Source: Verrucomicrobiales bacterium (GTDB lineage: Bacteria; Verrucomicrobiota; Verrucomicrobiia; Limisphaerales; F1-12-MAGs170). Taken from it: a stretch of DNA of 58,500 bases. How positions within the stretch are numbered: position 1 is the first letter of the stretch; every line of letters begins with the position of its first letter. The translations under genes were made by a program, and so were the position numbers. The notes under the pieces are model-generated. The model was not told the origin of the DNA and ran no database searches. It worked only from the letters and a program-made list of their open reading frames with translations. Below are positions 1-58,500 of the stretch, piece after piece. The DNA lies in the NCBI GenBank assembly GCA_005777315.1, contig SXMN01000094.1, positions 1 to 58,500 on the forward strand, written 5' to 3'.

Positions 1-281
1 ACTACCTTCCAGCCGTCCGTTGGGAACAGTCCGCACGACCCGACCTCTCCACTCGACCCACTCACGAAAGCACCAATTCAAGGGATTTGAACCGGTCACT
101 GTCTTTTCAGGTTTACCCCGCTCTTTCTGAGGTCAGAGCATCCTTTGCGTCACTCAAAGAACGAATCCACGGATGCCGCCCTCTGGCGATGAAAACCTCC
201 AATTCACGAAACCAGCTCAAAACACCTGCCGTGTTTGACTTTTCAAGTTGATCATCTGAGAGTCGTGGCACTTCAACAAAC

Positions 282-629
282 ATGAAAGCTCTATCCCTGA
301 TCACCCTGTTGTCGTCATTCGTTGCATTTCCACAGTCCGCATTGCCTCAGGCCTTGCAGACTTCTCCGCGAACGTCTGCGGAGAAGTCAGGGAAAACGGT
401 TCAGTCCGTCCTGACCACTTCAGTTCGAACCAGAAAATCCGATTCTGATCTGCTTCGCAAACAGGTTACTTTTACCGGGTTCATGGTGGACGCTGCCAAG
501 ACAAATTCGTTGTCGAGGATGTTGAGCTTGCGTCGGCCTGTGGATCCAAAGAGGGATGGGGAAAACGTAATTAACGATCCTGTTACCGGACGCATCGCGG
601 GAGTGCGATTTCTTTCGATTAATTTCTGA
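282..629 (+). CDS. Hypothetical exported protein
   Basis: 115-aa ORF with signal-peptide-like N-terminus (MKALSLITLLSSFVAFPQSA) and C-terminal Phe; no family recognised. Confidence 0.5.
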   Translation: MKALSLITLLSSFVAFPQSALPQALQTSPRTSAEKSGKTVQSVLTTSVRTRKSDSDLLRKQVTFTGFMVDAAKTNSLSRMLSLRRPVDPKRDGENVINDPVTGRIAGVRFLSINF

Positions 630-776
630 TCCAGATGGTTTATTTGCAACCTCTCGCAGGAAGCGGTTCGAGATTCATCAAGAGCATGGCACTGCGGCCT
701 CTGGTCGGAGAAGAAGTGTGATGGTGGAACCTATTGAGTTGTTCAAACGAACTTCCTCTTGTACGAGGTTTGGCCA

Positions 777-1442
777 ATGTTGAAACCCGCGCTAGGTAAA
801 AGGCTTGGATCGCTGCTTCGAGGTGGTACCCACACGCAACGTGATTCTCAGGAAGGAGGTGGCTCTGACAACACTCAACAGGTACTGTTGGGGCGTGGAA
901 TGAGAACCTTGATCGATTCCTCGGGAGCTAATTCATCGAGGACGATTCATGATGAATGCGCCACCAATCGTCACCCCTCCCCTAAGTTTCAGCTTCCCAG
1001 GTGGTACCTCCTTGCGGCTGATCTCGTGCTGCTGGTTGTCGCCGCAAGTATCGTCCATCAGACCGATCATCTCGGACTCGAGAGATGGGTTGTAATAGGG
1101 GGAATCGTTGTGAGCGGGGCGGCGTGTGCGCTCATGGCCGCCATCCGCCCGCTTCCGATGGATGACAATGGCGGTGACCCGCTTGATGACTGGACGGTGC
1201 TTCGGGACGGATCTGGGGGAACCGAAAGGATAGTCATGGTTCATCGTGTTGGACTGGCTTTTGCATGCGAGATCAAACAGATCCCCGGCGGAAGAATCGA
1301 AGTCGTTCCCATCTCCGCAGAGCCGAATTCCAATCTTACTGCCAAAGAAATTCATCGCCTGACATTGGAAGCGGCAAATACATTTCGAAAACTTGAAGCA
1401 ACTCGAGCGACTCGATTGAGGTCTTCGCTGGGCAGTTTCTAG
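777..1442 (+). CDS. Hypothetical membrane protein
   Basis: Two hydrophobic helices (WYLLAADLVLLVVAASIV; WVVIGGIVVSGAACALMAA); start uncertain. Confidence 0.5.
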   Translation: MLKPALGKRLGSLLRGGTHTQRDSQEGGGSDNTQQVLLGRGMRTLIDSSGANSSRTIHDECATNRHPSPKFQLPRWYLLAADLVLLVVAASIVHQTDHLGLERWVVIGGIVVSGAACALMAAIRPLPMDDNGGDPLDDWTVLRDGSGGTERIVMVHRVGLAFACEIKQIPGGRIEVVPISAEPNSNLTAKEIHRLTLEAANTFRKLEATRATRLRSSLGSF

Positions 1443-1521
1443 CTGATTAGACACAAAGCCATCGTTGACACTCCTTCGGTCCATGTTTACGTTCTCCCAG
1501 TTTTCAAAACCCAAAACGAAC

Positions 1522-2277
1522 ATGTTACTTCGAATCAGCCTAGGCATCGCAATTCTGGCCGCGATTGGAGCACTATACATTGGCCAGGTCGAGTTGGCAC
1601 CCAAGATTGCAGAACTCAAGACCGACCTCCAGACCGCTCAAACCGAACGGGACGACTCTCAGAAAAAGGAAAAAGCAGCCGTAGCGGAAGCCAAGAAATC
1701 CAAGGCGGACATGGATTCTGCCAAGAAAGAGCTTGCTGATACATCTCAAGCACTGGACGACAGCCGGGCTAAGCTCTCAGAACAGCAGAATCGAGCGAAC
1801 AAGCTATCCACGGATCTCACCAAGACGACTGGCGAGAGAAATGAAGCCCGTGAAGAGCTTTCCATCTGGAGAGCAGCCGGACTCACTGTGGATCAGGTGC
1901 GGGAAATGAAAGCGCAGATCGCGAAAATCAATGAGGAACGCGAGGCAATCGCAGGGGAAAACACCATTCTGATTCGGAACAACCGGCAATTGAAAAATCG
2001 TCTCGCGATCTACGAAGTTGAGGATCAGAAGGAACCGGAAATGCCAGCAGGCCTCAAGGGTAAGGTCTTGGCGGTGGATCCAAAGTACGACTTTGTAGTG
2101 TTGGACATCGGTGGGAACCAAGGTGCAGTCGAACGAGGAAAACTCTTGATCAGTCGGGCCGGAAAACTGGTAGGGGCGGTAAGAATTACCAAAGTTGAAC
2201 CTACTCGCTGCATCGCTAATATTATCGATGATTTGAAACAAGGCGATGTTTTAGAGGGTGACCAGGTGCTCTATTAA
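1522..2277 (+). CDS. Membrane-anchored coiled-coil protein with C-terminal beta domain
   Basis: N-terminal TM (MLLRISLGIAILAAIGALYI), long heptad-rich helix, then GLKGKVLAVDPKYDFVVLDIG...GDQVLY beta-rich tail. Confidence 0.8.
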   Translation: MLLRISLGIAILAAIGALYIGQVELAPKIAELKTDLQTAQTERDDSQKKEKAAVAEAKKSKADMDSAKKELADTSQALDDSRAKLSEQQNRANKLSTDLTKTTGERNEAREELSIWRAAGLTVDQVREMKAQIAKINEEREAIAGENTILIRNNRQLKNRLAIYEVEDQKEPEMPAGLKGKVLAVDPKYDFVVLDIGGNQGAVERGKLLISRAGKLVGAVRITKVEPTRCIANIIDDLKQGDVLEGDQVLY

Positions 2278-2283
2278 ACACAC

Positions 2284-2475
2284 GTGCCAATCCCCATGCC
2301 GATGAAACATATCCGGCGAGTTAATGAGATGCTGACGGTGTTGTTTATTCTGGGAATGCTGGGAGCAACTGGTTGCTCGACGACCCGTGACACGGAAAAC
2401 GTCTCAGAGCGCCCATGGAATGCGCCCAAGAACTGGGAACATGGTCTTCCTACGGGTTTGATGGATGGTCGTTGA
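2284..2475 (+). CDS. Small lipoprotein
   Basis: Hydrophobic stretch ending in a lipobox-like ATGC, then RPWNAPKNWE; directly follows the upstream gene. Confidence 0.7.
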   Translation: MPIPMPMKHIRRVNEMLTVLFILGMLGATGCSTTRDTENVSERPWNAPKNWEHGLPTGLMDGR

Positions 2476-2541
2476 CACTAAATGACGCTGCGAGAGATGC
2501 ACTGAGGACACAGCGAACGCTGATTTCCTAACAGTTCGCTT

Positions 2542-4107
2542 CTACTTCGCAAACTCTATGCACCGGGTTTCACGAACCACAGTAACTCTAATTTGCCCTG
2601 GGTATTGAAGCTCGGTTTCGATCTTCTTCACTATGTTCTTTGCGAGAAGATACGCCTGTTCATCTGACACCTTGTCCGGTTGGACAACGACTCGCAGCTC
2701 GCGTCCTGCCTGCACGGCGAAGCATTTCTCGACCCCTGGCAGCGAGAGCCCTATCTGCTCAAGGTTTTCCACACGCTTGATGTAGGTCGTCATCGTTTCA
2801 GAGCGAGCACCAGGCCGCGAAGCACTGATCGCATCGGCTGCGCTCACTAGAATGCCCAACACGGTCGTATGTGGAACTTCGTCGTGATGCGAGGCGACAC
2901 CGTTCACCACATCATCCGTTTCACCATGTCGCTTTATGAAGTCCGCACCGATGATGGCGTGCGATCCCTCAATTTCGTGATTTAATGCCTTACCGATGTC
3001 ATGTAGAAGTCCGGCTCGCTTTGCTGCCGTTGCATCCACACCTAGCTCGGAGGCCATGAGGGCCGTGAGATGAGCGACCTCAATCGAGTGGTCCAGAATG
3101 TTTTGCGCGTAACTATGCCTGAACCGGAGCCGCCCAAGAGTTTTGACAACCTCCGGATGCATCGGCGGCAGCCCTAGTTTGAAAACGGACTCTTCTCCAG
3201 CCTTTACGACGGCTTCGTCTACTTCTGTGGTTACTTGAGCCACGACTTCTTCGATCCGGGTAGGGTGAATGCGCCCGTCTTGGATCAAGCGTTGCATTGC
3301 TTCGCGGGCAACTTCACGGCGAACTGGGTCAAAACCGGAGAGAACTACGGCGTTTGGCGTATCATCGATAAGTACGGTTATGCCTGTGGCACCTTCGAAC
3401 GCGCGTATGTTCCTTCCTTCTCGTCCGATGATGCGTCCCTTGATGTCTTCGCCTTGAAGGGCCACCGTCGCCGTAGTTGTTTCGAATGTATGGGTGCCAG
3501 CATATCGCTGTATCGCCAGACTGATGACCCGGCGGGCGTGGTCCTCGGCACGGCTCTTCACATCTTCCATGATGTGGCGGGAAAGACTCATAGCTTCGTG
3601 CTGGCTCTGCTCCTCGACCTCCTTGAGCAACGCCGCCTTGGCTTCGTCTTCGGACCAATTGGAAATCTGCTCAATCTGCTGCTTGCGCTGCGAACTCAAT
3701 TCCATCAAGTGTCGCCGCAATACTTCCGTTTCCGTCCGGCACCGATCGAGTTCTTGCTGGTGGGTCCGAATGGATTTTTCCTGCTGAACGAGGCCTGTGA
3801 GTTGTGAATTAATCAGATTCTCACGTTCGCCGAGCCGCTGCTCACGCTCGGAAAGTTCCAAGCGGCGTGCGGTGAAGGCCTTTTCATTCTGCTCCCGTAA
3901 TTTGATGATCTCCTCATTGACTGAGAGTCGAGATTCGCGGATGAGGTTTTCCGCCTGTTGACGTGCGCCATCCAACGTGCCTTTTTCGAGCGCCAAAGCA
4001 GATGCAAGGAGCCTGCGCTCCTTCCTCCGGAGAAGGCTGTATCCGACAGCTGCACCCAAGACAATTCCGACGGTGCCTGCCATCCAAAAAGTATCCGCAA
4101 AAATCAT
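2542..4107 (-). CDS. rny: Ribonuclease Y
   Basis: N-terminal TM, coiled coil, KH motif KGRIIGREGRNIR, HD domain (LLHDIGKA, ADAISASRPGAR), C-terminal YPGQIRVTVVRETR. Confidence 0.97.
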   Translation of the reverse strand: MIFADTFWMAGTVGIVLGAAVGYSLLRRKERRLLASALALEKGTLDGARQQAENLIRESRLSVNEEIIKLREQNEKAFTARRLELSEREQRLGERENLINSQLTGLVQQEKSIRTHQQELDRCRTETEVLRRHLMELSSQRKQQIEQISNWSEDEAKAALLKEVEEQSQHEAMSLSRHIMEDVKSRAEDHARRVISLAIQRYAGTHTFETTTATVALQGEDIKGRIIGREGRNIRAFEGATGITVLIDDTPNAVVLSGFDPVRREVAREAMQRLIQDGRIHPTRIEEVVAQVTTEVDEAVVKAGEESVFKLGLPPMHPEVVKTLGRLRFRHSYAQNILDHSIEVAHLTALMASELGVDATAAKRAGLLHDIGKALNHEIEGSHAIIGADFIKRHGETDDVVNGVASHHDEVPHTTVLGILVSAADAISASRPGARSETMTTYIKRVENLEQIGLSLPGVEKCFAVQAGRELRVVVQPDKVSDEQAYLLAKNIVKKIETELQYPGQIRVTVVRETRCIEFAK

Positions 4108-4109
4108 TT

Positions 4110-4721
4110 TCAGGACGCACAGCGGCCAAACGTCAGCCATCGAGTGGGCGTCAATAACGTACTCATTAACACATCATGCGGTTCCGCCGGGACTGAACTT
4201 AGGAGTTGCTGATCAAAGGCTACTCCACACTTTATCCCGACAACGGATGCCAGCATCTGATCGTAAAACCCTCTTCCCCGCCCCAGCCGGTATCCGCGCT
4301 CATCGAAAGCTAGTCCAGGCACCAGCACCAAGTCCAGTTGGTTTAGCGGCATGACTTTCGCTGCAGGTGCAGGTTCCAGCACTCCAAACTGACCTGCAAC
4401 CAACTCAGATTGAGATGGCTCCACTAAAGCCGCCGAGTACGAGTATAAGTCTGCATCAAATCTGGGGAGGCAAACTAACTTGCCAGAAGTCACCCCTTTT
4501 TGAATTAGCGGCAGAATATCCACCTCGCCTTTCATGGGAACGTAAAGCATCACGCTTGACGCAGATTCCCAAGCGGACTTTGCCTGCAAGCTCGAACAGA
4601 CGTGATCGGAACCCCTCGCGGCAAGATCCGCAGACATCTCTGCTAGAATCTGCCGCATTTCGCGTCGCAAGTGCGATTTCGCTCCCTGCTCTGTAGTAGG
4701 ATGGCGGCAAGTCAGTTTCAA
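4110..4721 (-). CDS. 5-formyltetrahydrofolate cyclo-ligase
   Basis: DLVLVPGLAFDERGYRLGRGRGFYD and PAEPHD motifs; start uncertain (TTG overlapping the rarA stop chosen). Confidence 0.93.
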   Translation of the reverse strand: MKLTCRHPTTEQGAKSHLRREMRQILAEMSADLAARGSDHVCSSLQAKSAWESASSVMLYVPMKGEVDILPLIQKGVTSGKLVCLPRFDADLYSYSAALVEPSQSELVAGQFGVLEPAPAAKVMPLNQLDLVLVPGLAFDERGYRLGRGRGFYDQMLASVVGIKCGVAFDQQLLSSVPAEPHDVLMSTLLTPTRWLTFGRCAS

Positions 4722-6091
4722 GCTGGCCTTCGTAATTCCGCTTGAGCCGCACGCCATCGGTCGATTCGTTCTTTGATCTTCTTCTCCACTCCTTGATCTG
4801 TTGGCTCGTAGTATCGCCTCGTCGCGCCCAGATGGTCTTGGGCTACAAAGTGATCTGGATGGTCGTGCGCATACTGATAGCCCTGGCCATGTCCAAGACG
4901 CGTTGCTCCAACATAAGTTGTGTCTTTGAGATGCTTAGGCACAGGCAGAGTTCGTCCCGAACGGACATCGTCCAATGCTGCATCGATCGCCTTGTAGGCG
5001 CTGTTGCTCTTGTTGGCGGTCGCAATATAGATAGTCGCTTCCGCGAGAGGAATTCTAGCCTCTGGCCATCCGATGAATTCCGAGGCTTCCATCGCAGCGT
5101 TCGCCAATATCAGTGCCATGGGGTCTGCCAGACCGACATCTTCGGCAGCACAAATGACAATTCGCCGGGCAATGAACCGTGGATCCTCTCCTGCCTGAAT
5201 CATCTTAGCCAGCCAGTACAACGATGCGTCAGGGTCACTCCCGCGCATCGATTTGATGAAAGCCGAAATAGTGTCGTAATGAGCGTCGCCGTCACCATCA
5301 TACACGATCGCCTTCTTCTGGATGCTCTGTTCAGCAACGTTGAGAGTAATGCGGATGATTCCGTCGGACGCGGGAAGCGTCGTCAACGCTGCAATTTCAA
5401 GCGAGTTCAAAGCCTTACGAGCATCTCCATCCGACATGGTCGCAAGATGTTGAAATGCTTCGGGTTCGGCCCGGATTCTCAGGTGTCCCAAACCTCGTCC
5501 AGGGTCCTCCAAGGCGCGCTCGAGTAATTGTCGCAACTCCTCAACTGTCAGAGGGAGCAATTCAAACAGTTGTGATCGCGAGACGAGTGGTGAATTGACA
5601 AAGAAAAATGGATTATGAGTGGTGGCACCAATCAGTCGAATTACTCCAGATTCCACGTCAGGCAGCAAAACATCCTGTTGGGATTTATTGAAGCGATGAA
5701 TCTCGTCCACAAAGAGGATTGTTGATTGTCCGGTGTTGTGCAGACGGTTCGAGGCTGCTGATATGACCCGTCGCATGTCGGCGACATTGGATTCGACACC
5801 ACTCAGACGTTCAAATTTGTTACAAGTCTGTCTTGCGATGATTTGGGCGAGAGAGGTCTTACCAGTGCCAGGAGGGCCGTAAAAGATAAGCGATTGAATT
5901 CTGTCAGCCTCAATCGCGCGGCGGAGTAACTGGCCAGGGCCAAGAATATGAGACTGACCCACATACTCAGATAATGAACTCGGACGCATGCGTGCCGCGA
6001 GTGGCATTGGGGAACCATGCTCGCCCTCCGGGCTCGGAATTGGCTCCACCGGAGGGGCGGGCTTCGCTTGAAACAATTCGTCCTGCGCCAT
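4718..6091 (-). CDS. rarA: Replication-associated recombination protein A (RarA/MgsA AAA+ ATPase)
   Basis: PLAARMRP, Walker A GPPGTGKT, Walker B FVDEIHRFNKSQQD, HYDTISAFIKSMRGSDPDA. Confidence 0.97.
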   Translation of the reverse strand: MAQDELFQAKPAPPVEPIPSPEGEHGSPMPLAARMRPSSLSEYVGQSHILGPGQLLRRAIEADRIQSLIFYGPPGTGKTSLAQIIARQTCNKFERLSGVESNVADMRRVISAASNRLHNTGQSTILFVDEIHRFNKSQQDVLLPDVESGVIRLIGATTHNPFFFVNSPLVSRSQLFELLPLTVEELRQLLERALEDPGRGLGHLRIRAEPEAFQHLATMSDGDARKALNSLEIAALTTLPASDGIIRITLNVAEQSIQKKAIVYDGDGDAHYDTISAFIKSMRGSDPDASLYWLAKMIQAGEDPRFIARRIVICAAEDVGLADPMALILANAAMEASEFIGWPEARIPLAEATIYIATANKSNSAYKAIDAALDDVRSGRTLPVPKHLKDTTYVGATRLGHGQGYQYAHDHPDHFVAQDHLGATRRYYEPTDQGVEKKIKERIDRWRAAQAELRRPA

Positions 6092-6153
6092 GAGTCAAAC
6101 CTGAATCGACTTTGGAGGAACAGCCCCCCTTGAAGAGCCTGCTTAAGCAAAAA

Positions 6154-6331
6154 ACCCCGCCGTAATGCCGTGTGTAAACAGTTCCTTTGAACTTGCTAAG
6201 AAACAGGTGGAACCGACTTGTCAGCTTTCGACTTCCAATCAAGGCCTGTCGTCCACCAGCTAAGTGAAGGTTCCGTCATCAGTAACTTTACGGTTCAAGG
6301 ACTTTGCTTCTTACCACGAACATGGCAGGGT
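6154..6331 (-). ncRNA. ssrS: 6S RNA
   Basis: About 178-nt non-coding rod. 5' ACCCUGCCAUGUUCGUG pairs with 3' CACGGCAUUACGGCGGGGU, and after a central bubble CCUUGAAC pairs with GUUCAAAGG. It is followed by a U-run and lies upstream of the 5-FTHF cyclo-ligase and rny, the established 6S context. Confidence 0.9.
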
Positions 6332-6641
6332 AAATTCAAAGTCAAATTTCTCAAAGACCAATTGTGAATTTGTGCGGACTGCCTTAACCGACCTTACCCC
6401 GCACTTTCTGCGCTTGAGAATCGTCCTTTGTCAGCACTCTCTCAAGGGAAAAAGTGTGAAAAAATTTAAGACAAGTTCTAATTCGCCGCAGATTATGCTT
6501 CACCACCGCACCCCGCGACAATCATGTCTTGAGCGATTAGCACTAACTTTGTCTCGAACCTTCTGACTCACGGTGTGTCCATGCCAATTCCTCGGCATTG
6601 TCGTTGTCGTGATGTCTGCTGAGTTCTGGCGGTTGGCAACA

Positions 6642-7676
6642 TCATTTTTTGTGGTGTTCCTCATAGTGGGAACGCAGCGGATCGCCGCCAAAATCTCTCT
6701 CCAAATCGCGCCAAACCGCATGAACGTGATTGGCATTGTTCTGAGTGTTATCATACTCGATAAGGAATGATGGTCCTTGGATTCGGTAGTAGTGTCCTTT
6801 TCCAGGCTCGATGGCACCGGCCCACGCGAAGCTGATTTTGGCCGGAGAAGTACTACGAATCTTCTTCAGATCCTGATCAGCAAGCTCACCCCGGTTTCGA
6901 AATACATACTCCTTGACCACATCCATGAGCATTTGTTTCTGATCCTTTGTCATTTTGCTCATCGCCAAACCAGATGGGCTTAGAACCCTGGCTTTCCGAT
7001 CCGCAGCGGTGATGATGTCGGCGGGGGCGACATTGGTGTAGATGGCGATGCTACGCTGAGTGTCGTCAAGAGAACGAACCAACTGACGTGCAAGATCTTC
7101 CTCACGGCTCAAAACGCGAAGTCCAGCTCGTTGTCCCTCTCGAACTTCTCCAGGATTCGTTCCCAAGAATGAAGGCGTCACCGCGATACTGGCGCCCTCG
7201 ACCAAGGTGAAGTTAAGAGCCAAGTGATGCCCTTCCCAACGCCATGCCCACGTATCCTTTGTGCTCGGTTTGCTGAAAATGCTTACGAAATAAAGTTCAG
7301 GGTCTCGGACGGGGCCTTTGCCTTGTTCAATCTCGGCCAGAATTTGTTCCAAGCTCATTATGGTGGAAGCCTTCATGAAGCCCCGCTGGCTCAAGGCGGT
7401 GTTGAGAAGCGCATGAGCCAGGTGTCGCTGGGCCGGTGTCATTTCCTTGAGGGGAAGTCCCTTTCTAGCGCGTGGAATGAAATGCCAGTTGAGGCGCTCG
7501 TCGTCCTTGAAGTCGAATATAGCCTTCGCTTTCTGCTCCGCCGTGAGGGCCGCGAGAAAATGTGTTGCGGCGGCGGTCATTTCCTCTGCGGGACCATGTG
7601 CACGGGCGGAGTCCGGCAGAAGAAAACAGGCGATGGCTAGAAAAAATGCGTATATGTGTGTGTGAACAGAATGCAT
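6642..7676 (-). CDS. DUF3500 family exported protein
   Basis: Signal peptide, ERLNWHFIP, WRWEGHHLALNF, HYYRIQGPSFLIEYDNTQNNANHVHAVWRD. Confidence 0.88.
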   Translation of the reverse strand: MHSVHTHIYAFFLAIACFLLPDSARAHGPAEEMTAAATHFLAALTAEQKAKAIFDFKDDERLNWHFIPRARKGLPLKEMTPAQRHLAHALLNTALSQRGFMKASTIMSLEQILAEIEQGKGPVRDPELYFVSIFSKPSTKDTWAWRWEGHHLALNFTLVEGASIAVTPSFLGTNPGEVREGQRAGLRVLSREEDLARQLVRSLDDTQRSIAIYTNVAPADIITAADRKARVLSPSGLAMSKMTKDQKQMLMDVVKEYVFRNRGELADQDLKKIRSTSPAKISFAWAGAIEPGKGHYYRIQGPSFLIEYDNTQNNANHVHAVWRDLERDFGGDPLRSHYEEHHKK

Positions 7677-7841
7677 GGGACGAAGTCAATTCAGTTACCA
7701 CCAAAAGGGCAACAGGAAAAAAACCACTGAAAAATTGAAGGAGAACAATTGAGAGGAACTTCAGCCTTGCGCCTTGGTGCAGGTGTGCGAGCGTTGATCA
7801 AACGTTTTGGAACCGACCCATCAATAAGAGGAGAGCATTGT

Positions 7842-8804
7842 GTGAGCTATCGAGAGTCCATCCCCAAAAACCCGCTTCACAAATACGGCCACTGGATCAG
7901 CCTCAGCTTCTGGCTGGCGCTGTTCGCCTGCATTGTGCTGACTAGTTTCTATACCGTGCCTGCGGATTCGGCGGCCATCGTGCAACGATTCGGGAAGTTT
8001 CTCCGCACCGAGGAGCCTGGCTTGCGTTTCAAGGCACCTTTCGGTGTGGATCAAATTACTCAGATTCCAATTCGCCGGCAGCTCAAGCTGGAGTTTGGCT
8101 TTGCAACGCCCGACGCATCCAACCCTTTCCAACACGGTCAGGATCCCGAAATGGAGAAAGCAATGGTCACGGGAGATCTCAATGAGGCCCAGGTGGAATG
8201 GATCGTTCAGTACCGCATCAATGATCCGAAGCTCTACCTTTTTGAGGTGCGAGACCCTGAAGAGACACTCCGCGCGGCATCGGAAGCGGTCATGCGTGAA
8301 GTGGTGGGTGATCGAACAGTGGACGAAGTGATTACCGTCGGAAGACAGGAAATTGAAAATGAATCCAAAGTTGTCCTGCAAAAAGTTGTTCAACAGTATC
8401 AACTGGGACTAAGCATTGACCTGGTGCAGTTGAAGAACGTGAACCCTCCGAAGCAGGTGCAGGCATCTTTCAACGAAGTAAATCAGTCGCAACAGGAGAA
8501 GCAACGTTCGATCAACATCGCCAGCGGCGAGTACAATAAAGTAGTCCCACGGGCCCGTGGCGAGGCGGCTCGTTTGCTGGCAGAGGCTCAGGGCTACTCA
8601 CAGAAGCGGATCAACGAGGCCGAAGGAGACGCGGCGCTTTTCAATGCCGTCTTTGCACAGTATCAGAAGTCCCCTGACGTGACCCGACAGCGCATCTACT
8701 TGGAGACGATGAGCGAGGTGCTCCCCAAAGTCAGTCGCAAGGTTATCGTCGACGACAAAGGCCAGCAAGTGCTGCCCCTATTGCAGCTCCATACCGGAAA
8801 GTAA
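7842..8804 (+). CDS. hflK: FtsH protease modulator HflK (SPFH)
   Basis: TM + SPFH domain, MVTGDLN, VNPPKQVQASFNEV, PDVTRQRIYLETM; GTG start after GAGGAG. Confidence 0.93.
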   Translation: MSYRESIPKNPLHKYGHWISLSFWLALFACIVLTSFYTVPADSAAIVQRFGKFLRTEEPGLRFKAPFGVDQITQIPIRRQLKLEFGFATPDASNPFQHGQDPEMEKAMVTGDLNEAQVEWIVQYRINDPKLYLFEVRDPEETLRAASEAVMREVVGDRTVDEVITVGRQEIENESKVVLQKVVQQYQLGLSIDLVQLKNVNPPKQVQASFNEVNQSQQEKQRSINIASGEYNKVVPRARGEAARLLAEAQGYSQKRINEAEGDAALFNAVFAQYQKSPDVTRQRIYLETMSEVLPKVSRKVIVDDKGQQVLPLLQLHTGK

Positions 8805-8810
8805 GATACC

Positions 8811-9797
8811 ATGAATCTCACGTCCATGCTCAGGTCTGTCGCCGTTGCAGTCACGGTTCTCGTGGTTCTCATCGTCGCCAACATATGTTTCTACACGATC
8901 TCTGAAACCGAGCAGGTAATTCTGACCCAGTTCGGCAAGACGATGGGCGCACCAATCAATGAATCAGGCATTCATTTCAAGTGGCCCTTCATCCAGACGG
9001 TGAACCGCATCGACAAACGCATCCTTGAGTGGGATGGCCGCCCGGGCGAAATGCCGACGCGAGATAAACTCTACATCATCGTAGATACCTTCGGGAGATG
9101 GCGCATCAGCGATCCGCTCCAATTCTTCACCCGGCTCCGGGACGAACGCAGCGCCCAATCCCGTCTGGATGACATCATTGGAAGCGAAGTTCGCAATGCC
9201 GTTGCCAAGCATGATCTCATCGAAATCGTGCGAACCGACAAGAATCGCACGCCGGCGGTAGATGTAACTCTTTCCGCTGATGCCGGCCAGATCAGCCGTT
9301 TCCTTCCAATCTCACTCGGCCGAACAGCCATCGAAGGGGAAGTCGTTAAGGCTGCCGCACCCAAGCTGAAAGATTTCGGGATTGAATTGATCGACGTGCG
9401 ATTCATGCGAGTCAATTACAACGTGGGTGTCAGCTCAAAGATCCATGAACGCATGACCAGCGAACGCCAGCAGATTGCCTCGCGTTTTCGATCTGAAGGC
9501 GAAGGCGAGGCAGCAAAGATTCTTGGCAATAAGGAACGGGATCTCCGGCAGATCGAGTCTGAGGCCTACAGGGAGATTCAAAAAATCCGTGGCGACGCAG
9601 ATGCCAAAGCGACCGAGATATATGCCCGCGCTTATGGAGGCAGTCCCGAGGCGGCTGAATTCCACCGCTTCCTCCGTACGATGGACGCATACAAGAAGAC
9701 CCTCGATAAGGACACGACCCTGCTGCTCTCCACGGACAGCGATATGTTTCGCTACCTAAAACAGCCTTTCATCACGAATCCTCCGAGTGTGAAGTAA
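8811..9797 (+). CDS. hflC: FtsH protease modulator HflC (SPFH)
   Basis: RMTSERQQIASRFRSEGEGEA, GDADAKATEIYARAY, SDMFRYLK; directly downstream of hflK. Confidence 0.93.
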   Translation: MNLTSMLRSVAVAVTVLVVLIVANICFYTISETEQVILTQFGKTMGAPINESGIHFKWPFIQTVNRIDKRILEWDGRPGEMPTRDKLYIIVDTFGRWRISDPLQFFTRLRDERSAQSRLDDIIGSEVRNAVAKHDLIEIVRTDKNRTPAVDVTLSADAGQISRFLPISLGRTAIEGEVVKAAAPKLKDFGIELIDVRFMRVNYNVGVSSKIHERMTSERQQIASRFRSEGEGEAAKILGNKERDLRQIESEAYREIQKIRGDADAKATEIYARAYGGSPEAAEFHRFLRTMDAYKKTLDKDTTLLLSTDSDMFRYLKQPFITNPPSVK

Positions 9798-10034
9798 TAA
9801 CGGATCATCGGCGTTGAGATATGTCAGTCGATTGCCTTCCGCTGCTCTTCTTTCAGTCGCGAGGGTTGGGACCGCTGAAAACAATACAAAAACAAGTGCG
9901 CCCAACAGCATGACATGTTGCGAAGGGATCATGTCTTAAAGCTAGAGCTGATTGATCCATTCGTGGAAGCTGGGAAAAGTTGAGGGTGGTCGATGCACAG
10001 CGTTTCGTCTCTATGGCAAGCTGCTCCACCGGCT

Positions 10035-11183
10035 TCACGCCTTCCTTGCACGCACGGCCCTGAGCAGCGCCTTCATGTATCCGATGCTGTAAGCCCAGCC
10101 GGTGCGCGGCCCGCCGACCATCGTCGGCACGTGATCGGCAATTACTGCGCCGCGAAAGTCCACTTCGTGAAGCGTCTTCATCAGCTTCAACATGTCGGTG
10201 TAACCGTTATCCACGAAGGTCTCGACGAAGTGCGGGATCGGAGCGCTGACGTTGCGAAAGTGAATCTTCCATAGCTTGCCCATTTTCGCGAAAGCCCGCG
10301 CCGCCTCGAACACATCCTTGCCCATGTGCTTGCCGCCTTCCATCCAGGTGCCCGCGCAAAGGCAAACGCCGATGTTCGGGCTGTTGGCAATTTTCAAAGC
10401 GCGCGCGTAACCGTCGAAATTGCCGAAAATGCAACGCGGCACTCCACCCAGCTCGGGCACCGGCGGATCATCCGGATGAATGCCGATGCGCATGCCCAGC
10501 TCCTCTGCCAACGGCACTACCTGCTTGATGAAGTAGGTGTAATTCTCCCACAACTCTTCCTTGCTAAACTTGCGTCCATGCGTGATCGCGCCTTCGAAGA
10601 CGTTGGTTCCCCAGTAGCCCTTCGGATTCTTGCTCATGTCGAACGCGCGCGCGGAGGCATTGCCGCGAGTCGTTTCGCGAGCACTGCTCCAGATGCCATT
10701 CCCCATGTGCGCGTAAGTGGTGTAGGAGATCCCGGCTTTCGCGAGGTTCCGCAGGTAGTTCTTGTACTCCTCGATCTTCTGGTCGCGGCCCGGGAGGTTC
10801 AATGTCACCTCGTGCATGTTGTGGACATTGCTGTTGCCGATGTTCCACACCTTCAATCCGGCAGCTTCCACGCGCTGCTTCAAACGAACAAAATTATCGA
10901 GCGTCGCCCTGTCGCCACCGGTGGGGATGTTCACGTATTCGACACCGAGCTGCTGAGCGAATTGAAGATCCTCATCGCTGGCGTTGGTCGAGATTTGCAG
11001 GGAGATTTTGACGCCCGGAGGCAGCGGAGCCAGCTTCCCGGCCGCGCGGAGGTCGAGCGGATTCCAGACGGCCATTGCGGCGGCCGTGCCGGTGAGTTTC
11101 ATCAGGAAATGTCTTCGGTTCACAGGCTGAATGAGCGAAGTGGCGGTGAGAGCTTTCGGGTTTTGCATAAAGTAAGTGTTCAC
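10035..11183 (-). CDS. Mannonate dehydratase (UxuA)-family protein with twin-arginine signal
   Basis: LWENYTYFIKQVVPLAEELGMRIGIHPDDPP, IHFRNV, ADHVP, AYSIGYMKAL; N-terminal NRRHFL. Confidence 0.85.
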   Translation of the reverse strand: MNTYFMQNPKALTATSLIQPVNRRHFLMKLTGTAAAMAVWNPLDLRAAGKLAPLPPGVKISLQISTNASDEDLQFAQQLGVEYVNIPTGGDRATLDNFVRLKQRVEAAGLKVWNIGNSNVHNMHEVTLNLPGRDQKIEEYKNYLRNLAKAGISYTTYAHMGNGIWSSARETTRGNASARAFDMSKNPKGYWGTNVFEGAITHGRKFSKEELWENYTYFIKQVVPLAEELGMRIGIHPDDPPVPELGGVPRCIFGNFDGYARALKIANSPNIGVCLCAGTWMEGGKHMGKDVFEAARAFAKMGKLWKIHFRNVSAPIPHFVETFVDNGYTDMLKLMKTLHEVDFRGAVIADHVPTMVGGPRTGWAYSIGYMKALLRAVRARKA

Positions 11184-11494
11184 AGTGTTCGCATGACTCC
11201 ACGGGAGGTAATGGCGGCAGCCTGCAACGAACGACGGATTGTTTCAACGCGAAAACCGGCTTTCTTCCCTGGCGAAACCTGTAGGATCTGGCCGACCTTA
11301 GCCCGTCGCGAATGCCTGATAGATGCCCGCATCCCCTCACCAATGCCATGATGATGGTGAGCACACCTCCGCCTTTACCCGCTCGCAGAACAATCATCTC
11401 CCACATGCTCGCTGCGCGGTCCTGGATCTACTCCGTCTCGATCCAATTTCTTCGCGTGACTTCACGGAAAACGTGTCACATATTCCGCCGCGCT

Positions 11495-12127
11495 ATGAAG
11501 ATTACCTTTGCATTGTTGATGTCCCTGATGTTCGCGATGGTGGCCGCACGCGCCGCCGACGCTGAGAAGAAAGATGACAAGAAAGCCGCTCCCGCCGCCG
11601 ACTCCCCTGCCCCGGCCGCGGTGAAGGAAGTGGCCGTCATCAAGACGACGGAAGGCGACATGGTCGTCGAGTTCTGGCCGGATGTGGCACCAAACACGGT
11701 TGATAATTTCAAGAAGCTCGCGCGAAAAGGATTCTATGACGGGACTGCGTTTCACCGAGTCATCAAGGGGTTCATGATCCAGGGCGGCGATCCGCTCACC
11801 AAGGATCCGACCAAGGAAAGCGCATGGGGCACCGGAGATCCAGGGTACAAGATCAAGGCGGAGTTTAACGAGAAATCCCACGTCCGCGGCGTCCTCTCGA
11901 TGGCACGTTCGCAGAACCCCGACTCAGCCGGGAGCCAGTTCTTCATCTGCCATGGCGATCCCAAGTTCCTCGACCGCCAGTACACGACGTTTGGCAAGTT
12001 GATCCAGGGGGATGATGTGCTCGAGAAGATCGCCACCACAAAGACTCATCCGCCGGATCGACCGGACAAGCGAATGGGCGTGGAGAGCATCAAGATTCTC
12101 CCGGCGGATTCCATAAAATCGAAATAA
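11495..12127 (+). CDS. Cyclophilin-type peptidyl-prolyl isomerase, exported
   Basis: Signal peptide MKITFALLMSLMFAMVAARA; FYDGTAFHRVIKGFMIQGGDP, SAGSQFFI. Confidence 0.95.
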   Translation: MKITFALLMSLMFAMVAARAADAEKKDDKKAAPAADSPAPAAVKEVAVIKTTEGDMVVEFWPDVAPNTVDNFKKLARKGFYDGTAFHRVIKGFMIQGGDPLTKDPTKESAWGTGDPGYKIKAEFNEKSHVRGVLSMARSQNPDSAGSQFFICHGDPKFLDRQYTTFGKLIQGDDVLEKIATTKTHPPDRPDKRMGVESIKILPADSIKSK

Positions 12128-12151
12128 CAACTCCGTCAAATCGATCTACCA

Positions 12152-12670
12152 GTGAATAAAATCGAAAACGAAGTGGCAGTGATCAAGACGTCCGAAGGCG
12201 AGATGGTCCTCTCTTTCTGGCCTGATGTCGCACCGAAGACCGTCGAGAACTTCAAGAAGCTCGCCAAACAGGGGTTCTATGACGGAACCGCGTTTCATCG
12301 GGTTGTGAAGGGTTTCATGATTCAAGGCGGAGATCCATTGACGAAGGATCCTGGCGCGGAGCATTCATGGGGCACGGGCGATCCCGGCTACAAGATCAAG
12401 GCCGAGTTCAACGACCGTCCGCACGTGCGCGGCGTCATCTCAATGGCGCGTTCGCAGAATCCCGATTCGGCCGGCTGCCAGTTTTTCATCTGCCTCGGCG
12501 ACGCCAAGTTTCTGGACCGCCAGTACACCACCTTTGGTCAACTGACCAAAGGTGATGAAGTCCTCGGACGTATTGGCGATGTGCCGACCGTTTCTGGCGG
12601 AGGTGGCGAGCGAAGCAAGCCGACGAAGCGCATGAATGTGGAGAGCATCCGCATTGTCGCCGTTCCATGA
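12152..12670 (+). CDS. Cyclophilin-type peptidyl-prolyl isomerase, cytoplasmic
   Basis: FYDGTAFHRVVKGFMIQGGDP, SAGCQFFI; no signal peptide. Confidence 0.95.
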   Translation: MNKIENEVAVIKTSEGEMVLSFWPDVAPKTVENFKKLAKQGFYDGTAFHRVVKGFMIQGGDPLTKDPGAEHSWGTGDPGYKIKAEFNDRPHVRGVISMARSQNPDSAGCQFFICLGDAKFLDRQYTTFGQLTKGDEVLGRIGDVPTVSGGGGERSKPTKRMNVESIRIVAVP

Positions 12671-12692
12671 TCTGATCGGGGATGACTCGCTC

Positions 12693-12887
12693 ATGGATCT
12701 GGTCATCCTCGCGCAAGCCTTGACGGCCATGGGTTGCCCATCGGAGAAGTCGCAGGAAATGGCGGCAATGCTCGACAAGCGAGCCCACCAGCTCGCCGCC
12801 GAACGAAGGCAGACTTACGAGCATGCGCTGACTCATCTGCTCGGGCTGATGCGGCAGGGTTGGGCAGCGACAGAGCGAGGTCTGTGA
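12693..12887 (+). CDS. Small hypothetical helical protein
   Basis: 64-aa ORF filling the gap in a co-oriented gene run (MDLVILAQALTAMGCP...MLDKRAHQLA). Confidence 0.6.
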   Translation: MDLVILAQALTAMGCPSEKSQEMAAMLDKRAHQLAAERRQTYEHALTHLLGLMRQGWAATERGL

Positions 12888-12956
12888 AATGTGCGGAGCA
12901 ACAACTTCCTCGGGCAACCGTTGCTTCCGGAACTGGTCTGCGTTAGGTTTATCGAC

Positions 12957-13553
12957 ATGATTGCGGCTCCTGCAGAATCTCCGGCAGCGGTTGAGTTCGT
13001 CGCACCCGTCGTGCCACGTCCTTACACCTACGACGATCTGGTGGCTGAGTTTCAGGAATCAACCCAACCCGGCGAGCTTTGGGATGGGCAACTCGTTATG
13101 TCACCCACACCTTCTTATTCTCATCAGAAAATCGTATTGAGATTCTTTCGGGTTCTGGACGATTGGGTTCGTGCCCGACAACTCGGAGAGGTGGTGAGCG
13201 CCCCGATCGACATGGTGCTCTCGCCGCATCTGGCCGTGCAGCCAGATGTGGCGTTCATTGCAAAAGAGCGCTTAAACATCATCCAGCGCGTGATCATGGG
13301 GCCGGTAGATCTGGCCGCCGAGGTCGTCTCGCTCGGAGGCCGCAACCGCGACCGCATCGAGAAACGCGACCTGTACGAGCAACATGGCATTAAGGAGTAT
13401 TGGATTATCGATCCCGAGCCGGAAAGCGTCGATGTGCTGCACTTGGAAAACGGCCAGTACCAGCTCGCGCAACGCTATGGCAAGGGCGGAGAAGCCGCCT
13501 CTCGCCTGCTGCCCGGCTTCCGTGCGGCGGTGGATTATTTGTTTCACGGTTGA
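12957..13553 (+). CDS. Uma2/DUF820 family PD-(D/E)XK endonuclease-like protein
   Basis: ELWDGQLVMSPTP, VQPDVAFI, DLAAEVVS, KRDLYEQHGIKEYWIIDP. Confidence 0.92.
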   Translation: MIAAPAESPAAVEFVAPVVPRPYTYDDLVAEFQESTQPGELWDGQLVMSPTPSYSHQKIVLRFFRVLDDWVRARQLGEVVSAPIDMVLSPHLAVQPDVAFIAKERLNIIQRVIMGPVDLAAEVVSLGGRNRDRIEKRDLYEQHGIKEYWIIDPEPESVDVLHLENGQYQLAQRYGKGGEAASRLLPGFRAAVDYLFHG

Positions 13554-13589
13554 GCCCCCGGTGGAGTGGTTTCAACTGCCTTTTTTAGA

Positions 13590-14147
13590 ATGATTCGTCC
13601 GTGGCCCAAGCTTGTTTCCAAGCCCGCCGGTGATTTTCGCATCTTCCAGGTGCGGACAGATCGCAAAGTTTCACCTCGCACCGGAGCGGAGCACGAATTC
13701 CACGTCATCGATTGTGCGAACTGGGTCAACGTGGTCGCGCTGACACCTAACGATCAATTGGTGATGGTCGAGCAGTACCGTCACGGCTCGGGAACTGTCG
13801 AACTCGAAATTCCCGGCGGCATGATCGACGCGGAAGACGCGACACCCGTCACCGCCGGTGTTCGTGAGCTAAGGGAAGAAACCGGTTACGAAGGCGGGGT
13901 ACCATTCCTCCTTGGCGAGATATTTCCAAACCCCGCGATTCAGAGCAACACCTGCTACACCGTGCTGGTGCGGGATTGTCACTTGCGCCACGTCACGGAG
14001 TTCGACCACGGCGAGGATATCATCACACGGCTGGTCCCAGCTTCGGAAATTCCTTCGCTCATTGCCGAAGGGAAGATCCGGCATTCGCTGGTCGTGGTGG
14101 CTCTGGCGCACTTCGACTTTTGGCGGCGGCGTCAACTCGCGAAATAG
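13590..14147 (+). CDS. NUDIX hydrolase (ADP-ribose pyrophosphatase-like)
   Basis: VEQYRHG...LEIPGGMIDAEDATPVTAGVRELREETG Nudix box. Confidence 0.93.
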   Translation: MIRPWPKLVSKPAGDFRIFQVRTDRKVSPRTGAEHEFHVIDCANWVNVVALTPNDQLVMVEQYRHGSGTVELEIPGGMIDAEDATPVTAGVRELREETGYEGGVPFLLGEIFPNPAIQSNTCYTVLVRDCHLRHVTEFDHGEDIITRLVPASEIPSLIAEGKIRHSLVVVALAHFDFWRRRQLAK

Positions 14148-14153
14148 GCGCTG

Positions 14154-15008
14154 CTACACGTAGAGCGCCGCCTTCAACTCCAGGACTAATACGCTCATGA
14201 ATGGGTAGCGTTTGTCCATCTCACGCTCGATGCATTTGAGGACGATGCGTTCCAGCGCCGGCGGAATGTCTGGATTGATCTGACGGAGCGGCTGGAAATC
14301 GATGGAGCGGTCCAGTTGCCGCCGCAGGATTTCCTGTGGTGAACCGCCCGGAAATGGCTTCACGCCCGTCAAGAGTTCGTAGGCCATCACGCCGAAGGCA
14401 AAAATATCCACCCGATGATCAATGGGCTGCCGCAACAATTGCTCCGGCGCCATGTACGCGGGCGTTCCAGGATTGTCGGAAGTCTTTTGAGGTTGCTCCG
14501 GTTTTGGTTGCGACAGGTCAAAATCAACGAGCCGGACGTTTCCGTTGCGAGTCACCAGGATGTTCTCCGGCTTGAAGTCGAGATGCATGAAACCGCTGTC
14601 ATGCACATGTTCAAGCGCCTCTGCCGCGTCGATCAAAATGTTGCCGAGCTGCTCGCCCAACACTGGATCGCCCAGCGCCATGAGCTGCTTCAAATTCGCG
14701 CCCTCGACGTATTCCATCGCCAGAAAATGCGCGCCATTGATCTTCCCGTGTTCGACGTAGCTGATGACGAACTCGTGATGGTGGATCTGCGACAGCACCT
14801 CGCACCCGCGCAGAAAACGCTTGCGGGCCGTGAAATCAAAAAACGAGCTGGCTCGCAGGTGTCTGAGGGCGAAATGCTCACCACTCGAATTGGTGGCGAG
14901 CCATATATCCGCCGCGCCTCCGCTGTTGATCAATTCCTGCAAGCAGTAGTGCCCAAACGGCCCCGGCTGGAGCTGCTCCTCTGATTTTCCCTTTCCGAAT
15001 ATCGACAT
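14154..15008 (-). CDS. Hanks-type Ser/Thr protein kinase-like protein (atypical motifs)
   Basis: HLDFKPENIL, GTPAYMAPEQ, DIFAFG; beta-3 Lys appears as Arg and DFG as DFD. Confidence 0.9.
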   Translation of the reverse strand: MSIFGKGKSEEQLQPGPFGHYCLQELINSGGAADIWLATNSSGEHFALRHLRASSFFDFTARKRFLRGCEVLSQIHHHEFVISYVEHGKINGAHFLAMEYVEGANLKQLMALGDPVLGEQLGNILIDAAEALEHVHDSGFMHLDFKPENILVTRNGNVRLVDFDLSQPKPEQPQKTSDNPGTPAYMAPEQLLRQPIDHRVDIFAFGVMAYELLTGVKPFPGGSPQEILRRQLDRSIDFQPLRQINPDIPPALERIVLKCIEREMDKRYPFMSVLVLELKAALYV

Positions 15009-15119
15009 CCGCCTTTTAACTAACGACTCGCCTCAAGCCGGTCAACTCGACGGACCTTCAAAGGATTAAATGCTGGGATGCCTGGAGGCATGACGTTCCG
15101 CGGCTTCGTAGTTGGATCA

Positions 15120-15224
15120 TCACAACCCCTTCCTCGCGATCAGTTCTTGGGCTCGTTTCAGGGCATCCTCTACATCCGCGCAGACGCTCTCATCGCCAAG
15201 CCACTCGATGTTGTTCCTGGTCAC
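15120..15224 (-). pseudogene. Possible 3' remnant of a SulP/STAS-domain gene
   Basis: Hand translation gives NNIEWLGDESVCADVEDALKRAQELIARKGL*, resembling the final helix of SulP STAS domains; no upstream body present. Confidence 0.35.
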
Positions 15225-15251
15225 GGCTCAGCAGAGCCGGCGGAGGAAAAG

Positions 15252-15280
15252 GAAAAGCCGGTGGAGGCCACCGGCTTTTC
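15252..15280 (-). terminator. Intrinsic terminator
   Basis: Perfect hairpin GAAAAGCCGGTGG-AGG-CCACCGGCTTTTC with T-rich tails, 33 nt downstream of the prepilin-like gene stop. Confidence 0.8.
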
Positions 15281-15312
15281 AGGAAGCATGGAGTCTAAGA
15301 TCGCTTCGAAAC

Positions 15313-16119
15313 TCAGTTCACCTGGTAAGTGGCGAGACGGAAGCGCTCGAGGTCTCGGTCACCTTTCTTGGTGTTATTATCAGTCCCTTTGAGCTTTTGC
15401 GTGGTCGGTTCACGCCAGCGCCAGGTCTCTGCGTGGCCATCGGCGAACGAGAGGTTGCCGCCATTCCCGTGCCGGCTGGCGGGAGTGTTCTGCCAGTATC
15501 CATTGTTCGGCACCTTGGCTTGCACCGCGAAGAAACCGTCGTCGATGCTGTCTTTGTGTTCGTCAACAAATACAAAAGCCTCCGTGGGGCTGGGTTTGTT
15601 GATGCTTCCGCTCTTGAGGAAGAATCCGATGCCGGGATTCACGAAATCGCAGCAGGATACGTCACCGCCCATTCGTCCACTCATTGAAAAGCTGCGCACA
15701 CGGATGATGCTCTTGAGTCCCTGTTTGAAAGCGACGTCGGCCGGGCATTTGTAGATTTCCATCGAAGTGTTGTACTGGTAGAGTCGGCCATTCTTGATGT
15801 CGAGTTGGTTGGTCCAGCCCGGCCCGGTATTGACGTTGCCGCCAATCCAGGCGTTGGTGGTGCCGAGGAAATTTCGGACGACGTTATCGTTGTTGTCATC
15901 CGCGTAAAGCTGCCAGGCTAGTTGCATCTGTTTCAAGTTGTTGATGCACTTGATGCCGGTTGCCTTCGATTTCGCCTTGGAAAGCGCGGGCAAAAGCATC
16001 CCCGCCAGAATCGCGATGATGGCGATGACGACGAGAAGCTCGATGAGGGTGAAGCCGCAGCGGCGCAAGTGTGACGGGTGTTTTTGGCCATGCATATTGT
16101 TCATAGACTCGGGTGTCAT
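15313..16119 (-). CDS. Prepilin-type N-terminal cleavage/methylation protein with H-X9-DG tail (DUF1559-like)
   Basis: [58 protein letters not shown]. Confidence 0.93.
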
Positions 16120-16341
16120 CCAAGACGGGCAATTTTGGTAATTTAGAGCGCGTCCGCTTGAAAGGTCAATGCCGCTGAACTGGGCTTCTCGCCGCCCAGG
16201 GGTGAAGTGGCAGGTGGAATTCCTTTCGGTCAGCTCGTGCAGGAACTTTAGCGCTGGCAGGTAGGCTTAAAAGGCCATGGCACTATTTCCGAGCCCCGTT
16301 TCAGGGCTTTCCCAAAGCCCAGCCTCGCGCTTGGGGCCGAG

Positions 16342-17172
16342 CTATTGGTTGTAGGCAGTTGCTCTTTGAAAGCGGGCGAGGTCCCTATCGCCTTTCTTGC
16401 CGGGTTCATCCCAAGTCTTCCGTTTGCCCGTCTCCGGTTCGATCCATTTCCAGAACTCGGCATGGCCATCCGCAAACGATAGGGTTCCGCCGTTTCCGTG
16501 TGTGCTCGCGGGGAGGTTTTGCCAGATGTTTTGGAAGCCTTTGACCGCAAAGAATCCGTCTTCGATGGTATTTGGATGCTCGTGAATGAACACATTGGCG
16601 CTGGACGGGCCCGGCCGGGTAATGTCCGAGGTTCTCTTGTTTGGTCCGAACTCCTTCGCCTTGGGATCCTGCACCCAGGATGTGTCAGCCGCGCCGTAGC
16701 GGGATGCGTCAGATGCATCGGCCCCTCCCATGCGGCCGTTCATGGTGTAGGTTCGCACCCGGTAAACCTTCTTGCCCCCCAATGGCTCCGGCGGATCATT
16801 CGGGCAACGGTAAATCTCGACAGAGGTGTTATAAGGAAACAGCGTGCCCGCTTTGATGACCTCAACATTGGTCATGCCAGGTTGCCCTTTGCCGACGTTG
16901 ACGGTGCCATCGATCCATGCCCTCTTGTCTCCAACCCAGTTCTTTACAAGATACTCATTGTTGTCCCCGGGATACATGTACCAAGCCAGCGACAATTGCT
17001 TAAGATTGTTCACGCATCTTGTTGTGCCCGCCTTCGTCTTCGCTTTGGACAAGGCCGGCAAGAGCATTCCGGCCAGAATCGCGATGATGGCGATGACGAC
17101 GAGAAGCTCGATGAGCGTGAAACCGAGGCTCCGGATGCGGTTGGATGGCGATGATGTTGAGGTTTTTTTCAT
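16342..17172 (-). CDS. Prepilin-type N-terminal cleavage/methylation protein with H-X9-DG tail (DUF1559-like)
   Basis: [58 protein letters not shown]. Confidence 0.93.
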
Positions 17173-17443
17173 AGACTGTGCCTGCTGCTTGGTTATTGGG
17201 ATTGGCAAAATCTACATTGGTTTAAGGATGTGCGTCAATGGCCTTGCATGAGCTTTTTGCCGCCCAAGAGGAAGGCAGCTTTGATTTGGCAACATCCCCG
17301 GGAAGTTCGCATCACCGAAACTTTCAAATTCAAAACCTCAATCTTCTTGCACCTTGCACCTTACACCCAACTTCCGCCTTTGGGCTGGCGTCCATTCAGG
17401 AATCTGTTACTCGTCTCTCTGGAAACAAATTCAAATTCGCGCC

Positions 17444-18205
17444 ATGAAACAAGCCCTTCTTTTCTCACTCGTCACGCTCACCCTGACCCTGACTGCCCCA
17501 CTCAGCGATGCTCAACCCGTCGGTCCGATGGGTGGCCCTCCCAGAGGTCCCAAGTTCAGCGGGGCCATGAACAAGTTGTTCGGTGATAATTCTGCGTTTT
17601 CAGCGAAAATAGAAATGAACATCCAGGAGGCGGGACGCGACGAGAAAATGACCATCCCAGGAACGCTGGCTTTCCACGACGGGAAAAGCCGCTTTGAGAT
17701 GGACGTCGCCGAGACGAAGGGCGCGCGCATCCCGCCCCAGGCCGCCGCCCAGATGAAAGCCATGGGCTTTGGAGAAATCGCTGTCATCGCGCTCCCGGAC
17801 AAGAAGCTTTCTTACATGATCTATACTGGAATGGAGTCCTACGTTGAGAGCGCGCTTTCGGATGACGAAGCGGCGGGGCCGGAAGCCAGGTTCAAGATGG
17901 ACTCGACGGAACTCGGCAAGGAAACCGTGGATGGCCACCCGTGCACAAAGAACAAAGCCACCATTACGAGTGACAAGGGAGTCAAACATGAATCGACCGT
18001 CTGGAATGCGTCGGACCTTAAAAATTTTCCGATCAAGATCCAGTACATCGAGGACGGAAAGAACGCCATCCTGTCCTTCACCGAAGTAAAGTTCGACAAA
18101 CCCGACGCCGCAAAGTTCGTGGTGCCTGCCAAATTCACCAAATATGGCAGCATGGGGGAACTCATGCGTGGTGTCATGATGAAGCAGTTTCGCGGCGGCA
18201 AGTAG
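17444..18205 (+). CDS. Exported protein, DUF4412-like
   Basis: Signal peptide; LGKETVDGHPCTK and VW...DLKNFPIKI beta-rich pattern; family assignment tentative. Confidence 0.7.
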   Translation: MKQALLFSLVTLTLTLTAPLSDAQPVGPMGGPPRGPKFSGAMNKLFGDNSAFSAKIEMNIQEAGRDEKMTIPGTLAFHDGKSRFEMDVAETKGARIPPQAAAQMKAMGFGEIAVIALPDKKLSYMIYTGMESYVESALSDDEAAGPEARFKMDSTELGKETVDGHPCTKNKATITSDKGVKHESTVWNASDLKNFPIKIQYIEDGKNAILSFTEVKFDKPDAAKFVVPAKFTKYGSMGELMRGVMMKQFRGGK

Positions 18206-18272
18206 GATTCACCCCCCTGCTCCCCACCCGCCCCAGATCAACCACGGCAACATTCAACGCTCCGCCTGTTCC

Positions 18273-19154
18273 ATGAAGATTCTGTGCATTCACGCGCACT
18301 TCGACGACTTTGAGTTTGTCGCTGGCGGCACGTTCGAGATCTGGAAACGCAAACTCGGCCTCGACCTCCGAGCCAGAGTGGTGGTCTGCACCGACGGAAA
18401 AGCGGGGCACCACTTCAGGACGCGCGAAGACACCTCACGCATCCGCATCCAGGAACAGGAGTCATCGGCTCGGATGGGCGGCTACGAGTTGGAGATACTC
18501 CGTTTGCCGAACGGGGAGATTCCGCGAGAAGCCTGCCTTCAAGTGGATACACCGTTGCTGGCGGCACTTTGGAAGTGCATCCGGGAGTTTGAGCCGGATT
18601 ACCTTTTCTGCCCTCCCATCCCGAATGACATGCTGGCGGGCATCCACGTCGATCACGTGGCGGTCGCGGAGGCGATCCGCAAGGTCGCCTACATGATCAA
18701 TGTCCCCCACGCTTTCACCCCGGAATATCCGGCGGATGAAACGACATCACAGCCCTGCAAAGTGCCTGTCATCCTTAACGTGTATGACGGTTACATGGCA
18801 GGTGCCAACGCTCGCGACATCGCAATTGATGTCGAGGATGCGTATTCCAAGATCTCCGAAATGACTTTCTGCCACCAATCCCAGATCAAGGAGTGGCTGC
18901 CGTGGGTTGACCGGCATCAGATGAAGGCGCCTCGCGATTTGGGCGGTTGGTCCACCGAACTTCGCAAGCGTTTTCTCCGGCAGAACAGGGAATTGGGCAT
19001 CCATTCGGAGCGGGCTCATGAAGTGTTCAACGTGACGGCGTGGGGTGTTGTTCCAACCATCGAAAAATTGCTGCACGATTTCCCTGGAATATCTGTCGAG
19101 TTCTCCGGTCTCCAGGAGCTCGGTCTGCGGCTTGCGAGATGGCGAGGCGAATAG
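18273..19154 (+). CDS. PIG-L/LmbE family deacetylase
   Basis: ILCIHAHFDD, TDGKAG and HVDH zinc-site motifs. Confidence 0.88.
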   Translation: MKILCIHAHFDDFEFVAGGTFEIWKRKLGLDLRARVVVCTDGKAGHHFRTREDTSRIRIQEQESSARMGGYELEILRLPNGEIPREACLQVDTPLLAALWKCIREFEPDYLFCPPIPNDMLAGIHVDHVAVAEAIRKVAYMINVPHAFTPEYPADETTSQPCKVPVILNVYDGYMAGANARDIAIDVEDAYSKISEMTFCHQSQIKEWLPWVDRHQMKAPRDLGGWSTELRKRFLRQNRELGIHSERAHEVFNVTAWGVVPTIEKLLHDFPGISVEFSGLQELGLRLARWRGE

Positions 19155-19186
19155 ACCGGGGCAACTCGCACTTCCACATCGCTTCC

Positions 19187-20086
19187 ATGTCCGCCGAACG
19201 GCATCAACGCAGCCTTCGCGTCACGCTGGCCGGCCTTGCCGTCAACATCGTGCTTGTGGGGACAAAGTTCACGGCGGGAGTTGTCGGCCATTCTCATGCG
19301 CTTGTCGCGGATGCGGTTGAATCCTTCGCCGACATCATCAGCTCGTTGATTGTCTGGCGGGGGCTTGTCGTTGCGGCGACCCCGGCGGATGAGGATCACC
19401 CGTACGGACATGGCAAGGCAGAAGCCATCGCCGCCGCTGTTGTCTCCTCGATGCTTCTGCTGGCTGCCGTTTGGATTGGAGTTACCGCAGTACGGGAAAT
19501 CATCCGGCCGCATCACCCGCCTGCACCATTCACCATCCTTGTTCTGCTGGGGGTCATTCTGATCAAGGAAACCCTCTTTCGCTTCGTGTGGAGCGAGGCC
19601 AGTGCTTTGGAGAGTTCTGTGGTGGAGACAGACGCCTGGCATCATCGGAGCGATGCCATCACTTCCCTGGCGGCCGCCATCGGCATCGCGGTTGCCTTGA
19701 TAGGAGGCAAGGGCTACGAGATGGCGGACGACATCGCCGCGCTCGTCGCTGCGGTGATCATCGCGTGGAATGGATGGCGGCTGCTGCGGCCTGCCCTGGA
19801 TGAATTGATGGATGCGGCGCCCACTCGATCCGTATCCCAGGTCATCCGCTCGATTGCCAGCGGTGTGAGCGGAGTGGAATTGGTGGAGAAGTGCTACGTC
19901 CGCAAAATGGGCTGGCATTATTATGTGGACATGCACATCGAACTGGCACCGGAGATGACCGTCCGCGAATCACACGAAATCGCGCATCGAGTCAAAGACG
20001 CCGTTCGCGGAGCGATGCCCAAAGTGGTGGATGTGCTGGTCCACATTGAACCTGCAGGCCATTCCTCGCCGAAATCTGAAGACTGA
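19187..20086 (+). CDS. Cation diffusion facilitator family transporter
   Basis: SHALVADAVES, PADEDHPYGHGKAE, DAWHHRSD, DVLVHIEP. Confidence 0.95.
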   Translation: MSAERHQRSLRVTLAGLAVNIVLVGTKFTAGVVGHSHALVADAVESFADIISSLIVWRGLVVAATPADEDHPYGHGKAEAIAAAVVSSMLLLAAVWIGVTAVREIIRPHHPPAPFTILVLLGVILIKETLFRFVWSEASALESSVVETDAWHHRSDAITSLAAAIGIAVALIGGKGYEMADDIAALVAAVIIAWNGWRLLRPALDELMDAAPTRSVSQVIRSIASGVSGVELVEKCYVRKMGWHYYVDMHIELAPEMTVRESHEIAHRVKDAVRGAMPKVVDVLVHIEPAGHSSPKSED

Positions 20087-20248
20087 CGGCAACTGAGGAG
20101 ACTGTGGGATAGTCTGCACACCTTGCCGGCGGCACAGGTTCATTTGCTTCATTGCTCTCTTGGACAGAGGCCGCTGCGGGCATCCTTCCGCATTCGCCCC
20201 TCGCATCTGCGGCACCCGCCATCTTTCGCAGCCTGGGCCACCGCAGCC

Positions 20249-21052
20249 TCAACAACCCGGCACTGGAATTTCGACGGTGCTTTTCGGTTTCACAAGTGGC
20301 GGCGGCTCAAATCCGAACGCTTTCAGGAATCTCTCGACTGGAGCTCTAATCCTTGTTTCGCGCCGCGTGAATGGATCGATGTAATTCAATCCCACAGCGC
20401 GAAGAGCCATCGGATACTCCAGCACTCCCTTTGCGCTCTTCGGGGGAAGTCCCGGGGCAGATCCGTACATCGGGTCTCCGACAATGGGGTGTCCGCTGGC
20501 TTGGAGATGCAGGCGAATTTGATGCGTCCGTCCGGTGAATGGGTGCGCCTCGACAAGTGTGTGTCCCGCTCGTGATTCGACGAGGCGAAACGACGTCTCT
20601 GCCTCCTTGCCCGTGCTTTCGTCCACTTTCATGCGCCCGATGCAGGCGGGGTCTGGGGCCAGATTCAACCGGATGGTCCACTCGGATTTCTTGGGCACGC
20701 CCCGCACGACAGCCAGGTACGTCTTCTCCATGCGGCGTGATTCAAACAGATCTCCGAAGGTGTTGACCCCGCCCGCGCTCTTGGCGAGCAAAAGTACGCC
20801 TGTCGTTTCCGCATCAAGGCGGTGCACGTTCCGGAGAAATTTCAGATTCCTTGAACGGGCCCAAAAATCACGAGCCTCCAGGGAGGATGCGATGGCGGCC
20901 GCGAGATTGCGGTCCGTTCGCTGCCAGTCGAACGGCACGAGCATCCACCAGGCGGGCTTGTCGATGGCCATGACGGAACGATCTTCATAAACTATTGGGA
21001 TACGCGTCAGCGAGCGGTCGCCGCGCAATTCAATGTAATCAAGTTTTGCCAA
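20249..21052 (-). CDS. RluA-family pseudouridine synthase
   Basis: IDKP, VHRLDAETTG (catalytic Asp), TGRTHQIRLH, GHPIVGDPMYG. Confidence 0.94.
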   Translation of the reverse strand: MAKLDYIELRGDRSLTRIPIVYEDRSVMAIDKPAWWMLVPFDWQRTDRNLAAAIASSLEARDFWARSRNLKFLRNVHRLDAETTGVLLLAKSAGGVNTFGDLFESRRMEKTYLAVVRGVPKKSEWTIRLNLAPDPACIGRMKVDESTGKEAETSFRLVESRAGHTLVEAHPFTGRTHQIRLHLQASGHPIVGDPMYGSAPGLPPKSAKGVLEYPMALRAVGLNYIDPFTRRETRIRAPVERFLKAFGFEPPPLVKPKSTVEIPVPGC

Positions 21053-21086
21053 AGGAATTGTCTCCAGGGTTTGAAATGCAAAGCGG

Positions 21087-21533
21087 TCAGTAAGCGGGTC
21101 TCGGCAGGGTTTGCCAGCGTAGCACCTTTCCGCCCGAGAAGACGACCTCCGCTTTCACGTAATCATGTATGTCGTGATAAGGGACCGGAGTGGCATGGCG
21201 AAAGTATCCGCGCGCATGCCCCCGGCCTCCGGAGCGCCAGTACCAATCACTGTGAAGCTCGCTCCCTTGATACAGCCAGGTTGTAAATCTGCCGGTCTCG
21301 TTTTGCTGTTCGAGAATCTGGACAGGCTTTCCCCAGGAAAGGAACACCGCATCCTCACTCATCCCGGTTTGGATCTGCCCCGTGTCCACCAGCCGGCGCT
21401 CTTCTTCAGACAATGCGGCGTATGCCGACCATCGTTCCTGCTTCCGGGTCTCCAGGGTGGAAGTTGCGCAACCTGATAAAATGCCGACAACAACCAACAA
21501 GCATCCAACCGCTGCCGCCCACCGAACCAGCAT
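21087..21533 (-). CDS. Lipoprotein (SmpA/BamE-like motif)
   Basis: Lipobox LSGC; IQTGMSEDAVFLSWGKP...WLY pattern; start trimmed to the ATG before the signal peptide. Confidence 0.75.
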   Translation of the reverse strand: MLVRWAAAVGCLLVVVGILSGCATSTLETRKQERWSAYAALSEEERRLVDTGQIQTGMSEDAVFLSWGKPVQILEQQNETGRFTTWLYQGSELHSDWYWRSGGRGHARGYFRHATPVPYHDIHDYVKAEVVFSGGKVLRWQTLPRPAY

Positions 21534-21549
21534 GAATGCTCCGATGGCC

Positions 21550-21753
21550 GGTTCATGAAAAACTTCCCTGCTCAAGGCCGATGCATTGGGGCCATGAACC
21601 TCAGTGACATCGGTGCACGCCTGGGGTTCAGCACAGGGTTTTGGAGGACACAGAGGCTTGGCAAGGAAGCAAGTCGGTTCTTCCCTGTGTTCTTCAAGTC
21701 TTTGTGCTGAAACTGGCGTTTCCTGACAGGTGAGACCGGCAGGTCCGGCCTCC
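21550..21753. repeat. Cluster of three palindromic elements
   Basis: GGTTCATG...CATGAACC (21550-21600), TTCAGCACAGGG...ACACAG / CTGTGT...CTTTGTGCTGAA (~21627-21711), GAGACCGG-CAGGT-CCGGCCTC (~21732-21752). Confidence 0.65.
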
Positions 21754-21964
21754 GGGACGCGATCAGACACTTCGCCTCGGCTTCTGGCGTAACGATGCTG
21801 CTGCTGATAAAGCTCGAAATGGAGTCCACTCATGTCTTCGGTCGAACACGTTTCTACACGCACCTTGCCCCCAAAGAAAGAATTCTCATTCGAGACTTCG
21901 CGGTGACGTCGTCATGGGCGGATGATTTGACGCAGCCGGAGGCGCTTGCCACAGTCTCCGCCCC

Positions 21965-22423
21965 ATGGCGCATATCCATTTTGCAATCGATTTCACTGTC
22001 GCAATCTTTGTCGTTCAGAACGGCAGAGTGTTGCTGATTCTTCATCGCAAGCTTGGAAAATGGCTGCCCCTCGGCGGACACATCGAGTTGGATGAAGATC
22101 CGGAAATCGCGGCTGTGCGAGAAGCGAAGGAAGAAAGCGGCCTCGATGTCGAATTGATCGGCGAGCGGCCTCCCACCACCGAGCCAGGCACGCGCGCCCT
22201 TATCGCGCCGAGGTTTTTGGACATTCACCGCATCACCCCGAGCCATGAACACATCGGGATGATCTATTTCGCCCGGCCCAAGGGAGGTCAACTCTCGCTC
22301 GCTGAGGAGGAACACCATGACATCCGCTGGTGCTTGCCAGATGAACTCAATCAGCTCGACCCTCCATTGAGCAACGCGGTGAAATGGTATTGCCTGAAGG
22401 CGATCGAGGAGATCGAGAGCTGA
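21965..22423 (+). CDS. NUDIX hydrolase
   Basis: WLPLGGHIELDEDPEIAAVREAKEESG Nudix box. Confidence 0.93.
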   Translation: MAHIHFAIDFTVAIFVVQNGRVLLILHRKLGKWLPLGGHIELDEDPEIAAVREAKEESGLDVELIGERPPTTEPGTRALIAPRFLDIHRITPSHEHIGMIYFARPKGGQLSLAEEEHHDIRWCLPDELNQLDPPLSNAVKWYCLKAIEEIES

Positions 22424-22448
22424 AGCGTACGAGCAAACCGCCTTCCTC

Positions 22449-23672
22449 ATGACACACCGCCAACTAAAAACAGGCTATCTTATCATCCAGTGGCTGAATT
22501 CAATCAGTACGGCGTTCTATGGCTATTACCTGTTCTTTCTGCTGGCGCGTCAACATGGGTTTGGCAATTTTGGCAACCTCTGCGTCTCGGCCACCTTCGG
22601 ATTCGTTTACATATTCTCATCCTTGCACGGCGGAAAGTACGGGCAACGTCACGGCTACTTCAACGCGCTGCTAACCGGCTTCATCGGGATGATCATCTCC
22701 ATGATCGGCGGATATTTCACCACTTCACCCGCAGGACAAATCGGCTGGATGATGTTATGGACCTTTAGCGTGTGCTTCACCTGGCCATCCCTGGAGGCTC
22801 TGGTGAGCGAAGGTGAAAGTCCGCTTGGCGTGCAGCGAATGGTCGGCATTTACAATCTCACCTGGTCGAGTGCAGGCGCGCTGGCATACTTCAGCGGTGG
22901 AGCCCTCGTGGAATGGCTGGGAATGCGGAGCATCTTCTGGCTGCCCGCCATGGTGCATTTCGTCCAGATCGGTTTATTGCTCTGGCTGCGAGAGAAGGCT
23001 GAGGATGTTGTCCCCTCGAAATCACCTCCCATTCCGGCTGGCAACGCCGGCGCGCGCATCGAACTGACTCCACGTCCTATTGCCCGCTCAAAGATGTTTC
23101 TCCGCATGGCGTGGACCGCAAATCCCTTCGCCTACGTGGCAATCAACACTCTGGCTGCGGTCATCCCGGGTTTGGCGGGAGAACTGCATCTCACGCCAAT
23201 GTTCGCGGGCTTCGTTTGTTCGATCTGGTTTTTTGCGCGATGGTTCACCTTTCTGGCGCTGTGGCTCTGGCCCGGCTGGCATTACCGGGCGCGATGGTTC
23301 TTCGCTGCGTTTGTCCTGTTGATCAGCTCGTTTGCGTCGATCCTGCTGGTTCCCAGTCTGGCTGTGATCATCATCGCGCAGGTGGGGTTTGGTGTCGCTG
23401 TCGGCCTGATCTACTACGCTTCGCTCTTCTATTCGATGGATGTTGGCGAAGCGAAAGGAGAGCAGGGAGGAATTCACGAGGCAGCCATCGGGCTCGGTAT
23501 TTTTCTTGGGCCTGCCGTTGGTGCGGGCGCGCTCAAGGTTTTCCCATCATCACCCCACAGCAGCACCATTGCTGTCTGCGTCTTGCTCTGCGTAGGGCTG
23601 GCGCTGCTTGCAGGGACGTACCTTCGTGGAAACCGGCGTCCGGCGGCGATCGATTCAATTCCGGAACGCTGA
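22449..23672 (+). CDS. MFS transporter
   Basis: About 12 hydrophobic segments in two halves over 407 aa. Confidence 0.85.
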   Translation: MTHRQLKTGYLIIQWLNSISTAFYGYYLFFLLARQHGFGNFGNLCVSATFGFVYIFSSLHGGKYGQRHGYFNALLTGFIGMIISMIGGYFTTSPAGQIGWMMLWTFSVCFTWPSLEALVSEGESPLGVQRMVGIYNLTWSSAGALAYFSGGALVEWLGMRSIFWLPAMVHFVQIGLLLWLREKAEDVVPSKSPPIPAGNAGARIELTPRPIARSKMFLRMAWTANPFAYVAINTLAAVIPGLAGELHLTPMFAGFVCSIWFFARWFTFLALWLWPGWHYRARWFFAAFVLLISSFASILLVPSLAVIIIAQVGFGVAVGLIYYASLFYSMDVGEAKGEQGGIHEAAIGLGIFLGPAVGAGALKVFPSSPHSSTIAVCVLLCVGLALLAGTYLRGNRRPAAIDSIPER

Positions 23673-23754
23673 CCCAGTTTCAACCGCCTCGGTGCCTTGC
23701 GGAGCCTTCAGAGAATCGTTGAATCACGGGAGCATTCACCTCATCGTCCATCGA

Positions 23755-25164
23755 GTGAGTGAATCGAACAAAGCGGACTTCGATGTTGCCATTATCGGAG
23801 GAGGCAGCGGTGGCTATGCCGCGGCAAGGACTTCGGCTTTGAATGGACTGAAGACGGCCGTCATTGAAGGAGGCGATGACGTCGGCGGGTTATGCATTCT
23901 TCGCGGCTGCATGCCGACCAAGGCTTTGCTTTACGCCACGGATGTCCTCCATCTTGCGCGCAACGCGGCGACATGGGGAGTTCAGACAGGGCAAGTGTCG
24001 TTCAATCTTGCGGCGATCATGGCGCGAAAAGACAGACTCATTCGCGAATTCGCCGATTATCGCCGCGGCCAGTTGACTTCAGGCAAGTTCGCTTTCTTTC
24101 GTGCGAATGCCCGTTTCGTGGATGCGCGCAAACTGGCGTTGAGCGATGGGACAGTTCTCAGCGCGGATCATTTCGTCATCAGCACCGGATCGATCACTGC
24201 CACTCCTCCCGTGCCTGGCATGGACACGACCGACTGCATCACCAGCGATGATGCGCTGAAGATGACGTCGCTTCCTCGATCGCTCGTCATCCTTGGAGGA
24301 GGCGCTGTTGCGATGGAATTTGCGCAATTCTTTGCGCGGTTGAACGTCGAAGTAACCCTGATTCAGCGGAGCCACCAGGTTCTGCGTGATTTCGATGAGG
24401 ATGCGGCGCGCGAAATCGAACATGTATTCGTGCGCGAGGGAATCACACTCCACCTTGGCACCCAGTTGAGGAATGTCGCCACCGACGGCGCTTCAAAAGT
24501 CGTTGAGTTCACCAAGGACGGCGCGCCAATTCGCGTTGTTGCGGACGAGATCTTCAACGGCCTCGGACGATCACCCAACACGGCGAAGCTGAACCTGGAA
24601 AACGCTGGCGTCTCAACCGAGCGCGGCCGGATTGTGACCAACAGCCACATGCGGACTTCGGCGCCTCACATCTATGCGGCGGGAGATTGTACCGGGCCGC
24701 ACGAGATCGTCCACATTGCGATCCAGCAAGGAGAAATCGCCGCGCACAATATCGCCCATCCCACGTCTCCTCGGAGCATTGATTATCGCTTGCTGACCAG
24801 CATCGTTTTCACGGATCCGCAAGTCGCCTCGGCAGGCTTGACTGAGAAGGAGGCGCGGAACAGGGGAATCCCCTATTTGACTGCAAAACATCGCTTCGAT
24901 GATCACGGCAAATCGCTCATCATGGAGGCTCGCGAAGGATTTGTGAAATTGCTCGCTGATCCGGTCAGCGGTGAGATCATTGGAGGCAGCATCGTCGGTC
25001 CGATGGGTGGTGAACTTCTTCACGAAATCATCGCCGCGATGAACAAACACACAACCGTTCACGAACTGGCTTCGATGCCTCATTATCATCCCACGCTCGC
25101 GGAGATCTGGACTTATCCGGCAGAAGAACTCGCGTCACAAATCAACAAGCCCGTTGCTCAATGA
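23755..25164 (+). CDS. Pyridine nucleotide-disulfide oxidoreductase (dihydrolipoamide dehydrogenase/mercuric reductase family)
   Basis: GGGSGG FAD loop, GGLCILRGCMPTK redox disulfide, IYAAGD, HPTLAE. Confidence 0.93.
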   Translation: MSESNKADFDVAIIGGGSGGYAAARTSALNGLKTAVIEGGDDVGGLCILRGCMPTKALLYATDVLHLARNAATWGVQTGQVSFNLAAIMARKDRLIREFADYRRGQLTSGKFAFFRANARFVDARKLALSDGTVLSADHFVISTGSITATPPVPGMDTTDCITSDDALKMTSLPRSLVILGGGAVAMEFAQFFARLNVEVTLIQRSHQVLRDFDEDAAREIEHVFVREGITLHLGTQLRNVATDGASKVVEFTKDGAPIRVVADEIFNGLGRSPNTAKLNLENAGVSTERGRIVTNSHMRTSAPHIYAAGDCTGPHEIVHIAIQQGEIAAHNIAHPTSPRSIDYRLLTSIVFTDPQVASAGLTEKEARNRGIPYLTAKHRFDDHGKSLIMEAREGFVKLLADPVSGEIIGGSIVGPMGGELLHEIIAAMNKHTTVHELASMPHYHPTLAEIWTYPAEELASQINKPVAQ

Positions 25165-25742
25165 AATTCTTCCCATTCCTTGTGTCCTGCGTCGCCGCCT
25201 CAGCGGCCTTGCTCACCGCCAGTTGCCGGACTACCGTCAGCCAGACTGCGACGTCAGAGCTCAAGGGTGCTCAACTCAACCCGAAGTCGGCGATGTACGT
25301 CGGCATTCCCGCCGACGCCCCAGGGAGGAAGGGGCCCGTTTTGAATTCCGGCCAAAAGGCGGCAGAGCTCATTCGCGATGCCTTCGGCAAATGTGCCCGC
25401 CAAGCATGGATTGGCCGCAGGATGGAAGTCTTCGATGATGCGCTTGAGACTGCGCGCAATATCCGGGCTCATTACCTGGTTTATCCAACCTTGATTCGAT
25501 GGGAAGACAGGGCAACCGAATGGAACGGCCTGCCCGACAAGGCGGAGATCAAGATTCAGATCGCCGACTGTGCCACTGGAGACATAATCCATTCATCGAT
25601 CTTGAAGGCCACCGGCCCCAACATGAGTTCCGGGGATGAAACCCCGGCAGAAATTCTCGTTGAGCCTGTTGCGAAATACGCTGCCTCCGTTTTCCAAAAG
25701 ACCCACACGCCCACGGCGCTTCCTAAATCGGCCTTCCCGTAA
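25161..25742 (+). CDS. Lipoprotein, DUF4823-like
   Basis: Lipobox TASC; YPTLIRWEDRATEWNGLPD motif. Confidence 0.75.
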   Translation: MKFFPFLVSCVAASAALLTASCRTTVSQTATSELKGAQLNPKSAMYVGIPADAPGRKGPVLNSGQKAAELIRDAFGKCARQAWIGRRMEVFDDALETARNIRAHYLVYPTLIRWEDRATEWNGLPDKAEIKIQIADCATGDIIHSSILKATGPNMSSGDETPAEILVEPVAKYAASVFQKTHTPTALPKSAFP

Positions 25743-25834
25743 AGGATCCTCAACAGTGTTTCAGGACTTTTCTCAAATGACATCACTGGCGATCATTGAG
25801 GAAATCGGTTCTCCGCTGTTTTCGGCTAGAGATG

Positions 25835-25893
25835 GACACCGCGCTCCAGCAGTACAGCTGGAAAGAAAGCACGAGACTATCGGCCCGTTCATG
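25835..25893 (+). repeat. Inter-module repeat, copy 1 (3' part)
   Basis: GACAC...TACAGCTGGAAAGAAAGCACGAGACTATCGGCCCGTTCATG aligns with the 3' end of the copy at 27151-27297. Confidence 0.75.
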
Positions 25894-25929
25894 TTTTCCA
25901 CCCCAGCCCCCTGGCATTGAGTCACGCGC

Positions 25930-26135
25930 TTACAAATCCGATTCCACCAGCCCGGCAATTTTCATCTGGTGTTTGAGCAGTCAATTTTCAACGGGCGATT
26001 GCCGTGAACCGGAATTACAATCCGTTCCTGATGACCTTCGTTGGTGAAAATGTGATGGCTGCCGTTGATACGTTTGAGAATCTAGCCGCGCTTTTGGATG
26101 ACGTGGATGAACTCTCTGCCGGAAACTTGTTTCAC
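25930..26135 (-). pseudogene. hicA: HicA toxin pseudogene
   Basis: Reads VKQVSGREFIHVIQKRG*ILKRINGSHHIF...IVIPVHGNRPLKI, then a frameshift to LLKHQMKIAGLVESDL*. The GSH motif is intact; TAG at 26082-26084. Confidence 0.85.
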
Positions 26136-26335
26136 ACCGTCAACTCCAACACTTCGTCGCTGGGATTGGTTTCCCTCGTCTCGTCACCGACAGAAAGTCA
26201 GAGGCCGATTGCTTCGTGTAGATTGGCTTTCGATTCGGCGAGGGTCTCGCCCTGCGTCAGGCAACCCGGCAACGCTCGAACTTCCGCCCAGTAACCGCCC
26301 TCTTCCGCCTTGTGAACAAAGGCTTTCAGCGTCAT
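26132..26335 (-). pseudogene. hicB: HicB antitoxin with premature stop
   Basis: MTLKAFVHKAEEGGYWAEVRALPGCLTQGETLAESKANLHEAIGL*LSVGDETRETNPSDEVLELTV*; internal TGA at 26198-26200; the final stop overlaps the hicA GTG (GTGA). Confidence 0.85.
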
Positions 26336-26341
26336 GGGATT

Positions 26342-26370
26342 TTTATGCGCCGAACTCGCCTGACTCTCAA
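26342..26370 (-). promoter_or_regulatory. Putative sigma70 promoter of hicBA (leaderless)
   Basis: TTGAGA-17 nt-CATAAA, 6 nt before the ATG. Confidence 0.45.
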
Positions 26371-26393
26371 GCCATGCGTTTTTGAGATTGGCT

Positions 26394-26480
26394 CTGACCT
26401 CCGTCTTCCGCTTTCTGCCTTCGGCCTTTGAAACCAGCGGGAGCACCGGCGGCGGATTGAAGGATGAGTGTGATCGGGAC
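26394..26480 (+). repeat. Heptamer tract plus inter-module repeat, copy 2 (5' part)
   Basis: CTGACCT CCGTCTT CCGCTTT CTGCCTT CGGCCTT, then TGAAACCAGCGGGAGCACCGGCGGCGGATTGAAGGATGAG. Confidence 0.8.
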
Positions 26481-26540
26481 AAGGCGCAGTCCGGCGTGGG
26501 ATCGCAGGCAAGTTCCGGAGGCGAGCGAAGTTCGGAACTG

Positions 26541-26801
26541 TTACGCAGCCAGCTCGCGTGAGCGGGGGAAGCGCCCGCACACCGCGTCGTCCACCCAGAT
26601 ATCCTCATCGAGTTCTTCCCATCGCAACGCCAACCCATGCAGCCTGAGCGTGACCTTTTCGAGTTGGGCCGGAGAGGCGTTGGCGAGCAAGGGGTACTTG
26701 CTTGCGGGGAAACTCACCTGACGTTGGTCAGCCAGTTCCAACCAGATGCGGCGATCCTGGACCCAACAACGCACGGCGGCAGTTTCTTTCTCAGTTTCCA
26801 T
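26541..26801 (-). CDS. DUF2442 family protein (putative antitoxin)
   Basis: IWLELADQRQVSFPASKYPLLANASPAQL...LRWEELDEDI; overlaps the DUF4160 gene end. Confidence 0.88.
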   Translation of the reverse strand: METEKETAAVRCWVQDRRIWLELADQRQVSFPASKYPLLANASPAQLEKVTLRLHGLALRWEELDEDIWVDDAVCGRFPRSRELAA

Positions 26802-27027
26802 GGCGCTCAATATAGGCGGCAATCAACGCTGAGCAATGCTCTTCCACGAGCCGCTGGATGCGGGTTAACTCAGCGCTCGCAAACCCGCGATTGGCCGCCA
26901 TTGCGACCGGGCGCAGCCAGAACTTGGCTTCCATGTCCTCGCGGGTCACGTGAATGTGCGGCGGCTCATTCCCCTCGCGGCTATAAAAGTGGAAGCGATA
27001 CGGGCCAATGCGCAACACGGTGGGCAT
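26791..27027 (-). CDS. DUF4160 family protein (putative toxin)
   Basis: MPTVLRIGPYRFHFYSREGNEPPHIHV...EAKFWL. Confidence 0.92.
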   Translation of the reverse strand: MPTVLRIGPYRFHFYSREGNEPPHIHVTREDMEAKFWLRPVAMAANRGFASAELTRIQRLVEEHCSALIAAYIERHGN

Positions 27028-27034
27028 GGCTTGA

Positions 27035-27063
27035 AGTGTGAGTAACGGATTTTCCAGTGTCAA
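27035..27063 (-). promoter_or_regulatory. Putative sigma70 promoter of DUF4160/DUF2442 (leaderless)
   Basis: TTGACA-17 nt-CACACT, 7 nt before the ATG. Confidence 0.55.
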
Positions 27064-27120
27064 CGCCCCCGCCGGAGCGCTGGCGGAGCGCGAAGCACGA
27101 TGTCTTGAGCAGTTTTCAAA

Positions 27121-27306
27121 TGACTTCCGACCTCTCGCCGCTGACTTCAGCCTTTGAAACCAGCGGGAGCGCTGGCGGTGGCTTGATGGCAGAGCGCGTC
27201 AGGGCTTGGCAGCAAACAGAGGAATTTCCGACTGCGGCTCGACACAGCATCGGCGATACAGTGGGAAACAAAGCACGAAACTATTGACCCGTTCATGACC
27301 CGTTCA
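27121..27306 (+). repeat. Heptamer tract plus inter-module repeat, copy 3 (full length)
   Basis: CCTTTGAAACCAGCGGGAG (27151)...AGCACGAAACTATTGAC (27288), ending in tandem TGACCCGTTCA x2. Confidence 0.85.
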
Positions 27307-27335
27307 CGGCGGTGGGCATCATGCCGCATTAACAC

Positions 27336-27364
27336 TTGCCGGTGCGTGACGGCAAATTTAGATT
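27336..27364 (+). promoter_or_regulatory. Putative sigma70 promoter of the addiction module (leaderless)
   Basis: TTGCCG-17 nt-TAGATT, 6 nt before the ATG. Confidence 0.55.
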
Positions 27365-27370
27365 CCAGCC

Positions 27371-27604
27371 ATGAGCAAAGCTAAGATTTTGCACGAATTG
27401 CCCAAGTTGGGATTGCAAGAGCGGCGCGAGATTTTTGAGCGCATCGGCGAACTGGAAGACCAGGACCTGCTCAAAGGCGGCGAACCCACGCCTGCGGACA
27501 AAGCGCTGCTTGACCGCGAATTGGAGGAATATCAGCGGAATCCTGATGCCGGTTCGACGTGGCCGGAAGTTGAATCCCGTCTCCGTAAACCAAGTCGCCC
27601 GTGA
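27371..27604 (+). CDS. Addiction module antidote protein
   Basis: LPKLGLQERREI...LLDRELEEYQRNPDAGSTWPEVESRL pattern; GTGA overlap with the toxin gene. Confidence 0.88.
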   Translation: MSKAKILHELPKLGLQERREIFERIGELEDQDLLKGGEPTPADKALLDRELEEYQRNPDAGSTWPEVESRLRKPSRP

Positions 27605-27894
27605 GTTGGCGGGTCATCATTCGGCCCAATGCCGAAGCAGACGCGCGCGAAGCCCGGCTATGGTATGAATCCCAGCGGACGGGATTGGGTGATGAACTGC
27701 TGGAGGAAATCCGGCACGCCATTCGTGTCCTGGAGGAACACCCGGACCGCCGCCCGATTTACTATCGCGGCTTTCGTCGTTTGCTCACCCGCCGTTTTCC
27801 CTACAAACTTTTCTACCGCATCGAAGGCGACCGCGTCGTTGTCTTTCGCATCCTGCACGCCAAACGGGATCATGAGTGGCAATTGGGCGATTGA
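27601..27894 (+). CDS. RelE/ParE family toxin
   Basis: AEADAREARLWYESQRTGLG, RRFPYKLFY, VVVFRILHAKR. Confidence 0.92.
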   Translation: MSWRVIIRPNAEADAREARLWYESQRTGLGDELLEEIRHAIRVLEEHPDRRPIYYRGFRRLLTRRFPYKLFYRIEGDRVVVFRILHAKRDHEWQLGD

Positions 27895-27966
27895 TTCGTC
27901 GCATCGGCGGACGATGCGGAGTCGCCGATGAACCCCGTAGGAGGCGAAGGCAACGAGGCTCAATAA

Positions 27967-28157
27967 TTTCTGCTTTCTGCTTTCTCTTTTTCGCTTTCTG
28001 CCTGCGGCCCTTGAAACCAGCGGGAGTACCGGCGACAACTTGGAAGTTGAGTGCATCAAGGCAATTCACCAAGCAGTGGAGATTTCGACCGCGGCTCAAC
28101 ACGCCGGCGGCGGTAAAGTCGGAACTTTAGCACGAAACTATTGACTGACCCGCTCAC
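27967..28157 (+). repeat. Heptamer tract plus inter-module repeat, copy 4 (full length)
   Basis: CTGCTTT heptamers, then CCCTTGAAACCAGCGGGAG (28008)...AGCACGAAACTATTGAC (28145) TGACCCGCTCAC; ungapped alignment with copy 3. Confidence 0.85.
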
Positions 28158-28188
28158 GAGGATTTTGGAGTGCGGAATTCCGCGCCCT

Positions 28189-28300
28189 CCGACCTCTGAC
28201 TTCTGCCCTCTGGCCTTCAACCTTTCATCCTCCGCAGAACTATTTTGGAGAACGGCCTGCCTGCCGCTTTCAGCCTTCGGCCTTTGAAATACCAGGAGTG
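28189..28300 (+). repeat. Heptamer tracts plus truncated repeat start, copy 5
   Basis: CCGACCT CTGACTT CTGCCCT..., then CCGCTTT CAGCCTT CGGCCTT TGAAA. Confidence 0.65.
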
Positions 28301-28330
28301 TTCGCTGAGAGTTTTGAAATCCTTTCCACA

Positions 28331-29614
28331 TCACTTTTGGTAAATGACTTCTTTGACCACATCACAGAACGCGCCGTCTTCAGCATCGTCGGCATGCTCG
28401 ACAATATAGGTAGGCTTTCCGTTTGTGAATTTGGCGGTTCCGCAGAATGCGAAGCTGGCTCTGATTGATTTCATCGTCACGAGTTCGGAAAAACCTGGTT
28501 GCCGAATGCGTAGATCACGCGTGGCAAGCAATTCCGTCATCCGCATTTCCACATGTTGGCCCCACGCGTCGGTAGTGTGAGACTTTTGATCCATGTCTTT
28601 CAATCCTACTGCGATTGCGTAAGGCTCCACTCCATGCATCCTTCCGACCCGATGATAGTATTCGCAACGGCCAGTAAATTTCTCGTCCAATAAGCACTTC
28701 AAAAAGACTTCGGTGACTTCCGTCTGATACGCGTCAACTCGAGTCGTCAGCTCGAAACACAATGCGTAACCATACTGCTCATTTGTCATTCGCTTCGGGC
28801 ACAAGGTCCATCCCTCGTCGTCGTCAGGCTCGTCCCACTCTTCCAATTCGTCTATGAATGATGGATCAAACTTCTCCCGAACCAGCCGAGCCATAATGGT
28901 TCCGTAACGTTGGAGGTAGTAATGCCACGCAACAGAGTGTTTGCTTCTTACTTCCGGGTCACGATCCTGCGCCATTGTCATGTACATCTTCTCCAAGATT
29001 TTAATCTCTCGTTTCAGCAGCAGAGCATCTGAGCCAGGAATTCGATCGAAATCCACATGAGGAACACCCTCCCAACTCAATTCGGCTAATTGGGAAATCT
29101 GAGGTGCCAACAAGACAAACTGGAGGTCTTGACTGTGGAAGACGGTTTCAAACGTTGAGTTCAGAGATAAGAGACGGGAATCCAAGAAAGTGCCAACCGA
29201 CTTGATCTGCTTTTCGCGACGATACACCTCAATCAAACCAGCACCGTAGAAGCAAGACGATTTGCCCAACTCGAAATGCTCGAATTCCCCTTGCGTAATC
29301 ACCGCTCGAAAGAATACGTCGATTGCTGAAAGGCGGTAAAACAAGTCCTGGCAGAACTCGCACAAGAACATGACAATGAATCCTTGGTTTTCCCCATCAA
29401 GTTGGCATGCGTTGTACACGACAATCGTATCCGAGAATACGATCGTTCGGAAGTCGCCGTGCTTCTGCATATTCGCAGTCGCAACAATGTGGTAGAGGGC
29501 CGGAATGACTTCTGGCCTTTTCCGAACCAGGGCAGAGAATCCCAAAATGTCGATGTAGAGCAGATATTTGGAATGGCTTTGAACTCTGTGCTTTGGCAAT
29601 TTGACTTCACTCAT
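28331..29614 (-). CDS. Class III nucleotide cyclase-like protein with unknown C-terminal domain
   Basis: YLLYIDILGFS, IVFSDTIVV, FRAVITQG and YGAGLIEVYRRE occur in the order and spacing of the adenylate/guanylate cyclase fold; ORF is solid, function inferred. Confidence 0.65.
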   Translation of the reverse strand: MSEVKLPKHRVQSHSKYLLYIDILGFSALVRKRPEVIPALYHIVATANMQKHGDFRTIVFSDTIVVYNACQLDGENQGFIVMFLCEFCQDLFYRLSAIDVFFRAVITQGEFEHFELGKSSCFYGAGLIEVYRREKQIKSVGTFLDSRLLSLNSTFETVFHSQDLQFVLLAPQISQLAELSWEGVPHVDFDRIPGSDALLLKREIKILEKMYMTMAQDRDPEVRSKHSVAWHYYLQRYGTIMARLVREKFDPSFIDELEEWDEPDDDEGWTLCPKRMTNEQYGYALCFELTTRVDAYQTEVTEVFLKCLLDEKFTGRCEYYHRVGRMHGVEPYAIAVGLKDMDQKSHTTDAWGQHVEMRMTELLATRDLRIRQPGFSELVTMKSIRASFAFCGTAKFTNGKPTYIVEHADDAEDGAFCDVVKEVIYQK

Positions 29615-29689
29615 GGTGACGGGCTTACACAACCCAAAGTCGGCGAGCAAGTCTATGGGGGCTCGTGAACTCTTTCATTTTCCGCCAGC

Positions 29690-30361
29690 ATGAACCCGCG
29701 CGACGATTCTGCGATCATTCGGCACCCGACAGGTGGGGTCGCCAAAGTCAAACAGGGCACAAAGCGAATCTTGTCCGATCTGGTCAGGGATATTCTCTCG
29801 ATTGCGCAGGAAAAATCTCAGACTCAAAGTCTGCCGGCAACTTCATCACATACCGACGCTGATTTGGAAAGCTGGTACTGGAAGGGAGAGGCACACTACT
29901 ATGGCACCGGTGTGCCAAAAGATTACGTTGAAGCTGTGAAGTGCTACCGCAACGCAGCGGAACGGGGGCATGCGCACGCGCAGTTCAGGTTGGGGGTGTG
30001 CTATTCAGGAGGTGAAGGCGTTCTGCAGGATCACGCACAAGCCGTCAACTGGTATCGCAAGGCAGCAGAGCAAGGTTACGCCGACGCTCAGAACAACTTG
30101 GGCCACTGCTACTACGACGGGTGCGACGGTGTTCCCGTAGATAAGGAAGAAGGCCTGCGATGGCTAAGCAAATCGGCCGAGAATGGTTGTGTACTAGCTT
30201 GTATCACATTGGACACTTTTTGGAAATCGGGCCTAATCGATTCAAAAGATCATGAAAAAGTTTTGCATTGGCTCCGTAGAGCAATCGAGAAGGGAGATTC
30301 AATCGCTGTTGCCTTTTATCCGGAATTAAAAGCAAACCTTTCAGAGCTGCCACCCAAATGA
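29690..30361 (+). CDS. Sel1-like repeat protein
   Basis: Three clear SLRs (GTGVPKDYVEAVKCYRNAAERGHAHAQFRLG; GVLQDHAQAVNWYRKAAEQGYADAQNNLG; GVPVDKEEGLRWLSKSAENG). Confidence 0.92.
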   Translation: MNPRDDSAIIRHPTGGVAKVKQGTKRILSDLVRDILSIAQEKSQTQSLPATSSHTDADLESWYWKGEAHYYGTGVPKDYVEAVKCYRNAAERGHAHAQFRLGVCYSGGEGVLQDHAQAVNWYRKAAEQGYADAQNNLGHCYYDGCDGVPVDKEEGLRWLSKSAENGCVLACITLDTFWKSGLIDSKDHEKVLHWLRRAIEKGDSIAVAFYPELKANLSELPPK

Positions 30362-32013
30362 ACAAAGCGAGCTGGATTCTTTTGGACACGGAAACGACCG
30401 GGTTCTCCGCGCCGATTTTCGTCGTTGAGTTGTGCGCACAACGGATGCGCGGCTGGCAGCCTGACGGCGAACCATTCCGCAAGTTGCTGAATCAAAATCA
30501 GGAGATTCCCGCCGAGGCTTCGCGCGTTCACGGTTACACGCGTGAAATTCTGGAGCGCGACGGCGAACCGGCGCATCAGGTTTATCGGGAGTTTGCCGAA
30601 TACGCGGGCGGGCTGCCGCTCGTCTCGTTCAATCTCGAATATGACCTGGACGAAGTGTTGCAGCCGGAGTGGAAGCGGCTGGGCATCGGCGCGATTGGCA
30701 GTCGCGGGTTTTGCGCCCTGCGGCTGGCGCAGCGGCTGCTCGATCCCGTGCCCGCTGGCAACTGCAAGCTGCAAACGCTGCGGCAGTATTATCGCCTGCC
30801 CGAACGCGGCGCGCACACGGCGCTGGGCGACGTGCAAACGGTCGCGGACTTGATGGCGCAGGTGCTTCGCCCGATTGCCGGGCATCGCGGGTTAGATACG
30901 TGGGAAAAGCTGGTCGCGTTTGCGGCGGAAGAATGGTTTCCGTCCCGCATCGCTTTCGGGAAGCACAAGGGACGGTTGATTCAAGAGGCCCGCAAGGACG
31001 CGGAGTTGCGCGGCTGGCTGGACTGGCTGGCCAAATCCGCCAACGCCCGCAACGCGAAGATGGGTCGCTGGTATTTGCGACAACTGGAAATGGCATCCGC
31101 GCCACCGGACACAACGGTGTTTGCCGCGCCGGAAATCGAGCGCGAATCCAAACGCGGCGTCGCAACGCAAACCGGCCACGTCGGGCTGGTCATTTACATC
31201 AATCCAGAGTTGGAGCAATTGCGGCAGTTGGTGGCGGGCGCACGGGCGCGGCTGGCGGAATTGGGAGTCAATTTCACGAAGGAGAAATCACGCGTGGATG
31301 TCATGCAGGCGGTGTTGTTCCGGCAATTGCGCGGGCATTATCAGCAGCGCGACCGGCTGCGGCTCATCGTGGACTACCGGCGGAAGTTTTTGGATTCGCT
31401 GGTGCGCGGCGGCGAGGAGGATGCGAAACAGGCGGAAGCGAATTACGAGCAGGCGAAATCGCAGACTGACAAGGATTACGAGGAGACGGCGGCAGCGGTG
31501 GCGGAGAAGAAACAACTCACCGCCGACGAGGAGGCGGAACTGTCGCGGCTGTGGAAGAAGCTGGTGAAGTTGTATCACCCCGACCGCTTCGCGCACGAGC
31601 CGGACAAGCTCGAGACGTATCACAAGCTGACCGCCGCCATCAACGAGGCGAAGGACGCGGGCGACATCCAGACGCTGCGGGAGATCGCGGAAGACCCGCA
31701 CGGTTTCATCCTGCGCCAGGGCTGGGCGACGCTCGATTTCAGCGACGCGGCGGAACTCGCGCAGTTGCGGCGTCTGCATGAGACGTTGCAACTGGAAATC
31801 ATCGCCGTGCTCGAAGCGCTGAATCGCCTGCGGGAAAGTCCCGATTACGAGCTTTGCCAGTTGAGCGAAAAGAAACCGGGCTTGCTGGATGAACTGGCGG
31901 CGAAAAGAAAGCAACTGCTGGAAAAGGAAAGCAGGGAGTTGGAGGAACAGGCGGACAAGCTGGCGGAGGAAATCAAGGAATTATCCGACGAGGAAACTTC
32001 GCGGATTCTTTAG
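30358..32013 (+). CDS. DEDDh 3'-5' exonuclease fused to coiled coil and J-domain
   Basis: LDTETTG, FNLEYD and AHTALGDV exonuclease motifs; IAFGKHKG motif; WKKLVKLYHPDRF J-domain HPD; ATGA overlap with the Sel1 gene. Confidence 0.9.
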   Translation: MNKASWILLDTETTGFSAPIFVVELCAQRMRGWQPDGEPFRKLLNQNQEIPAEASRVHGYTREILERDGEPAHQVYREFAEYAGGLPLVSFNLEYDLDEVLQPEWKRLGIGAIGSRGFCALRLAQRLLDPVPAGNCKLQTLRQYYRLPERGAHTALGDVQTVADLMAQVLRPIAGHRGLDTWEKLVAFAAEEWFPSRIAFGKHKGRLIQEARKDAELRGWLDWLAKSANARNAKMGRWYLRQLEMASAPPDTTVFAAPEIERESKRGVATQTGHVGLVIYINPELEQLRQLVAGARARLAELGVNFTKEKSRVDVMQAVLFRQLRGHYQQRDRLRLIVDYRRKFLDSLVRGGEEDAKQAEANYEQAKSQTDKDYEETAAAVAEKKQLTADEEAELSRLWKKLVKLYHPDRFAHEPDKLETYHKLTAAINEAKDAGDIQTLREIAEDPHGFILRQGWATLDFSDAAELAQLRRLHETLQLEIIAVLEALNRLRESPDYELCQLSEKKPGLLDELAAKRKQLLEKESRELEEQADKLAEEIKELSDEETSRIL

Positions 32014-32149
32014 CCGTAACGATTCGATAGGAGCGTAGAGTTCATTCCGCCGCAACGCGCGACCACTGCTAGAAACAAGGGCTGGAATTGAGAGTCTGCT
32101 GGCAACATGTGGCGTTGATCCGGACTGATAGCGTTACACATGGTTCAAA

Positions 32150-33301
32150 TCAGAGCAGTTCAACGGCCCTGCCCAGTTCTTCGTCCGTGTTGTAGAAGTG
32201 TGGTGAGAAACGGAGGTGCTGCTGGCCAGACCGATCAGCGCGGAGAGATGCCACGATTCCGGCCGCTTCCAGCTTTTGGTGAAGCGCGGCCATGTCCGTG
32301 CCGGCGCGGAAGAAAGTCATGATCCCGCTCGCATTGGCCGTCGGCGCGGACGATTGAAGCACCGTGTAACCCTTCGCCTCGATCAACGGCACCAGCATCG
32401 ACCGCTTGCGCAATAATTCGGTGGCGATGTTCTCGACTCCCACTTCCAGCAGTAATTCCATTGCAGCGTTGAGTCCCACCAAACCGAGGAGATTGTGACT
32501 GCCCGCTTCGTAACGCGCGCCACCAGGTCGAGTCTTCATCTCTTCCTGGGCGACGTACTGGGGACAATAAACGTTGTTCCAACCCCACACCATGGGTCTC
32601 AACTGATCTTGAACTTCCTCACGCACGTAGAGGATGCCCGCGCCACACGGTCCAAGCATCCACTTGTGAGAGTCCGCAGCCATGAAATCAAAATGCGCCG
32701 TGTTTGTCGGAAACGCCCCCACTGTCTGAATGCCATCCACGCAAAAGAGTATCCTTTTCTTGCGGAGGTACTCCCCGATTGCGGTCAGGTCGATCCGCCA
32801 TCCCGCGAGGAAATGGCAGGACGCCAGCGCCACCAGCCGGGTGTTTTCATCCACCTGTCCCATGATGTCCACATCACGGATGCGTCCCAGCTCGCGCACA
32901 TTCAAGAAACGAACCTGCACTCCGCGGTCCGCGAGCTTCATCCATGGATATACGTTGGAGGGATAATCGTCGAAATAGATCACCACATTTTCATTCCGCC
33001 GGAACTTCAAGCCTCCAGCCACCATGCTCAGTCCGAGCGATGTCGGTCCCACAAACGCGATCTCCGCCGGCTTCGCGCCGATCAATCGCGCGGCCCTCTC
33101 CCGCGACTGGCTCAGGCGCATCGCCGGCAGAAGCGTCTCCTGATCTCCCAGAGTGGAGAGCCTGGCGTAGTCGCAGACTGCCTCTGCCACCCGCCTTGGC
33201 ACAGGACAAACACCCGCGTGCGCCAGAAAGACTTTCTCTCGCGACACGGGAAACTCGTGTCGGCGCAATTCCTCGTTCGCGTGAAGTTCAGAAATGTTCA
33301 T
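32150..33301 (-). CDS. Class V aminotransferase / cysteine desulfurase-like PLP enzyme
   Basis: FCVDGIQTVG, DSHKWMLGPCGAG (PLP Lys), LRFSPHFYNT. Confidence 0.92.
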   Translation of the reverse strand: MNISELHANEELRRHEFPVSREKVFLAHAGVCPVPRRVAEAVCDYARLSTLGDQETLLPAMRLSQSRERAARLIGAKPAEIAFVGPTSLGLSMVAGGLKFRRNENVVIYFDDYPSNVYPWMKLADRGVQVRFLNVRELGRIRDVDIMGQVDENTRLVALASCHFLAGWRIDLTAIGEYLRKKRILFCVDGIQTVGAFPTNTAHFDFMAADSHKWMLGPCGAGILYVREEVQDQLRPMVWGWNNVYCPQYVAQEEMKTRPGGARYEAGSHNLLGLVGLNAAMELLLEVGVENIATELLRKRSMLVPLIEAKGYTVLQSSAPTANASGIMTFFRAGTDMAALHQKLEAAGIVASLRADRSGQQHLRFSPHFYNTDEELGRAVELL

Positions 33302-33318
33302 TCTATCGTGGTCTGGCT

Positions 33319-34323
33319 TCAAAAGTTCTTCATCATCTCGCCGTAGTAATTCGAGTAAAAGGACAGAACCTGGTAGGCGATCGCAAGCATGATACCGAAA
33401 TAAACGATTCTCGGCGTCCATTGCGCGACGATTTGAAGCTGGCGCGAGCCTTCATCGCGAAAATGTTTATAGAGCCTTCCGAGTGATTCCTCGAGTTTGC
33501 CGCTGACTTCGCCGCTCGAATACAGAGCAGTAAACATGTCGGGAAAAACGCCGCTCCGACGCACCGCTTCGGATGGTGTCATCCCCATGATCACATGGGC
33601 CTTCCAACTTGCGACGGATCGCATCAAGGCCGGCGAACCACTCGATGCCACCGCAAGATCCCAGGCTTCGACGATGGATACCCCGGCGCTGATTAATCCT
33701 TCGAGAGCAGCACTTAGCCGCGCCAGCGCGAGATTTCGCCGGGCACTGCCGAGGATTGGAACCCGACCGAGCAGCCATTCAATCCGGGCGCGCCAATGAA
33801 CGCCGTGGCGGCCCTGGGTCGCGTAAACCAGTGCGAACACCGCCGCGTAGATCGGTAGGAGTATCGCGAGCTTTGACACCAGAAAGGGGAAGATCTTCCC
33901 GTCAAAGATCAGCAGCTTCAGCATCACGGGAGGGAAGATAATGATGGCGAAGTGAAACACGAAAACGGGATAACCGAGATTCGAGATGATCACACGCGCC
34001 AGCCTGGCGCGTTCCTCGTAATGCTCGGACAAGAGACGCAGACAGCCGTCCAGCCGTCCGCTTTTCTCTCCAGCGGCCAGAAGAGCGAGATCGAACTCAG
34101 GCAACCATTTGCCTGTTGCGGCCGCGCCTTCGGAGAACGTGGAGCCCGCTTGAATGCGTGAGATAATCTGAAGAAGCTGAGGACGGACTGAGCGTGAATG
34201 TGCCGTCTGAGAAAGCATCTCCAGCGCTTGGAGCATCGGAAGGCCGGCGGCAATCGTCGAGCCGAGTTGGTGATACAACCCTGACCGCCGGCTTAGCTGG
34301 CCGGGCGTGACGATGAGCGCCAT
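33319..34323 (-). CDS. Type II secretion system F / PilC family protein
   Basis: Two T2SSF repeats (AGEKSGRLD; SGEVSGKLE), each followed by TM helices. Confidence 0.9.
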   Translation of the reverse strand: MALIVTPGQLSRRSGLYHQLGSTIAAGLPMLQALEMLSQTAHSRSVRPQLLQIISRIQAGSTFSEGAAATGKWLPEFDLALLAAGEKSGRLDGCLRLLSEHYEERARLARVIISNLGYPVFVFHFAIIIFPPVMLKLLIFDGKIFPFLVSKLAILLPIYAAVFALVYATQGRHGVHWRARIEWLLGRVPILGSARRNLALARLSAALEGLISAGVSIVEAWDLAVASSGSPALMRSVASWKAHVIMGMTPSEAVRRSGVFPDMFTALYSSGEVSGKLEESLGRLYKHFRDEGSRQLQIVAQWTPRIVYFGIMLAIAYQVLSFYSNYYGEMMKNF

Positions 34324-34344
34324 GTCTCACCCGCCCCACGCGGA

Positions 34345-34677
34345 TCAACCGACCGCTTTGTCGAGCATGGACTTCAGGTCACGCTTGCTCTTCGCCCCCA
34401 CGACCTGATCGATGACTTCGCCACCTTTGAAAATCAACAGGGTCGGAATGGCGCGGACGCGATATTTTGCGGCGAGTCCTTGGAATTCGTCGATGTTCAC
34501 TTTTCCAATTTTCGCCTTGGAATCGAACTCCGACGCCAGTTCATCAAGCACGGGCGCGATCATCTTGCAAGGCCCACACCATTCGGCCCAGAAATCCACC
34601 AGGACAGGGACCGGGGAATTCGCGACCTCCGCGCCAAAGTTAGCTTCGGTCAAAGTGACAATGTTAGTTGAGGACAT
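34345..34677 (-). CDS. trxA: Thioredoxin
   Basis: VDFWAEWCGPCKMIAP. Confidence 0.97.
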   Translation of the reverse strand: MSSTNIVTLTEANFGAEVANSPVPVLVDFWAEWCGPCKMIAPVLDELASEFDSKAKIGKVNIDEFQGLAAKYRVRAIPTLLIFKGGEVIDQVVGAKSKRDLKSMLDKAVG

Positions 34678-34737
34678 GAATTATCCTTTCGAAGGGAAAA
34701 TTTTTGAATCAATGACAACCAGTCCGAACTGTCGTAC

Positions 34738-35115
34738 TCAGGACTGTGTCAGCAAAAACAGCCGAACCACTGCTGCGATGCCAACCACCGCTGCCACGAG
34801 CGCAAGGACTGTATCGAGCGCGCTGACACGAGCGCCAGCCGGGGCTGGGCGGGGCGTTGGGCGGGCAGGAGCTGCGGGAGCCGCTGCCGCTGCCTTTGGT
34901 GAGGCTGAAGGCGCGTGACCAGCCGCGGCAGGAGCAGCGGGCGCTGGCGCTGCTGCCGCCATGGCGGCGGGCGCTGGAATCTTGATCGTCGGCGAGGCGG
35001 TGGGCTTCGGCGGCAAATTGATTCGAACGGTTTCCTTTTTAGGCTGCACTTTGGAGGCTTCGGCAGGCTTTGCAGCGGCGGCACCAGCGGGCGGATTTGG
35101 GTTCTCTTCGGACAT
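34738..35115 (-). CDS. Ala/Pro-rich protein with C-terminal membrane anchor
   Basis: KKETVRINLPPKP motif, low-complexity linker, terminal TM helix. Confidence 0.7.
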   Translation of the reverse strand: MSEENPNPPAGAAAAKPAEASKVQPKKETVRINLPPKPTASPTIKIPAPAAMAAAAPAPAAPAAAGHAPSASPKAAAAAPAAPARPTPRPAPAGARVSALDTVLALVAAVVGIAAVVRLFLLTQS

Positions 35116-35297
35116 ATGTGTTAAGTGGGGCGAACCTAGTTTTGCGACCGCAGAGTGTCAATCGCTTATTGAGGGTTCGCTCAACGACCCAACGGCAAAA
35201 ATGCAACGGTGAACCAGTTCAGCCCACGGGTCTTCTCTCAGTGATCCAAAGGTTTGCTTTGTAATATCTGGCGGCTGGATTTAACGATGATAATAAT

Positions 35298-38200
35298 ATG
35301 CGCCAAGTCATGAATGCGATTTCACTCAGAACCGCCGTGGTCCTGACCTGTGCGCTTTGGGCCGGCATCAGCATGGCGGCGGAGTCGCCGGATTTCTTGC
35401 GCGAGGTACGCCCAATACTCTCCTCTCATTGTTTCAAATGCCACGGCCCGGACGATGCCACGCGCAAGGGGGGCGTGCGCCTGGACATGCGCGAGCCTGC
35501 GCTCAAGTCCGGTAAATCAGGTGAGCCGGCAATCGTGCCTGGCAAGCCGGAGAAGAGCGAGGTGATCGCCCGCATTTTCACCGCGGACGAAGATGATTTG
35601 ATGCCACCCTCGAAAGTAAAGCATCCCCTCAGCCTCCAACAGAAGGACATTCTCAGGAGATGGATCGCCTCTGGCGCGGATTATCAACCACACTGGTCTT
35701 TTGTGGCGCCCAAGGCCGTGTACCCACCCGAAGTGCAAGATCCAGGCTTCGAAGTACGCAATCCCATCGACGCTTTCATCGCAGCGCGACTCAAGAGGGA
35801 CGGATTAACCACCTCTCCCGAGGCCAGCAAGCTGACCCTGGCCCGCCGACTGCATCTCGATCTGATCGGCCTCCCGGCCACACCGGAGGAAGCGGACGCG
35901 TTTGCGAAAGATGCGAGGCCAGATGCCTACGAACAGCTTGTGGCAAGCCTGCTGGCGTCGCCGCGTTATGGCGAGCGGTGGGCGCGCAAGTGGCTTGACC
36001 TCGCCCGCTACGCCGACACCAACGGCTATGAGAAGGATCGCAACCGCAGCATCTGGCCGTATCGCGACTGGGTCATCCGCGCATTGAATGCCGACATGCC
36101 ATTCGACCAGTTCACAGTCGAGCAGATCGCGGGCGATTTGCTGCCGAACCCCACGCGCGAACAAATTGTCGCCACTGGGTTTCATCGCAATACGATGCTC
36201 AACGAGGAGGGTGGGATCGATCCGTTGGAGTTCCGTTTTCACGCCGTGGTGGACCGCGTCAACACCACCGGCACGACATGGCTCGGCCTGACCGTGGGAT
36301 GCGCGCAGTGCCACACCCACAAATACGATCCCATTCTGCATAAGGATTACTACCAACTGATGGCGTTCCTGAATAACGCCGACGAGCCGGACCTTGATCT
36401 CCCGGCCGAGGACGCCAGAGAACAGCAACGGAGCCGAGAGGAACGCGCGACGAAACTTCTCTCGGAACTTTCCACGCGATGGCCGGTCGAGATGGAACCC
36501 TTCCACTGGGAACAAGTGACTCCAAAGATCGAGCGCCTGGAACAGGGTGAAGACGCCAGGCTGTTGGAGGATGGTTCCCTGCTCTTCATCGCTCCGGGAA
36601 TGGATCGTAGCGATGTGACGGTCAGTTTTATGGCGAAGCTGACCAACGTCACGCATCTCCGCCTCGATGCGTTGACTCACGATTCTCTGCCGGGCAAAGG
36701 CCCGGGCCGCGCGCCGCACGGAAATTTTGTCCTCTCGGAAATCACTGTAAGCCGGACGCTGCTCCACGGCTCTTCCGCAATGGAGCCCGTAATGATTCGC
36801 AGCGCGAAGGCCACCGCGGAACAAAAGGAGTTTCCAGTCGGCAACGCCTTTGACGGCAAATTGGAAACAGGATGGGCAGTCCACGAGGCTGGAAAAACCT
36901 TGAACGCGAATCACTCGGCCACGTTTCAGTTCGAAAAGCCCATGTCGCTGGATTCCGACACAAGAATCACCGTGCGTCTGCAGCAGCAACACGGAGGGAA
37001 TCACACCATCGGGCGGCTTGCGATCAGCGTTGGCGTACCGGTCAGTGACACGAGACCGGAACTCGCGCGCAGGCAGGAGGCTTTGGAAGCCGCGTACACG
37101 CAATGGTTGGAGCGTGAGCGGAAACGCGCGGTCACCTGGACCGTCCTACGACCCACGGGGCTGAAATCAAACCTTCCCCTGCTCTCCGTGCTGCCGGACA
37201 ATTCCGTGCTGGCCAGTGGAGACATCAGCAAGAGCGACGTTTACGATCTGGCCTTCACCAATCTGCCGGGCCGCGTCACCGCCATCCGCCTTGAAGCGCT
37301 GCCCGATGACAGCCTGCCGGCGCATGGTCCCGGCCTGGCGTATTACGAAGGGCCCAAGGGCGATTTCTTCATGGGTGAATTTCAAGCGGTGGCGGATGGC
37401 CGGCGGGTGAAGTTTGTGAAAGCCTCGGAGAGTCATGCCAAAAACAATTTCGGCAGCGGTGCCAGCGCCAAGGCAGCAACCGACGACGATCCGCAAACCG
37501 GATGGAGTTGCGCGGACCGCCCCGGTGAGATGCACCACGCCGTGTTCGTTGCAGACGAACCCATCGAAGCCACCCGTCTCGACGTCAAGATGCTGTTTGG
37601 ACGTCACTACGCCTGCTCATTGGGCCGATTCCGCATCTCCGTCACCAGCGCCGAACACGGTGCCGAGGCGGGAAAGATCCCAGAATCAGCCGAACGACTT
37701 TTGTTCGTGCCGGATGCCGGGCTCACGGATGAACAGCGTGCGGAGTTGCTCGAAAGCTTCCTGCTCAGTGCACCGGAGCTGGCGAAGCAGTCGAAGGAGA
37801 TCCGCGACCTGCGCAAACCTTCGGCTCACACCACGACACTGGTGATGCGTGAGCGTCCCGCCACGGCTCCACGTTCAACATTCATCCATAATCGCGGCGA
37901 ATTCCTCCAGCCAACAGACCGTGTTGAGGCCGATGTACCCCAATTCCTGCCGCGCCTGCCCGAGCATTCAAAGAAGGACCGCCTCGCGCTCGCGAAGTGG
38001 CTGGTTTCGCCGGAGAATCCACTGACCGCTCGCGTGGTGGTGAACCGGCATTGGGCCTCTTTCTTTGGCACAGGGATTGTGGGAACTCAGAACGATTTTG
38101 GATTCCAAGGCGAGCTTCCAAGCCATCCTGAGTTGCTCGACTGGCTGGCGGTTGAATTTGTAAAGCAAGGCTGGTCGATCAAGAAGCTGCACAGACTCAT

Positions 38201-38894
38201 TGTCACGAGCTCTACTTATCGCCAGCAGTCGCGGTTCACACCGGAGTTGCTCGCGAGGGATCCGCAGAACCGCCTCGTAGCCCGCGGCCCTCGCGTGCGG
38301 CTGGATGCGGAGATCATTCGTGACTCGGCGCTGGCTTCGAGCAGCACATTGTCGGCGAAAATGTTCGGGCCACCCGTGAAACCGCCACAACCAGATGGCG
38401 TGACCGAGGTGGCCTACGGCTCTGCCAGATGGGAGGCAAGCACGGGCGAAGATCGCTACCGCCGGTCCCTTTACACGTTCCAAAAGCGAAGCGCACCTTT
38501 CGCGATGTTCAACACGTTTGACGCGCCGTCGGGTGAAACCTGCCTGGCCAGACGCGAAACTTCGAACACGCCACTGCAGTCTCTGACCTTGCTCAACGAC
38601 ATCGCGTTCGTCGAAGCCGCTCAGAAACTGGGCGCGCTCACGGCGAAGCAGACCGGCGACGATGAACGAAAGGCTGAATTCATTTTCCGCCGCGCACTCA
38701 CGCGCCTGCCTTCCGCCGCCGAAAGGGCCGGGCTGGTTGCTTTTCTCAACGCCCAGCGCGAACGACTGAAGACCGGCGGGTTGAAGGCTGCGGATCTTGT
38801 CGATGACGCCAAGGGCGACTTCACGGAACAAGCCGCGTGGACTGTCGTGGCGCGAGTGGTCCTGAATCTTGACGAGACAATCACGAAGCAATGA
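35298..38894 (+). CDS. Planctomycete cytochrome c + DUF1549 + DUF1553 protein
   Basis: Signal peptide, CFKCH and CAQCH motifs, YGERWARKWLDLARYAD, NPLTARVVVNR, PSHPELLDWLA. Confidence 0.95.
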   Translation: MRQVMNAISLRTAVVLTCALWAGISMAAESPDFLREVRPILSSHCFKCHGPDDATRKGGVRLDMREPALKSGKSGEPAIVPGKPEKSEVIARIFTADEDDLMPPSKVKHPLSLQQKDILRRWIASGADYQPHWSFVAPKAVYPPEVQDPGFEVRNPIDAFIAARLKRDGLTTSPEASKLTLARRLHLDLIGLPATPEEADAFAKDARPDAYEQLVASLLASPRYGERWARKWLDLARYADTNGYEKDRNRSIWPYRDWVIRALNADMPFDQFTVEQIAGDLLPNPTREQIVATGFHRNTMLNEEGGIDPLEFRFHAVVDRVNTTGTTWLGLTVGCAQCHTHKYDPILHKDYYQLMAFLNNADEPDLDLPAEDAREQQRSREERATKLLSELSTRWPVEMEPFHWEQVTPKIERLEQGEDARLLEDGSLLFIAPGMDRSDVTVSFMAKLTNVTHLRLDALTHDSLPGKGPGRAPHGNFVLSEITVSRTLLHGSSAMEPVMIRSAKATAEQKEFPVGNAFDGKLETGWAVHEAGKTLNANHSATFQFEKPMSLDSDTRITVRLQQQHGGNHTIGRLAISVGVPVSDTRPELARRQEALEAAYTQWLERERKRAVTWTVLRPTGLKSNLPLLSVLPDNSVLASGDISKSDVYDLAFTNLPGRVTAIRLEALPDDSLPAHGPGLAYYEGPKGDFFMGEFQAVADGRRVKFVKASESHAKNNFGSGASAKAATDDDPQTGWSCADRPGEMHHAVFVADEPIEATRLDVKMLFGRHYACSLGRFRISVTSAEHGAEAGKIPESAERLLFVPDAGLTDEQRAELLESFLLSAPELAKQSKEIRDLRKPSAHTTTLVMRERPATAPRSTFIHNRGEFLQPTDRVEADVPQFLPRLPEHSKKDRLALAKWLVSPENPLTARVVVNRHWASFFGTGIVGTQNDFGFQGELPSHPELLDWLAVEFVKQGWSIKKLHRLIVTSSTYRQQSRFTPELLARDPQNRLVARGPRVRLDAEIIRDSALASSSTLSAKMFGPPVKPPQPDGVTEVAYGSARWEASTGEDRYRRSLYTFQKRSAPFAMFNTFDAPSGETCLARRETSNTPLQSLTLLNDIAFVEAAQKLGALTAKQTGDDERKAEFIFRRALTRLPSAAERAGLVAFLNAQRERLKTGGLKAADLVDDAKGDFTEQAAWTVVARVVLNLDETITKQ

Positions 38895-38898
38895 CTCC

Positions 38899-40353
38899 AT
38901 GAACTGCGAATCACATCATTTCCAGGAGCGCGGGCTGCCCTTGAGTCGTCGCTGGTTTCTACGCGAATGCGGCATTGGACTCGGCAAGATCGGCCTCGCG
39001 TCGCTGCTGACGGATGCTTTCCTCGCACGCGGGGCGGCTGCGGCGGCATCCGGTGATTTAATGACGCCGAAGCAGCCGCATTTTCCGGGGAAGGCCAGGG
39101 CGGTCATACACCTCTTCATGGCAGGCGCCCCGTCACAGCTCGATCTGTTCGATTACAAACCGGAGTTGCTCAAGCTCGAAGGAAAACCATTACCGCCCTC
39201 TGTCATCGGAGGCCAGCGCTACGCGTTCATCCGATCAGATGCAGCAGTGATGGCACCCCGTTTCAAATTCAAGAAGTATGGCCGGAGCGGCGCTGAACTG
39301 AGCGAGATCCTTCCGCACATCGGTTCCATTGCGGACGAGATCTGCCTGATTCGCTCGATGAAGACGGATCAGTTCAACCACGCGCCGGCTCAAATTTTTT
39401 TCAACACCGGCTTCTCTCAACCCGGGCGACCCAGCATTGGCTCGTGGGCGACCTACGGCCTCGGCTCGGAATCCAAGAACCTGCCGGCTTATGTGGTGAT
39501 GAGCACCGGTTCAGGCATCAGTGGCGGCGCTGCCAACTGGTCGAGCGGCTTCATCCCGACAACATTCACCGGCGTGCGCCTGCGCAACCAGGGCGATCCC
39601 ATCCTGAATGTCGCCAGCCCGAAAGGCGTGGACGACAGACTCCAGCGCGACACGCTCGACCTGGTCCGCTCCATGAACGAGCAGCAACTCGGCGCGGTGG
39701 GCGATCCCGAGATTGCCACTCGCATCAACTCCTATGAAATGGCCTTCCGCCTCCAGACCAGCGCACCGGAGTTGATGGACTTGAAGAGCGAAAAGAAGGA
39801 GACGCTGGAGCTTTATGGCTGTGATCCGGACAAACCTTCGTTTGCTCGTGCCTGCCTGCTGGCGCGGCGGATGGTCGAGCGCGGAGTGCGGTTCATCAAT
39901 ATCTACCACGAAGGCTGGGACGCTCACAGCGACGTCGTGGGCAATCACACCGGCAATTGCAAAACCACCGACCAGGCGAGCGCGGCGCTGGTGAAAGACC
40001 TAAAGCGCCTCGGTCTGCTCGATTCCACTCTCGTCATCTGGGGCGGTGAATTCGGCCGCACGCCCATGATTGAAACCAATCCGAGCCTCGGCCGTTCCAT
40101 GGGCCGCGATCATCATCCGCAGGCGTTTACCTTGTGGATGGCCGGTGGAGGCGTGAAGCGCGGACTCAGCTACGGAGCCACGGATGAACTGGGCTTTCAC
40201 ACCGTGGAGAATCCCGTCCACGTCCACGACTTGCAGGCGACGATTCTCCATTGCCTGGGCTTCGATCACGAAAGGCTCACCTACGAATTCCAAGGCCGCC
40301 GCTACCGCCTCACCGATGTCCATGGGCATGTCGTGAATGACCTCGTGGTGTAG
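38899..40353 (+). CDS. DUF1501 family protein (Tat signal)
   Basis: SRRWFL, GAPSQLDLFDYKP, ARRMVERGVRF, GEFGRTP, GRDHHP. Confidence 0.95.
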   Translation: MNCESHHFQERGLPLSRRWFLRECGIGLGKIGLASLLTDAFLARGAAAAASGDLMTPKQPHFPGKARAVIHLFMAGAPSQLDLFDYKPELLKLEGKPLPPSVIGGQRYAFIRSDAAVMAPRFKFKKYGRSGAELSEILPHIGSIADEICLIRSMKTDQFNHAPAQIFFNTGFSQPGRPSIGSWATYGLGSESKNLPAYVVMSTGSGISGGAANWSSGFIPTTFTGVRLRNQGDPILNVASPKGVDDRLQRDTLDLVRSMNEQQLGAVGDPEIATRINSYEMAFRLQTSAPELMDLKSEKKETLELYGCDPDKPSFARACLLARRMVERGVRFINIYHEGWDAHSDVVGNHTGNCKTTDQASAALVKDLKRLGLLDSTLVIWGGEFGRTPMIETNPSLGRSMGRDHHPQAFTLWMAGGGVKRGLSYGATDELGFHTVENPVHVHDLQATILHCLGFDHERLTYEFQGRRYRLTDVHGHVVNDLVV

Positions 40354-40494
40354 TTTGCATGCTTGAGCCCGGGGAGACTCAGGCAACTCCAGCTAAGGAG
40401 GTCCGATCGTTGAGATGCGCACTGGATCTTGACGGGAAACCCTGGAGGAATCAGAGCGGAATCGTCCACCACGCGGCTGTCTCCACGGCCAAGA

Positions 40495-41964
40495 CTACCC
40501 CAACACTTCCTTGATCACATGGCCCTCCACATTGGTCAGTCGGCGTTGGACGCCATTGTGCTCAAACGTGAGCTTCTCGTGGTCAAGGCCAAGGAGGTGC
40601 ATGATGGTCGCGTTCAAATCATAAAGCGGGTGAATGTTCTCCACAGCGCGCTGGCCCAGTTCGTCAGTAACGCCATGACTGACGCCTCGCTTGACACCGG
40701 CTCCTGTCAGCCAGCAGGTGAAACCGTCGGGATTATGGTCGCGACCTTGCGCTCCTTTCTGGAAGAATGGCATGCGTCCGAACTCCGTGCACCAGACGAC
40801 GAGCGTGTCGTCCAGCAAGCCACGCTGGCGGAGATCGCGGATGAGCGCTGCCGCAGGCTGGTCGAGTATGGCGGCGTGTTTGTCGTATTGCTCTTTCAGT
40901 TTGTTGTGGCCATCCCAGTTCAATTCACCGCCGCTGGCGTAAGCGCCATTAAATAGCTGGACGAACCGTACCCCCTTCTCAATCAGCCGGCGTGCGAGGA
41001 TGCAGTTCCTGGCAAAGCCAGCCTTGATTGGATTCGATGTGTCCTCCGCGCCGTAGCTTTTTAGAATGTGCGCCGGCTCTGTGGAAAGGTCGCTGATCTC
41101 AGGAACGCTGAGCTGCATGCGCGCGGCGAGTTCGTAACTGGCGATGCGCGCCGCCAGCTTGCTATCACCGGGGTGGCGCTCGAGGTGGCGCTCGTTCATG
41201 CGCCGCAAGATCGAACGTGCCGCGCGGTCCTCTGCAGGCGAAACCCCGGGCGCAACCAGATGGCGCACCGGATCCTCCGTGCTGAAAGTCGTGCCTTGGA
41301 AGGCCGCTGGCAGAAAACCGGGGCCCCAATTGTTCGAGCCGTTCTGTGGGACACCGCGCGGATCAAGGATGGAAACGAACGCCGGCAGATCCTGGTTTTC
41401 GCTCCCGAGCGCGTAACTCAACCACGAGCCGAGGCTTGGGAAACCATCAAGCACGAAGCCGGTGGAGAGGAAATTCTCGGCCGGCCCATGAGTGTTGCTC
41501 TTGCTGGTCAGCGAATGAATGAAAGCGATGTCGTCGGTCAGCTCGGCGAGATGCGGAATCAAATCGGAAACCATCTTCCCCGTCTGTCCACGAGGACGAA
41601 AATCATACTGCGGCCGCGCGAGATTCCCGGCGGGGCCTTGAAACGTCACCGCCGGTCCACCGGGCAACGGCTTGTTGTCCCACTTGATCAGCTCCGGCTT
41701 GTAGTCCCACGTCTCCAACTGGCTTACGGCCCCGGCACAGAAGATGACGATGACGTTCCTTGCCTTCGCGGGAAAATGAGGCAGCCGCGGCGCATACGGA
41801 CGCGCGGGATCGATGATCGGCCCATTCATCGCGAGCAAACCGTCGAGTCCGAGCAGGTTCGTCAGTGCAATGGAACCGAGCGCGGTCGCGGTGCCGCCCA
41901 GGAAACTGCGGCGGTCCAGCAAATGGCGGCCGTGAGTGGAAAGGTGTCCGGTGTCGTGGTTCAT
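40495..41964 (-). CDS. DUF1501 family protein (Tat signal)
   Basis: [40 protein letters not shown]. Confidence 0.95.
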
Positions 41965-42076
41965 TTGTTGAACCTTCTGATTTTTGATTTTGCCACCCTC
42001 CGCCATTCTGCAAATTTCCTGCGGCCTTGGAATTCAAACACCGCGCTGTGGATGGCTTTTATAAGGCGCTGGAGGT

Positions 42077-44611
42077 TCATGGCACGAAAAGAAACTCGTT
42101 ACTGTTGAAAAGAGCCCGACAAAGCGTCGGCAGCCCATGCGCGGCCACGATCGGTCGAACGTCCGACAACTCGGCAACACTTGGGTTGCGACTGAGCGCG
42201 AGCTGGTAGGCGCGGCGAATCTGTCTGGCGATGTCCTCGCCTGCCTCTGTTCTCACACGGCCCGCGAAGGCATCGGCCTGCTCGATGGTGAAGCGACTGT
42301 TGAATAGGTTCAGCGCCTGGATCGGCGTGGTGGACTCGCGGCGGCGAGCTGTGCTCTGTCCGGCGTCCGGGCAGTCGAAAGCGCCAAAGACAGCTTCGCG
42401 CTCGCGACGGACCTTGTGCGCATAAATCATCCGGCGCAGGCCATCACCGCTGAAGGACTCGACGGGGTTGAAGCCGCTCAATCCACCGCGATTGTTGAAC
42501 AGATCGAAGCCTCGGCCGCCCATCTTCAGGTTCAGCTTCCCGCTGACCGCGAGCATCGAGTCGCGGATCGGTTCAGACTCCAGCCGCCGAGACGGGAATC
42601 GCCAGAGCAGACGGACGTCGGAGTCGGATTGAACGGAGGCCAATAGAGGCGACGGTGAAGAGGGCCGCCGGACTTCTCTGCCTTTGTTTCCTCCTGTTGA
42701 AGAACCCTGCCGATACGACGCCGAGAGCACGATGAGACGGTGCATCTGCTTCACCGACCAGCCGGAGCGCACGAACTCCGACGCCAGCCAGTCGAGCAGT
42801 TCAGGATGGGACGGTCTCGCACCGTTTCGGCCAAAGTCGCTCGGGGTTTCCACAAGGCCGCTGCCGAAGTGGCCCTGCCAGATGCGGTTCACCATCACAC
42901 GCGCAGTGAGAGGATTCTCGACACTGGCAATCCAATCAGCGAGCGCCTTGCGGCGCTCCTGTTCGGGCGTGTCAGGAGAGAGTTTCATCGAGCCAAGCAC
43001 CCTCAGCACAGCGGGAACGACCTCCTCCTTCGGCTGCTCCGGGTCACCGCGGTTGAGCAGATGAATCTTATCCGGCGTTCGGAACATTCCGGCGAACGCC
43101 AGACGCCCCTCTGTTGTTGCCTTGATGCTTCGTTCCAGCTTCTTCTTCTCATCCACCAACCGTGTCGCCTCCTTCACTTCCTCCGCGGTGAGTCCGGCGG
43201 TGGAAAACAAGGATGCTTTGTTTTCACCAGGCACAAACTTCGCGCGATCGGACGACTCCGCGACGATGCGCCACTCCCCTGCTGCATCGGCGACTTCGAT
43301 GACGTAATTCGTCGCAAGCCGGTCGCCAAACTGCGCGCCTCGGTCCCGCCCCCACACGATCCGATCAATTTCTTGCGCCCGGGCCAACTCCAGCACCACC
43401 CACCCTTTTCCTTTCTCGTTCGACATCCAGCTTCGTGAGTTGCCGTAATGGCCATCGTTGACGAAGCGCAACTCATGATTGTCCGCAACGACGGTGTCAC
43501 CCGACGACGTGACCGTGGCGCCCACGCTGGCGAGTGCAACATTCGCGCCTGAAGTGTCGAAGATCTCCAGTTCGTCGAGGCATGGCTCCAGATTGTTCGT
43601 CTCACGAATGGTGAAACGCACGCGCTTTGCTTTTACCCTGCCAAATCGGTCAGTGTTGACGCGTGCATTTACCGGAGGACGTTCCACGCCGGATCTGGCC
43701 AGCGGCGACAGTCGGGAGAGTTCCCATTCAACTTCACTCATCCGTTTCGTCAGACGCATTTCCTCGGCGCGCATTGCATCCGCTTCCGGCGAGCGCAGCT
43801 CGCGGTCGCCATACTCCACACCCGCGAAGAATGCCTGCATCGAGTAATAATCGCGCGCGCTGATGGGATCGAACTTGTGGTCGTGACACCGCGCACAACC
43901 CACGCTCAAGCCGAGAAAGGTCTGGCCGATGTTCACCACGATTTCGTCGAGGGAATCCTGCCGGGCCAGGCGCTTGGAAACATCGTCCGCCCCAATCTGC
44001 CCCGGCAACAGCACGGACGCCGTGATGAGAAAACCCGTCGCCGCATCCTCGCCAAGCGCATCACCAACAATCTGTTCCTGGATGAAGCGCTCATACGGCG
44101 TGTCGTTGTTAAAGGCGCGGATGACGTAGTCGCGATAGGGCCAGGCGTTCGGCCGCTCCGTGTTCACCTCGAAGCCATGCGTATCCGCGTAGCGCACCAC
44201 ATCCAGCCAATGCTGCGCCCATCGCTCGCCGTAGCGCAGCGATTTCAGCAGTTCATCCACCACACGACCGTGAGCATTCCCCTGGCGGTCTTTCATGAAA
44301 GCCTCCACCTGATCCGGTGAGGGTGGCAGCCCTGTGAGGTCGAATGAGACGCGTCGAAGCCAGGTCACACGATCGGCTTCCGGCGAGGGCTTCAAGCCTT
44401 CCTTTTCCAGTCGAGCGAGAATGAACCGGTCCACCTCGTTGCGTGGCCAGCGGTTGTTCGTAGTCTTCGGGGGCACCGGACTGGATACGGGCTGGAAAGA
44501 CCAGTGCTCGCTCTTGTTCTCCAATTGCATCAACTCCGCCGACGCCCCCGACACGCTCGAAAGGAGCGATAGAGCAAGGGCAAAGCAGGCGGGCAAGGCT
44601 GAGCTGATCAT
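42077..44611 (-). CDS. DUF1549 + DUF1553 protein with central discoidin-like insert
   Basis: HWSFQP, YGERWAQHWLDVVRYAD, CARCH, NPLTARVMVNR, PSHPELLDWLA; no N-terminal cytochrome c domain. Confidence 0.93.
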   Translation of the reverse strand: MISSALPACFALALSLLSSVSGASAELMQLENKSEHWSFQPVSSPVPPKTTNNRWPRNEVDRFILARLEKEGLKPSPEADRVTWLRRVSFDLTGLPPSPDQVEAFMKDRQGNAHGRVVDELLKSLRYGERWAQHWLDVVRYADTHGFEVNTERPNAWPYRDYVIRAFNNDTPYERFIQEQIVGDALGEDAATGFLITASVLLPGQIGADDVSKRLARQDSLDEIVVNIGQTFLGLSVGCARCHDHKFDPISARDYYSMQAFFAGVEYGDRELRSPEADAMRAEEMRLTKRMSEVEWELSRLSPLARSGVERPPVNARVNTDRFGRVKAKRVRFTIRETNNLEPCLDELEIFDTSGANVALASVGATVTSSGDTVVADNHELRFVNDGHYGNSRSWMSNEKGKGWVVLELARAQEIDRIVWGRDRGAQFGDRLATNYVIEVADAAGEWRIVAESSDRAKFVPGENKASLFSTAGLTAEEVKEATRLVDEKKKLERSIKATTEGRLAFAGMFRTPDKIHLLNRGDPEQPKEEVVPAVLRVLGSMKLSPDTPEQERRKALADWIASVENPLTARVMVNRIWQGHFGSGLVETPSDFGRNGARPSHPELLDWLASEFVRSGWSVKQMHRLIVLSASYRQGSSTGGNKGREVRRPSSPSPLLASVQSDSDVRLLWRFPSRRLESEPIRDSMLAVSGKLNLKMGGRGFDLFNNRGGLSGFNPVESFSGDGLRRMIYAHKVRREREAVFGAFDCPDAGQSTARRRESTTPIQALNLFNSRFTIEQADAFAGRVRTEAGEDIARQIRRAYQLALSRNPSVAELSDVRPIVAAHGLPTLCRALFNSNEFLFVP
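42629..42701. repeat. Palindromic element inserted in frame within a CDS
   Basis: Imperfect inverted repeat TTGAACGGAGGCCAATAGAGGC ... GCCTTTGTTTCCTCCTGTTGAA. Confidence 0.6.
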
Positions 44612-44721
44612 CAGCGACCATCATCTCCAGAAAGGCAGCGGATTCAACGCGGGATTTTTGATGACCAGACCTTTTCTACTTCAGCTTGCTCCAATCATTC
44701 CCGACCGCGTAGTTTCCGGCG

Positions 44722-45639
44722 GTGCCAGAATTTCCGCCAACACAGCCGCCGCCTGCGGTTACAAAACTCGCGACACTTTTGCGGCGGCTTGGCAGCTCTC
44801 TGCTGTTATGGGGTGTTGTCCTGGGCTCGATCTTCTCGGGAAACAGGTTGGTCGCGGACTATTTGTTTCTGGGGCTGATGATGTTGATTGCCTGGCTGGG
44901 GTTGCGGGAGTTTTACGACATGGCGGAAAAGCGAGGGTTGGCGTGCTTCCGCGTCATGGGAATTGCCGGCGGACTTCTGCTGATGGCCAGCACGTTTTAT
45001 TATGTCACCCGGACCCGCAGTTTTGTCCTGCCACCGGCCAAGGCGAACGATTTTGAGACCAGCATCATCGTGATCTTCGTGCTGGGGCTTTGTGTACGGC
45101 AGTTGATCTCGAAATCGAACACCGCCGGATTGATGGCTGTTTCCACCACGCTCTTTGGGCTGATGTACGTTCCGTGGCTTCTGAACTTCATCCAGAAGAT
45201 CAATTTCTTTCCTCGAATCGAAGGCCAGTATTACGTCCTGTATTTTATTCTGGTGACGAAGTTCAGCGACATGGGCGCCTACTGCGTCGGTTCATTGATC
45301 GGTCGTCACAAGATGATTCCCCGGATAAGTCCGAACAAGACATGGGAAGGATTTGCCGGGGCGATTCTTTTCTCTGTCGGTGGAAGTCTGGGGTATGCGC
45401 AGCTCGCGAAAACACATCTTGTAGGGATGAACCTCTTTCATGCGGTCGTACTCGGCGTGATTCTGAGCGTGGCCGCCGTGGTGGGTGATCTGATCGAATC
45501 ACTATTCAAGCGTGAAGCCGGAGTGAAGGATTCCGGACGTTTCTTTCCCGGCATCGGAGGCATGCTGGATTTGATGGACAGTCTGCTGTTCAATGCGCCG
45601 CTGATGTATTTGTATCTGCGGCATGTTCTGACCCATTAG
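44722..45639 (+). CDS. cdsA: Phosphatidate cytidylyltransferase
   Basis: SDMGAY, ISPNKTWEG, GDLIESLFKREAGVKDSG...PGIGGMLD. Confidence 0.96.
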   Translation: MPEFPPTQPPPAVTKLATLLRRLGSSLLLWGVVLGSIFSGNRLVADYLFLGLMMLIAWLGLREFYDMAEKRGLACFRVMGIAGGLLLMASTFYYVTRTRSFVLPPAKANDFETSIIVIFVLGLCVRQLISKSNTAGLMAVSTTLFGLMYVPWLLNFIQKINFFPRIEGQYYVLYFILVTKFSDMGAYCVGSLIGRHKMIPRISPNKTWEGFAGAILFSVGGSLGYAQLAKTHLVGMNLFHAVVLGVILSVAAVVGDLIESLFKREAGVKDSGRFFPGIGGMLDLMDSLLFNAPLMYLYLRHVLTH

Positions 45640-45650
45640 CACTCGATTAA

Positions 45651-46799
45651 ATGAAGCGCGTTGTATTACTCGGCAGCACTGGATCAATCGGCACCAGCAC
45701 CGCCAAGGTGGCCCTGGATCTTCCGGACAGAATCCGACTGGTCGGGCTCGCCGCGGGCAACAATGCAAAGCTGCTGGCGGATCAGGCGCGTCAGCACTGT
45801 CCAGAAGCGGTTTCCATCACAGATCCAGCTCAAGCGACCAAACTCCGGGAGGCATTCGGAGATTCGATGGAGGTTCATCAAGGGAGCGAGGGCTTGATCA
45901 AGCTGGCGACGCTCCCCTCGGCAGATATCGTGCTGATCGCGATTGTAGGAACGGCGGGATTACAGCCAGCACTGGCCGCAATTCGCGCGGGCAAGGACAT
46001 CGCGGTTGCTTCCAAGGAAATTCTGGTGATGGCCGGAGAAATCGTCATGAGCGAAGCGCGAAAGCATGGCGTGCGAGTGCTTGCCGTGGACAGTGAGCAT
46101 TCCGCAATCTTCCAGTGCTTGGATGGCAAACCCTCCAGTTCGGTGCGAAACCTCTGGCTCACTGCGTCGGGCGGACCTTTTCGGAGCAAGACCGACTGGC
46201 CGAAGGAGAGTTTCAGGGACATCACTGTTGAACGGGCATTGAAACATCCTTCGTGGGTCATGGGGCGCAAGATCACGCTCGATTCAGCCACGCTGTTCAA
46301 CAAAGGGCTGGAGATGATCGAGGCGCGCTGGCTTTTCGACATCGAAATGGGGCGCGTGCAGGTGCTGGTTCATCCCCAGAGCATCGTTCACTCGATGGTT
46401 GAATTCATCGATGGTTCGATCATCGCGCAGTTATCCACACCGGACATGTGCCTGCCGATTCAATATGCATTAACCTATCCAGACCGCGTTTTGAACGAGC
46501 GGGTGCAGACGAATCTCGCAAAGCTTGGCCAGCTTACGTTCGAGGAACCCGACCTTGGCCGTTTCCCGGCGCTCAAGCTGGCGCGTCACGCGGGGGAAGT
46601 GGGCGGAACGTTGCCCGCAGTCTTGAACGCCGCGAACGAGGTGGCGGTGGAAGCGTTTTGGGACAATCGCATTTCTTTTGATCAGATTCCAGAAGTGGTG
46701 GGGCGGACATTGGATCGCCACCGTGTCGTGGAGCATCCAGACCTGGATCAAATCCTCGCTGCGGATGGTTGGGCCAGAACCAACGCAGTTGTGGGTTAG
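45651..46799 (+). CDS. dxr: 1-deoxy-D-xylulose 5-phosphate reductoisomerase
   Basis: LGSTGSIG, VDSEHSAIFQ, LTASGGPFR, NKGLEMIEA, NAANEVAV. Confidence 0.98.
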   Translation: MKRVVLLGSTGSIGTSTAKVALDLPDRIRLVGLAAGNNAKLLADQARQHCPEAVSITDPAQATKLREAFGDSMEVHQGSEGLIKLATLPSADIVLIAIVGTAGLQPALAAIRAGKDIAVASKEILVMAGEIVMSEARKHGVRVLAVDSEHSAIFQCLDGKPSSSVRNLWLTASGGPFRSKTDWPKESFRDITVERALKHPSWVMGRKITLDSATLFNKGLEMIEARWLFDIEMGRVQVLVHPQSIVHSMVEFIDGSIIAQLSTPDMCLPIQYALTYPDRVLNERVQTNLAKLGQLTFEEPDLGRFPALKLARHAGEVGGTLPAVLNAANEVAVEAFWDNRISFDQIPEVVGRTLDRHRVVEHPDLDQILAADGWARTNAVVG

Positions 46800-48340
46800 A
46801 TCAAGGATGTGCCGCTGGGCACCCGGACGACGATCGTGCCAGCGATCATGTCATGCCACGATTGCGTGTCCCGATCCCAGCCGACCCAGAAGAATCCTAG
46901 GAAGAGCACCAGTCCTGAAAAGAAACTGGAAAGGCTGCGAACCAGGGCCACGGAGAAATTCACCGGAGCGCCGTTCAGACGCACGACCTTGATCCCCATG
47001 ACAACGCCCCCGATCGTGGTGCCTTTCCAAGTCCACATCGTCACATGATACGCCACCCACAGGAGGAGAAAGAAGGGACCTGTCAGCGAAATGAGCAGTG
47101 AGAGCAGGATAAAATCGAGGAAGGTTGCCAGGAATCTTCGCCAGAATCCCGCCCGCGGCATCACCACCAACTCCAGAGGTGGCGCGGTGGAAACTCCAGG
47201 AGGAACGTCGCTCGGAGTTGCTGAACCGGCGGTTGTCGAGGCACTCATTACCACGACCGGTGGAGGCGTGAACGGGACTCTCGAGTCTTCACGGCGCATG
47301 GCGCGGAACGCAGCAAGCACCACACCCCCGAGTCCGAGCAAGGTGGCGAATCCCCAGGCGAGGTAGCCCACCACGGGAATCATGTAGATGACACAGAATA
47401 GCGCCGCTCCCAGGAGGAGCATGAGCAGGAGTGCTCCACCTTCGGGCTTGAACTGGCGGATCAACTGTTGCCCCGTGTAGGAGTACACAGCGGTCTTACC
47501 GACGAGAAAGGCCAGGATGGTGGCGCAGGCAAGAAGGAAGATCACGGGGATGCCGACCACTGTTATCAATAAGAGGACCGCTAGCGGGGCAATCAGCAAG
47601 GCTGCCAGCACTCCGGTGAAAAAGGCTCCCACAGGCCGATCCTGCATGGCGAGGACAGAAGCCTGCACAGGACGCGGGAAGAGCAGTGCCATCATCGCGT
47701 AAACCAGGAGGAATAATCCGAAGACACCCCACACCCACGGAACCTGTGGGGGCAACGGACGCGCAAGGAACACGCCTTGGGTCACCCACTGCTGCAACCA
47801 ACCGAAGTCAGGCAATGCCTGGTTCAGGCTCACAAAATAGCGTTCGCCCCCGATCATGGATCCAGCGTCTTCGTCAAAGGGGCCGCCAATCACAACTGCT
47901 TCCCGATGAATGTTCGCATCCGGGCCCAGTTTCACTCCGCCAAGCACCACAACGAGGTTGCCTTGAATCTCGCCATTCACTTCGGCTGTCCCTGAGATCA
48001 CGACGACATCGTGGCGTACGATGCCATCAATCTTCGCGTCACCGGCGATGACGACAACATTGTCTTTCGTTTCCTCGCGCTGAACGACAACTGGCCGCCC
48101 GATCTCCACCACCTCGCGATTGTGGCGTTTGGCACGAATGAGATTGCGCTTCCTGACCCCGGTTTTGATGGCGGGCTCGTCAGCTTCGTCACCCTTGTCA
48201 GTCGGTTGGATTACGGCTGGCTCTATGGTTTTCTCCGATGGCGAAGGTTCCTGAGCGACGGCCGTACCCGAGCTTTTCAGGAAACCAAAGCAACTCAAAC
48301 CCAGACAGACGAAGAGGAAGGTGAAACAGGCTTGCTTCAT
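46796..48340 (-). CDS. Membrane protein with beta-helix (bactofilin-like) repeats and C-terminal RDD domain
   Basis: VVVIAGDAKIDG/VVVISGTAEVNG repeats, multiple TMs, AGFWRRFLA...HDMIAGTIVV. Confidence 0.88.
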   Translation of the reverse strand: MKQACFTFLFVCLGLSCFGFLKSSGTAVAQEPSPSEKTIEPAVIQPTDKGDEADEPAIKTGVRKRNLIRAKRHNREVVEIGRPVVVQREETKDNVVVIAGDAKIDGIVRHDVVVISGTAEVNGEIQGNLVVVLGGVKLGPDANIHREAVVIGGPFDEDAGSMIGGERYFVSLNQALPDFGWLQQWVTQGVFLARPLPPQVPWVWGVFGLFLLVYAMMALLFPRPVQASVLAMQDRPVGAFFTGVLAALLIAPLAVLLLITVVGIPVIFLLACATILAFLVGKTAVYSYTGQQLIRQFKPEGGALLLMLLLGAALFCVIYMIPVVGYLAWGFATLLGLGGVVLAAFRAMRREDSRVPFTPPPVVVMSASTTAGSATPSDVPPGVSTAPPLELVVMPRAGFWRRFLATFLDFILLSLLISLTGPFFLLLWVAYHVTMWTWKGTTIGGVVMGIKVVRLNGAPVNFSVALVRSLSSFFSGLVLFLGFFWVGWDRDTQSWHDMIAGTIVVRVPSGTSLI

Positions 48341-48344
48341 AGGA

Positions 48345-48806
48345 TTAATGCCTTTGAGCTGCCACGCGGAAGCAGGCGGTGCCGAGGGCGACGCAACTGA
48401 GGTACATCATGAAGACGACTGAAGCAGCACCGATGATCCAGGACTGCTCGAGACTTTGCAAAGCGAGCATGGCGGCGATTGAGAGTGTCGCGACCAGGTC
48501 CAGTAGTGGGCTGAGTGCGTGCAGATAATTTCCAGCGACATTTGCCGTATGATCCATCAACTGCCACTTCGACATGCTCCTCAGCACAAGCAAAAGCGCC
48601 CCCCCGCAAGCCAGCGCCGCCGGGAGAAGCAGCATACGTGCTGTGAACGGCCACTCCGTCCATGCCTGCTTCCACCAGCACCGCTTCCGTTCTTCAATAC
48701 TCTTCAGGACATCCGGGATGAGGTTTGCTGGAGCCTGATGTTCCGGAAGTTTCAGCAGTTCCTTGTGGATGAGTTCAGCCAGTATTTCTTGGTGAGTCTT
48801 GTTCAT
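48345..48806 (-). CDS. Putative membrane anti-sigma factor
   Basis: Follows the ECF sigma gene; short soluble N-terminus (LPEHQAPANL) and three TM segments. Confidence 0.7.
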   Translation of the reverse strand: MNKTHQEILAELIHKELLKLPEHQAPANLIPDVLKSIEERKRCWWKQAWTEWPFTARMLLLPAALACGGALLLVLRSMSKWQLMDHTANVAGNYLHALSPLLDLVATLSIAAMLALQSLEQSWIIGAASVVFMMYLSCVALGTACFRVAAQRH

Positions 48807-48816
48807 GGCAGGTTGC

Positions 48817-49452
48817 TCAGGCTAGGAGCGCTTGTGTGTAGCGCATCGGATTGGATTTGTTCATTGCCGGCTTCGTCGTGTTGACGACGGATGGCGCTTT
48901 GTATTGCTCGAACTCGTCATCATCCCCGAGAGTGAGATCGAGTTTCTTGCGCAGGGCTTCCCGGCCTCGAAAGATATCGGTCTTCACCTTCGCAAGGGAG
49001 ATGCGAAGTTTGGATGCAATTTCCTCATAGCCGAGATTCTCAAAGTGGAAGAGCACGAGAGGAACGCGCTGTGCCGGTGGAAGTTTTTGGAGCGCGTCTT
49101 CCAGCAGCCGTCTTTGATCCGCTTCATTGGCCTGATGGCTTGTGGTTTCCTCGGCGGGGATTTCAAAGATCAGATCGTCCCCGCCATCCGGAGAGAGCAT
49201 CTCCGAGAAGAACCGCCAACGCGCACGATAACGAGTGAGGTGGTTGAGGCAAAGGTTGCGGGTCACCGTCTTGAGCCAGCCTCCAACGGTGGGGCTTTGG
49301 GAGAGGTCGCTGAAGCGCTCGTAGGCCTTGAGGAACACCTCCTGAGAGATGTCCTTCGCGTCGGTCTCGTTCCCGAGAAGCCTGACGGCGGTGCTGAATA
49401 CCATGTTCTGGTACGCTTGCATGAACTCTGCGAACTGGTTCGTTTCTGTCAT
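48817..49452 (-). CDS. ECF-family RNA polymerase sigma factor
   Basis: DAKDISQEVFLKAY, WLKTVTRNLCLN, YEEIASKLRISLAKVKTDIFRGR. Confidence 0.94.
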   Translation of the reverse strand: MTETNQFAEFMQAYQNMVFSTAVRLLGNETDAKDISQEVFLKAYERFSDLSQSPTVGGWLKTVTRNLCLNHLTRYRARWRFFSEMLSPDGGDDLIFEIPAEETTSHQANEADQRRLLEDALQKLPPAQRVPLVLFHFENLGYEEIASKLRISLAKVKTDIFRGREALRKKLDLTLGDDDEFEQYKAPSVVNTTKPAMNKSNPMRYTQALLA

Positions 49453-49596
49453 TGGCTGTGCCGGTTGCTTATCGGCGCATTCTAGCCCAAGGACACGCGC
49501 TGACGCAAAGGAGTTGCAGAAAAGATTGAATTCTCTGACTTCAATGCTCCCTGAAAAACCACTTGGCAAGCGGCTCCCCCGGCAAATACTCACCGC

Positions 49597-51504
49597 ATGG
49601 CAAATGTATCGGCGCGCAGCGCCAAGTTAAGGGCAGCCCAAATCGCGGGAACTGGAAAACTTTCATCCGATCGGACAATCCAGACCCGGACTGGGATCGT
49701 CATTGGCATCGAAGGTGGCGGAACACGGACTGTGGCGCTGGCTGTTGATGAGTCTGGAAGCATCGTTCGAAGAGTTGAAACCGGTCCGGCTAATCTCCGA
49801 CTTCTGACAGACATGAAACTCCGGCGACGGTTAGCGGAAGTTGCCGCGGAATGTCCGTCTCCAGATGCGTTGGCGATATGCCTTGCAGGCGCGCGGAATG
49901 ACCAAGATCGGGCCAGGATTCGTGAAGCTGCCGCACGGGTCTGGCCGGGGGTGGCTTGTCATGCCACGAACGATCTGGAGAGCGCCCTGTCGGCTGGAGA
50001 ACATGCCGGACCCGAAGTTGCTCGATTGCTGGTGTTGAGCGGCACAGGTTCCTGTTGTTACGGCCGCGCGCGAGATGGTAAAGAAGCGAAGATCGGCGGC
50101 TGGGGGCACATTCTGGGGGACAAAGGGAGTGGCTATGAGATCGGTCTCAGAGCGCTCAAGGCTGTTGTTTACTATCTCGATCGGGATGGAGTGTGGCCGG
50201 CTCTTGGCCAACGATTGCTCCGCAAACTTCAACTCAACTCTCCAGACGACCTGATTGGGTGGGTGCAGCAGGCTGGCAAGGAAGAGATCGCCGCGCTGGC
50301 GTTGGAGGTTTTTCAAGCTTCACAACAACGGGATCGCATCGCGCAGGACATCTTGAAAGGCGCCGCGCACAGTCTCGCGAAGGATGCGGTCGCTTGCGCG
50401 AAGAAACTGGCACCGAGAGGTGGCAAAGTTGAGTTCGTTTTCGCCGGCGGTGTGCTGATCCAGCAGTCCCGTTTCAGGCGGCAAATTGCACGATTGATTT
50501 CTGCATCGTGGGGTGAATGCAGTTGCGTTCCGCTAAACCGCGAAAGCGTCTGGGGAGCTGTGATGCTGGGAAGGAGAATGCTTGAAAAGACAGACTTCGG
50601 GAGCGTTGCGGGAGGTTCAGTCGCAGGACGAACGAAGAATGATGTCTCATTGGTTCCGAATGCAGAATTGCTCCCGGAATCCAGCCGACTGTCCCCCACG
50701 GAGCGCCGCAATCCTCGGTCCTGCCACCTCAATGAGCTTTCGCTCAGGTCCGCAGTCAAGTTGATGCTCAGGGAAGAGGGAGCAGTTGCGGAAAAACTCT
50801 TCACGAAGCAGCGCGAAATCGAGCATGCCGTTGCGCTCATCGTGACGGCCTTCAAGGCCGGAGGGCGACTCTTCTATTTCGGTGCCGGCACAAGCGGACG
50901 GCTTGGGGTTCTCGATGCAAGCGAATGCCCGCCGACTTTCCGCACGCCTCCGGATATGGTTCAGGGCGTGATTGCTGGCGGACGGACCGCGCTGTGGCAG
51001 GCGGTGGAAGGCGCTGAGGATGATGCTTCGGCCGGCGCAGCGGCTGTCCGTTTTCGCAAGGTGACGAGGAAGGATGTGGTTGTGGGAATTGCCGCCAGTG
51101 GACGAACACCATTCGTATGGGGTGCCCTGCAAGCAGCTCGCGCTAGAGGGGCGAAGATCGTCCTCGTCACGTTCAATCCACATCTAAAATTCAAGGCACC
51201 ACTGCAACCCGATGTTGTCATTGATCCAGATTTGGGCCCCGAGATTCTGACTGGTTCCACACGCCTCAAATGCGGCACCGCCACAAAGCTGGTCCTGAAT
51301 ATCTTCACCACGCTCGCGATGACGCAGCTTGGAAAAGTCGTAGGCAACCTGATGGTGGATTTAAACCCGTCGAACGTGAAACTCCGTGACCGCGCCGTTC
51401 GAATCCTTCGGGAACTCACCGGCTCCGATGAAGCGACAGCGCGGCGTTCGCTGGAGCAGGAACGATGGGTGGTCGCTCGCGCGTGGGAGCGATTGCGCCG
51501 TTAA
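49597..51504 (+). CDS. murQ: BadF/BadG-type amino-sugar kinase fused to N-acetylmuramic acid 6-phosphate etherase
   Basis: N-half GIEGGGTRT, SGTGS, GGWGHILGDKGSG; C-half GAGTSGRLGVLDASECPPTF, GIAASGRTP, GPEILTGSTRLKCGTATK. Confidence 0.93.
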   Translation: MANVSARSAKLRAAQIAGTGKLSSDRTIQTRTGIVIGIEGGGTRTVALAVDESGSIVRRVETGPANLRLLTDMKLRRRLAEVAAECPSPDALAICLAGARNDQDRARIREAAARVWPGVACHATNDLESALSAGEHAGPEVARLLVLSGTGSCCYGRARDGKEAKIGGWGHILGDKGSGYEIGLRALKAVVYYLDRDGVWPALGQRLLRKLQLNSPDDLIGWVQQAGKEEIAALALEVFQASQQRDRIAQDILKGAAHSLAKDAVACAKKLAPRGGKVEFVFAGGVLIQQSRFRRQIARLISASWGECSCVPLNRESVWGAVMLGRRMLEKTDFGSVAGGSVAGRTKNDVSLVPNAELLPESSRLSPTERRNPRSCHLNELSLRSAVKLMLREEGAVAEKLFTKQREIEHAVALIVTAFKAGGRLFYFGAGTSGRLGVLDASECPPTFRTPPDMVQGVIAGGRTALWQAVEGAEDDASAGAAAVRFRKVTRKDVVVGIAASGRTPFVWGALQAARARGAKIVLVTFNPHLKFKAPLQPDVVIDPDLGPEILTGSTRLKCGTATKLVLNIFTTLAMTQLGKVVGNLMVDLNPSNVKLRDRAVRILRELTGSDEATARRSLEQERWVVARAWERLRR

Positions 51505-51585
51505 AGCGGACACGACTGGATTCCGCTCTCCTGCCAGGGGTGGTCTTCAGCGTCGAAAGATTGTGGCAGCCGGGATCAACCCCTT

Positions 51586-52200
51586 TCAGAGGTTGCGGAG
51601 GATTCTCTCGTGCAGCACTGCCTGGGCGACAAAGTGTGAGACTCCGGTGGAAAGCGCGATGATAATTGAGGTGACGAGGTAAAGACCCAGGCCTTTGGTT
51701 TGTTCCGGTCGGAGCATCAGAGCGACCCCATGATACAACGCTGAGATCGAGAGCAGAACACCCAGCCCCCAGCAAAGCCATGACGGGATGGCCGGCAAGG
51801 CGTCCAACAAACGCATCAGCACGAGCGGACTGATGCCGTAGGCGACAGCTCCGAACGATTGAAAGAAGAGCGTGCGGATATGAAAACTTTCAGCAACGGC
51901 GTGGAGAACGTAAGCGCTGAAGAACACACAGGCGGTCAAAAGTCCGACTTGAGCGATGGCGTAACGCACGGCAACAGTCTGGGGAATTCTCACCAGGTTT
52001 TCCGCCGCGCCACGTGGTTCGCCCCAGTGCATCAGCGAATAGGCTTCCACGGCGACACAGCCCAGCATCAAGGGCAGAAAAGATACACAGAGAACGAAAA
52101 GAACCCCTCGTTGTGCTTCCGCAATTTTGTTCCACGTGCGGAACGGCGCAAATATCAATGCTATTACCCTGATCATGAGGGCGGCAGTCTGAGGATGCAC
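51586..52200 (-). CDS. Yip1 family membrane protein
   Basis: APFRTWNKI N-terminal motif and five TM helices. Confidence 0.75.
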   Translation of the reverse strand: MHPQTAALMIRVIALIFAPFRTWNKIAEAQRGVLFVLCVSFLPLMLGCVAVEAYSLMHWGEPRGAAENLVRIPQTVAVRYAIAQVGLLTACVFFSAYVLHAVAESFHIRTLFFQSFGAVAYGISPLVLMRLLDALPAIPSWLCWGLGVLLSISALYHGVALMLRPEQTKGLGLYLVTSIIIALSTGVSHFVAQAVLHERILRNL

Positions 52201-52303
52201 TCGTTGATGACAACGAAATTCAAGCGAGTTTTTGGCAATCCTCTCGTGAGAGGTGATGGAGTTTGACTGGAAGCTTCTCCACAGAGGCCGCTAATCTCCA
52301 CCT

Positions 52304-55006
52304 ATGGCCACGCGTGAGTCTTCAAATTCTGGATGCTACATGAAGAGTTGCTTCGTGCTCTTCCTTCTCTCCGGCGCGGCCGGGCTCGGTTACCAGACGA
52401 TCTGGACGCGTCTGTTCACCAATGCGCTTGGGCACGAAGTCCCGGCGATGCTTGCTGTGGTGGCTGCGTTTTTCGGTGGACTGACGCTTGGGGGCTGGCT
52501 GGGAGATTTTCTCACAAGCCGGCTCAAACTGGCTGGGGCGCTCTATCTTTGGTTGGAGTTGATCATTGGTTGCTGGGCGTTGGTGACAATGAGCATGGTC
52601 CCCGTGGTGGACGCTCTCGGAGCTGGACTGATTGGCGATGAGCCTTCTCTCGTGCGGCATTGGCTCACGGCCTTCGTGGTTCCGTTGATCGTTTTGCTTC
52701 CTGCCACCTGCGCGATGGGAGCAACCTGGCCGTCGATGATCCGTTTTGCCACGCAAATGCTCGGAGATAAGAGTATTGTTGGAACACTCTACGCGGCGAA
52801 CACGGTTGGGGCTTTGGCAGGTGTAGGCTTCTCGACGTTTATGATATTGCCCAGATTGGGCTTTCGTTCGTCTTTGATGGTCTTTGCATTCGTCAATTTT
52901 GTCTGTGCAGCCGGAGCGTGGTGGTTGGTGCGTCGTTCAAATAATGAGGCGGATCGCATCGGGAAGCTGGCATCGAGTGGCATTGGGAAAAATCTGGCCG
53001 CAGCTTCTGGCAGACTGACTGGCTTGAGACACGACCGGGGCATTGGTTTTGAACGAGGAGATTTGCCCGGAGAGCAAGCAAGGAAAGGCATCGGCGGACG
53101 ATCTTCTATGGCGCTCCTTTTGATGTCAGGGTTCACGGGGTTTCTGGGCATCGGTTGGGAAATTGTGTCGATTCGAGTCCTCGCCAGCGTTTTGGAAAAC
53201 ACGGTCTATACGTTCGCCTCAGCCTTGATGGTCTATCTGCTGGGCACGGCAACAGGCGCCGCGTTTTACCAGAATCGGTGCCTGAAGGTAGAGCCTTTGA
53301 AGCTGGAGAAAATCTTGTTTCTTGGGCTGGCTCTGACCTGCGTGCTGGGAATGATTCCTTTGATGTTTGCCCGCGGTATTTACGATTTCGTGCGCAGCAT
53401 TCTTGGATTGTCCGTCGCAAGTGGGATTGCCGCGGAAGTTTTTGTGGAAGCATTGGTGTTGGCTGGCCCAGCCTGCTTGATGGGCGCATTGTTCGCGCAC
53501 CTGGTTCAACAAGCTGCCAACAAAGGTACCTGGGTGGGAAGTGCTACCGCGGCTAATACATTCGGATGTGCGCTGGCGCCGTTTGCATTTGGTGTCCTGC
53601 TGATTCCCCTGGTCGGTTTCAAGTGGTCTCTTCTGGGATTGGTGACGGGTTATCTGCTACTGGCTTGCATCCACCTCCGCGCAAATTGGCGGGCGTTGAT
53701 CCTTCTGCCGAGCCTCATCGGCTTGCTCCTGCCGCGCCATCTTCAAGCACCATCGTTGCCGCCGGGCGGGGCGTTAATGAGCTATCACGAGGGTAGAATG
53801 GATTCCGTGGCCGTCATCCGTTATGCGGATGGCAATCGCAGTCTTGTGGTCAATAATCGCTTTGCGATGGGAGGGACTGGAGCAGCGCTTGCCGAGAGGC
53901 GCCACGCCCATATCCCCCTGTCGCTGCACCCGGCGCCGAAACGCGCTTTGTTTCTTGGACTTGGCACAGGCATCACCTTTGCCGCCAGCGCGGCCCACCC
54001 CGGACTCCGTGCGGACGGTGTTGAGCTGTTGCCTGAAGTCGTGGAAGCCGGCGGTTTGTTTTCTCCAGAGAATTCTACAGGCAACGCGGGCGAGCGGTTG
54101 AAGATCCATGTCGCGGATGCACGTCGATTCGTTCGCGCCACAACCAACCGGTATGATGTGGTGGTCGCCGATCTGTTCCATCCATCGCGTGACGGAGCCG
54201 GCCTGCTCTACACGCTGGAACACTTCACGGCGATCCGTTCAGTTCTGGAGGCGGAAGGAACATTCTGCCAATGGCTTCCCCTGTATCAACTCGACGAAGA
54301 CGTCCTGAAAACCATCATTCGGACATTTCTTGAAGTGTTTCCCAACACGAGTGCCTGGTTGCTGCGTTACAATATAGACACTCCCGTGCTTGGGCTGATG
54401 GGAACGAAAGAACCGCGGACTTATCCGCCCGACTACCTGGAGCAACGGGTCATTGACGAAGCGTTGCTTACCGCGCTAAAGAGCGTCCAGCTTCGGAATA
54501 CTCTGGAATTATTCGGTGGATTTCTCGGAAACACGGATGCGATTCGCCGCTTCGCGGGTGGCGGATCCCTGAACTCCGATGATCATCCCATTGTGCTCTT
54601 CAGGGCGCCGTCATGGAGCTACGGCCCGAGACGGCCAGCTCATGAGCGATTATCACTCGTAATCCGAAACTTCACACCGAGTCCGGCATCGCTGGTCAAT
54701 GGCACGGACCATCGGAAAATCTCATTCGTTTCCGAGTTGGGCGATTTTATGTCGGCGCGTGATGTTTACATACAGGGTTTGGTACATGAATCGAATGGGC
54801 TGGAACTTGCGGCTGTGAAAGCTTTCGTGGAAAGCGCCCGGCGCAGCACCAACTTCACGCTGGGCTATGCACATGCTTTGACGTGGGCCCGACAGAACTG
54901 GGAAGTCAATCGAGTCCAGGCCAAGTCAGTTTTGGAGGAACTCGATCAGACTCAACCTGGGCGTGGAGTGGCGAGGCGCATGTTGGAGCAGTTGGAGAAA
55001 CAATAG
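52304..55006 (+). CDS. Fused MFS-like/spermidine synthase-like SAM-binding membrane protein
   Basis: LSGAAGLGYQ, LYAANTVGA, many TMs, then LFLGLGTG, VELLPEV, ADARRFV, YDVVVADLFHP, CQWLP. Confidence 0.92.
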   Translation: MATRESSNSGCYMKSCFVLFLLSGAAGLGYQTIWTRLFTNALGHEVPAMLAVVAAFFGGLTLGGWLGDFLTSRLKLAGALYLWLELIIGCWALVTMSMVPVVDALGAGLIGDEPSLVRHWLTAFVVPLIVLLPATCAMGATWPSMIRFATQMLGDKSIVGTLYAANTVGALAGVGFSTFMILPRLGFRSSLMVFAFVNFVCAAGAWWLVRRSNNEADRIGKLASSGIGKNLAAASGRLTGLRHDRGIGFERGDLPGEQARKGIGGRSSMALLLMSGFTGFLGIGWEIVSIRVLASVLENTVYTFASALMVYLLGTATGAAFYQNRCLKVEPLKLEKILFLGLALTCVLGMIPLMFARGIYDFVRSILGLSVASGIAAEVFVEALVLAGPACLMGALFAHLVQQAANKGTWVGSATAANTFGCALAPFAFGVLLIPLVGFKWSLLGLVTGYLLLACIHLRANWRALILLPSLIGLLLPRHLQAPSLPPGGALMSYHEGRMDSVAVIRYADGNRSLVVNNRFAMGGTGAALAERRHAHIPLSLHPAPKRALFLGLGTGITFAASAAHPGLRADGVELLPEVVEAGGLFSPENSTGNAGERLKIHVADARRFVRATTNRYDVVVADLFHPSRDGAGLLYTLEHFTAIRSVLEAEGTFCQWLPLYQLDEDVLKTIIRTFLEVFPNTSAWLLRYNIDTPVLGLMGTKEPRTYPPDYLEQRVIDEALLTALKSVQLRNTLELFGGFLGNTDAIRRFAGGGSLNSDDHPIVLFRAPSWSYGPRRPAHERLSLVIRNFTPSPASLVNGTDHRKISFVSELGDFMSARDVYIQGLVHESNGLELAAVKAFVESARRSTNFTLGYAHALTWARQNWEVNRVQAKSVLEELDQTQPGRGVARRMLEQLEKQ

Positions 55007-55133
55007 TTGGGAAGCTTGTCCACCGGATTATTGAGCCCGACTTCCTGCGGGAAAAAGGTGTCCGCGAAAACAGTTGAATTCAGGTCGTGGCTTTCTACTA
55101 TGCGGCCCGCGTGGATTCCCACGCACGATTGGT

Positions 55134-55210
55134 CGGGACGTAGCGTAGCTTGGTAGCGCGTCTGAATGGGGTTCAGAAGGTCGTGAGTTCAAATCTCACC
55201 GTCCCGACCA
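55134..55210 (+). tRNA. tRNA-Pro(GGG)
   Basis: Acceptor stem CGGGACG/CGTCCCG, anticodon arm TCTGA-ATGGGGT-TCAGA, T-arm GTGAG-TTCAAAT-CTCAC, encoded CCA. Confidence 0.97.
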
Positions 55211-55282
55211 TCTTTATTTTCTTCCTTTACAAGGGTTTACATCTGATTTTCTGCTTGTGGTTTTGGGGCATTTCGCTTGACC

Positions 55283-55303
55283 CGTCCTAGCGAACGTCCT
55301 AGC
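55283..55303 (+). repeat. 9-bp direct repeat, candidate integrase arm-type sites
   Basis: CGTCCTAGC-GAA-CGTCCTAGC between the tRNA and int, just after TTGACC. Confidence 0.55.
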
Positions 55304-55314
55304 CCAGAGTTATT

Positions 55315-56481
55315 ATGAAACCGAGGAAGAAGGACTGGATCAAGGCAACACGACGGAACGGTCATGCGATCCCAAAACTTTGGATCCGATCCAGCGGCAC
55401 TTTCTACGCCCAAATGGCCGTGCTCGATGAGTCCACCGGCAAGAATGTCACTAAGAAAATCTGCTTGAACACCCGAGACATCAAAGTGGCTCAAGAGAAA
55501 CTTGCAGGGTTGGTTTCAAAACGATCCGAAGGCGAACTTAAACTCCGTGACGACGGCCCCGTTTTTGAAGATTTCTTGCCTCATTTTTTGGAGATTAGAA
55601 AGCAGGAACGAGGCATCAAGACGTTTCAAAACGAGAAATGCTTCCTCGGTCAGTTCCTGGAGTTTACCGGAACCAAGAGATTGGGAGAAATCACGGTTCG
55701 TGACATCCTGAATTACCGGACCAAAATTCTAAAGGGCAAAGTCACCCCTCACACTGCCAATTTGAATGTCACTGCGATCCGTAACCTTTTCAAGCAGGCG
55801 ATTGCTGAAGGTTTGATAGATGAGAATCCGGCGTTGAAGGTCTTAATGCTGGATCACGTTCCCAAGCGGAAATCACTTCTCACCGACGATCAAATTGCTT
55901 TGCTGGCCAAGACGGCAAGAGAGGTTCTTCCGATGGCAGGTCAACAAGTCTCTGATTGGATTCTTGTCATGGCGTACTGCGGGGGAAGAATGAGCGAAGT
56001 CCTAAGTCTCGAGTGGAGTGACATTGATTTTGACGAGCGGAAATTAACCTTCCGTCGTGAGACGGTGAAGTTTAAGTCCAAATCTCGTTCAGTTGATTTC
56101 AATCTGAAGCTGGAGGCACAACTGAAGGACATGTTGGCTCGTCGTGATCAACAATCGGAATGGCTGTTCCCATCCACGAGAGCGGCAGGAATGAGGGTTG
56201 GGGAATACGGTCACGACTTGGCGAAAGTCACGAAGAAGGCGGGGCTGTCTAAAGTCACGAGCCATTTCTTCCGACATTACTTTATCACCACTTGTGCCAA
56301 AGCCGCAGTTGCAATGAAGCTGGTGATCGATTGGGTGGGACACAAGGACTATCAGATGGTCAACGAAGTTTACACCCACCTCCCAAAAGAATTCGGGCAA
56401 AGTGAGGCCAAAAAACTTACTTTTCACACCGAGCCCCAAAAACCCAAAGTCAACAAATACGTGGGGAAGTTCTTCACGTAA
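55315..56481 (+). CDS. Tyrosine recombinase/integrase
   Basis: GGRMSEVLSLEWSDIDF (R), HFFRH (HxxR), VGH, VYTH (catalytic Tyr). Confidence 0.95.
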   Translation: MKPRKKDWIKATRRNGHAIPKLWIRSSGTFYAQMAVLDESTGKNVTKKICLNTRDIKVAQEKLAGLVSKRSEGELKLRDDGPVFEDFLPHFLEIRKQERGIKTFQNEKCFLGQFLEFTGTKRLGEITVRDILNYRTKILKGKVTPHTANLNVTAIRNLFKQAIAEGLIDENPALKVLMLDHVPKRKSLLTDDQIALLAKTAREVLPMAGQQVSDWILVMAYCGGRMSEVLSLEWSDIDFDERKLTFRRETVKFKSKSRSVDFNLKLEAQLKDMLARRDQQSEWLFPSTRAAGMRVGEYGHDLAKVTKKAGLSKVTSHFFRHYFITTCAKAAVAMKLVIDWVGHKDYQMVNEVYTHLPKEFGQSEAKKLTFHTEPQKPKVNKYVGKFFT

Positions 56482-56582
56482 ACCATAGACCTGAGCCCCA
56501 CCAGCTCCCGCCACTGGATACTTGGGAAAACTCTAATTATCCCACCAATTGGGATTTAGTTTCAAGTGGGTGATCCGAGCAC

Positions 56583-56768
56583 TTATTCCAGCAACCGCAT
56601 CACTTGATTTCCACGTCCAAAGAATCCGTGCATGGTGTGGGTCGTGTCCGCCGCCTTAAAATAATAGCCCAACATTCTGCCGGCCCTGTCGAAAATTTGG
56701 ATCTGCGTCGAGTTCTCCATCGTCCAACCGATCACGGAGTTCGTCCGGTCAAAAATGTTCTTTTTCAT
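56583..56768 (-). CDS. Small hypothetical beta-rich protein
   Basis: 61 aa with repeated IFDR...(I/L)G motif; closely follows the phosphatase gene. Confidence 0.5.
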   Translation of the reverse strand: MKKNIFDRTNSVIGWTMENSTQIQIFDRAGRMLGYYFKAADTTHTMHGFFGRGNQVMRLLE

Positions 56769-56779
56769 GCTACTCAATT

Positions 56780-57301
56780 CTACATTTGGATGTGCTGTCC
56801 AAGTTGCTCTTTCAATTTCTGAATTAGTGCTGGTTCCATCGCTCGGTAAATGTCTGGAATTGATAAAGTGATTACCTTTTTGCCCTCAAGAAACTGTCCG
56901 AATTTTTGCCTAACAGTCTGCTCATGCTCCAACTCCATGGCGAAAATCATATCCGCCCACTCAATCATATCTTGGCTCACCACCTTACGGGCCGTGTCTT
57001 CGGTACCAGCGGATGCAACTTCGTATGCCGCACAATCAACGAGAATACGCTCGGCAGTTAGACTTCGCCGCCAGTTTTGGGAGCATACAAAGAGTAATTT
57101 GAGTTTAGTGGACTGGGGGAGAATTTTTCGATTTTGCGTTGTGTCACGGGCTCTCGCTGCCATCTGTCGTTCATCCTCCGTCGCAGAAGGATTGTTGGCG
57201 GCGAGTGAAAACCAAGCATACGCTTCTGCATAGTCCGTCGGCAGCCCTGTGCCATAGTAGGATAAACCAAGAGCGAAATCTTTGAGTGACTGATCTTTCA
57301 T
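56780..57301 (-). CDS. Sel1 repeat fused to low-molecular-weight phosphatase-like domain
   Basis: GTGLPTDYAEAYAWFSLAA, then LFVCSQNWRRSLTAE (CX5R), SAGT, WADMIFAME, LSIPD. Confidence 0.85.
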   Translation of the reverse strand: MKDQSLKDFALGLSYYGTGLPTDYAEAYAWFSLAANNPSATEDERQMAARARDTTQNRKILPQSTKLKLLFVCSQNWRRSLTAERILVDCAAYEVASAGTEDTARKVVSQDMIEWADMIFAMELEHEQTVRQKFGQFLEGKKVITLSIPDIYRAMEPALIQKLKEQLGQHIQM

Positions 57302-57333
57302 GAGTGGCGGTGTGGAAAGACTTTACACATGCT

Positions 57334-57999
57334 TCAAGTTGTTGACTCACGAGCGAGAACCCTTCGGATTTGGGTGAATTGCCACCGACCGCCTGAACGA
57401 GTTGTGATCCCTTCGGAATTCAACCGTTCAGCAATCTCGCTGATTGTCAGACTTTCATTTCTGAGATGTTTAATTCTGGCGACAATCTCAGATTCTCCCA
57501 CTTTGGTTCCGTAGGGCTTTTGCCCCTCACAACGTCCGTTTTTCGCTTTGGAACGGACTCTGGCGGCTCGGAGCTTTTGAACGATGCAGGATTTTTCCCA
57601 CTCTGACACCACACCCAGAATTTGACGGATCATCTTCCGGCTCGGGTCGTCATTGTCCACCGTCAGATCGGTGCCCCCCTCAGCTGCGATGACTTTGATT
57701 CCCAGTTTTCTAAATTCTGCCAACAGCGTTTCCGAAACAATCAGATCACGGGCAAGTCTGTCAGCTTTCTCAACGAGGACCACTTTGACGCCATCAGCTT
57801 TGATTGCGACAAAGAGCTCGGTCAAGCCGGGCCGGTCGAAGACCGTGCCGGAAATCCCCTCATCTCGAAATTCGCCGACAATCTCCATTTTGCTTCGGCG
57901 ACCATAATCTGCGACAGATTGTCGTTGTCGTGGGAAACCGTCACCGTCCACCTGTCCTTTGCCAGAAACCCTCAAGTAGGTGTAAACCTTTGTTTTCAT
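57334..57999 (-). CDS. Serine recombinase (resolvase family)
   Basis: YLRVS (catalytic Ser), DRPGL, DRLARD, C-terminal IAERLNSEGITTRSGGRW helix-turn-helix. Confidence 0.94.
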   Translation of the reverse strand: MKTKVYTYLRVSGKGQVDGDGFPRQRQSVADYGRRSKMEIVGEFRDEGISGTVFDRPGLTELFVAIKADGVKVVLVEKADRLARDLIVSETLLAEFRKLGIKVIAAEGGTDLTVDNDDPSRKMIRQILGVVSEWEKSCIVQKLRAARVRSKAKNGRCEGQKPYGTKVGESEIVARIKHLRNESLTISEIAERLNSEGITTRSGGRWQFTQIRRVLARESTT

Positions 58000-58500
58000 G
58001 GTGGACAAATCCTAGCAATTTGAGCTCCCGTCAAGCACTCAATCTTCGGAATAAGTGCTTAATCATAGGCAACTTACACATTGTCAACAACATGCCTGGA
58101 ATTGAGTTATTTCGACCTGGTTTTGATCGGTTAGGAGGCCCAAAAACAACAAAATGCCAAGGACGATAATTTGAAGGAAGGGATCACCGTGACAACGACA
58201 AGAGATCAATCAAGTTCGATTGATTACTGAGGGGCTGAACCTAAAAGCTGTAAGAAGTTCCGACGTTCTTGCGTAATATTACTCAAGCGGTTGAATTACA
58301 ATGGAATACGACTGCGATGGCATTGTGCCCCCCCCCTCAAAAGCTAGAAAGCCTTTACAGTAGAGGCTCTTTCAAAACTCGGATTTGTTGAGAGATTTCA
58401 ATTGATCATGTGAAGTGGCACGAGTCGCGCTGATTTTTGGACATGCTCGACCTGACGACGATCTTCCACAATTTGCAACGCCATCTTTTCCCCATGCTCG

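What the first reader, a model, noticed from the sequence alone, without database searches (positions are those of the whole stretch)
25835..28300. Cassette-like array of toxin-antitoxin modules delimited by an unrecognised ~140-bp repeat
Seen: every small module here is separated from the next by the same co-oriented non-coding sequence. The order is: 3' part (25835), hicBA, 5' part (26425), DUF4160/DUF2442, full copy (27151-27288), antidote/RelE, full copy (28008-28145), stub (28281), cyclase-like gene. The two full copies align without gaps over 138 bp (about 99 identities by my hand count). Their ends are near-invariant (TTGAAACCAGCGGGAG; AGCACGAAACTATTGAC) and their middles variable. Modules point in either orientation and carry their own promoters. 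The repeat lacks attC boxes and no recombinase is adjacent. Inference: an integron-analogous gene capture array using a different site and a trans-acting enzyme, or a non-autonomous element that ferries TA/defence cargo.
Basis: partly seen in the sequence, partly recalled or inferred. Interest (0 to 1): 0.8.

Follow-up and report, generated by a model that had tools for sequence, protein, structure and literature searches.

The report
Repeat-bounded toxin-antitoxin cassette array, not integron
A rare, strictly one-directional DNA repeat with an invariant core of about 31 bases marks the joints between small toxin-antitoxin and defence gene modules in some Verrucomicrobia, and looks like a gene-swapping site distinct from integron sites, although the enzyme that would use it was not found.

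Summary
The window holds four co-oriented copies plus a stub, and the two best copies share 99 of 138 bases. The only other copy in this genome lies between two more toxin-antitoxin (TA) modules.

The 140-bp form is a minority variant. The universal unit is a pyrimidine-rich tract followed by an invariant ~31-nt core (GCCTTTGAAACCAGCGGGAGCACCGGCGGCA).

The core occurs in 18 of 401 genomes of the order, at 1-6 copies each. All 22 arrays seen are co-oriented and spaced about 1 kb apart. TA families fill 17 of 41 downstream intervals.

Sequences to the left and right of the core assort independently between genomes.

The whole 6.4-kb island is absent from the same-genus genome.

It is not an integron attC. 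It has no hairpin, and the genome's real integron has canonical attC sites elsewhere. No Rfam match, RNA structure or protein parent was found.

Best reading (about 0.4): a sequence-specific att-like joint, with arrays built by accretion of recombinase-less cassettes. No recombinase and no excised circle were shown.

The parts
25730..32148 (.). Variable island holding the TA array, a 439-aa gene, the Sel1 gene and the Exo-DnaJ gene. It is absent from the same-genus genome.
   Evidence: window 22346-25729 matches G001 positions 1-3384, and window 32149-33300 matches G001 3448-4599; a contig of run X4 joins 25720 to 32149.
25759..25923 (+). Copy c1 (leftmost). It has a left motif and a type-A right module but lacks about 46 nt, including most of the core.
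   Evidence: nhmmer E 6e-28; alignments.
25931..26150 (-). hicA-like toxin pseudogene with an in-frame stop and a frameshift.
   Evidence: Translation shows stops; reading. Homologous cassette in L158 at 84%.
26198..26338 (-). HicB-like antitoxin, 46 aa.
   Evidence: Pfam UPF0150 at 6.7e-7 and HicB_lk_antitox at 7e-4.
26374..26575 (+). Copy c2. The core is identical to the consensus, with a type-B 3' half. Its end overlaps the 3' end of DUF2442.
   Evidence: nhmmer E 1e-34; exact 25-mer core at 26428-26452; 85% identical as a unit with its cassette to L097/L155.
26541..26801 (-). DUF2442 gene, one half of a two-gene TA-like module.
   Evidence: Pfam PF10387 at 1.2e-13.
26791..27027 (-). DUF4160 gene, the other half of the same module.
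   Evidence: Pfam PF13711 at 1.6e-17.
27064..27105 (+). Degenerate, internally deleted mini-copy: a core-like 19-mer fused to a right-end-like 18-mer.
   Evidence: the repeat finder family D5; reading of the alignment.
27096..27323 (+). Copy c3, full type-A form: left motif, pyrimidine tract, core, right module and two TGACCCGTTCA units.
   Evidence: nhmmer E 1e-61.
27371..27604 (+). Antitoxin-like gene, 77 aa, addiction-module component.
   Evidence: NCBIfam TIGR02574 at 1.8e-6, below its cut-off.
27601..27894 (+). ParE/RelE-family toxin.
   Evidence: Pfam ParE_toxin at 3.8e-11.
27952..28169 (+). Copy c4, full type-A form, followed by no gene (an empty slot).
   Evidence: nhmmer E 3e-56.
28256..28290 (+). 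Stub (rightmost): pyrimidine tract plus only the left half of the core (GCCTTTGAAA).
   Evidence: the repeat finder family D3 at 93%; BLAST at 88-91% to other copies; nhmmer E 0.34.
28331..29650 (-). 439-aa gene of unknown family, carried as island cargo.
   Evidence: No Pfam, NCBIfam or PADLOC hit. Only 2 distant homologues in 60 relatives.
29690..30361 (+). Sel1-repeat gene whose end overlaps the start of the next gene.
   Evidence: Pfam Sel1 at 8.8e-34.
30358..32013 (+). DEDDh exonuclease + J-domain gene (Exo-DnaJ). It is horizontally mobile and lies downstream of repeat arrays in several genomes.
   Evidence: Pfam RNase_T and DnaJ; PADLOC DEDDh and PDC-S48; 78-90% nucleotide identity across families.

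Best explanation
The repeat is a sequence-specific, att-like recombination joint. Its working part is an invariant, unstructured core of about 31 nt (GCCTTTGAAACCAGCGGGAGCACCGGCGGCA). The core is always preceded by a pyrimidine-rich tract. It is usually followed by a semi-conserved arm. In the window's type-A copies that arm ends in tandem 11-nt TGACCCGTTCA units, which could be arm-type protein-binding sites.

Small promoter-bearing TA and defence modules that lack any recombinase are joined at this core, one after another and in one direction. This resembles tandem accretion of decayed integrative elements (CIMEs), or integron cassettes. The recombinase would be encoded elsewhere and would read the site by sequence, not by a folded hairpin.

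**Shown:**
- the anatomy of the unit
- its rarity
- strict co-orientation
- enrichment for TA cargo
- independent assortment of left and right flanks at the core
- an island that is present or absent between close relatives
- distinctness from the genome's own attC sites

**Inferred:** that exchange is site-specific, that a trans-acting enzyme exists, and that the 11-mers bind protein.
For: 1. **Constraint on the core.** In 56 aligned copies from many genomes, columns 3-33 are invariant or at least 90% conserved, while flanks are variable. About 9 copies become unrelated immediately after ...GGCGGCA, so the right edge is sharp. Cassettes shared between genomes are only about 85% identical and their non-coding surroundings cannot be aligned. 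The core is therefore held by selection, not by recent spread.

2. **Flanks assort independently at the core.**
- Same right side, different left context: L025/L047, L022/L075/L088, L024/L068 and window c2/L097.
- Same left side (hicA end plus about 40 nt), different right side: C294 versus L058.

3. **Polarity.** All 22 arrays (31 adjacent pairs) are co-oriented. The 60 nt upstream average 0.68 pyrimidine against 0.44 downstream.

4. **Cargo.** 17 of 41 downstream intervals outside the window carry TA families, plus one CBASS cyclase and one HNH gene. In the window, 3 of 5 intervals do. Genes lie in either orientation, as the TA cassettes of integrons are reported to do (recalled from general knowledge, not checked here).

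5. **Rare, patchy and low-copy.**
- 18 of 401 genomes and 15 of 166 genera, at 1-6 copies each; the reversed-pattern control gave 2 hits.
- 20 loci in 241 million metagenome records.
- 2 loci in this genome.

6. **Variable content at the same flank.** L155 has three cassettes where L158 has hicBA plus one copy. G001 and run X4 have an empty site. Contigs of X4 show other cassette orders.

7. **Terminal copies are half-sites.** In the window, the leftmost copy lacks the left half of the core and the rightmost keeps only that left half. attL-like and attR-like ends would look this way.
Against: - No recombinase or transposase lies next to any array on contigs up to 278 kb (Pfam). The 4-12 tyrosine recombinases per positive genome are all on other contigs.
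- The core shows no clear dyad symmetry of the kind tyrosine-recombinase core sites have (my reading).
- The sequence between a cassette's last functional element and the next core is not shared between genomes that carry the same cassette (L075 versus L088). A simple circular-cassette model predicts it would be shared, unless that DNA is neutral and turns over.
- The hicBA module is inverted relative to the repeat in L158 compared with the window. One-way site-specific insertion does not explain this.
- Arrays are short (2-4 copies). No circle or empty core-only attB site was found.
- Type-A arms with the 11-mers are in only 6 of 68 copies.
Confidence: 0.4

Rival explanations
1. Insulator or spacer element used as a homology patch. 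The pyrimidine-rich tract plus core has a host or cassette function, for example Rho-dependent termination or insulation of read-through on the + strand. Cassettes are swapped by ordinary RecA-dependent recombination between neighbouring copies after DNA uptake. No dedicated enzyme is involved.
For: No recombinase is found near any array. Strict co-orientation is also what homologous exchange needs. The upstream tract is C/T-rich and G-poor, 0.68 pyrimidine, and unstructured, which is like a rut site by general knowledge. REP-like hairpin arms, typical of gene ends, adjoin many copies (REPl 13 of 64, REPr 6 of 64).
Against: Only about 31-45 nt are well conserved, which is at the lower limit for RecA exchange. 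A sharp conservation edge right after ...GGCGGCA in about 9 of 56 copies fits a defined site better than a homology patch. About half of the downstream modules face the core with their 3' ends, so one-way insulation would often serve nothing. No RNA data could be had.
Confidence: 0.25
2. Non-autonomous transposable element. Either the repeat itself is a MITE-like insert that lands next to TA modules, or each 'core + module' is a one-ended mobile unit moved by a transposase encoded elsewhere (HUH, rolling-circle or RNA-guided type) that targets REP-like hairpins.
For: Shared units begin at the core and carry the module with them. Cores sit inside or just after REP-like hairpin arms, a target favoured by some IS families (recalled, not tested). 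A long asymmetric invariant sequence would suit a transposon end or an RNA-guided target.
Against: There are no terminal inverted repeats, no subterminal hairpins conserved across copies and no target-site duplications. No copy is linked to a transposase in this genome or on array contigs. Copies are not dispersed: 2 loci in 5.66 Mb. They are never in opposite orientation (31 of 31 pairs), which random insertion would not give.
Confidence: 0.12
3. Structured non-coding RNA, for example a regulatory or antitoxin-like RNA repeated beside each module.
For: Strand-specific conservation. A few apparent compensatory changes in a stem between the 3' half of the core and downstream sequence (c3, L047, L024; reading).
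Against: No Rfam match at E up to 1. Single-copy folds have z-scores between -0.58 and +0.26 on both strands. RNAalifold on 36 copies gives only a trivial 5-pair hairpin. The candidate stem is no longer than in shuffled controls, 5.65 against 5.41 pairs in 55 copies. The most conserved part varies too little to show covariation.
Confidence: 0.05
4. Ordinary integron cassette array (CALIN) with diverged attC sites.
For: Array layout, TA cargo in both orientations, and the genome does encode an integron integrase.
Against: The genome's real integron (contig C66) has canonical sites, GCCTAAC...GTTAGGC, that fold at -46 to -56 kcal/mol. A profile of those sites finds further attC sites on six other contigs and next to intI in G025 and G004. 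It finds none in the window, on C294 or in any array locus. The repeat has no hairpin and no R''/R' boxes (reading).
Confidence: 0.03
5. Relics of local duplication, or of a decayed gene whose tail was copied with each module.
For: Copies c3, c4 and L105 keep one frame open that ends at the same TGA (reading).
Against: The 76-aa ORF has no homologue among near-length or longer proteins. Other copies carry stops in that frame (C294, L050, L076). Amino-acid identity is no higher than nucleotide identity predicts. The element is conserved across families with unrelated neighbours.
Confidence: 0.05

Closest known systems
Integron cassette arrays and CALINs (attC clusters without integrase; Cury et al. 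2016, PMC4889954, seen as search listing and abstract only)
   Same: Co-oriented short sites punctuate one- or two-gene promoter-bearing modules. TA cargo lies in either orientation. Content varies between genomes. No enzyme is adjacent.
   Different: The site here is conserved in sequence, not in structure, with no hairpin and no R/L boxes. It is distinct from this genome's own canonical attC sites and from intI. Arrays are short (2-4). Extra non-shared DNA lies between a module and the next site.
Tandem accretion of integrative elements and CIMEs (cis-mobilizable elements that keep attL/attR but lost integrase; Guedon et al. 2017, PMC5704250, passages read)
   Same: Recombinase-less units are bounded by direct att repeats and stacked in one orientation at one site. 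The whole composite island may move. Terminal copies look like half-sites.
   Different: Units here are only about 1 kb, a single TA module. The site is not in a tRNA or other conserved gene. No cognate integrase or conjugative partner was identified.
Tycheposon islands of Prochlorococcus (bioRxiv 10.1101/2020.12.28.424599, passages read)
   Same: Repeated integrations at one attachment site push older elements inward and leave scattered att remnants between cargo modules.
   Different: There the att remnants are partial tRNAs and integrase-bearing elements are found. Here neither is seen.
pdif modules of Acinetobacter plasmids
   Same: Small TA or resistance modules are bounded by short recombination sites and need no dedicated recombinase in cis.
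   Different: pdif sites are 28-bp dyad-symmetric Xer sites in alternating orientation. The core here is asymmetric and always co-oriented.

Membership tests
Integron attC / CALIN | Imperfect palindrome (R''-L''...L'-R') that folds as a single-strand hairpin. | tested here: not met
   Fold z-scores are -0.58 to +0.26 on both strands. There is no consensus structure in 36 copies. There is no excess stem over shuffles. Control attC sites of the same genome fold at -46 to -56 kcal/mol.
Integron attC / CALIN | Similarity to the lineage's attC family, or adjacency to intI or to other attC sites. | tested here: not met
   A profile of the attC sites on C66 finds sites on other contigs of G000 and next to intI in G025 and G004. 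It finds none in the window, on C294 or in any array locus. intI is on contig C66.
Integron attC / CALIN | Score above threshold with IntegronFinder's attC covariance model. | not testable with these tools
CIME / tandem accretion of integrative elements | Units bounded by direct repeats that share an identical core, with left and right arms reassorting at it. | tested here: met
CIME / tandem accretion of integrative elements | A cognate site-specific recombinase, in cis or on a related element in the same genome. | tested here: inconclusive
   None lies within the array contigs. Each positive genome has 4-12 tyrosine recombinases elsewhere, and none could be tied to the site.
CIME / tandem accretion of integrative elements | Attachment site inside a conserved host gene, typically a tRNA 3' end. 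| tested here: not met
   No Rfam or tRNA match over the repeats. The core is present in only 18 of 401 genomes. The three other 13-mer matches in G000 are chance hits inside coding sequence.
MITE / non-autonomous transposon | Terminal inverted repeats, target-site duplication and dispersed copies in both orientations. | tested here: not met
   No inverted-repeat pair bounds the unit. There are 2 loci in the genome. All 31 adjacent pairs are co-oriented.
Known RNA families (Rfam 15) | Match to a curated covariance model. | tested here: not met
   0 matches at E up to 1 over 24000-31000.

The most novel reading that the evidence does not exclude
A second kind of gene-cassette system besides integrons. 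It would have a sequence-read 31-nt joint rather than a folded site, and would be specialised for toxin-antitoxin and defence modules. It would be served by a still unidentified trans-acting recombinase, or by a host enzyme. It travels with a horizontally mobile exonuclease/J-domain defence-candidate gene across families of Verrucomicrobiota.
Probability: 0.3. Interest if true: 0.8.

Novelty: new variant of a known kind. Interest (0 to 1): 0.62.

Why it matters
If the core is a true recombination site, it is a cassette-capture system that attC-based tools such as IntegronFinder would not be expected to detect. It would help explain how TA and defence modules are shuffled in a large, mostly uncultured phylum.

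The invariant 31-mer gives a direct handle for further work:
- bait for DNA-protein pull-down
- probe for excision circles
- seed for mining more arrays

Even if exchange turns out to be homologous, the element is a strongly constrained, uncatalogued boundary signal between selfish modules. Its function is open.

Tried and rejected
- **Rfam.** The scan of 24000-31000 gave nothing at E up to 1.
- **Folding.** Single-sequence folds, alifold and a stem-versus-shuffle test showed no structure. The second half of the script crashed, so only the mean comparison stands.
- **Protein parent.** The ORF over c3 has none among near-length or longer proteins. Other frames were not searched.
- **Plasmids, phages and viral contigs.** These gave no match except a 77-nt Sel1-like hit.
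- **Expression.** No RNA holder is listed, so expression is untested.
- **Laid contigs.** The 25720 to 32149 joint has 75 letters on its shorter side, and I take it as real. The other joints have shorter sides of 27-36 letters at 85% likeness and may come from other organisms. These are 27041 to 27353, 26458 to 25912 and 27869 to 26405. I use them only as hints.
- **Extra 13-mer core matches in G000.** The matches on C271, C325 and C349 lie inside coding sequence and are chance.
- **Exact 17-mer hits in public genomes.** 50 of 73 lacked any strong match to the repeat profile: 47 had no match at E 0.01, and L048, L052 and L094 matched only weakly. I take these as chance.
- **Promoter readings of the core** (sigma-70, sigma-54, ECF) were considered by eye and dropped for lack of matching boxes.
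- **dif/Xer-like reading** was dropped for lack of dyad symmetry, judged by eye only.
- **The 439-aa gene** was searched for an unoccupied site beside a homologue. Only two distant homologues turned up.
- **Earlier scan notes.** No look-alike sequence was found.
- **Not done:** genome-by-genome association of the core with intI or any recombinase subfamily across the 401 genomes.
Full report
**1. Observation**

The two full copies, 27151-27288 and 28008-28145, share 99 of 138 positions without gaps. Twenty thousand random 138-mer pairs from the window averaged 35 identities and never exceeded 59.

A profile of the copies was searched over the whole assembly in which the window lies (5.66 Mb, 367 contigs, 82% complete). 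It finds four copies in the window:
- c1, 25759-25923
- c2, 26374-26575
- c3, 27096-27323
- c4, 27952-28169

It finds one more copy on contig C294 and nothing else better than E 0.009. The stub at 28256-28290 is too short to score alone (E 0.34), but it matches other copies at 88-91% over 31-33 nt.

The C294 copy also sits between TA genes: a hicA-like remnant on one side and an AbrB/PIN (vapBC) pair on the other.

**2. Genes in the window**

| Module | Genes |
|---|---|
| hic | HicB-like antitoxin; hicA broken by an in-frame stop and a frameshift |
| DUF pair | DUF2442 / DUF4160 |
| ParE pair | TIGR02574-like antitoxin with a ParE toxin |

Downstream lie a 439-aa gene of no known family, a Sel1-repeat gene and a DEDDh exonuclease/J-domain gene, called Exo-DnaJ here.

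**3. Anatomy across genomes**

BLAST, pattern and profile searches recovered the element in other families of the same order, in public Verrucomicrobiota MAGs and in metagenome contigs.

Aligning 56 copies shows an invariant or near-invariant block, CGGCCTTTGAAACCAGCGGGAGCACCGGCGGCA (alignment columns 3-33). About nine copies become unrelated immediately after it.

Among 68 distinct cores:

| Feature | Count |
|---|---|
| Common extension GCTTGAAGGCGGA follows the core | 48 of 68 |
| Window's long type-A right module (...AAAGCACGAAACTATTGAC plus TGACCCGTTCA units) | 6 of 68 |
| Second right module, type B, as in c2 | 11 of 68 |
| AGTTTTTGAAAG-like motif within 200 nt upstream | 24 of 64 |
| Same motif downstream | 1 of 68 |
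| Pyrimidine fraction, 60 nt upstream versus downstream | 0.68 versus 0.44 |

The general unit is a polar one: a pyrimidine tract followed by the core.

Genome G004 carries a sister family. It has the same right module but a different left end and an optional hairpin insert.

**4. Distribution**

- The 25-mer core, allowing up to 3 mismatches, occurs in 18 of 401 sampled genomes of the order and in 15 of 166 genera. Each has 1-6 copies. The reversed-pattern control gave 2 hits.
- The exact 25-mer occurs in only 20 loci of the metagenome collection and in no viral contig.
- The island has no match in the plasmid or phage collections apart from a 77-nt Sel1-like hit.
- Every array seen is co-oriented: 22 arrays with 31 adjacent pairs, usually 0.8-1.1 kb apart.
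- Some arrays may be the same organism sampled twice, so these are not all independent.

**5. Cargo**

I took the interval downstream of each copy in 23 non-window loci, giving 41 intervals. Of these, 17 hold at least one ORF matching a TA family:
- ParD
- HigB/HigA
- VapC/PIN
- RelE/ParE with its antidote
- TIGR02574
- HEPN with MntA
- DUF4160/DUF2442
- an XRE/HipB-like antitoxin
- AbrB with VapC

One interval holds a CBASS cyclase and one an HNH gene. The remaining 22 have no TA or defence match: 20 have no family match at all, and the other two hold a Sel1-repeat gene and a GloVer-repeat gene. Several hits are the same cassette in different genomes. There is no formal background test. About half of the modules face away from the core.

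**6. Behaviour as a joint**

Cassettes shared between genomes start at the core and run to the module's promoter:
- Window 26413-27067 matches L097 at 85%.
- The ParD-type cassette is shared by L075 and L088.

In these pairs, and in L025/L047 and L024/L068, the sequence to the left of the core differs. Conversely, C294 and L058 share the left side (the end of hicA plus about 40 nt) but differ to the right.

At about 85% identity in coding DNA, neutral DNA is beyond alignment. An identical core in such pairs therefore indicates selection.

Two results fit a simple circular-cassette model poorly:
- The DNA between a module and the next core is not shared.
- hicBA is inverted relative to the repeat in L158.

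**7. The island**

The same-genus genome G001 is collinear up to window position 25729 and again from 32149. Only 63 nt lie between these points, and there is no repeat copy. A contig from an independent study (run X4) shows the same joint. So 6.4 kb, comprising the array, the 439-aa gene, Sel1 and Exo-DnaJ, is present or absent as a block.

Exo-DnaJ is 78-90% identical in nucleotides in genomes of other families. The gene, or 3' fragments of it fused to other N-termini, lies 1-4 kb downstream of the repeats in 9 of 25 loci examined: the window, L024, L171, L022, L027, L151, L158, L156 and L157. Many of the other loci are contigs that end too soon to tell.

L155 and L158 share a left flank but differ in cassettes.

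**8. Not an integron**

The genome does have an integron. intI lies on contig C66 (385.6 bits against a cut-off of 265), followed by canonical attC sites (GCCTAAC...GTTAGGC) that fold strongly.

A profile of those sites finds more on six other contigs, and next to intI in G025 and G004. It finds none in the window, on C294 or in any array locus.

The repeat itself shows no structure:
- no fold beyond shuffles
- no consensus structure
- no excess stem
- no Rfam match

**9. Enzyme**

Pfam scans of the array surroundings found no recombinase or transposase. Five positive genomes each have 4-12 tyrosine recombinases, all on other contigs. The nearest one in the window is 27 kb away. I could not tie any of them to the site.

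**10. Reading**

The facts are best explained by a sequence-specific recombination joint: an invariant asymmetric core with sharp edges, strict polarity, flank reassortment at the core, promoter-bearing selfish cargo, patchy low-copy distribution, and half-sites at the two ends of the window's array. Arrays would be built by accretion of recombinase-less units. The closest described analogues are CIME accretion (PMC5704250, passages read) and att remnants in tycheposon islands (bioRxiv 10.1101/2020.12.28.424599, passages read).

I put this at about 0.4.

Homologous exchange between copies of an insulator-like element is the main rival, at 0.25. The others rank lower:
- a one-ended or MITE-like transposon: 0.12
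- an RNA: 0.05
- a gene relic: 0.05
- a true attC: 0.03

**11. Literature**

Four full-text searches found no description of this repeat or of a non-attC TA cassette array in Verrucomicrobia. That covers only the open-access library searched.

Earlier notes of this scan describe other junction repeats in Verrucomicrobia. None shares sequence with this one.

Noticed in passing
window 30358-32013; L151 6342-7951, L160 296-1925, L024 14350-15982, L171 7052-8668, L172 927-2554: The exonuclease/J-domain gene is 78-90% identical in nucleotides across genomes placed in different families, so it is horizontally mobile. Homology stops at its stop codon, and the upstream partner gene varies (Sel1, LRR, others). 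It matches the PADLOC defence candidate PDC-S48.
   Followed up: partly
L173 6620-7300, L174 2933-4300, L158 10804-11643, L022 13285-14108: The 3' half of that gene (coiled coil plus J domain) recurs at 79-90% nucleotide identity fused to, or placed after, unrelated N-terminal parts. Its neighbours include NurA/HerA, a SacI-type restriction-modification pair and Sel1. The gene looks modular, with the front part being swapped.
   Followed up: partly
G000 contig C66 17389-21668 (L120): The same genome has a canonical integron: intI plus at least three strong and several weaker attC sites of about 100 nt. Further attC sites of the same family lie on six other contigs.
   Followed up: partly
L151 about 6200-6340, L158 about 11620-11760, L027 about 9700-9800; half-copies left of many cores, e.g. 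window 27935-27962: A REP-like long hairpin (GTAGGAG..GAGGCTC / GAGCCTCC..CTCCTAC) with a C/T-rich loop follows genes in these genomes. The cores often sit inside its loop or just after its right arm.
   Followed up: partly
L005, L016, L019, L026, L029 (genome G004): A sister repeat family shares the right module and the TGACCCGTTCA units but has another left end (GGTAAAACCGCCGCGGC). It also has an optional hairpin insert of about 60 nt.
   Followed up: no
window 35187-35244 versus G001 (L109 reverse strand 6589-9000): There is a second indel between the two same-genus genomes: about 2.4 kb present in G001 and absent from the window.
   Followed up: no
window 55315-56481: A 388-aa ORF with a weak tyrosine-recombinase match lies 27 kb from the array. 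No repeat copy lies near it.
   Followed up: no
L057, L068, L069, L072, L076, L079, L088, L097-L099, L105; L058, L086: Contigs filed under Bifidobacteriaceae and Akkermansia MAGs carry these Verrucomicrobia-type arrays. This suggests mis-binning or mislabelling of those contigs.
   Followed up: no

Follow-up and report, generated by a model that had tools for sequence, protein, structure and literature searches.

One-gene defence proteins are known to pair a constant sensor with swapped effectors, as in ThsA, where SIR2 or TM parts are combined with SLOG, and in the SAVED/CARF fusions. Among class III nucleotidyl cyclases, loss of the transition-state Asn does not by itself exclude cyclase activity: Rv1900c, which carries His for Asn, is active, as stated in PMC4886424. 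The same study, by Ramakrishnan et al. 2016, covers DUF2652, a group of "nucleotide cyclase-like proteins" that carry Ile at the Asn position. Here, we describe a gene from a Verrucomicrobiales bacterium (GenBank assembly GCA_005777315.1, contig SXMN01000094.1), located in a window of 58,500 nucleotides, by which we mean the whole stretch of DNA that was analysed. The initial annotation had seen in it an atypical class III cyclase-like enzyme with a C-terminal domain (C-domain) that it could not assign, placed in a defence-like island.

The focal gene encodes a soluble two-domain protein (Table 1). The ORF caller gave the range 28331..29650 (-), corresponding to 439 aa starting at a TTG, and the ATG at 29614 yields a product of 427 aa; the latter start is favoured because P0002, the closest full-length homologue, aligns from residue 1. 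The two proteins share 53% identity at 100% coverage, end to end, and the focal ORF is intact. The motifs to which the initial annotation had drawn attention occupy residues 22-26 (DILGF), 60-63 (FSDT), 124-132 (GAGLIEVYR) and 258-267 (EEWDEPDDDE), and, as it had also proposed, the acidic linker is followed by a domain of about 160 aa, in fact by 160 residues (268-427). Its statements that the protein lacks a TM segment and that the DNA is richer in AT than its surroundings likewise stood: the highest Kyte-Doolittle 19-residue mean is 1.29, neither a secretion signal nor a TM segment was found, and the GC content of the ORF is 0.485 versus 0.575 and 0.589 in the flanks and 0.561 in the window, with a GC3 of 0.568 versus 0.63-0.70 in housekeeping neighbours. 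The focal protein gave no Pfam family at E<=10, no NCBIfam match and no PADLOC family at E<=1 (PADLOC 2.0). A promoter and terminator scan of positions 27900-29800 returned one promoter-like site, with 1.3 expected, and no terminators; no consensus promoter was found in the divergent intergenic region upstream of the focal gene.

Table 1. Features of the focal gene, its product and the surrounding islet, in window coordinates
Feature	Coordinates	Strand	Remarks
Variable islet	25745..32140	.	6.4 kb; HicB-like fragment, DUF2442/DUF4160, antitoxin + ParE, focal gene, Sel1-repeat gene, DEDDh exonuclease-J-domain gene
Whole CDS	28331..29614	(-)	427 aa; stop codon 28331-28333; long form of the cyclase-fold family
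C-domain, residues 268-427, predicted ferredoxin-like alpha/beta	28334..28813	(-)	Invariant motif F.GRCE.Y, with C317 and E318 in GRCE; stand-alone model
Acidic linker EEWDEPDDDE, residues 258-267	28814..28843	(-)	Low model confidence: pLDDT 53; residues 265-267 <50
Two-helix hairpin after the core, residues 197-246, carries K225	28877..29026	(-)	Helices 197-216 and 220-246; pLDDT 95-98
CHD-like putative catalytic core, residues 9-172	29099..29590	(-)	VIA-align and Foldseek on the predicted model
GAGLIEVYR, residues 124-132, start of helix alpha4	29219..29245	(-)	Counterpart of G..VN.A.R; Ile128 at the Asn position
Codon of D62 (FSDT), putative second metal-binding Asp, beta2-beta3 hairpin	29429..29431	(-)	Invariant 60/60; aligns with the GD Asp, low-confidence hhalign
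Codon of D22 (YIDILGF), putative first metal-binding Asp, end of beta1	29549..29551	(-)	Invariant 60/60; aligned to the F.DI.GFT Asp of PF00211
Divergent intergenic region, focal gene / Sel1-repeat gene	29615..29689	.	75 bp

The focal gene belongs to a small islet that was acquired: a genome of the same genus (contig C194 of G001) is collinear with the window, at 85-89% identity on both sides, with about 60 bp where the window has the islet. The earlier description of a defence-like island held in part, since toxin-antitoxin modules and one PADLOC candidate (the DEDDh gene, PDC-S48) are present but no established defence system is. Bearing out another of its statements, none of the 18 neighbouring ORFs of the window encodes a cNMP-binding effector according to Pfam. 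An Rfam search of the islet gave no match at E<=1. With regard to the repeats of the islet, an integron-like cassette was considered; the islet holds no integrase, and its gene orientations are mixed. Recurrence of the window's neighbours near homologues was considered and not borne out: in locus L039 the homologue is likewise followed by a Sel1 gene, with similarity at the repeat level only, and the DnaJ neighbour in L051 has the J motif alone in common with the window gene. The PDC-S48-like neighbour in L054 proved to be unrelated to the PDC-S48 gene of the window.

The N-terminal 260 residues are a conserved family core with a predicted class III nucleotidyl-cyclase fold, so that structure prediction and fold search upheld the cyclase-like part of the initial annotation for the N-terminal half. 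The full-length AlphaFold2 model (pLDDT 87.8) was best matched in VIA-align by CyaB (3r5g_B; Z 16.4, rmsd 2.6 A, 160 aligned residues, model range 9-172), and ten class III cyclases scored between Z 16.4 and 14.2 over residues 4-176. Lower scores were obtained with the Pycsar cyclases 7r65 (12.6), 8jsf (12.1) and 8jsz (11.7), with GGDEF domains (at most 9.8) and with Cmr2 (8.5). Foldseek returned 157 matches at E<=1e-3, cyclases on top, with E values down to 1.4e-8 for class III cyclases. The cyclase assignment rests on the predicted structure because PF00211 is not significantly matched at the sequence level: in hhalign comparisons with 3 and with 32 domains of this family, E values were 0.037 and 0.011 and probabilities 1.4% and 3.8%, the collinear, non-significant alignment coming from the local greedy mode, and a search of PDB sequences with the family profile gave chance matches only (E 0.75). 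Prediction of two copies of the N-domain (residues 1-265, alignment A1) reached a score of 0.32 versus a mark of 0.42, a value that counts neither for nor against the head-to-tail dimer with shared active sites seen in class III cyclases. The two-helix hairpin that follows the core is also present in the short 270-aa forms of the family. A GGDEF, Cas10 or mCpol palm identity is not supported, as the hairpin motif is FSDT and not GG[DE]EF or GGDD, and as GGDEF domains and Cmr2 score far below the cyclases.

Conservation was assessed in an alignment of 60 sequences, namely the window protein and 59 of the 120 listed homologues. Residues L19, Y20, I21, D22, L24, G25, F26, F60, S61, D62, T63, F102, R103, G124 and L127 are invariant (60/60), as is K225, and W260 is nearly invariant; given this invariance, the named motifs are not chance strings. 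In the collinear alignment with 32 PF00211 domains, D22 falls on the first Asp, D62 on that of GD and R103 on the Arg of R.G.H.G, equivalences that reflect motif and secondary-structure register and not superposition. The putative metal-binding Asp pair that had been proposed in DILGF and FSD is thus kept, both residues being invariant and collinear with the canonical ones. The replacement of GD by SD recurs in all 60 sequences, as part of an FSDT hairpin whose strands span residues 55-60 and 63-68 in the model. The loss of Asn from GAGLIEVYR, also noticed initially, extends beyond the focal protein: Ile128 occupies that place, and this +4 position of the alpha4 motif is Ile or Val family-wide. 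The +8 position is not conserved, R132 of the focal protein being replaced by L, Q, H or D in relatives, and in an alternative hhalign register neither the Asn nor the Arg position is conserved either. No conserved Lys/Asp base-specifying residue was recognised at the motif-equivalent positions, which were mapped by motif without superposition.

The family comprises 251 clusters among 1.84 billion representatives. Most members have about 270 aa, examples of such short homologues being those of an environmental Pseudomonas and of Paenibacillus, and the focal protein is a rare long form of this much larger family of stand-alone proteins; further long forms are P0003, P0005, P0007 and P0266. A total of 106 relatives from many phyla were confirmed in a set with one genome per species (185,579 species); a family member occurs in 1 of 40 genomes of the same order, and the source genome also encodes three canonical PF00211 cyclases. 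Phage and plasmid collections gave one weak partial match each, PHROG 23933 is a distant relative, and 13 IMG/VR loci carry a family gene, several of them a few kb from the ends of provirus contigs. Overall, the focal gene is an acquired accessory gene with patchy, stand-alone relatives that often lie amid defence and mobile genes.

This last point comes from the neighbourhoods of 78 loci, in which blastp clustering of up to four ORFs per side revealed no conserved neighbour; the largest non-focal cluster was present in 6 of the 78, at scattered positions. Immediate neighbours of defence type include AbiEi, AbiJ/Abi_C (2 loci), AbiU2, GajA (2 loci), GajB, type I and IIG restriction enzymes, GmrSD/HEC-05 and HEC-09, and those of mobile type include integrases, TerL and a transposase. 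Ordinary neighbours are also many (PheT, GyrB, ManC, a GlmU-like gene, LysR, LacI, peptidase S41). PADLOC matches were found for 27 of 149 adjacent ORFs; for ORFs of the same loci at distances above 8 kb, the count was 11 of 149 (Fisher p 0.0085). This excess is only 2.4-fold, includes generic HTH, OmpA and Sel1 matches and sets 78 loci against 40 fully flanked ones. The initial annotation would have been contradicted by a housekeeping setting of the homologues; the contexts are variable, often of defence or mobile type, and do not form conserved housekeeping operons. A same-strand ORF lies upstream of the family gene in 56 of 77 loci, with a gap of <50 bp in 23 of those. These upstream ORFs show no homology among themselves (their largest cluster contains 3 loci), so that there is no conserved antitoxin.

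The stand-alone model of the C-domain (pLDDT 83.8, pTM 0.83) supports the earlier view that this part belongs to no known family, as no Pfam match was found, Foldseek gave nothing at E<=1e-3 in PDB or BFVD, and the best VIA score was Z 7.8, the wide VIA search yielding no chain with Z>=8. Sub-threshold Foldseek rows (E 0.02-0.05) comprised the ACT-like domain of NikR, the PII-like SbtB with cAMP, GlnK/GlnK2 and CutA, and ACT entries reached a VIA Z of 5.6 at most. An HUH Rep/NS1 nuclease was rejected: the top match, 3wrn_A (Z 7.8), lies in the chance-arrangement range of the tool, and the putative HUH motif, on strand VEHAD in the window type, is at a position that is not conserved in a second family carrying the C-domain.

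In a set of 5.8 billion proteins, the C-domain profile matched no protein of 88-301 aa and 8 longer proteins, all of the long cyclase-like type; the second family surfaced in a metagenome DNA scan only. Among 26 metagenome loci with the C-domain, a single one combines it with the cyclase-like N-domain; in 20 it follows a different N-domain of about 135 aa, and the other 5 show the C-domain part alone or another N-terminus. The profile of the second family matches the focal C-domain at E 4.4e-24, with reciprocal profile matches from 4.4e-24 to 1e-28. Its N-domain of about 135 aa has weak TIR/DNPH1 leads, and the corresponding profile also matches an ORF labelled TIR effector by PADLOC. These profile matches indicate that the C-domain is common to a second single-gene family with a TIR/deoxyribosyltransferase-like N-domain; a further N-terminal domain is joined to it in L099. 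By virtue of its fusion to the TIR/deoxyribosyltransferase-like domain, the C-domain resembles an exchangeable module for regulation or sensing, and it cannot be essential to the function of the core, since most family members are devoid of it. A two-gene system composed of a cyclase-like gene and a TIR-like-C-domain gene was considered and rejected, as no cyclase-like gene was present in the 25 loci of the second kind and no C-domain in the genome loci. A TIR-like ORF is found 10 kb from the family gene in L072, and it carries no C-domain.

Our current working hypothesis, to which we assign a probability of roughly 0.4, is that the focal protein is an active NTP-using nucleotidyltransferase that constitutes the output of a one-gene conflict module and is gated by its C-domain. 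The core would be a two-metal nucleotidyltransferase working on an NTP unaided, and it would either drain NTPs or produce a growth-arresting or signalling nucleotide. It would act as the output of a one-gene module of the anti-phage or abortive-infection type and would not play the signal-generating part in a Pycsar-like pair, and the ferredoxin-like C-domain would gate its activity as an exchangeable regulatory or sensor module. A one-gene defence or signalling enzyme is plausible because the relatives occur as solitary genes amid mobile and phage-defence genes, and we infer the gating from the presence of the same C-domain, in single-gene proteins, behind a TIR/deoxyribosyltransferase-like domain and at least one further N-domain. 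A bolder proposal, which we hold to be unlikely, is that the C-domain with its F.GRCE.Y motif founds a new class of exchangeable sensor domains in one-gene immune proteins, gating interchangeable nucleotide-attacking outputs, which would be the CHD-fold nucleotidyltransferase, the TIR/deoxyribosyltransferase-like domain and the further domain of L099; the cyclase fold would then serve as an NTP-draining or NTP-converting effector. No description of a class III-type cyclase domain as an NTP-draining or NTP-converting effector was found in the literature searched.

Several observations could also be accommodated by an ordinary second-messenger synthase, either a divergent 3',5'-cNMP cyclase or a GGDEF/mCpol-like enzyme joining two NTPs, with its receptor encoded elsewhere and the C-domain acting as an ACT/PII-type allosteric ligand-binding domain. 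In its favour are the CHD fold, the presence of both metal Asp, the known activity of Asn-less cyclases and the same Asn-to-Ile change in DUF2652 (PMC4886424); the nearest named Atlas clusters are PF00211 (0.89) and then DUF2652 (0.88), and the ACT-like domain of NikR, SbtB with cAMP and GlnK are among the C-domain's weak structural neighbours. Nevertheless, every one of these C-domain matches is below significance, no receptor or effector is linked to the gene in 78 loci, the distribution is very patchy, the genome already holds three canonical cyclases, and the conserved base-specifying Lys/Asp or Glu/Cys were not found at the expected motif positions, so that we consider such a synthase unlikely.

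Alternatively, the protein might be a toxin-like or addiction cargo carried by mobile elements, or else an enzyme of interbacterial conflict; it would then have no anti-phage role and would persist by stabilising the islet or harming competitors. The three toxin-antitoxin-type modules nearby (ParE with an antitoxin, DUF4160/DUF2442 and the HicB-like fragment), the integrases, transposases and prophage genes that commonly adjoin homologues, and the frequent, often closely spaced upstream ORF point in this direction; yet the upstream ORFs provide no conserved antitoxin, no small ORF precedes the gene in the window and the protein has neither a secretion signal nor a TM segment, which makes a cargo of this kind distinctly improbable. 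We find it more improbable still that the core is a non-catalytic CHD-like scaffold or nucleotide-binding regulator resembling AdvA. AdvA (7SUA) has a CHD-like fold with no cyclase or NTPase activity, according to PMC13060281, and it is among the structural matches (Z 10.6), while the catalytic Asn and a conserved Arg are missing in the focal family. However, AdvA is described there as devoid of the catalytic residues, whereas the focal family keeps the Asp pair, the adjoining Ser/Thr and R103 in 60 of 60 sequences, a conservation pattern typical of a live active site, and active cyclases match the model far better (Z 16.4 versus 10.6).

Should the core prove active, Pfam, NCBIfam and PADLOC 2.0 would all have missed a family of CHD-fold enzymes that comprises at least 250 clusters and is spread across many phyla by horizontal transfer, and cyclase-fold chemistry or its use would be extended beyond Pycsar-type signalling. 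If the core is inactive, or a plain signalling cyclase, the finding would amount to an ordinary divergent family. The shared C-domain offers a concrete experimental handle, as one small domain coupled to two or three nucleotide-directed enzymes; one domain associated with several enzymes is a pattern from which new immune sensors and ligands have repeatedly emerged.

Compared with class III cyclases such as CyaB of P. aeruginosa (3r5g), CyaC of Spirulina (1wc1) and Rv1625c of M. tuberculosis (7yzi), the focal core has the same predicted fold over about 160 residues, and it shares with them the pair of putative metal Asp, one closing beta1 and the other lying in the beta2-beta3 hairpin, together with the beta4-motif Arg and the Gly that opens helix alpha4. 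Unlike these enzymes, the focal family has SD for GD, Ile or Val for the transition-state Asn and no conservation at the transition-state Arg position, and it adds a conserved hairpin of two helices that bears an invariant Lys; moreover, the focal protein is without the usual sensor or TM domains and its gene is accessory, not part of core signalling. The resemblance to Pycsar lies in a CHD-fold enzyme found in defence-type neighbourhoods, with matches at Z 12.6-11.7. However, canonical class III cyclases outscore the Pycsar cyclases, the protein has no match among PADLOC models, and a cNMP-binding effector is neither adjacent in the window nor conserved in the 78 loci; the focal system is not Pycsar, and the missing Pycsar pairing had been correctly recognised in the initial annotation.

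DUF2652 (PF10851) provides another likeness, as a single-domain protein of about 250 aa with a predicted class III fold, both Asp kept and Ile for Asn; it differs in keeping the Arg (PMC4886424), which the focal family does not. PF10851 does not match the focal protein and, in five family-carrying genomes, gave matches only at E>=0.13 and at other places. AdvA of Acinetobacter baumannii is similar in its divergent CHD-like fold, extra C-terminal helices and lack of a Pfam cyclase signature, but it is presented in PMC13060281 as a membrane-anchored core division protein, whereas the focal protein is soluble and accessory. Finally, although the focal C-domain matches none of the sensor folds of ThsA or of the SAVED/CARF proteins in the fold searches run, it parallels them in being the constant part, joined to an N-domain that is cyclase-like, TIR/deoxyribosyltransferase-like or of another kind.

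The focal gene (window 28331..29614, minus strand) is real, intact and horizontally acquired. The ORF caller returned 28331..29650 (-), and we took the ATG at 29614 as the start, giving 427 aa, since this agrees with P0002, the closest full-length relative (53% identity, 100% coverage). All motifs ascribed to the protein in the initial annotation are present (DILGF at residues 22-26, FSDT at 60-63 and GAGLIEVYR at 124-132), as is the acidic linker EEWDEPDDDE (residues 258-267), which is followed by 160 more residues. A maximal 19-residue Kyte-Doolittle mean of 1.29, with no hydrophobic segment, agrees with the proposed absence of transmembrane segments, and the suspected AT-richness was borne out by a GC content of 0.485 in the ORF versus 0.561 in the window and 0.575 and 0.589 in the flanks; GC3 is 0.568 versus 0.63-0.70 in housekeeping neighbors. 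Collinearity of the window with a genome of the same genus (G001, 66% complete), at 85-89% identity, extends to ~25745 and resumes at ~32140; that genome has ~60 bp in place of the 6.4-kb islet of the window.

The other genes of the islet are listed in the table. Three small toxin-antitoxin-type modules stand in a row (26198-27894). The Sel1-repeat and DEDDh-J genes look like an operon because the latter overlaps the stop of the former by 4 nt. The DEDDh-J product, which matched the PADLOC profiles DEDDh (7e-23) and candidate PDC-S48 (6e-14), consists of an RNase T/DnaQ-like exonuclease half and a coiled-coil-rich C-terminal half with an HPD motif (LYHPDRF); PADLOC matches elsewhere in the window are generic. 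Located between the islet cassettes are copies, 72-93% identical, of a repeat of up to ~190 nt; one partial copy lies immediately within the left border of the islet, and another directly downstream from the focal gene. This repeat, which matched nothing in Rfam and was found by blastn in its own genome only within the islet, in three places, could mark recombination joints between cassettes. Outside the islet, the ~140 nt at 20092-20234 have more than 20 matches on many G001 contigs (76-83% identity) and appear to be a short repeat dispersed in this lineage. At 55000-58000, where a tRNA-Pro gene (55134-55210) is directly followed by a fall in GC to 0.476-0.508, there may be another acquired islet, located at a tRNA; its three ORFs had no PADLOC match.

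Coordinates of islet genes, repeats and other features discussed in the text (window positions, except for the Hansschlegelia ORF)
Feature	Position	Strand	Remark
HicB/UPF0150-like fragment	~26198-26335	-	islet gene
DUF2442 + DUF4160	26541-27063	-	islet genes
77-aa antitoxin-like ORF + ParE	27371-27894	+	islet genes
Sel1-repeat gene	29690-30361		islet gene; divergent from focal gene
DEDDh exonuclease fused to J-domain-containing half, 551 aa	30358-32013	+	islet gene; PADLOC
Islet repeat copies	25853-25893, 26393-26470, 27119-27297, 27976-28160, 28193-28289
ORF after tRNA-Pro	55315-56481	+
ORF after tRNA-Pro	56780-57301	-
ORF after tRNA-Pro	57334-58008	-
TIR-type ORF of locus L072	20162-20752	-	Hansschlegelia genome; ~10 kb from cyclase-fold gene; lacks the C-domain

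The protein had no match in Pfam (E<=10), PADLOC (E<=1) or NCBIfam (E<=1). The initial annotation had read its N-terminal half as class III cyclase-like and left the fold to be checked by structure prediction, and an AlphaFold2 model built on a 60-sequence alignment (mean pLDDT 87.8, pTM 0.72) indeed adopts the class III cyclase fold. Foldseek returned 157 PDB matches at E<=1e-3; heading the list were human soluble adenylyl cyclase (1.4e-8) and bacterial and eukaryotic cyclase domains with target-normalized TM scores of 0.54-0.62. Among 48,161 representative chains, VIA-align ranked Pseudomonas aeruginosa CyaB first (3r5g_B, Z 16.4, rmsd 2.6 A over 160 residues, model range 9-172), followed by nine other class III cyclases (Z 15.8-14.2) and, lower, by Pycsar cyclases (12.6-11.7), the AdvA domain 7sua (10.6), GGDEF domains (at most 9.8) and Cmr2 (8.5). 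At the sequence level, the link to PF00211 was not significant by hhalign: against three cyclase domains from the window's own genome only the beta1 motif aligned (E 0.037), and against 32 PF00211 domains of related genomes the greedy local alignment was collinear over 155 columns with E 0.011 and a probability of 3.8%. The nearest named ESM Atlas clusters, PF00211 (0.89) and DUF2652 (0.88), are leads only. Membership in Pycsar, in PF00211 by profile, in DUF2652 and in GGDEF/Cas10 was tested and rejected.

A word-indexed search gave 127 relatives at E<=1e-3, and with phmmer run exhaustively over 1.84 billion cluster representatives the number rose to 251, of which 147 reach 1e-10 and 57 reach 1e-30; none carries a Pfam domain, and the only name found was "hypothetical protein". 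Among the proteins listed, full coverage of the query is limited to six (P0002-P0007, 431-450 aa), and nearly all the others (245-313 aa) span only the first ~260 residues of the query. A third form (384-398 aa; P0043, P0115, P0097, P0120, P0132, P0141, P0154, P0168, P0185, P0187, P0192, P0197 and P0200) has the same core and then a ~120-aa extension, unrelated to the C-domain of the window protein and with no Pfam match, in which A..G, CG.A and Q are conserved. In the 60-sequence alignment, L19 Y20 I21 D22 L24 G25 F26, F60 S61 D62 T63, F102 R103, F111, G124, L127 and K225 are invariant, and the near-invariant columns include N68, E86, R94, H113, E134 and W260. Literature searches and term look-ups in two defense-discovery papers, whose supplements could list the family, returned no account of it. 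The family is a new one with the fold of the cyclase homology domain (CHD), outside current profile libraries, which retains the metal dyad and has lost the Asn/Arg pair.

Active-site equivalences were drawn from motif and secondary-structure register. D22, at the end of strand beta1, probably corresponds to the Asp of F.DI.GFT, and D62, in the hairpin of strands 55-60 and 63-68, to that of GD; R103 would match the Arg of R.G.H.G, and G124, ahead of helix 125-136, the Gly of G..VN.A.R. The reported loss of the Asn holds in this register, the position being Ile128 here and Ile or Val family-wide, and the transition-state Arg position is R in the focal protein and varies among L, Q, H and D in relatives; an alternative hhalign register likewise places both on nonconserved positions. 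The expected base-specifying sites show no conserved Lys/Asp or Glu/Cys pair in the 60 sequences (motif register). New invariant or near-invariant polar residues are S61, T63, N68, E86, H113, E134 and K225, the last lying in a two-helix hairpin (197-246) belonging to the conserved core. The two-metal center thus appears alive, and the remaining canonical cyclization machinery appears replaced.

The C-terminal domain, which the initial annotation could not assign, folded alone with nine homologs (pLDDT 83.8, pTM 0.83) into a ferredoxin-like model, beta-alpha-beta-beta-alpha-beta-alpha-beta-beta-alpha, with no Foldseek match at E<=1e-3 in PDB or BFVD and no VIA-align chain at Z>=8. The top VIA-align chains were parvoviral NS1/Rep HUH domains (Z 7.8, 6.4 and 6.3) and assorted ferredoxin-like domains, an arrangement that the notes of VIA-align itself rate as common; an HUH assignment was rejected, with Z at most 7.8 and no conserved HUH motif. 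A C-domain profile retrieved only eight proteins, each at least 302 aa in length and belonging to the long cyclase-like form; in the range 88-301 aa it retrieved none. Scanning metagenome contigs for a DNA pattern found 26 loci encoding C-domain relatives: one, L085, has the long form with the cyclase-like core, 20 encode ~290-330-aa proteins with the C-domain after a different ~135-aa N-domain (stop codons break 4 of the 20, L101 and L103-L105), and 5 have the domain alone or another N terminus (L096, L099, L107, L109 and L110). The N terminus of L099 had no Pfam match and shows, by eye, a D...QxK pattern.

The second, apparently undescribed, single-gene family (L086-L098, L100-L106 and L108, with L096 also in the domain-only or other-N group) has the N-domain motif FVAMKF...D.TG.S.NVSYE.GY.HG and the C-domain motif F.GRCEYY, as in the window protein. 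Homology of the C-domains in the two families is solid: a profile of the second family alone matches window protein residues 276-424 (E 4.4e-24), reverse matches reach 1e-19 to 1e-28 (small database), and the invariants common to both include F.GRCE.Y along with WW and SE pairs. Weak leads suggest that its N-domain is TIR/2'-deoxyribosyltransferase-like: TIR_2 in 1 of 14 proteins (E 0.0097), DNPH1/Rcl (E 0.24-1, aligned across a YELG motif), Atlas clusters with TIR or Nuc_deoxyrib_tr (0.84-0.87), and a match of the N-domain part of the profile (3.6e-8) to the L072 ORF, which PADLOC calls a TIR effector (1.5e-9). Genes of the two families were never adjacent in the loci compared, and second-family contexts include a DUF1156 methylase with SNF2 helicase and WCX domain, Schlafen/AlbA_2, DUF4357 and YgjP, as well as unrelated genes. 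The C-domain is a rare ferredoxin-like domain that has been swapped among N-terminal, putatively nucleotide-directed domains of two or more kinds.

The cyclase-fold genes stand alone genomically, with a moderate excess of defense and mobile neighbors. One of 40 same-order genomes has a family member, of the short form; PF00211 cyclases occur in 30 of 31 genomes searched, including the genome of the window, which has three ordinary ones elsewhere. A pattern scan of one genome per species (185,579 species) confirmed 106 relatives, and the 80 loci kept include Pseudomonadota, Bacteroidota, Acidobacteriota, Verrucomicrobiota, Planctomycetota, Nitrospirota, Bacillota and others. In the 78 loci whose gene was recovered by the ORF caller (L004 and L056 were left out), clustering of up to four ORFs per side gave no conserved partner, the largest cluster covering 6 loci at scattered positions; a same-strand upstream ORF is present in 56/77 loci (gap below 50 bp in 23), and these ORFs are mutually unrelated. 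By Pfam, the 149 immediate neighbors include AbiEi, Abi_C (2), HEPN_AbiU2, DUF4238 (3), HsdR, Eco57I/MmeI, C5 methylase, REase-ARP, GmrSD, OLD/AAA_15 (2), UvrD, PIN, HNH and DUF4062, together with integrases, a transposase, TerL and a phage cement protein; by our own classification, ~24 of the 78 loci have a defense- or mobile-type neighbor. PADLOC (E<=1e-5) matched 27/149 adjacent ORFs versus 11/149 ORFs more than 8 kb away, drawn from 40 loci with full flanks (odds ratio 2.8, Fisher p 0.0085), some matches being generic and the distant set itself holding real defense genes. Clearly ordinary genes (such as PheT, GyrB, ManC, LysR, LacI and peptidase S41) are found as neighbors too. Thirteen loci were found in IMG/VR, several of them no more than a few kb from the end of a provirus contig, and the phage and plasmid collections gave one weak partial match each.

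Our preferred reading, to which we give a probability of about 0.4, is that the core would be an active nucleotidyltransferase, would act unaided, forming the output of a single-gene conflict module, and would have its activity gated by the C-domain. That the protein is an ordinary second-messenger synthase whose receptor is unlinked, with which the cyclase fold would agree, seems unlikely. We are more doubtful still that the gene is toxin-like cargo of a mobile element, a reading in keeping with the integrase and provirus associations. A non-catalytic scaffold, for which the CHD fold offers a precedent and which the conserved polar residues would leave unexplained, appears the most improbable of the three.

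Loss of the Asn is compatible with cyclase activity: Rv1900c is active with His in its place, and DUF2652 proteins have Ile there (PMC4886424), as does the focal protein. The fold alone is no guarantee of activity, because the Acinetobacter division protein AdvA is CHD-like yet inactive; AdvA, however, lacks the catalytic residues (PMC13060281), whereas the focal family keeps the metal-binding Asp pair.
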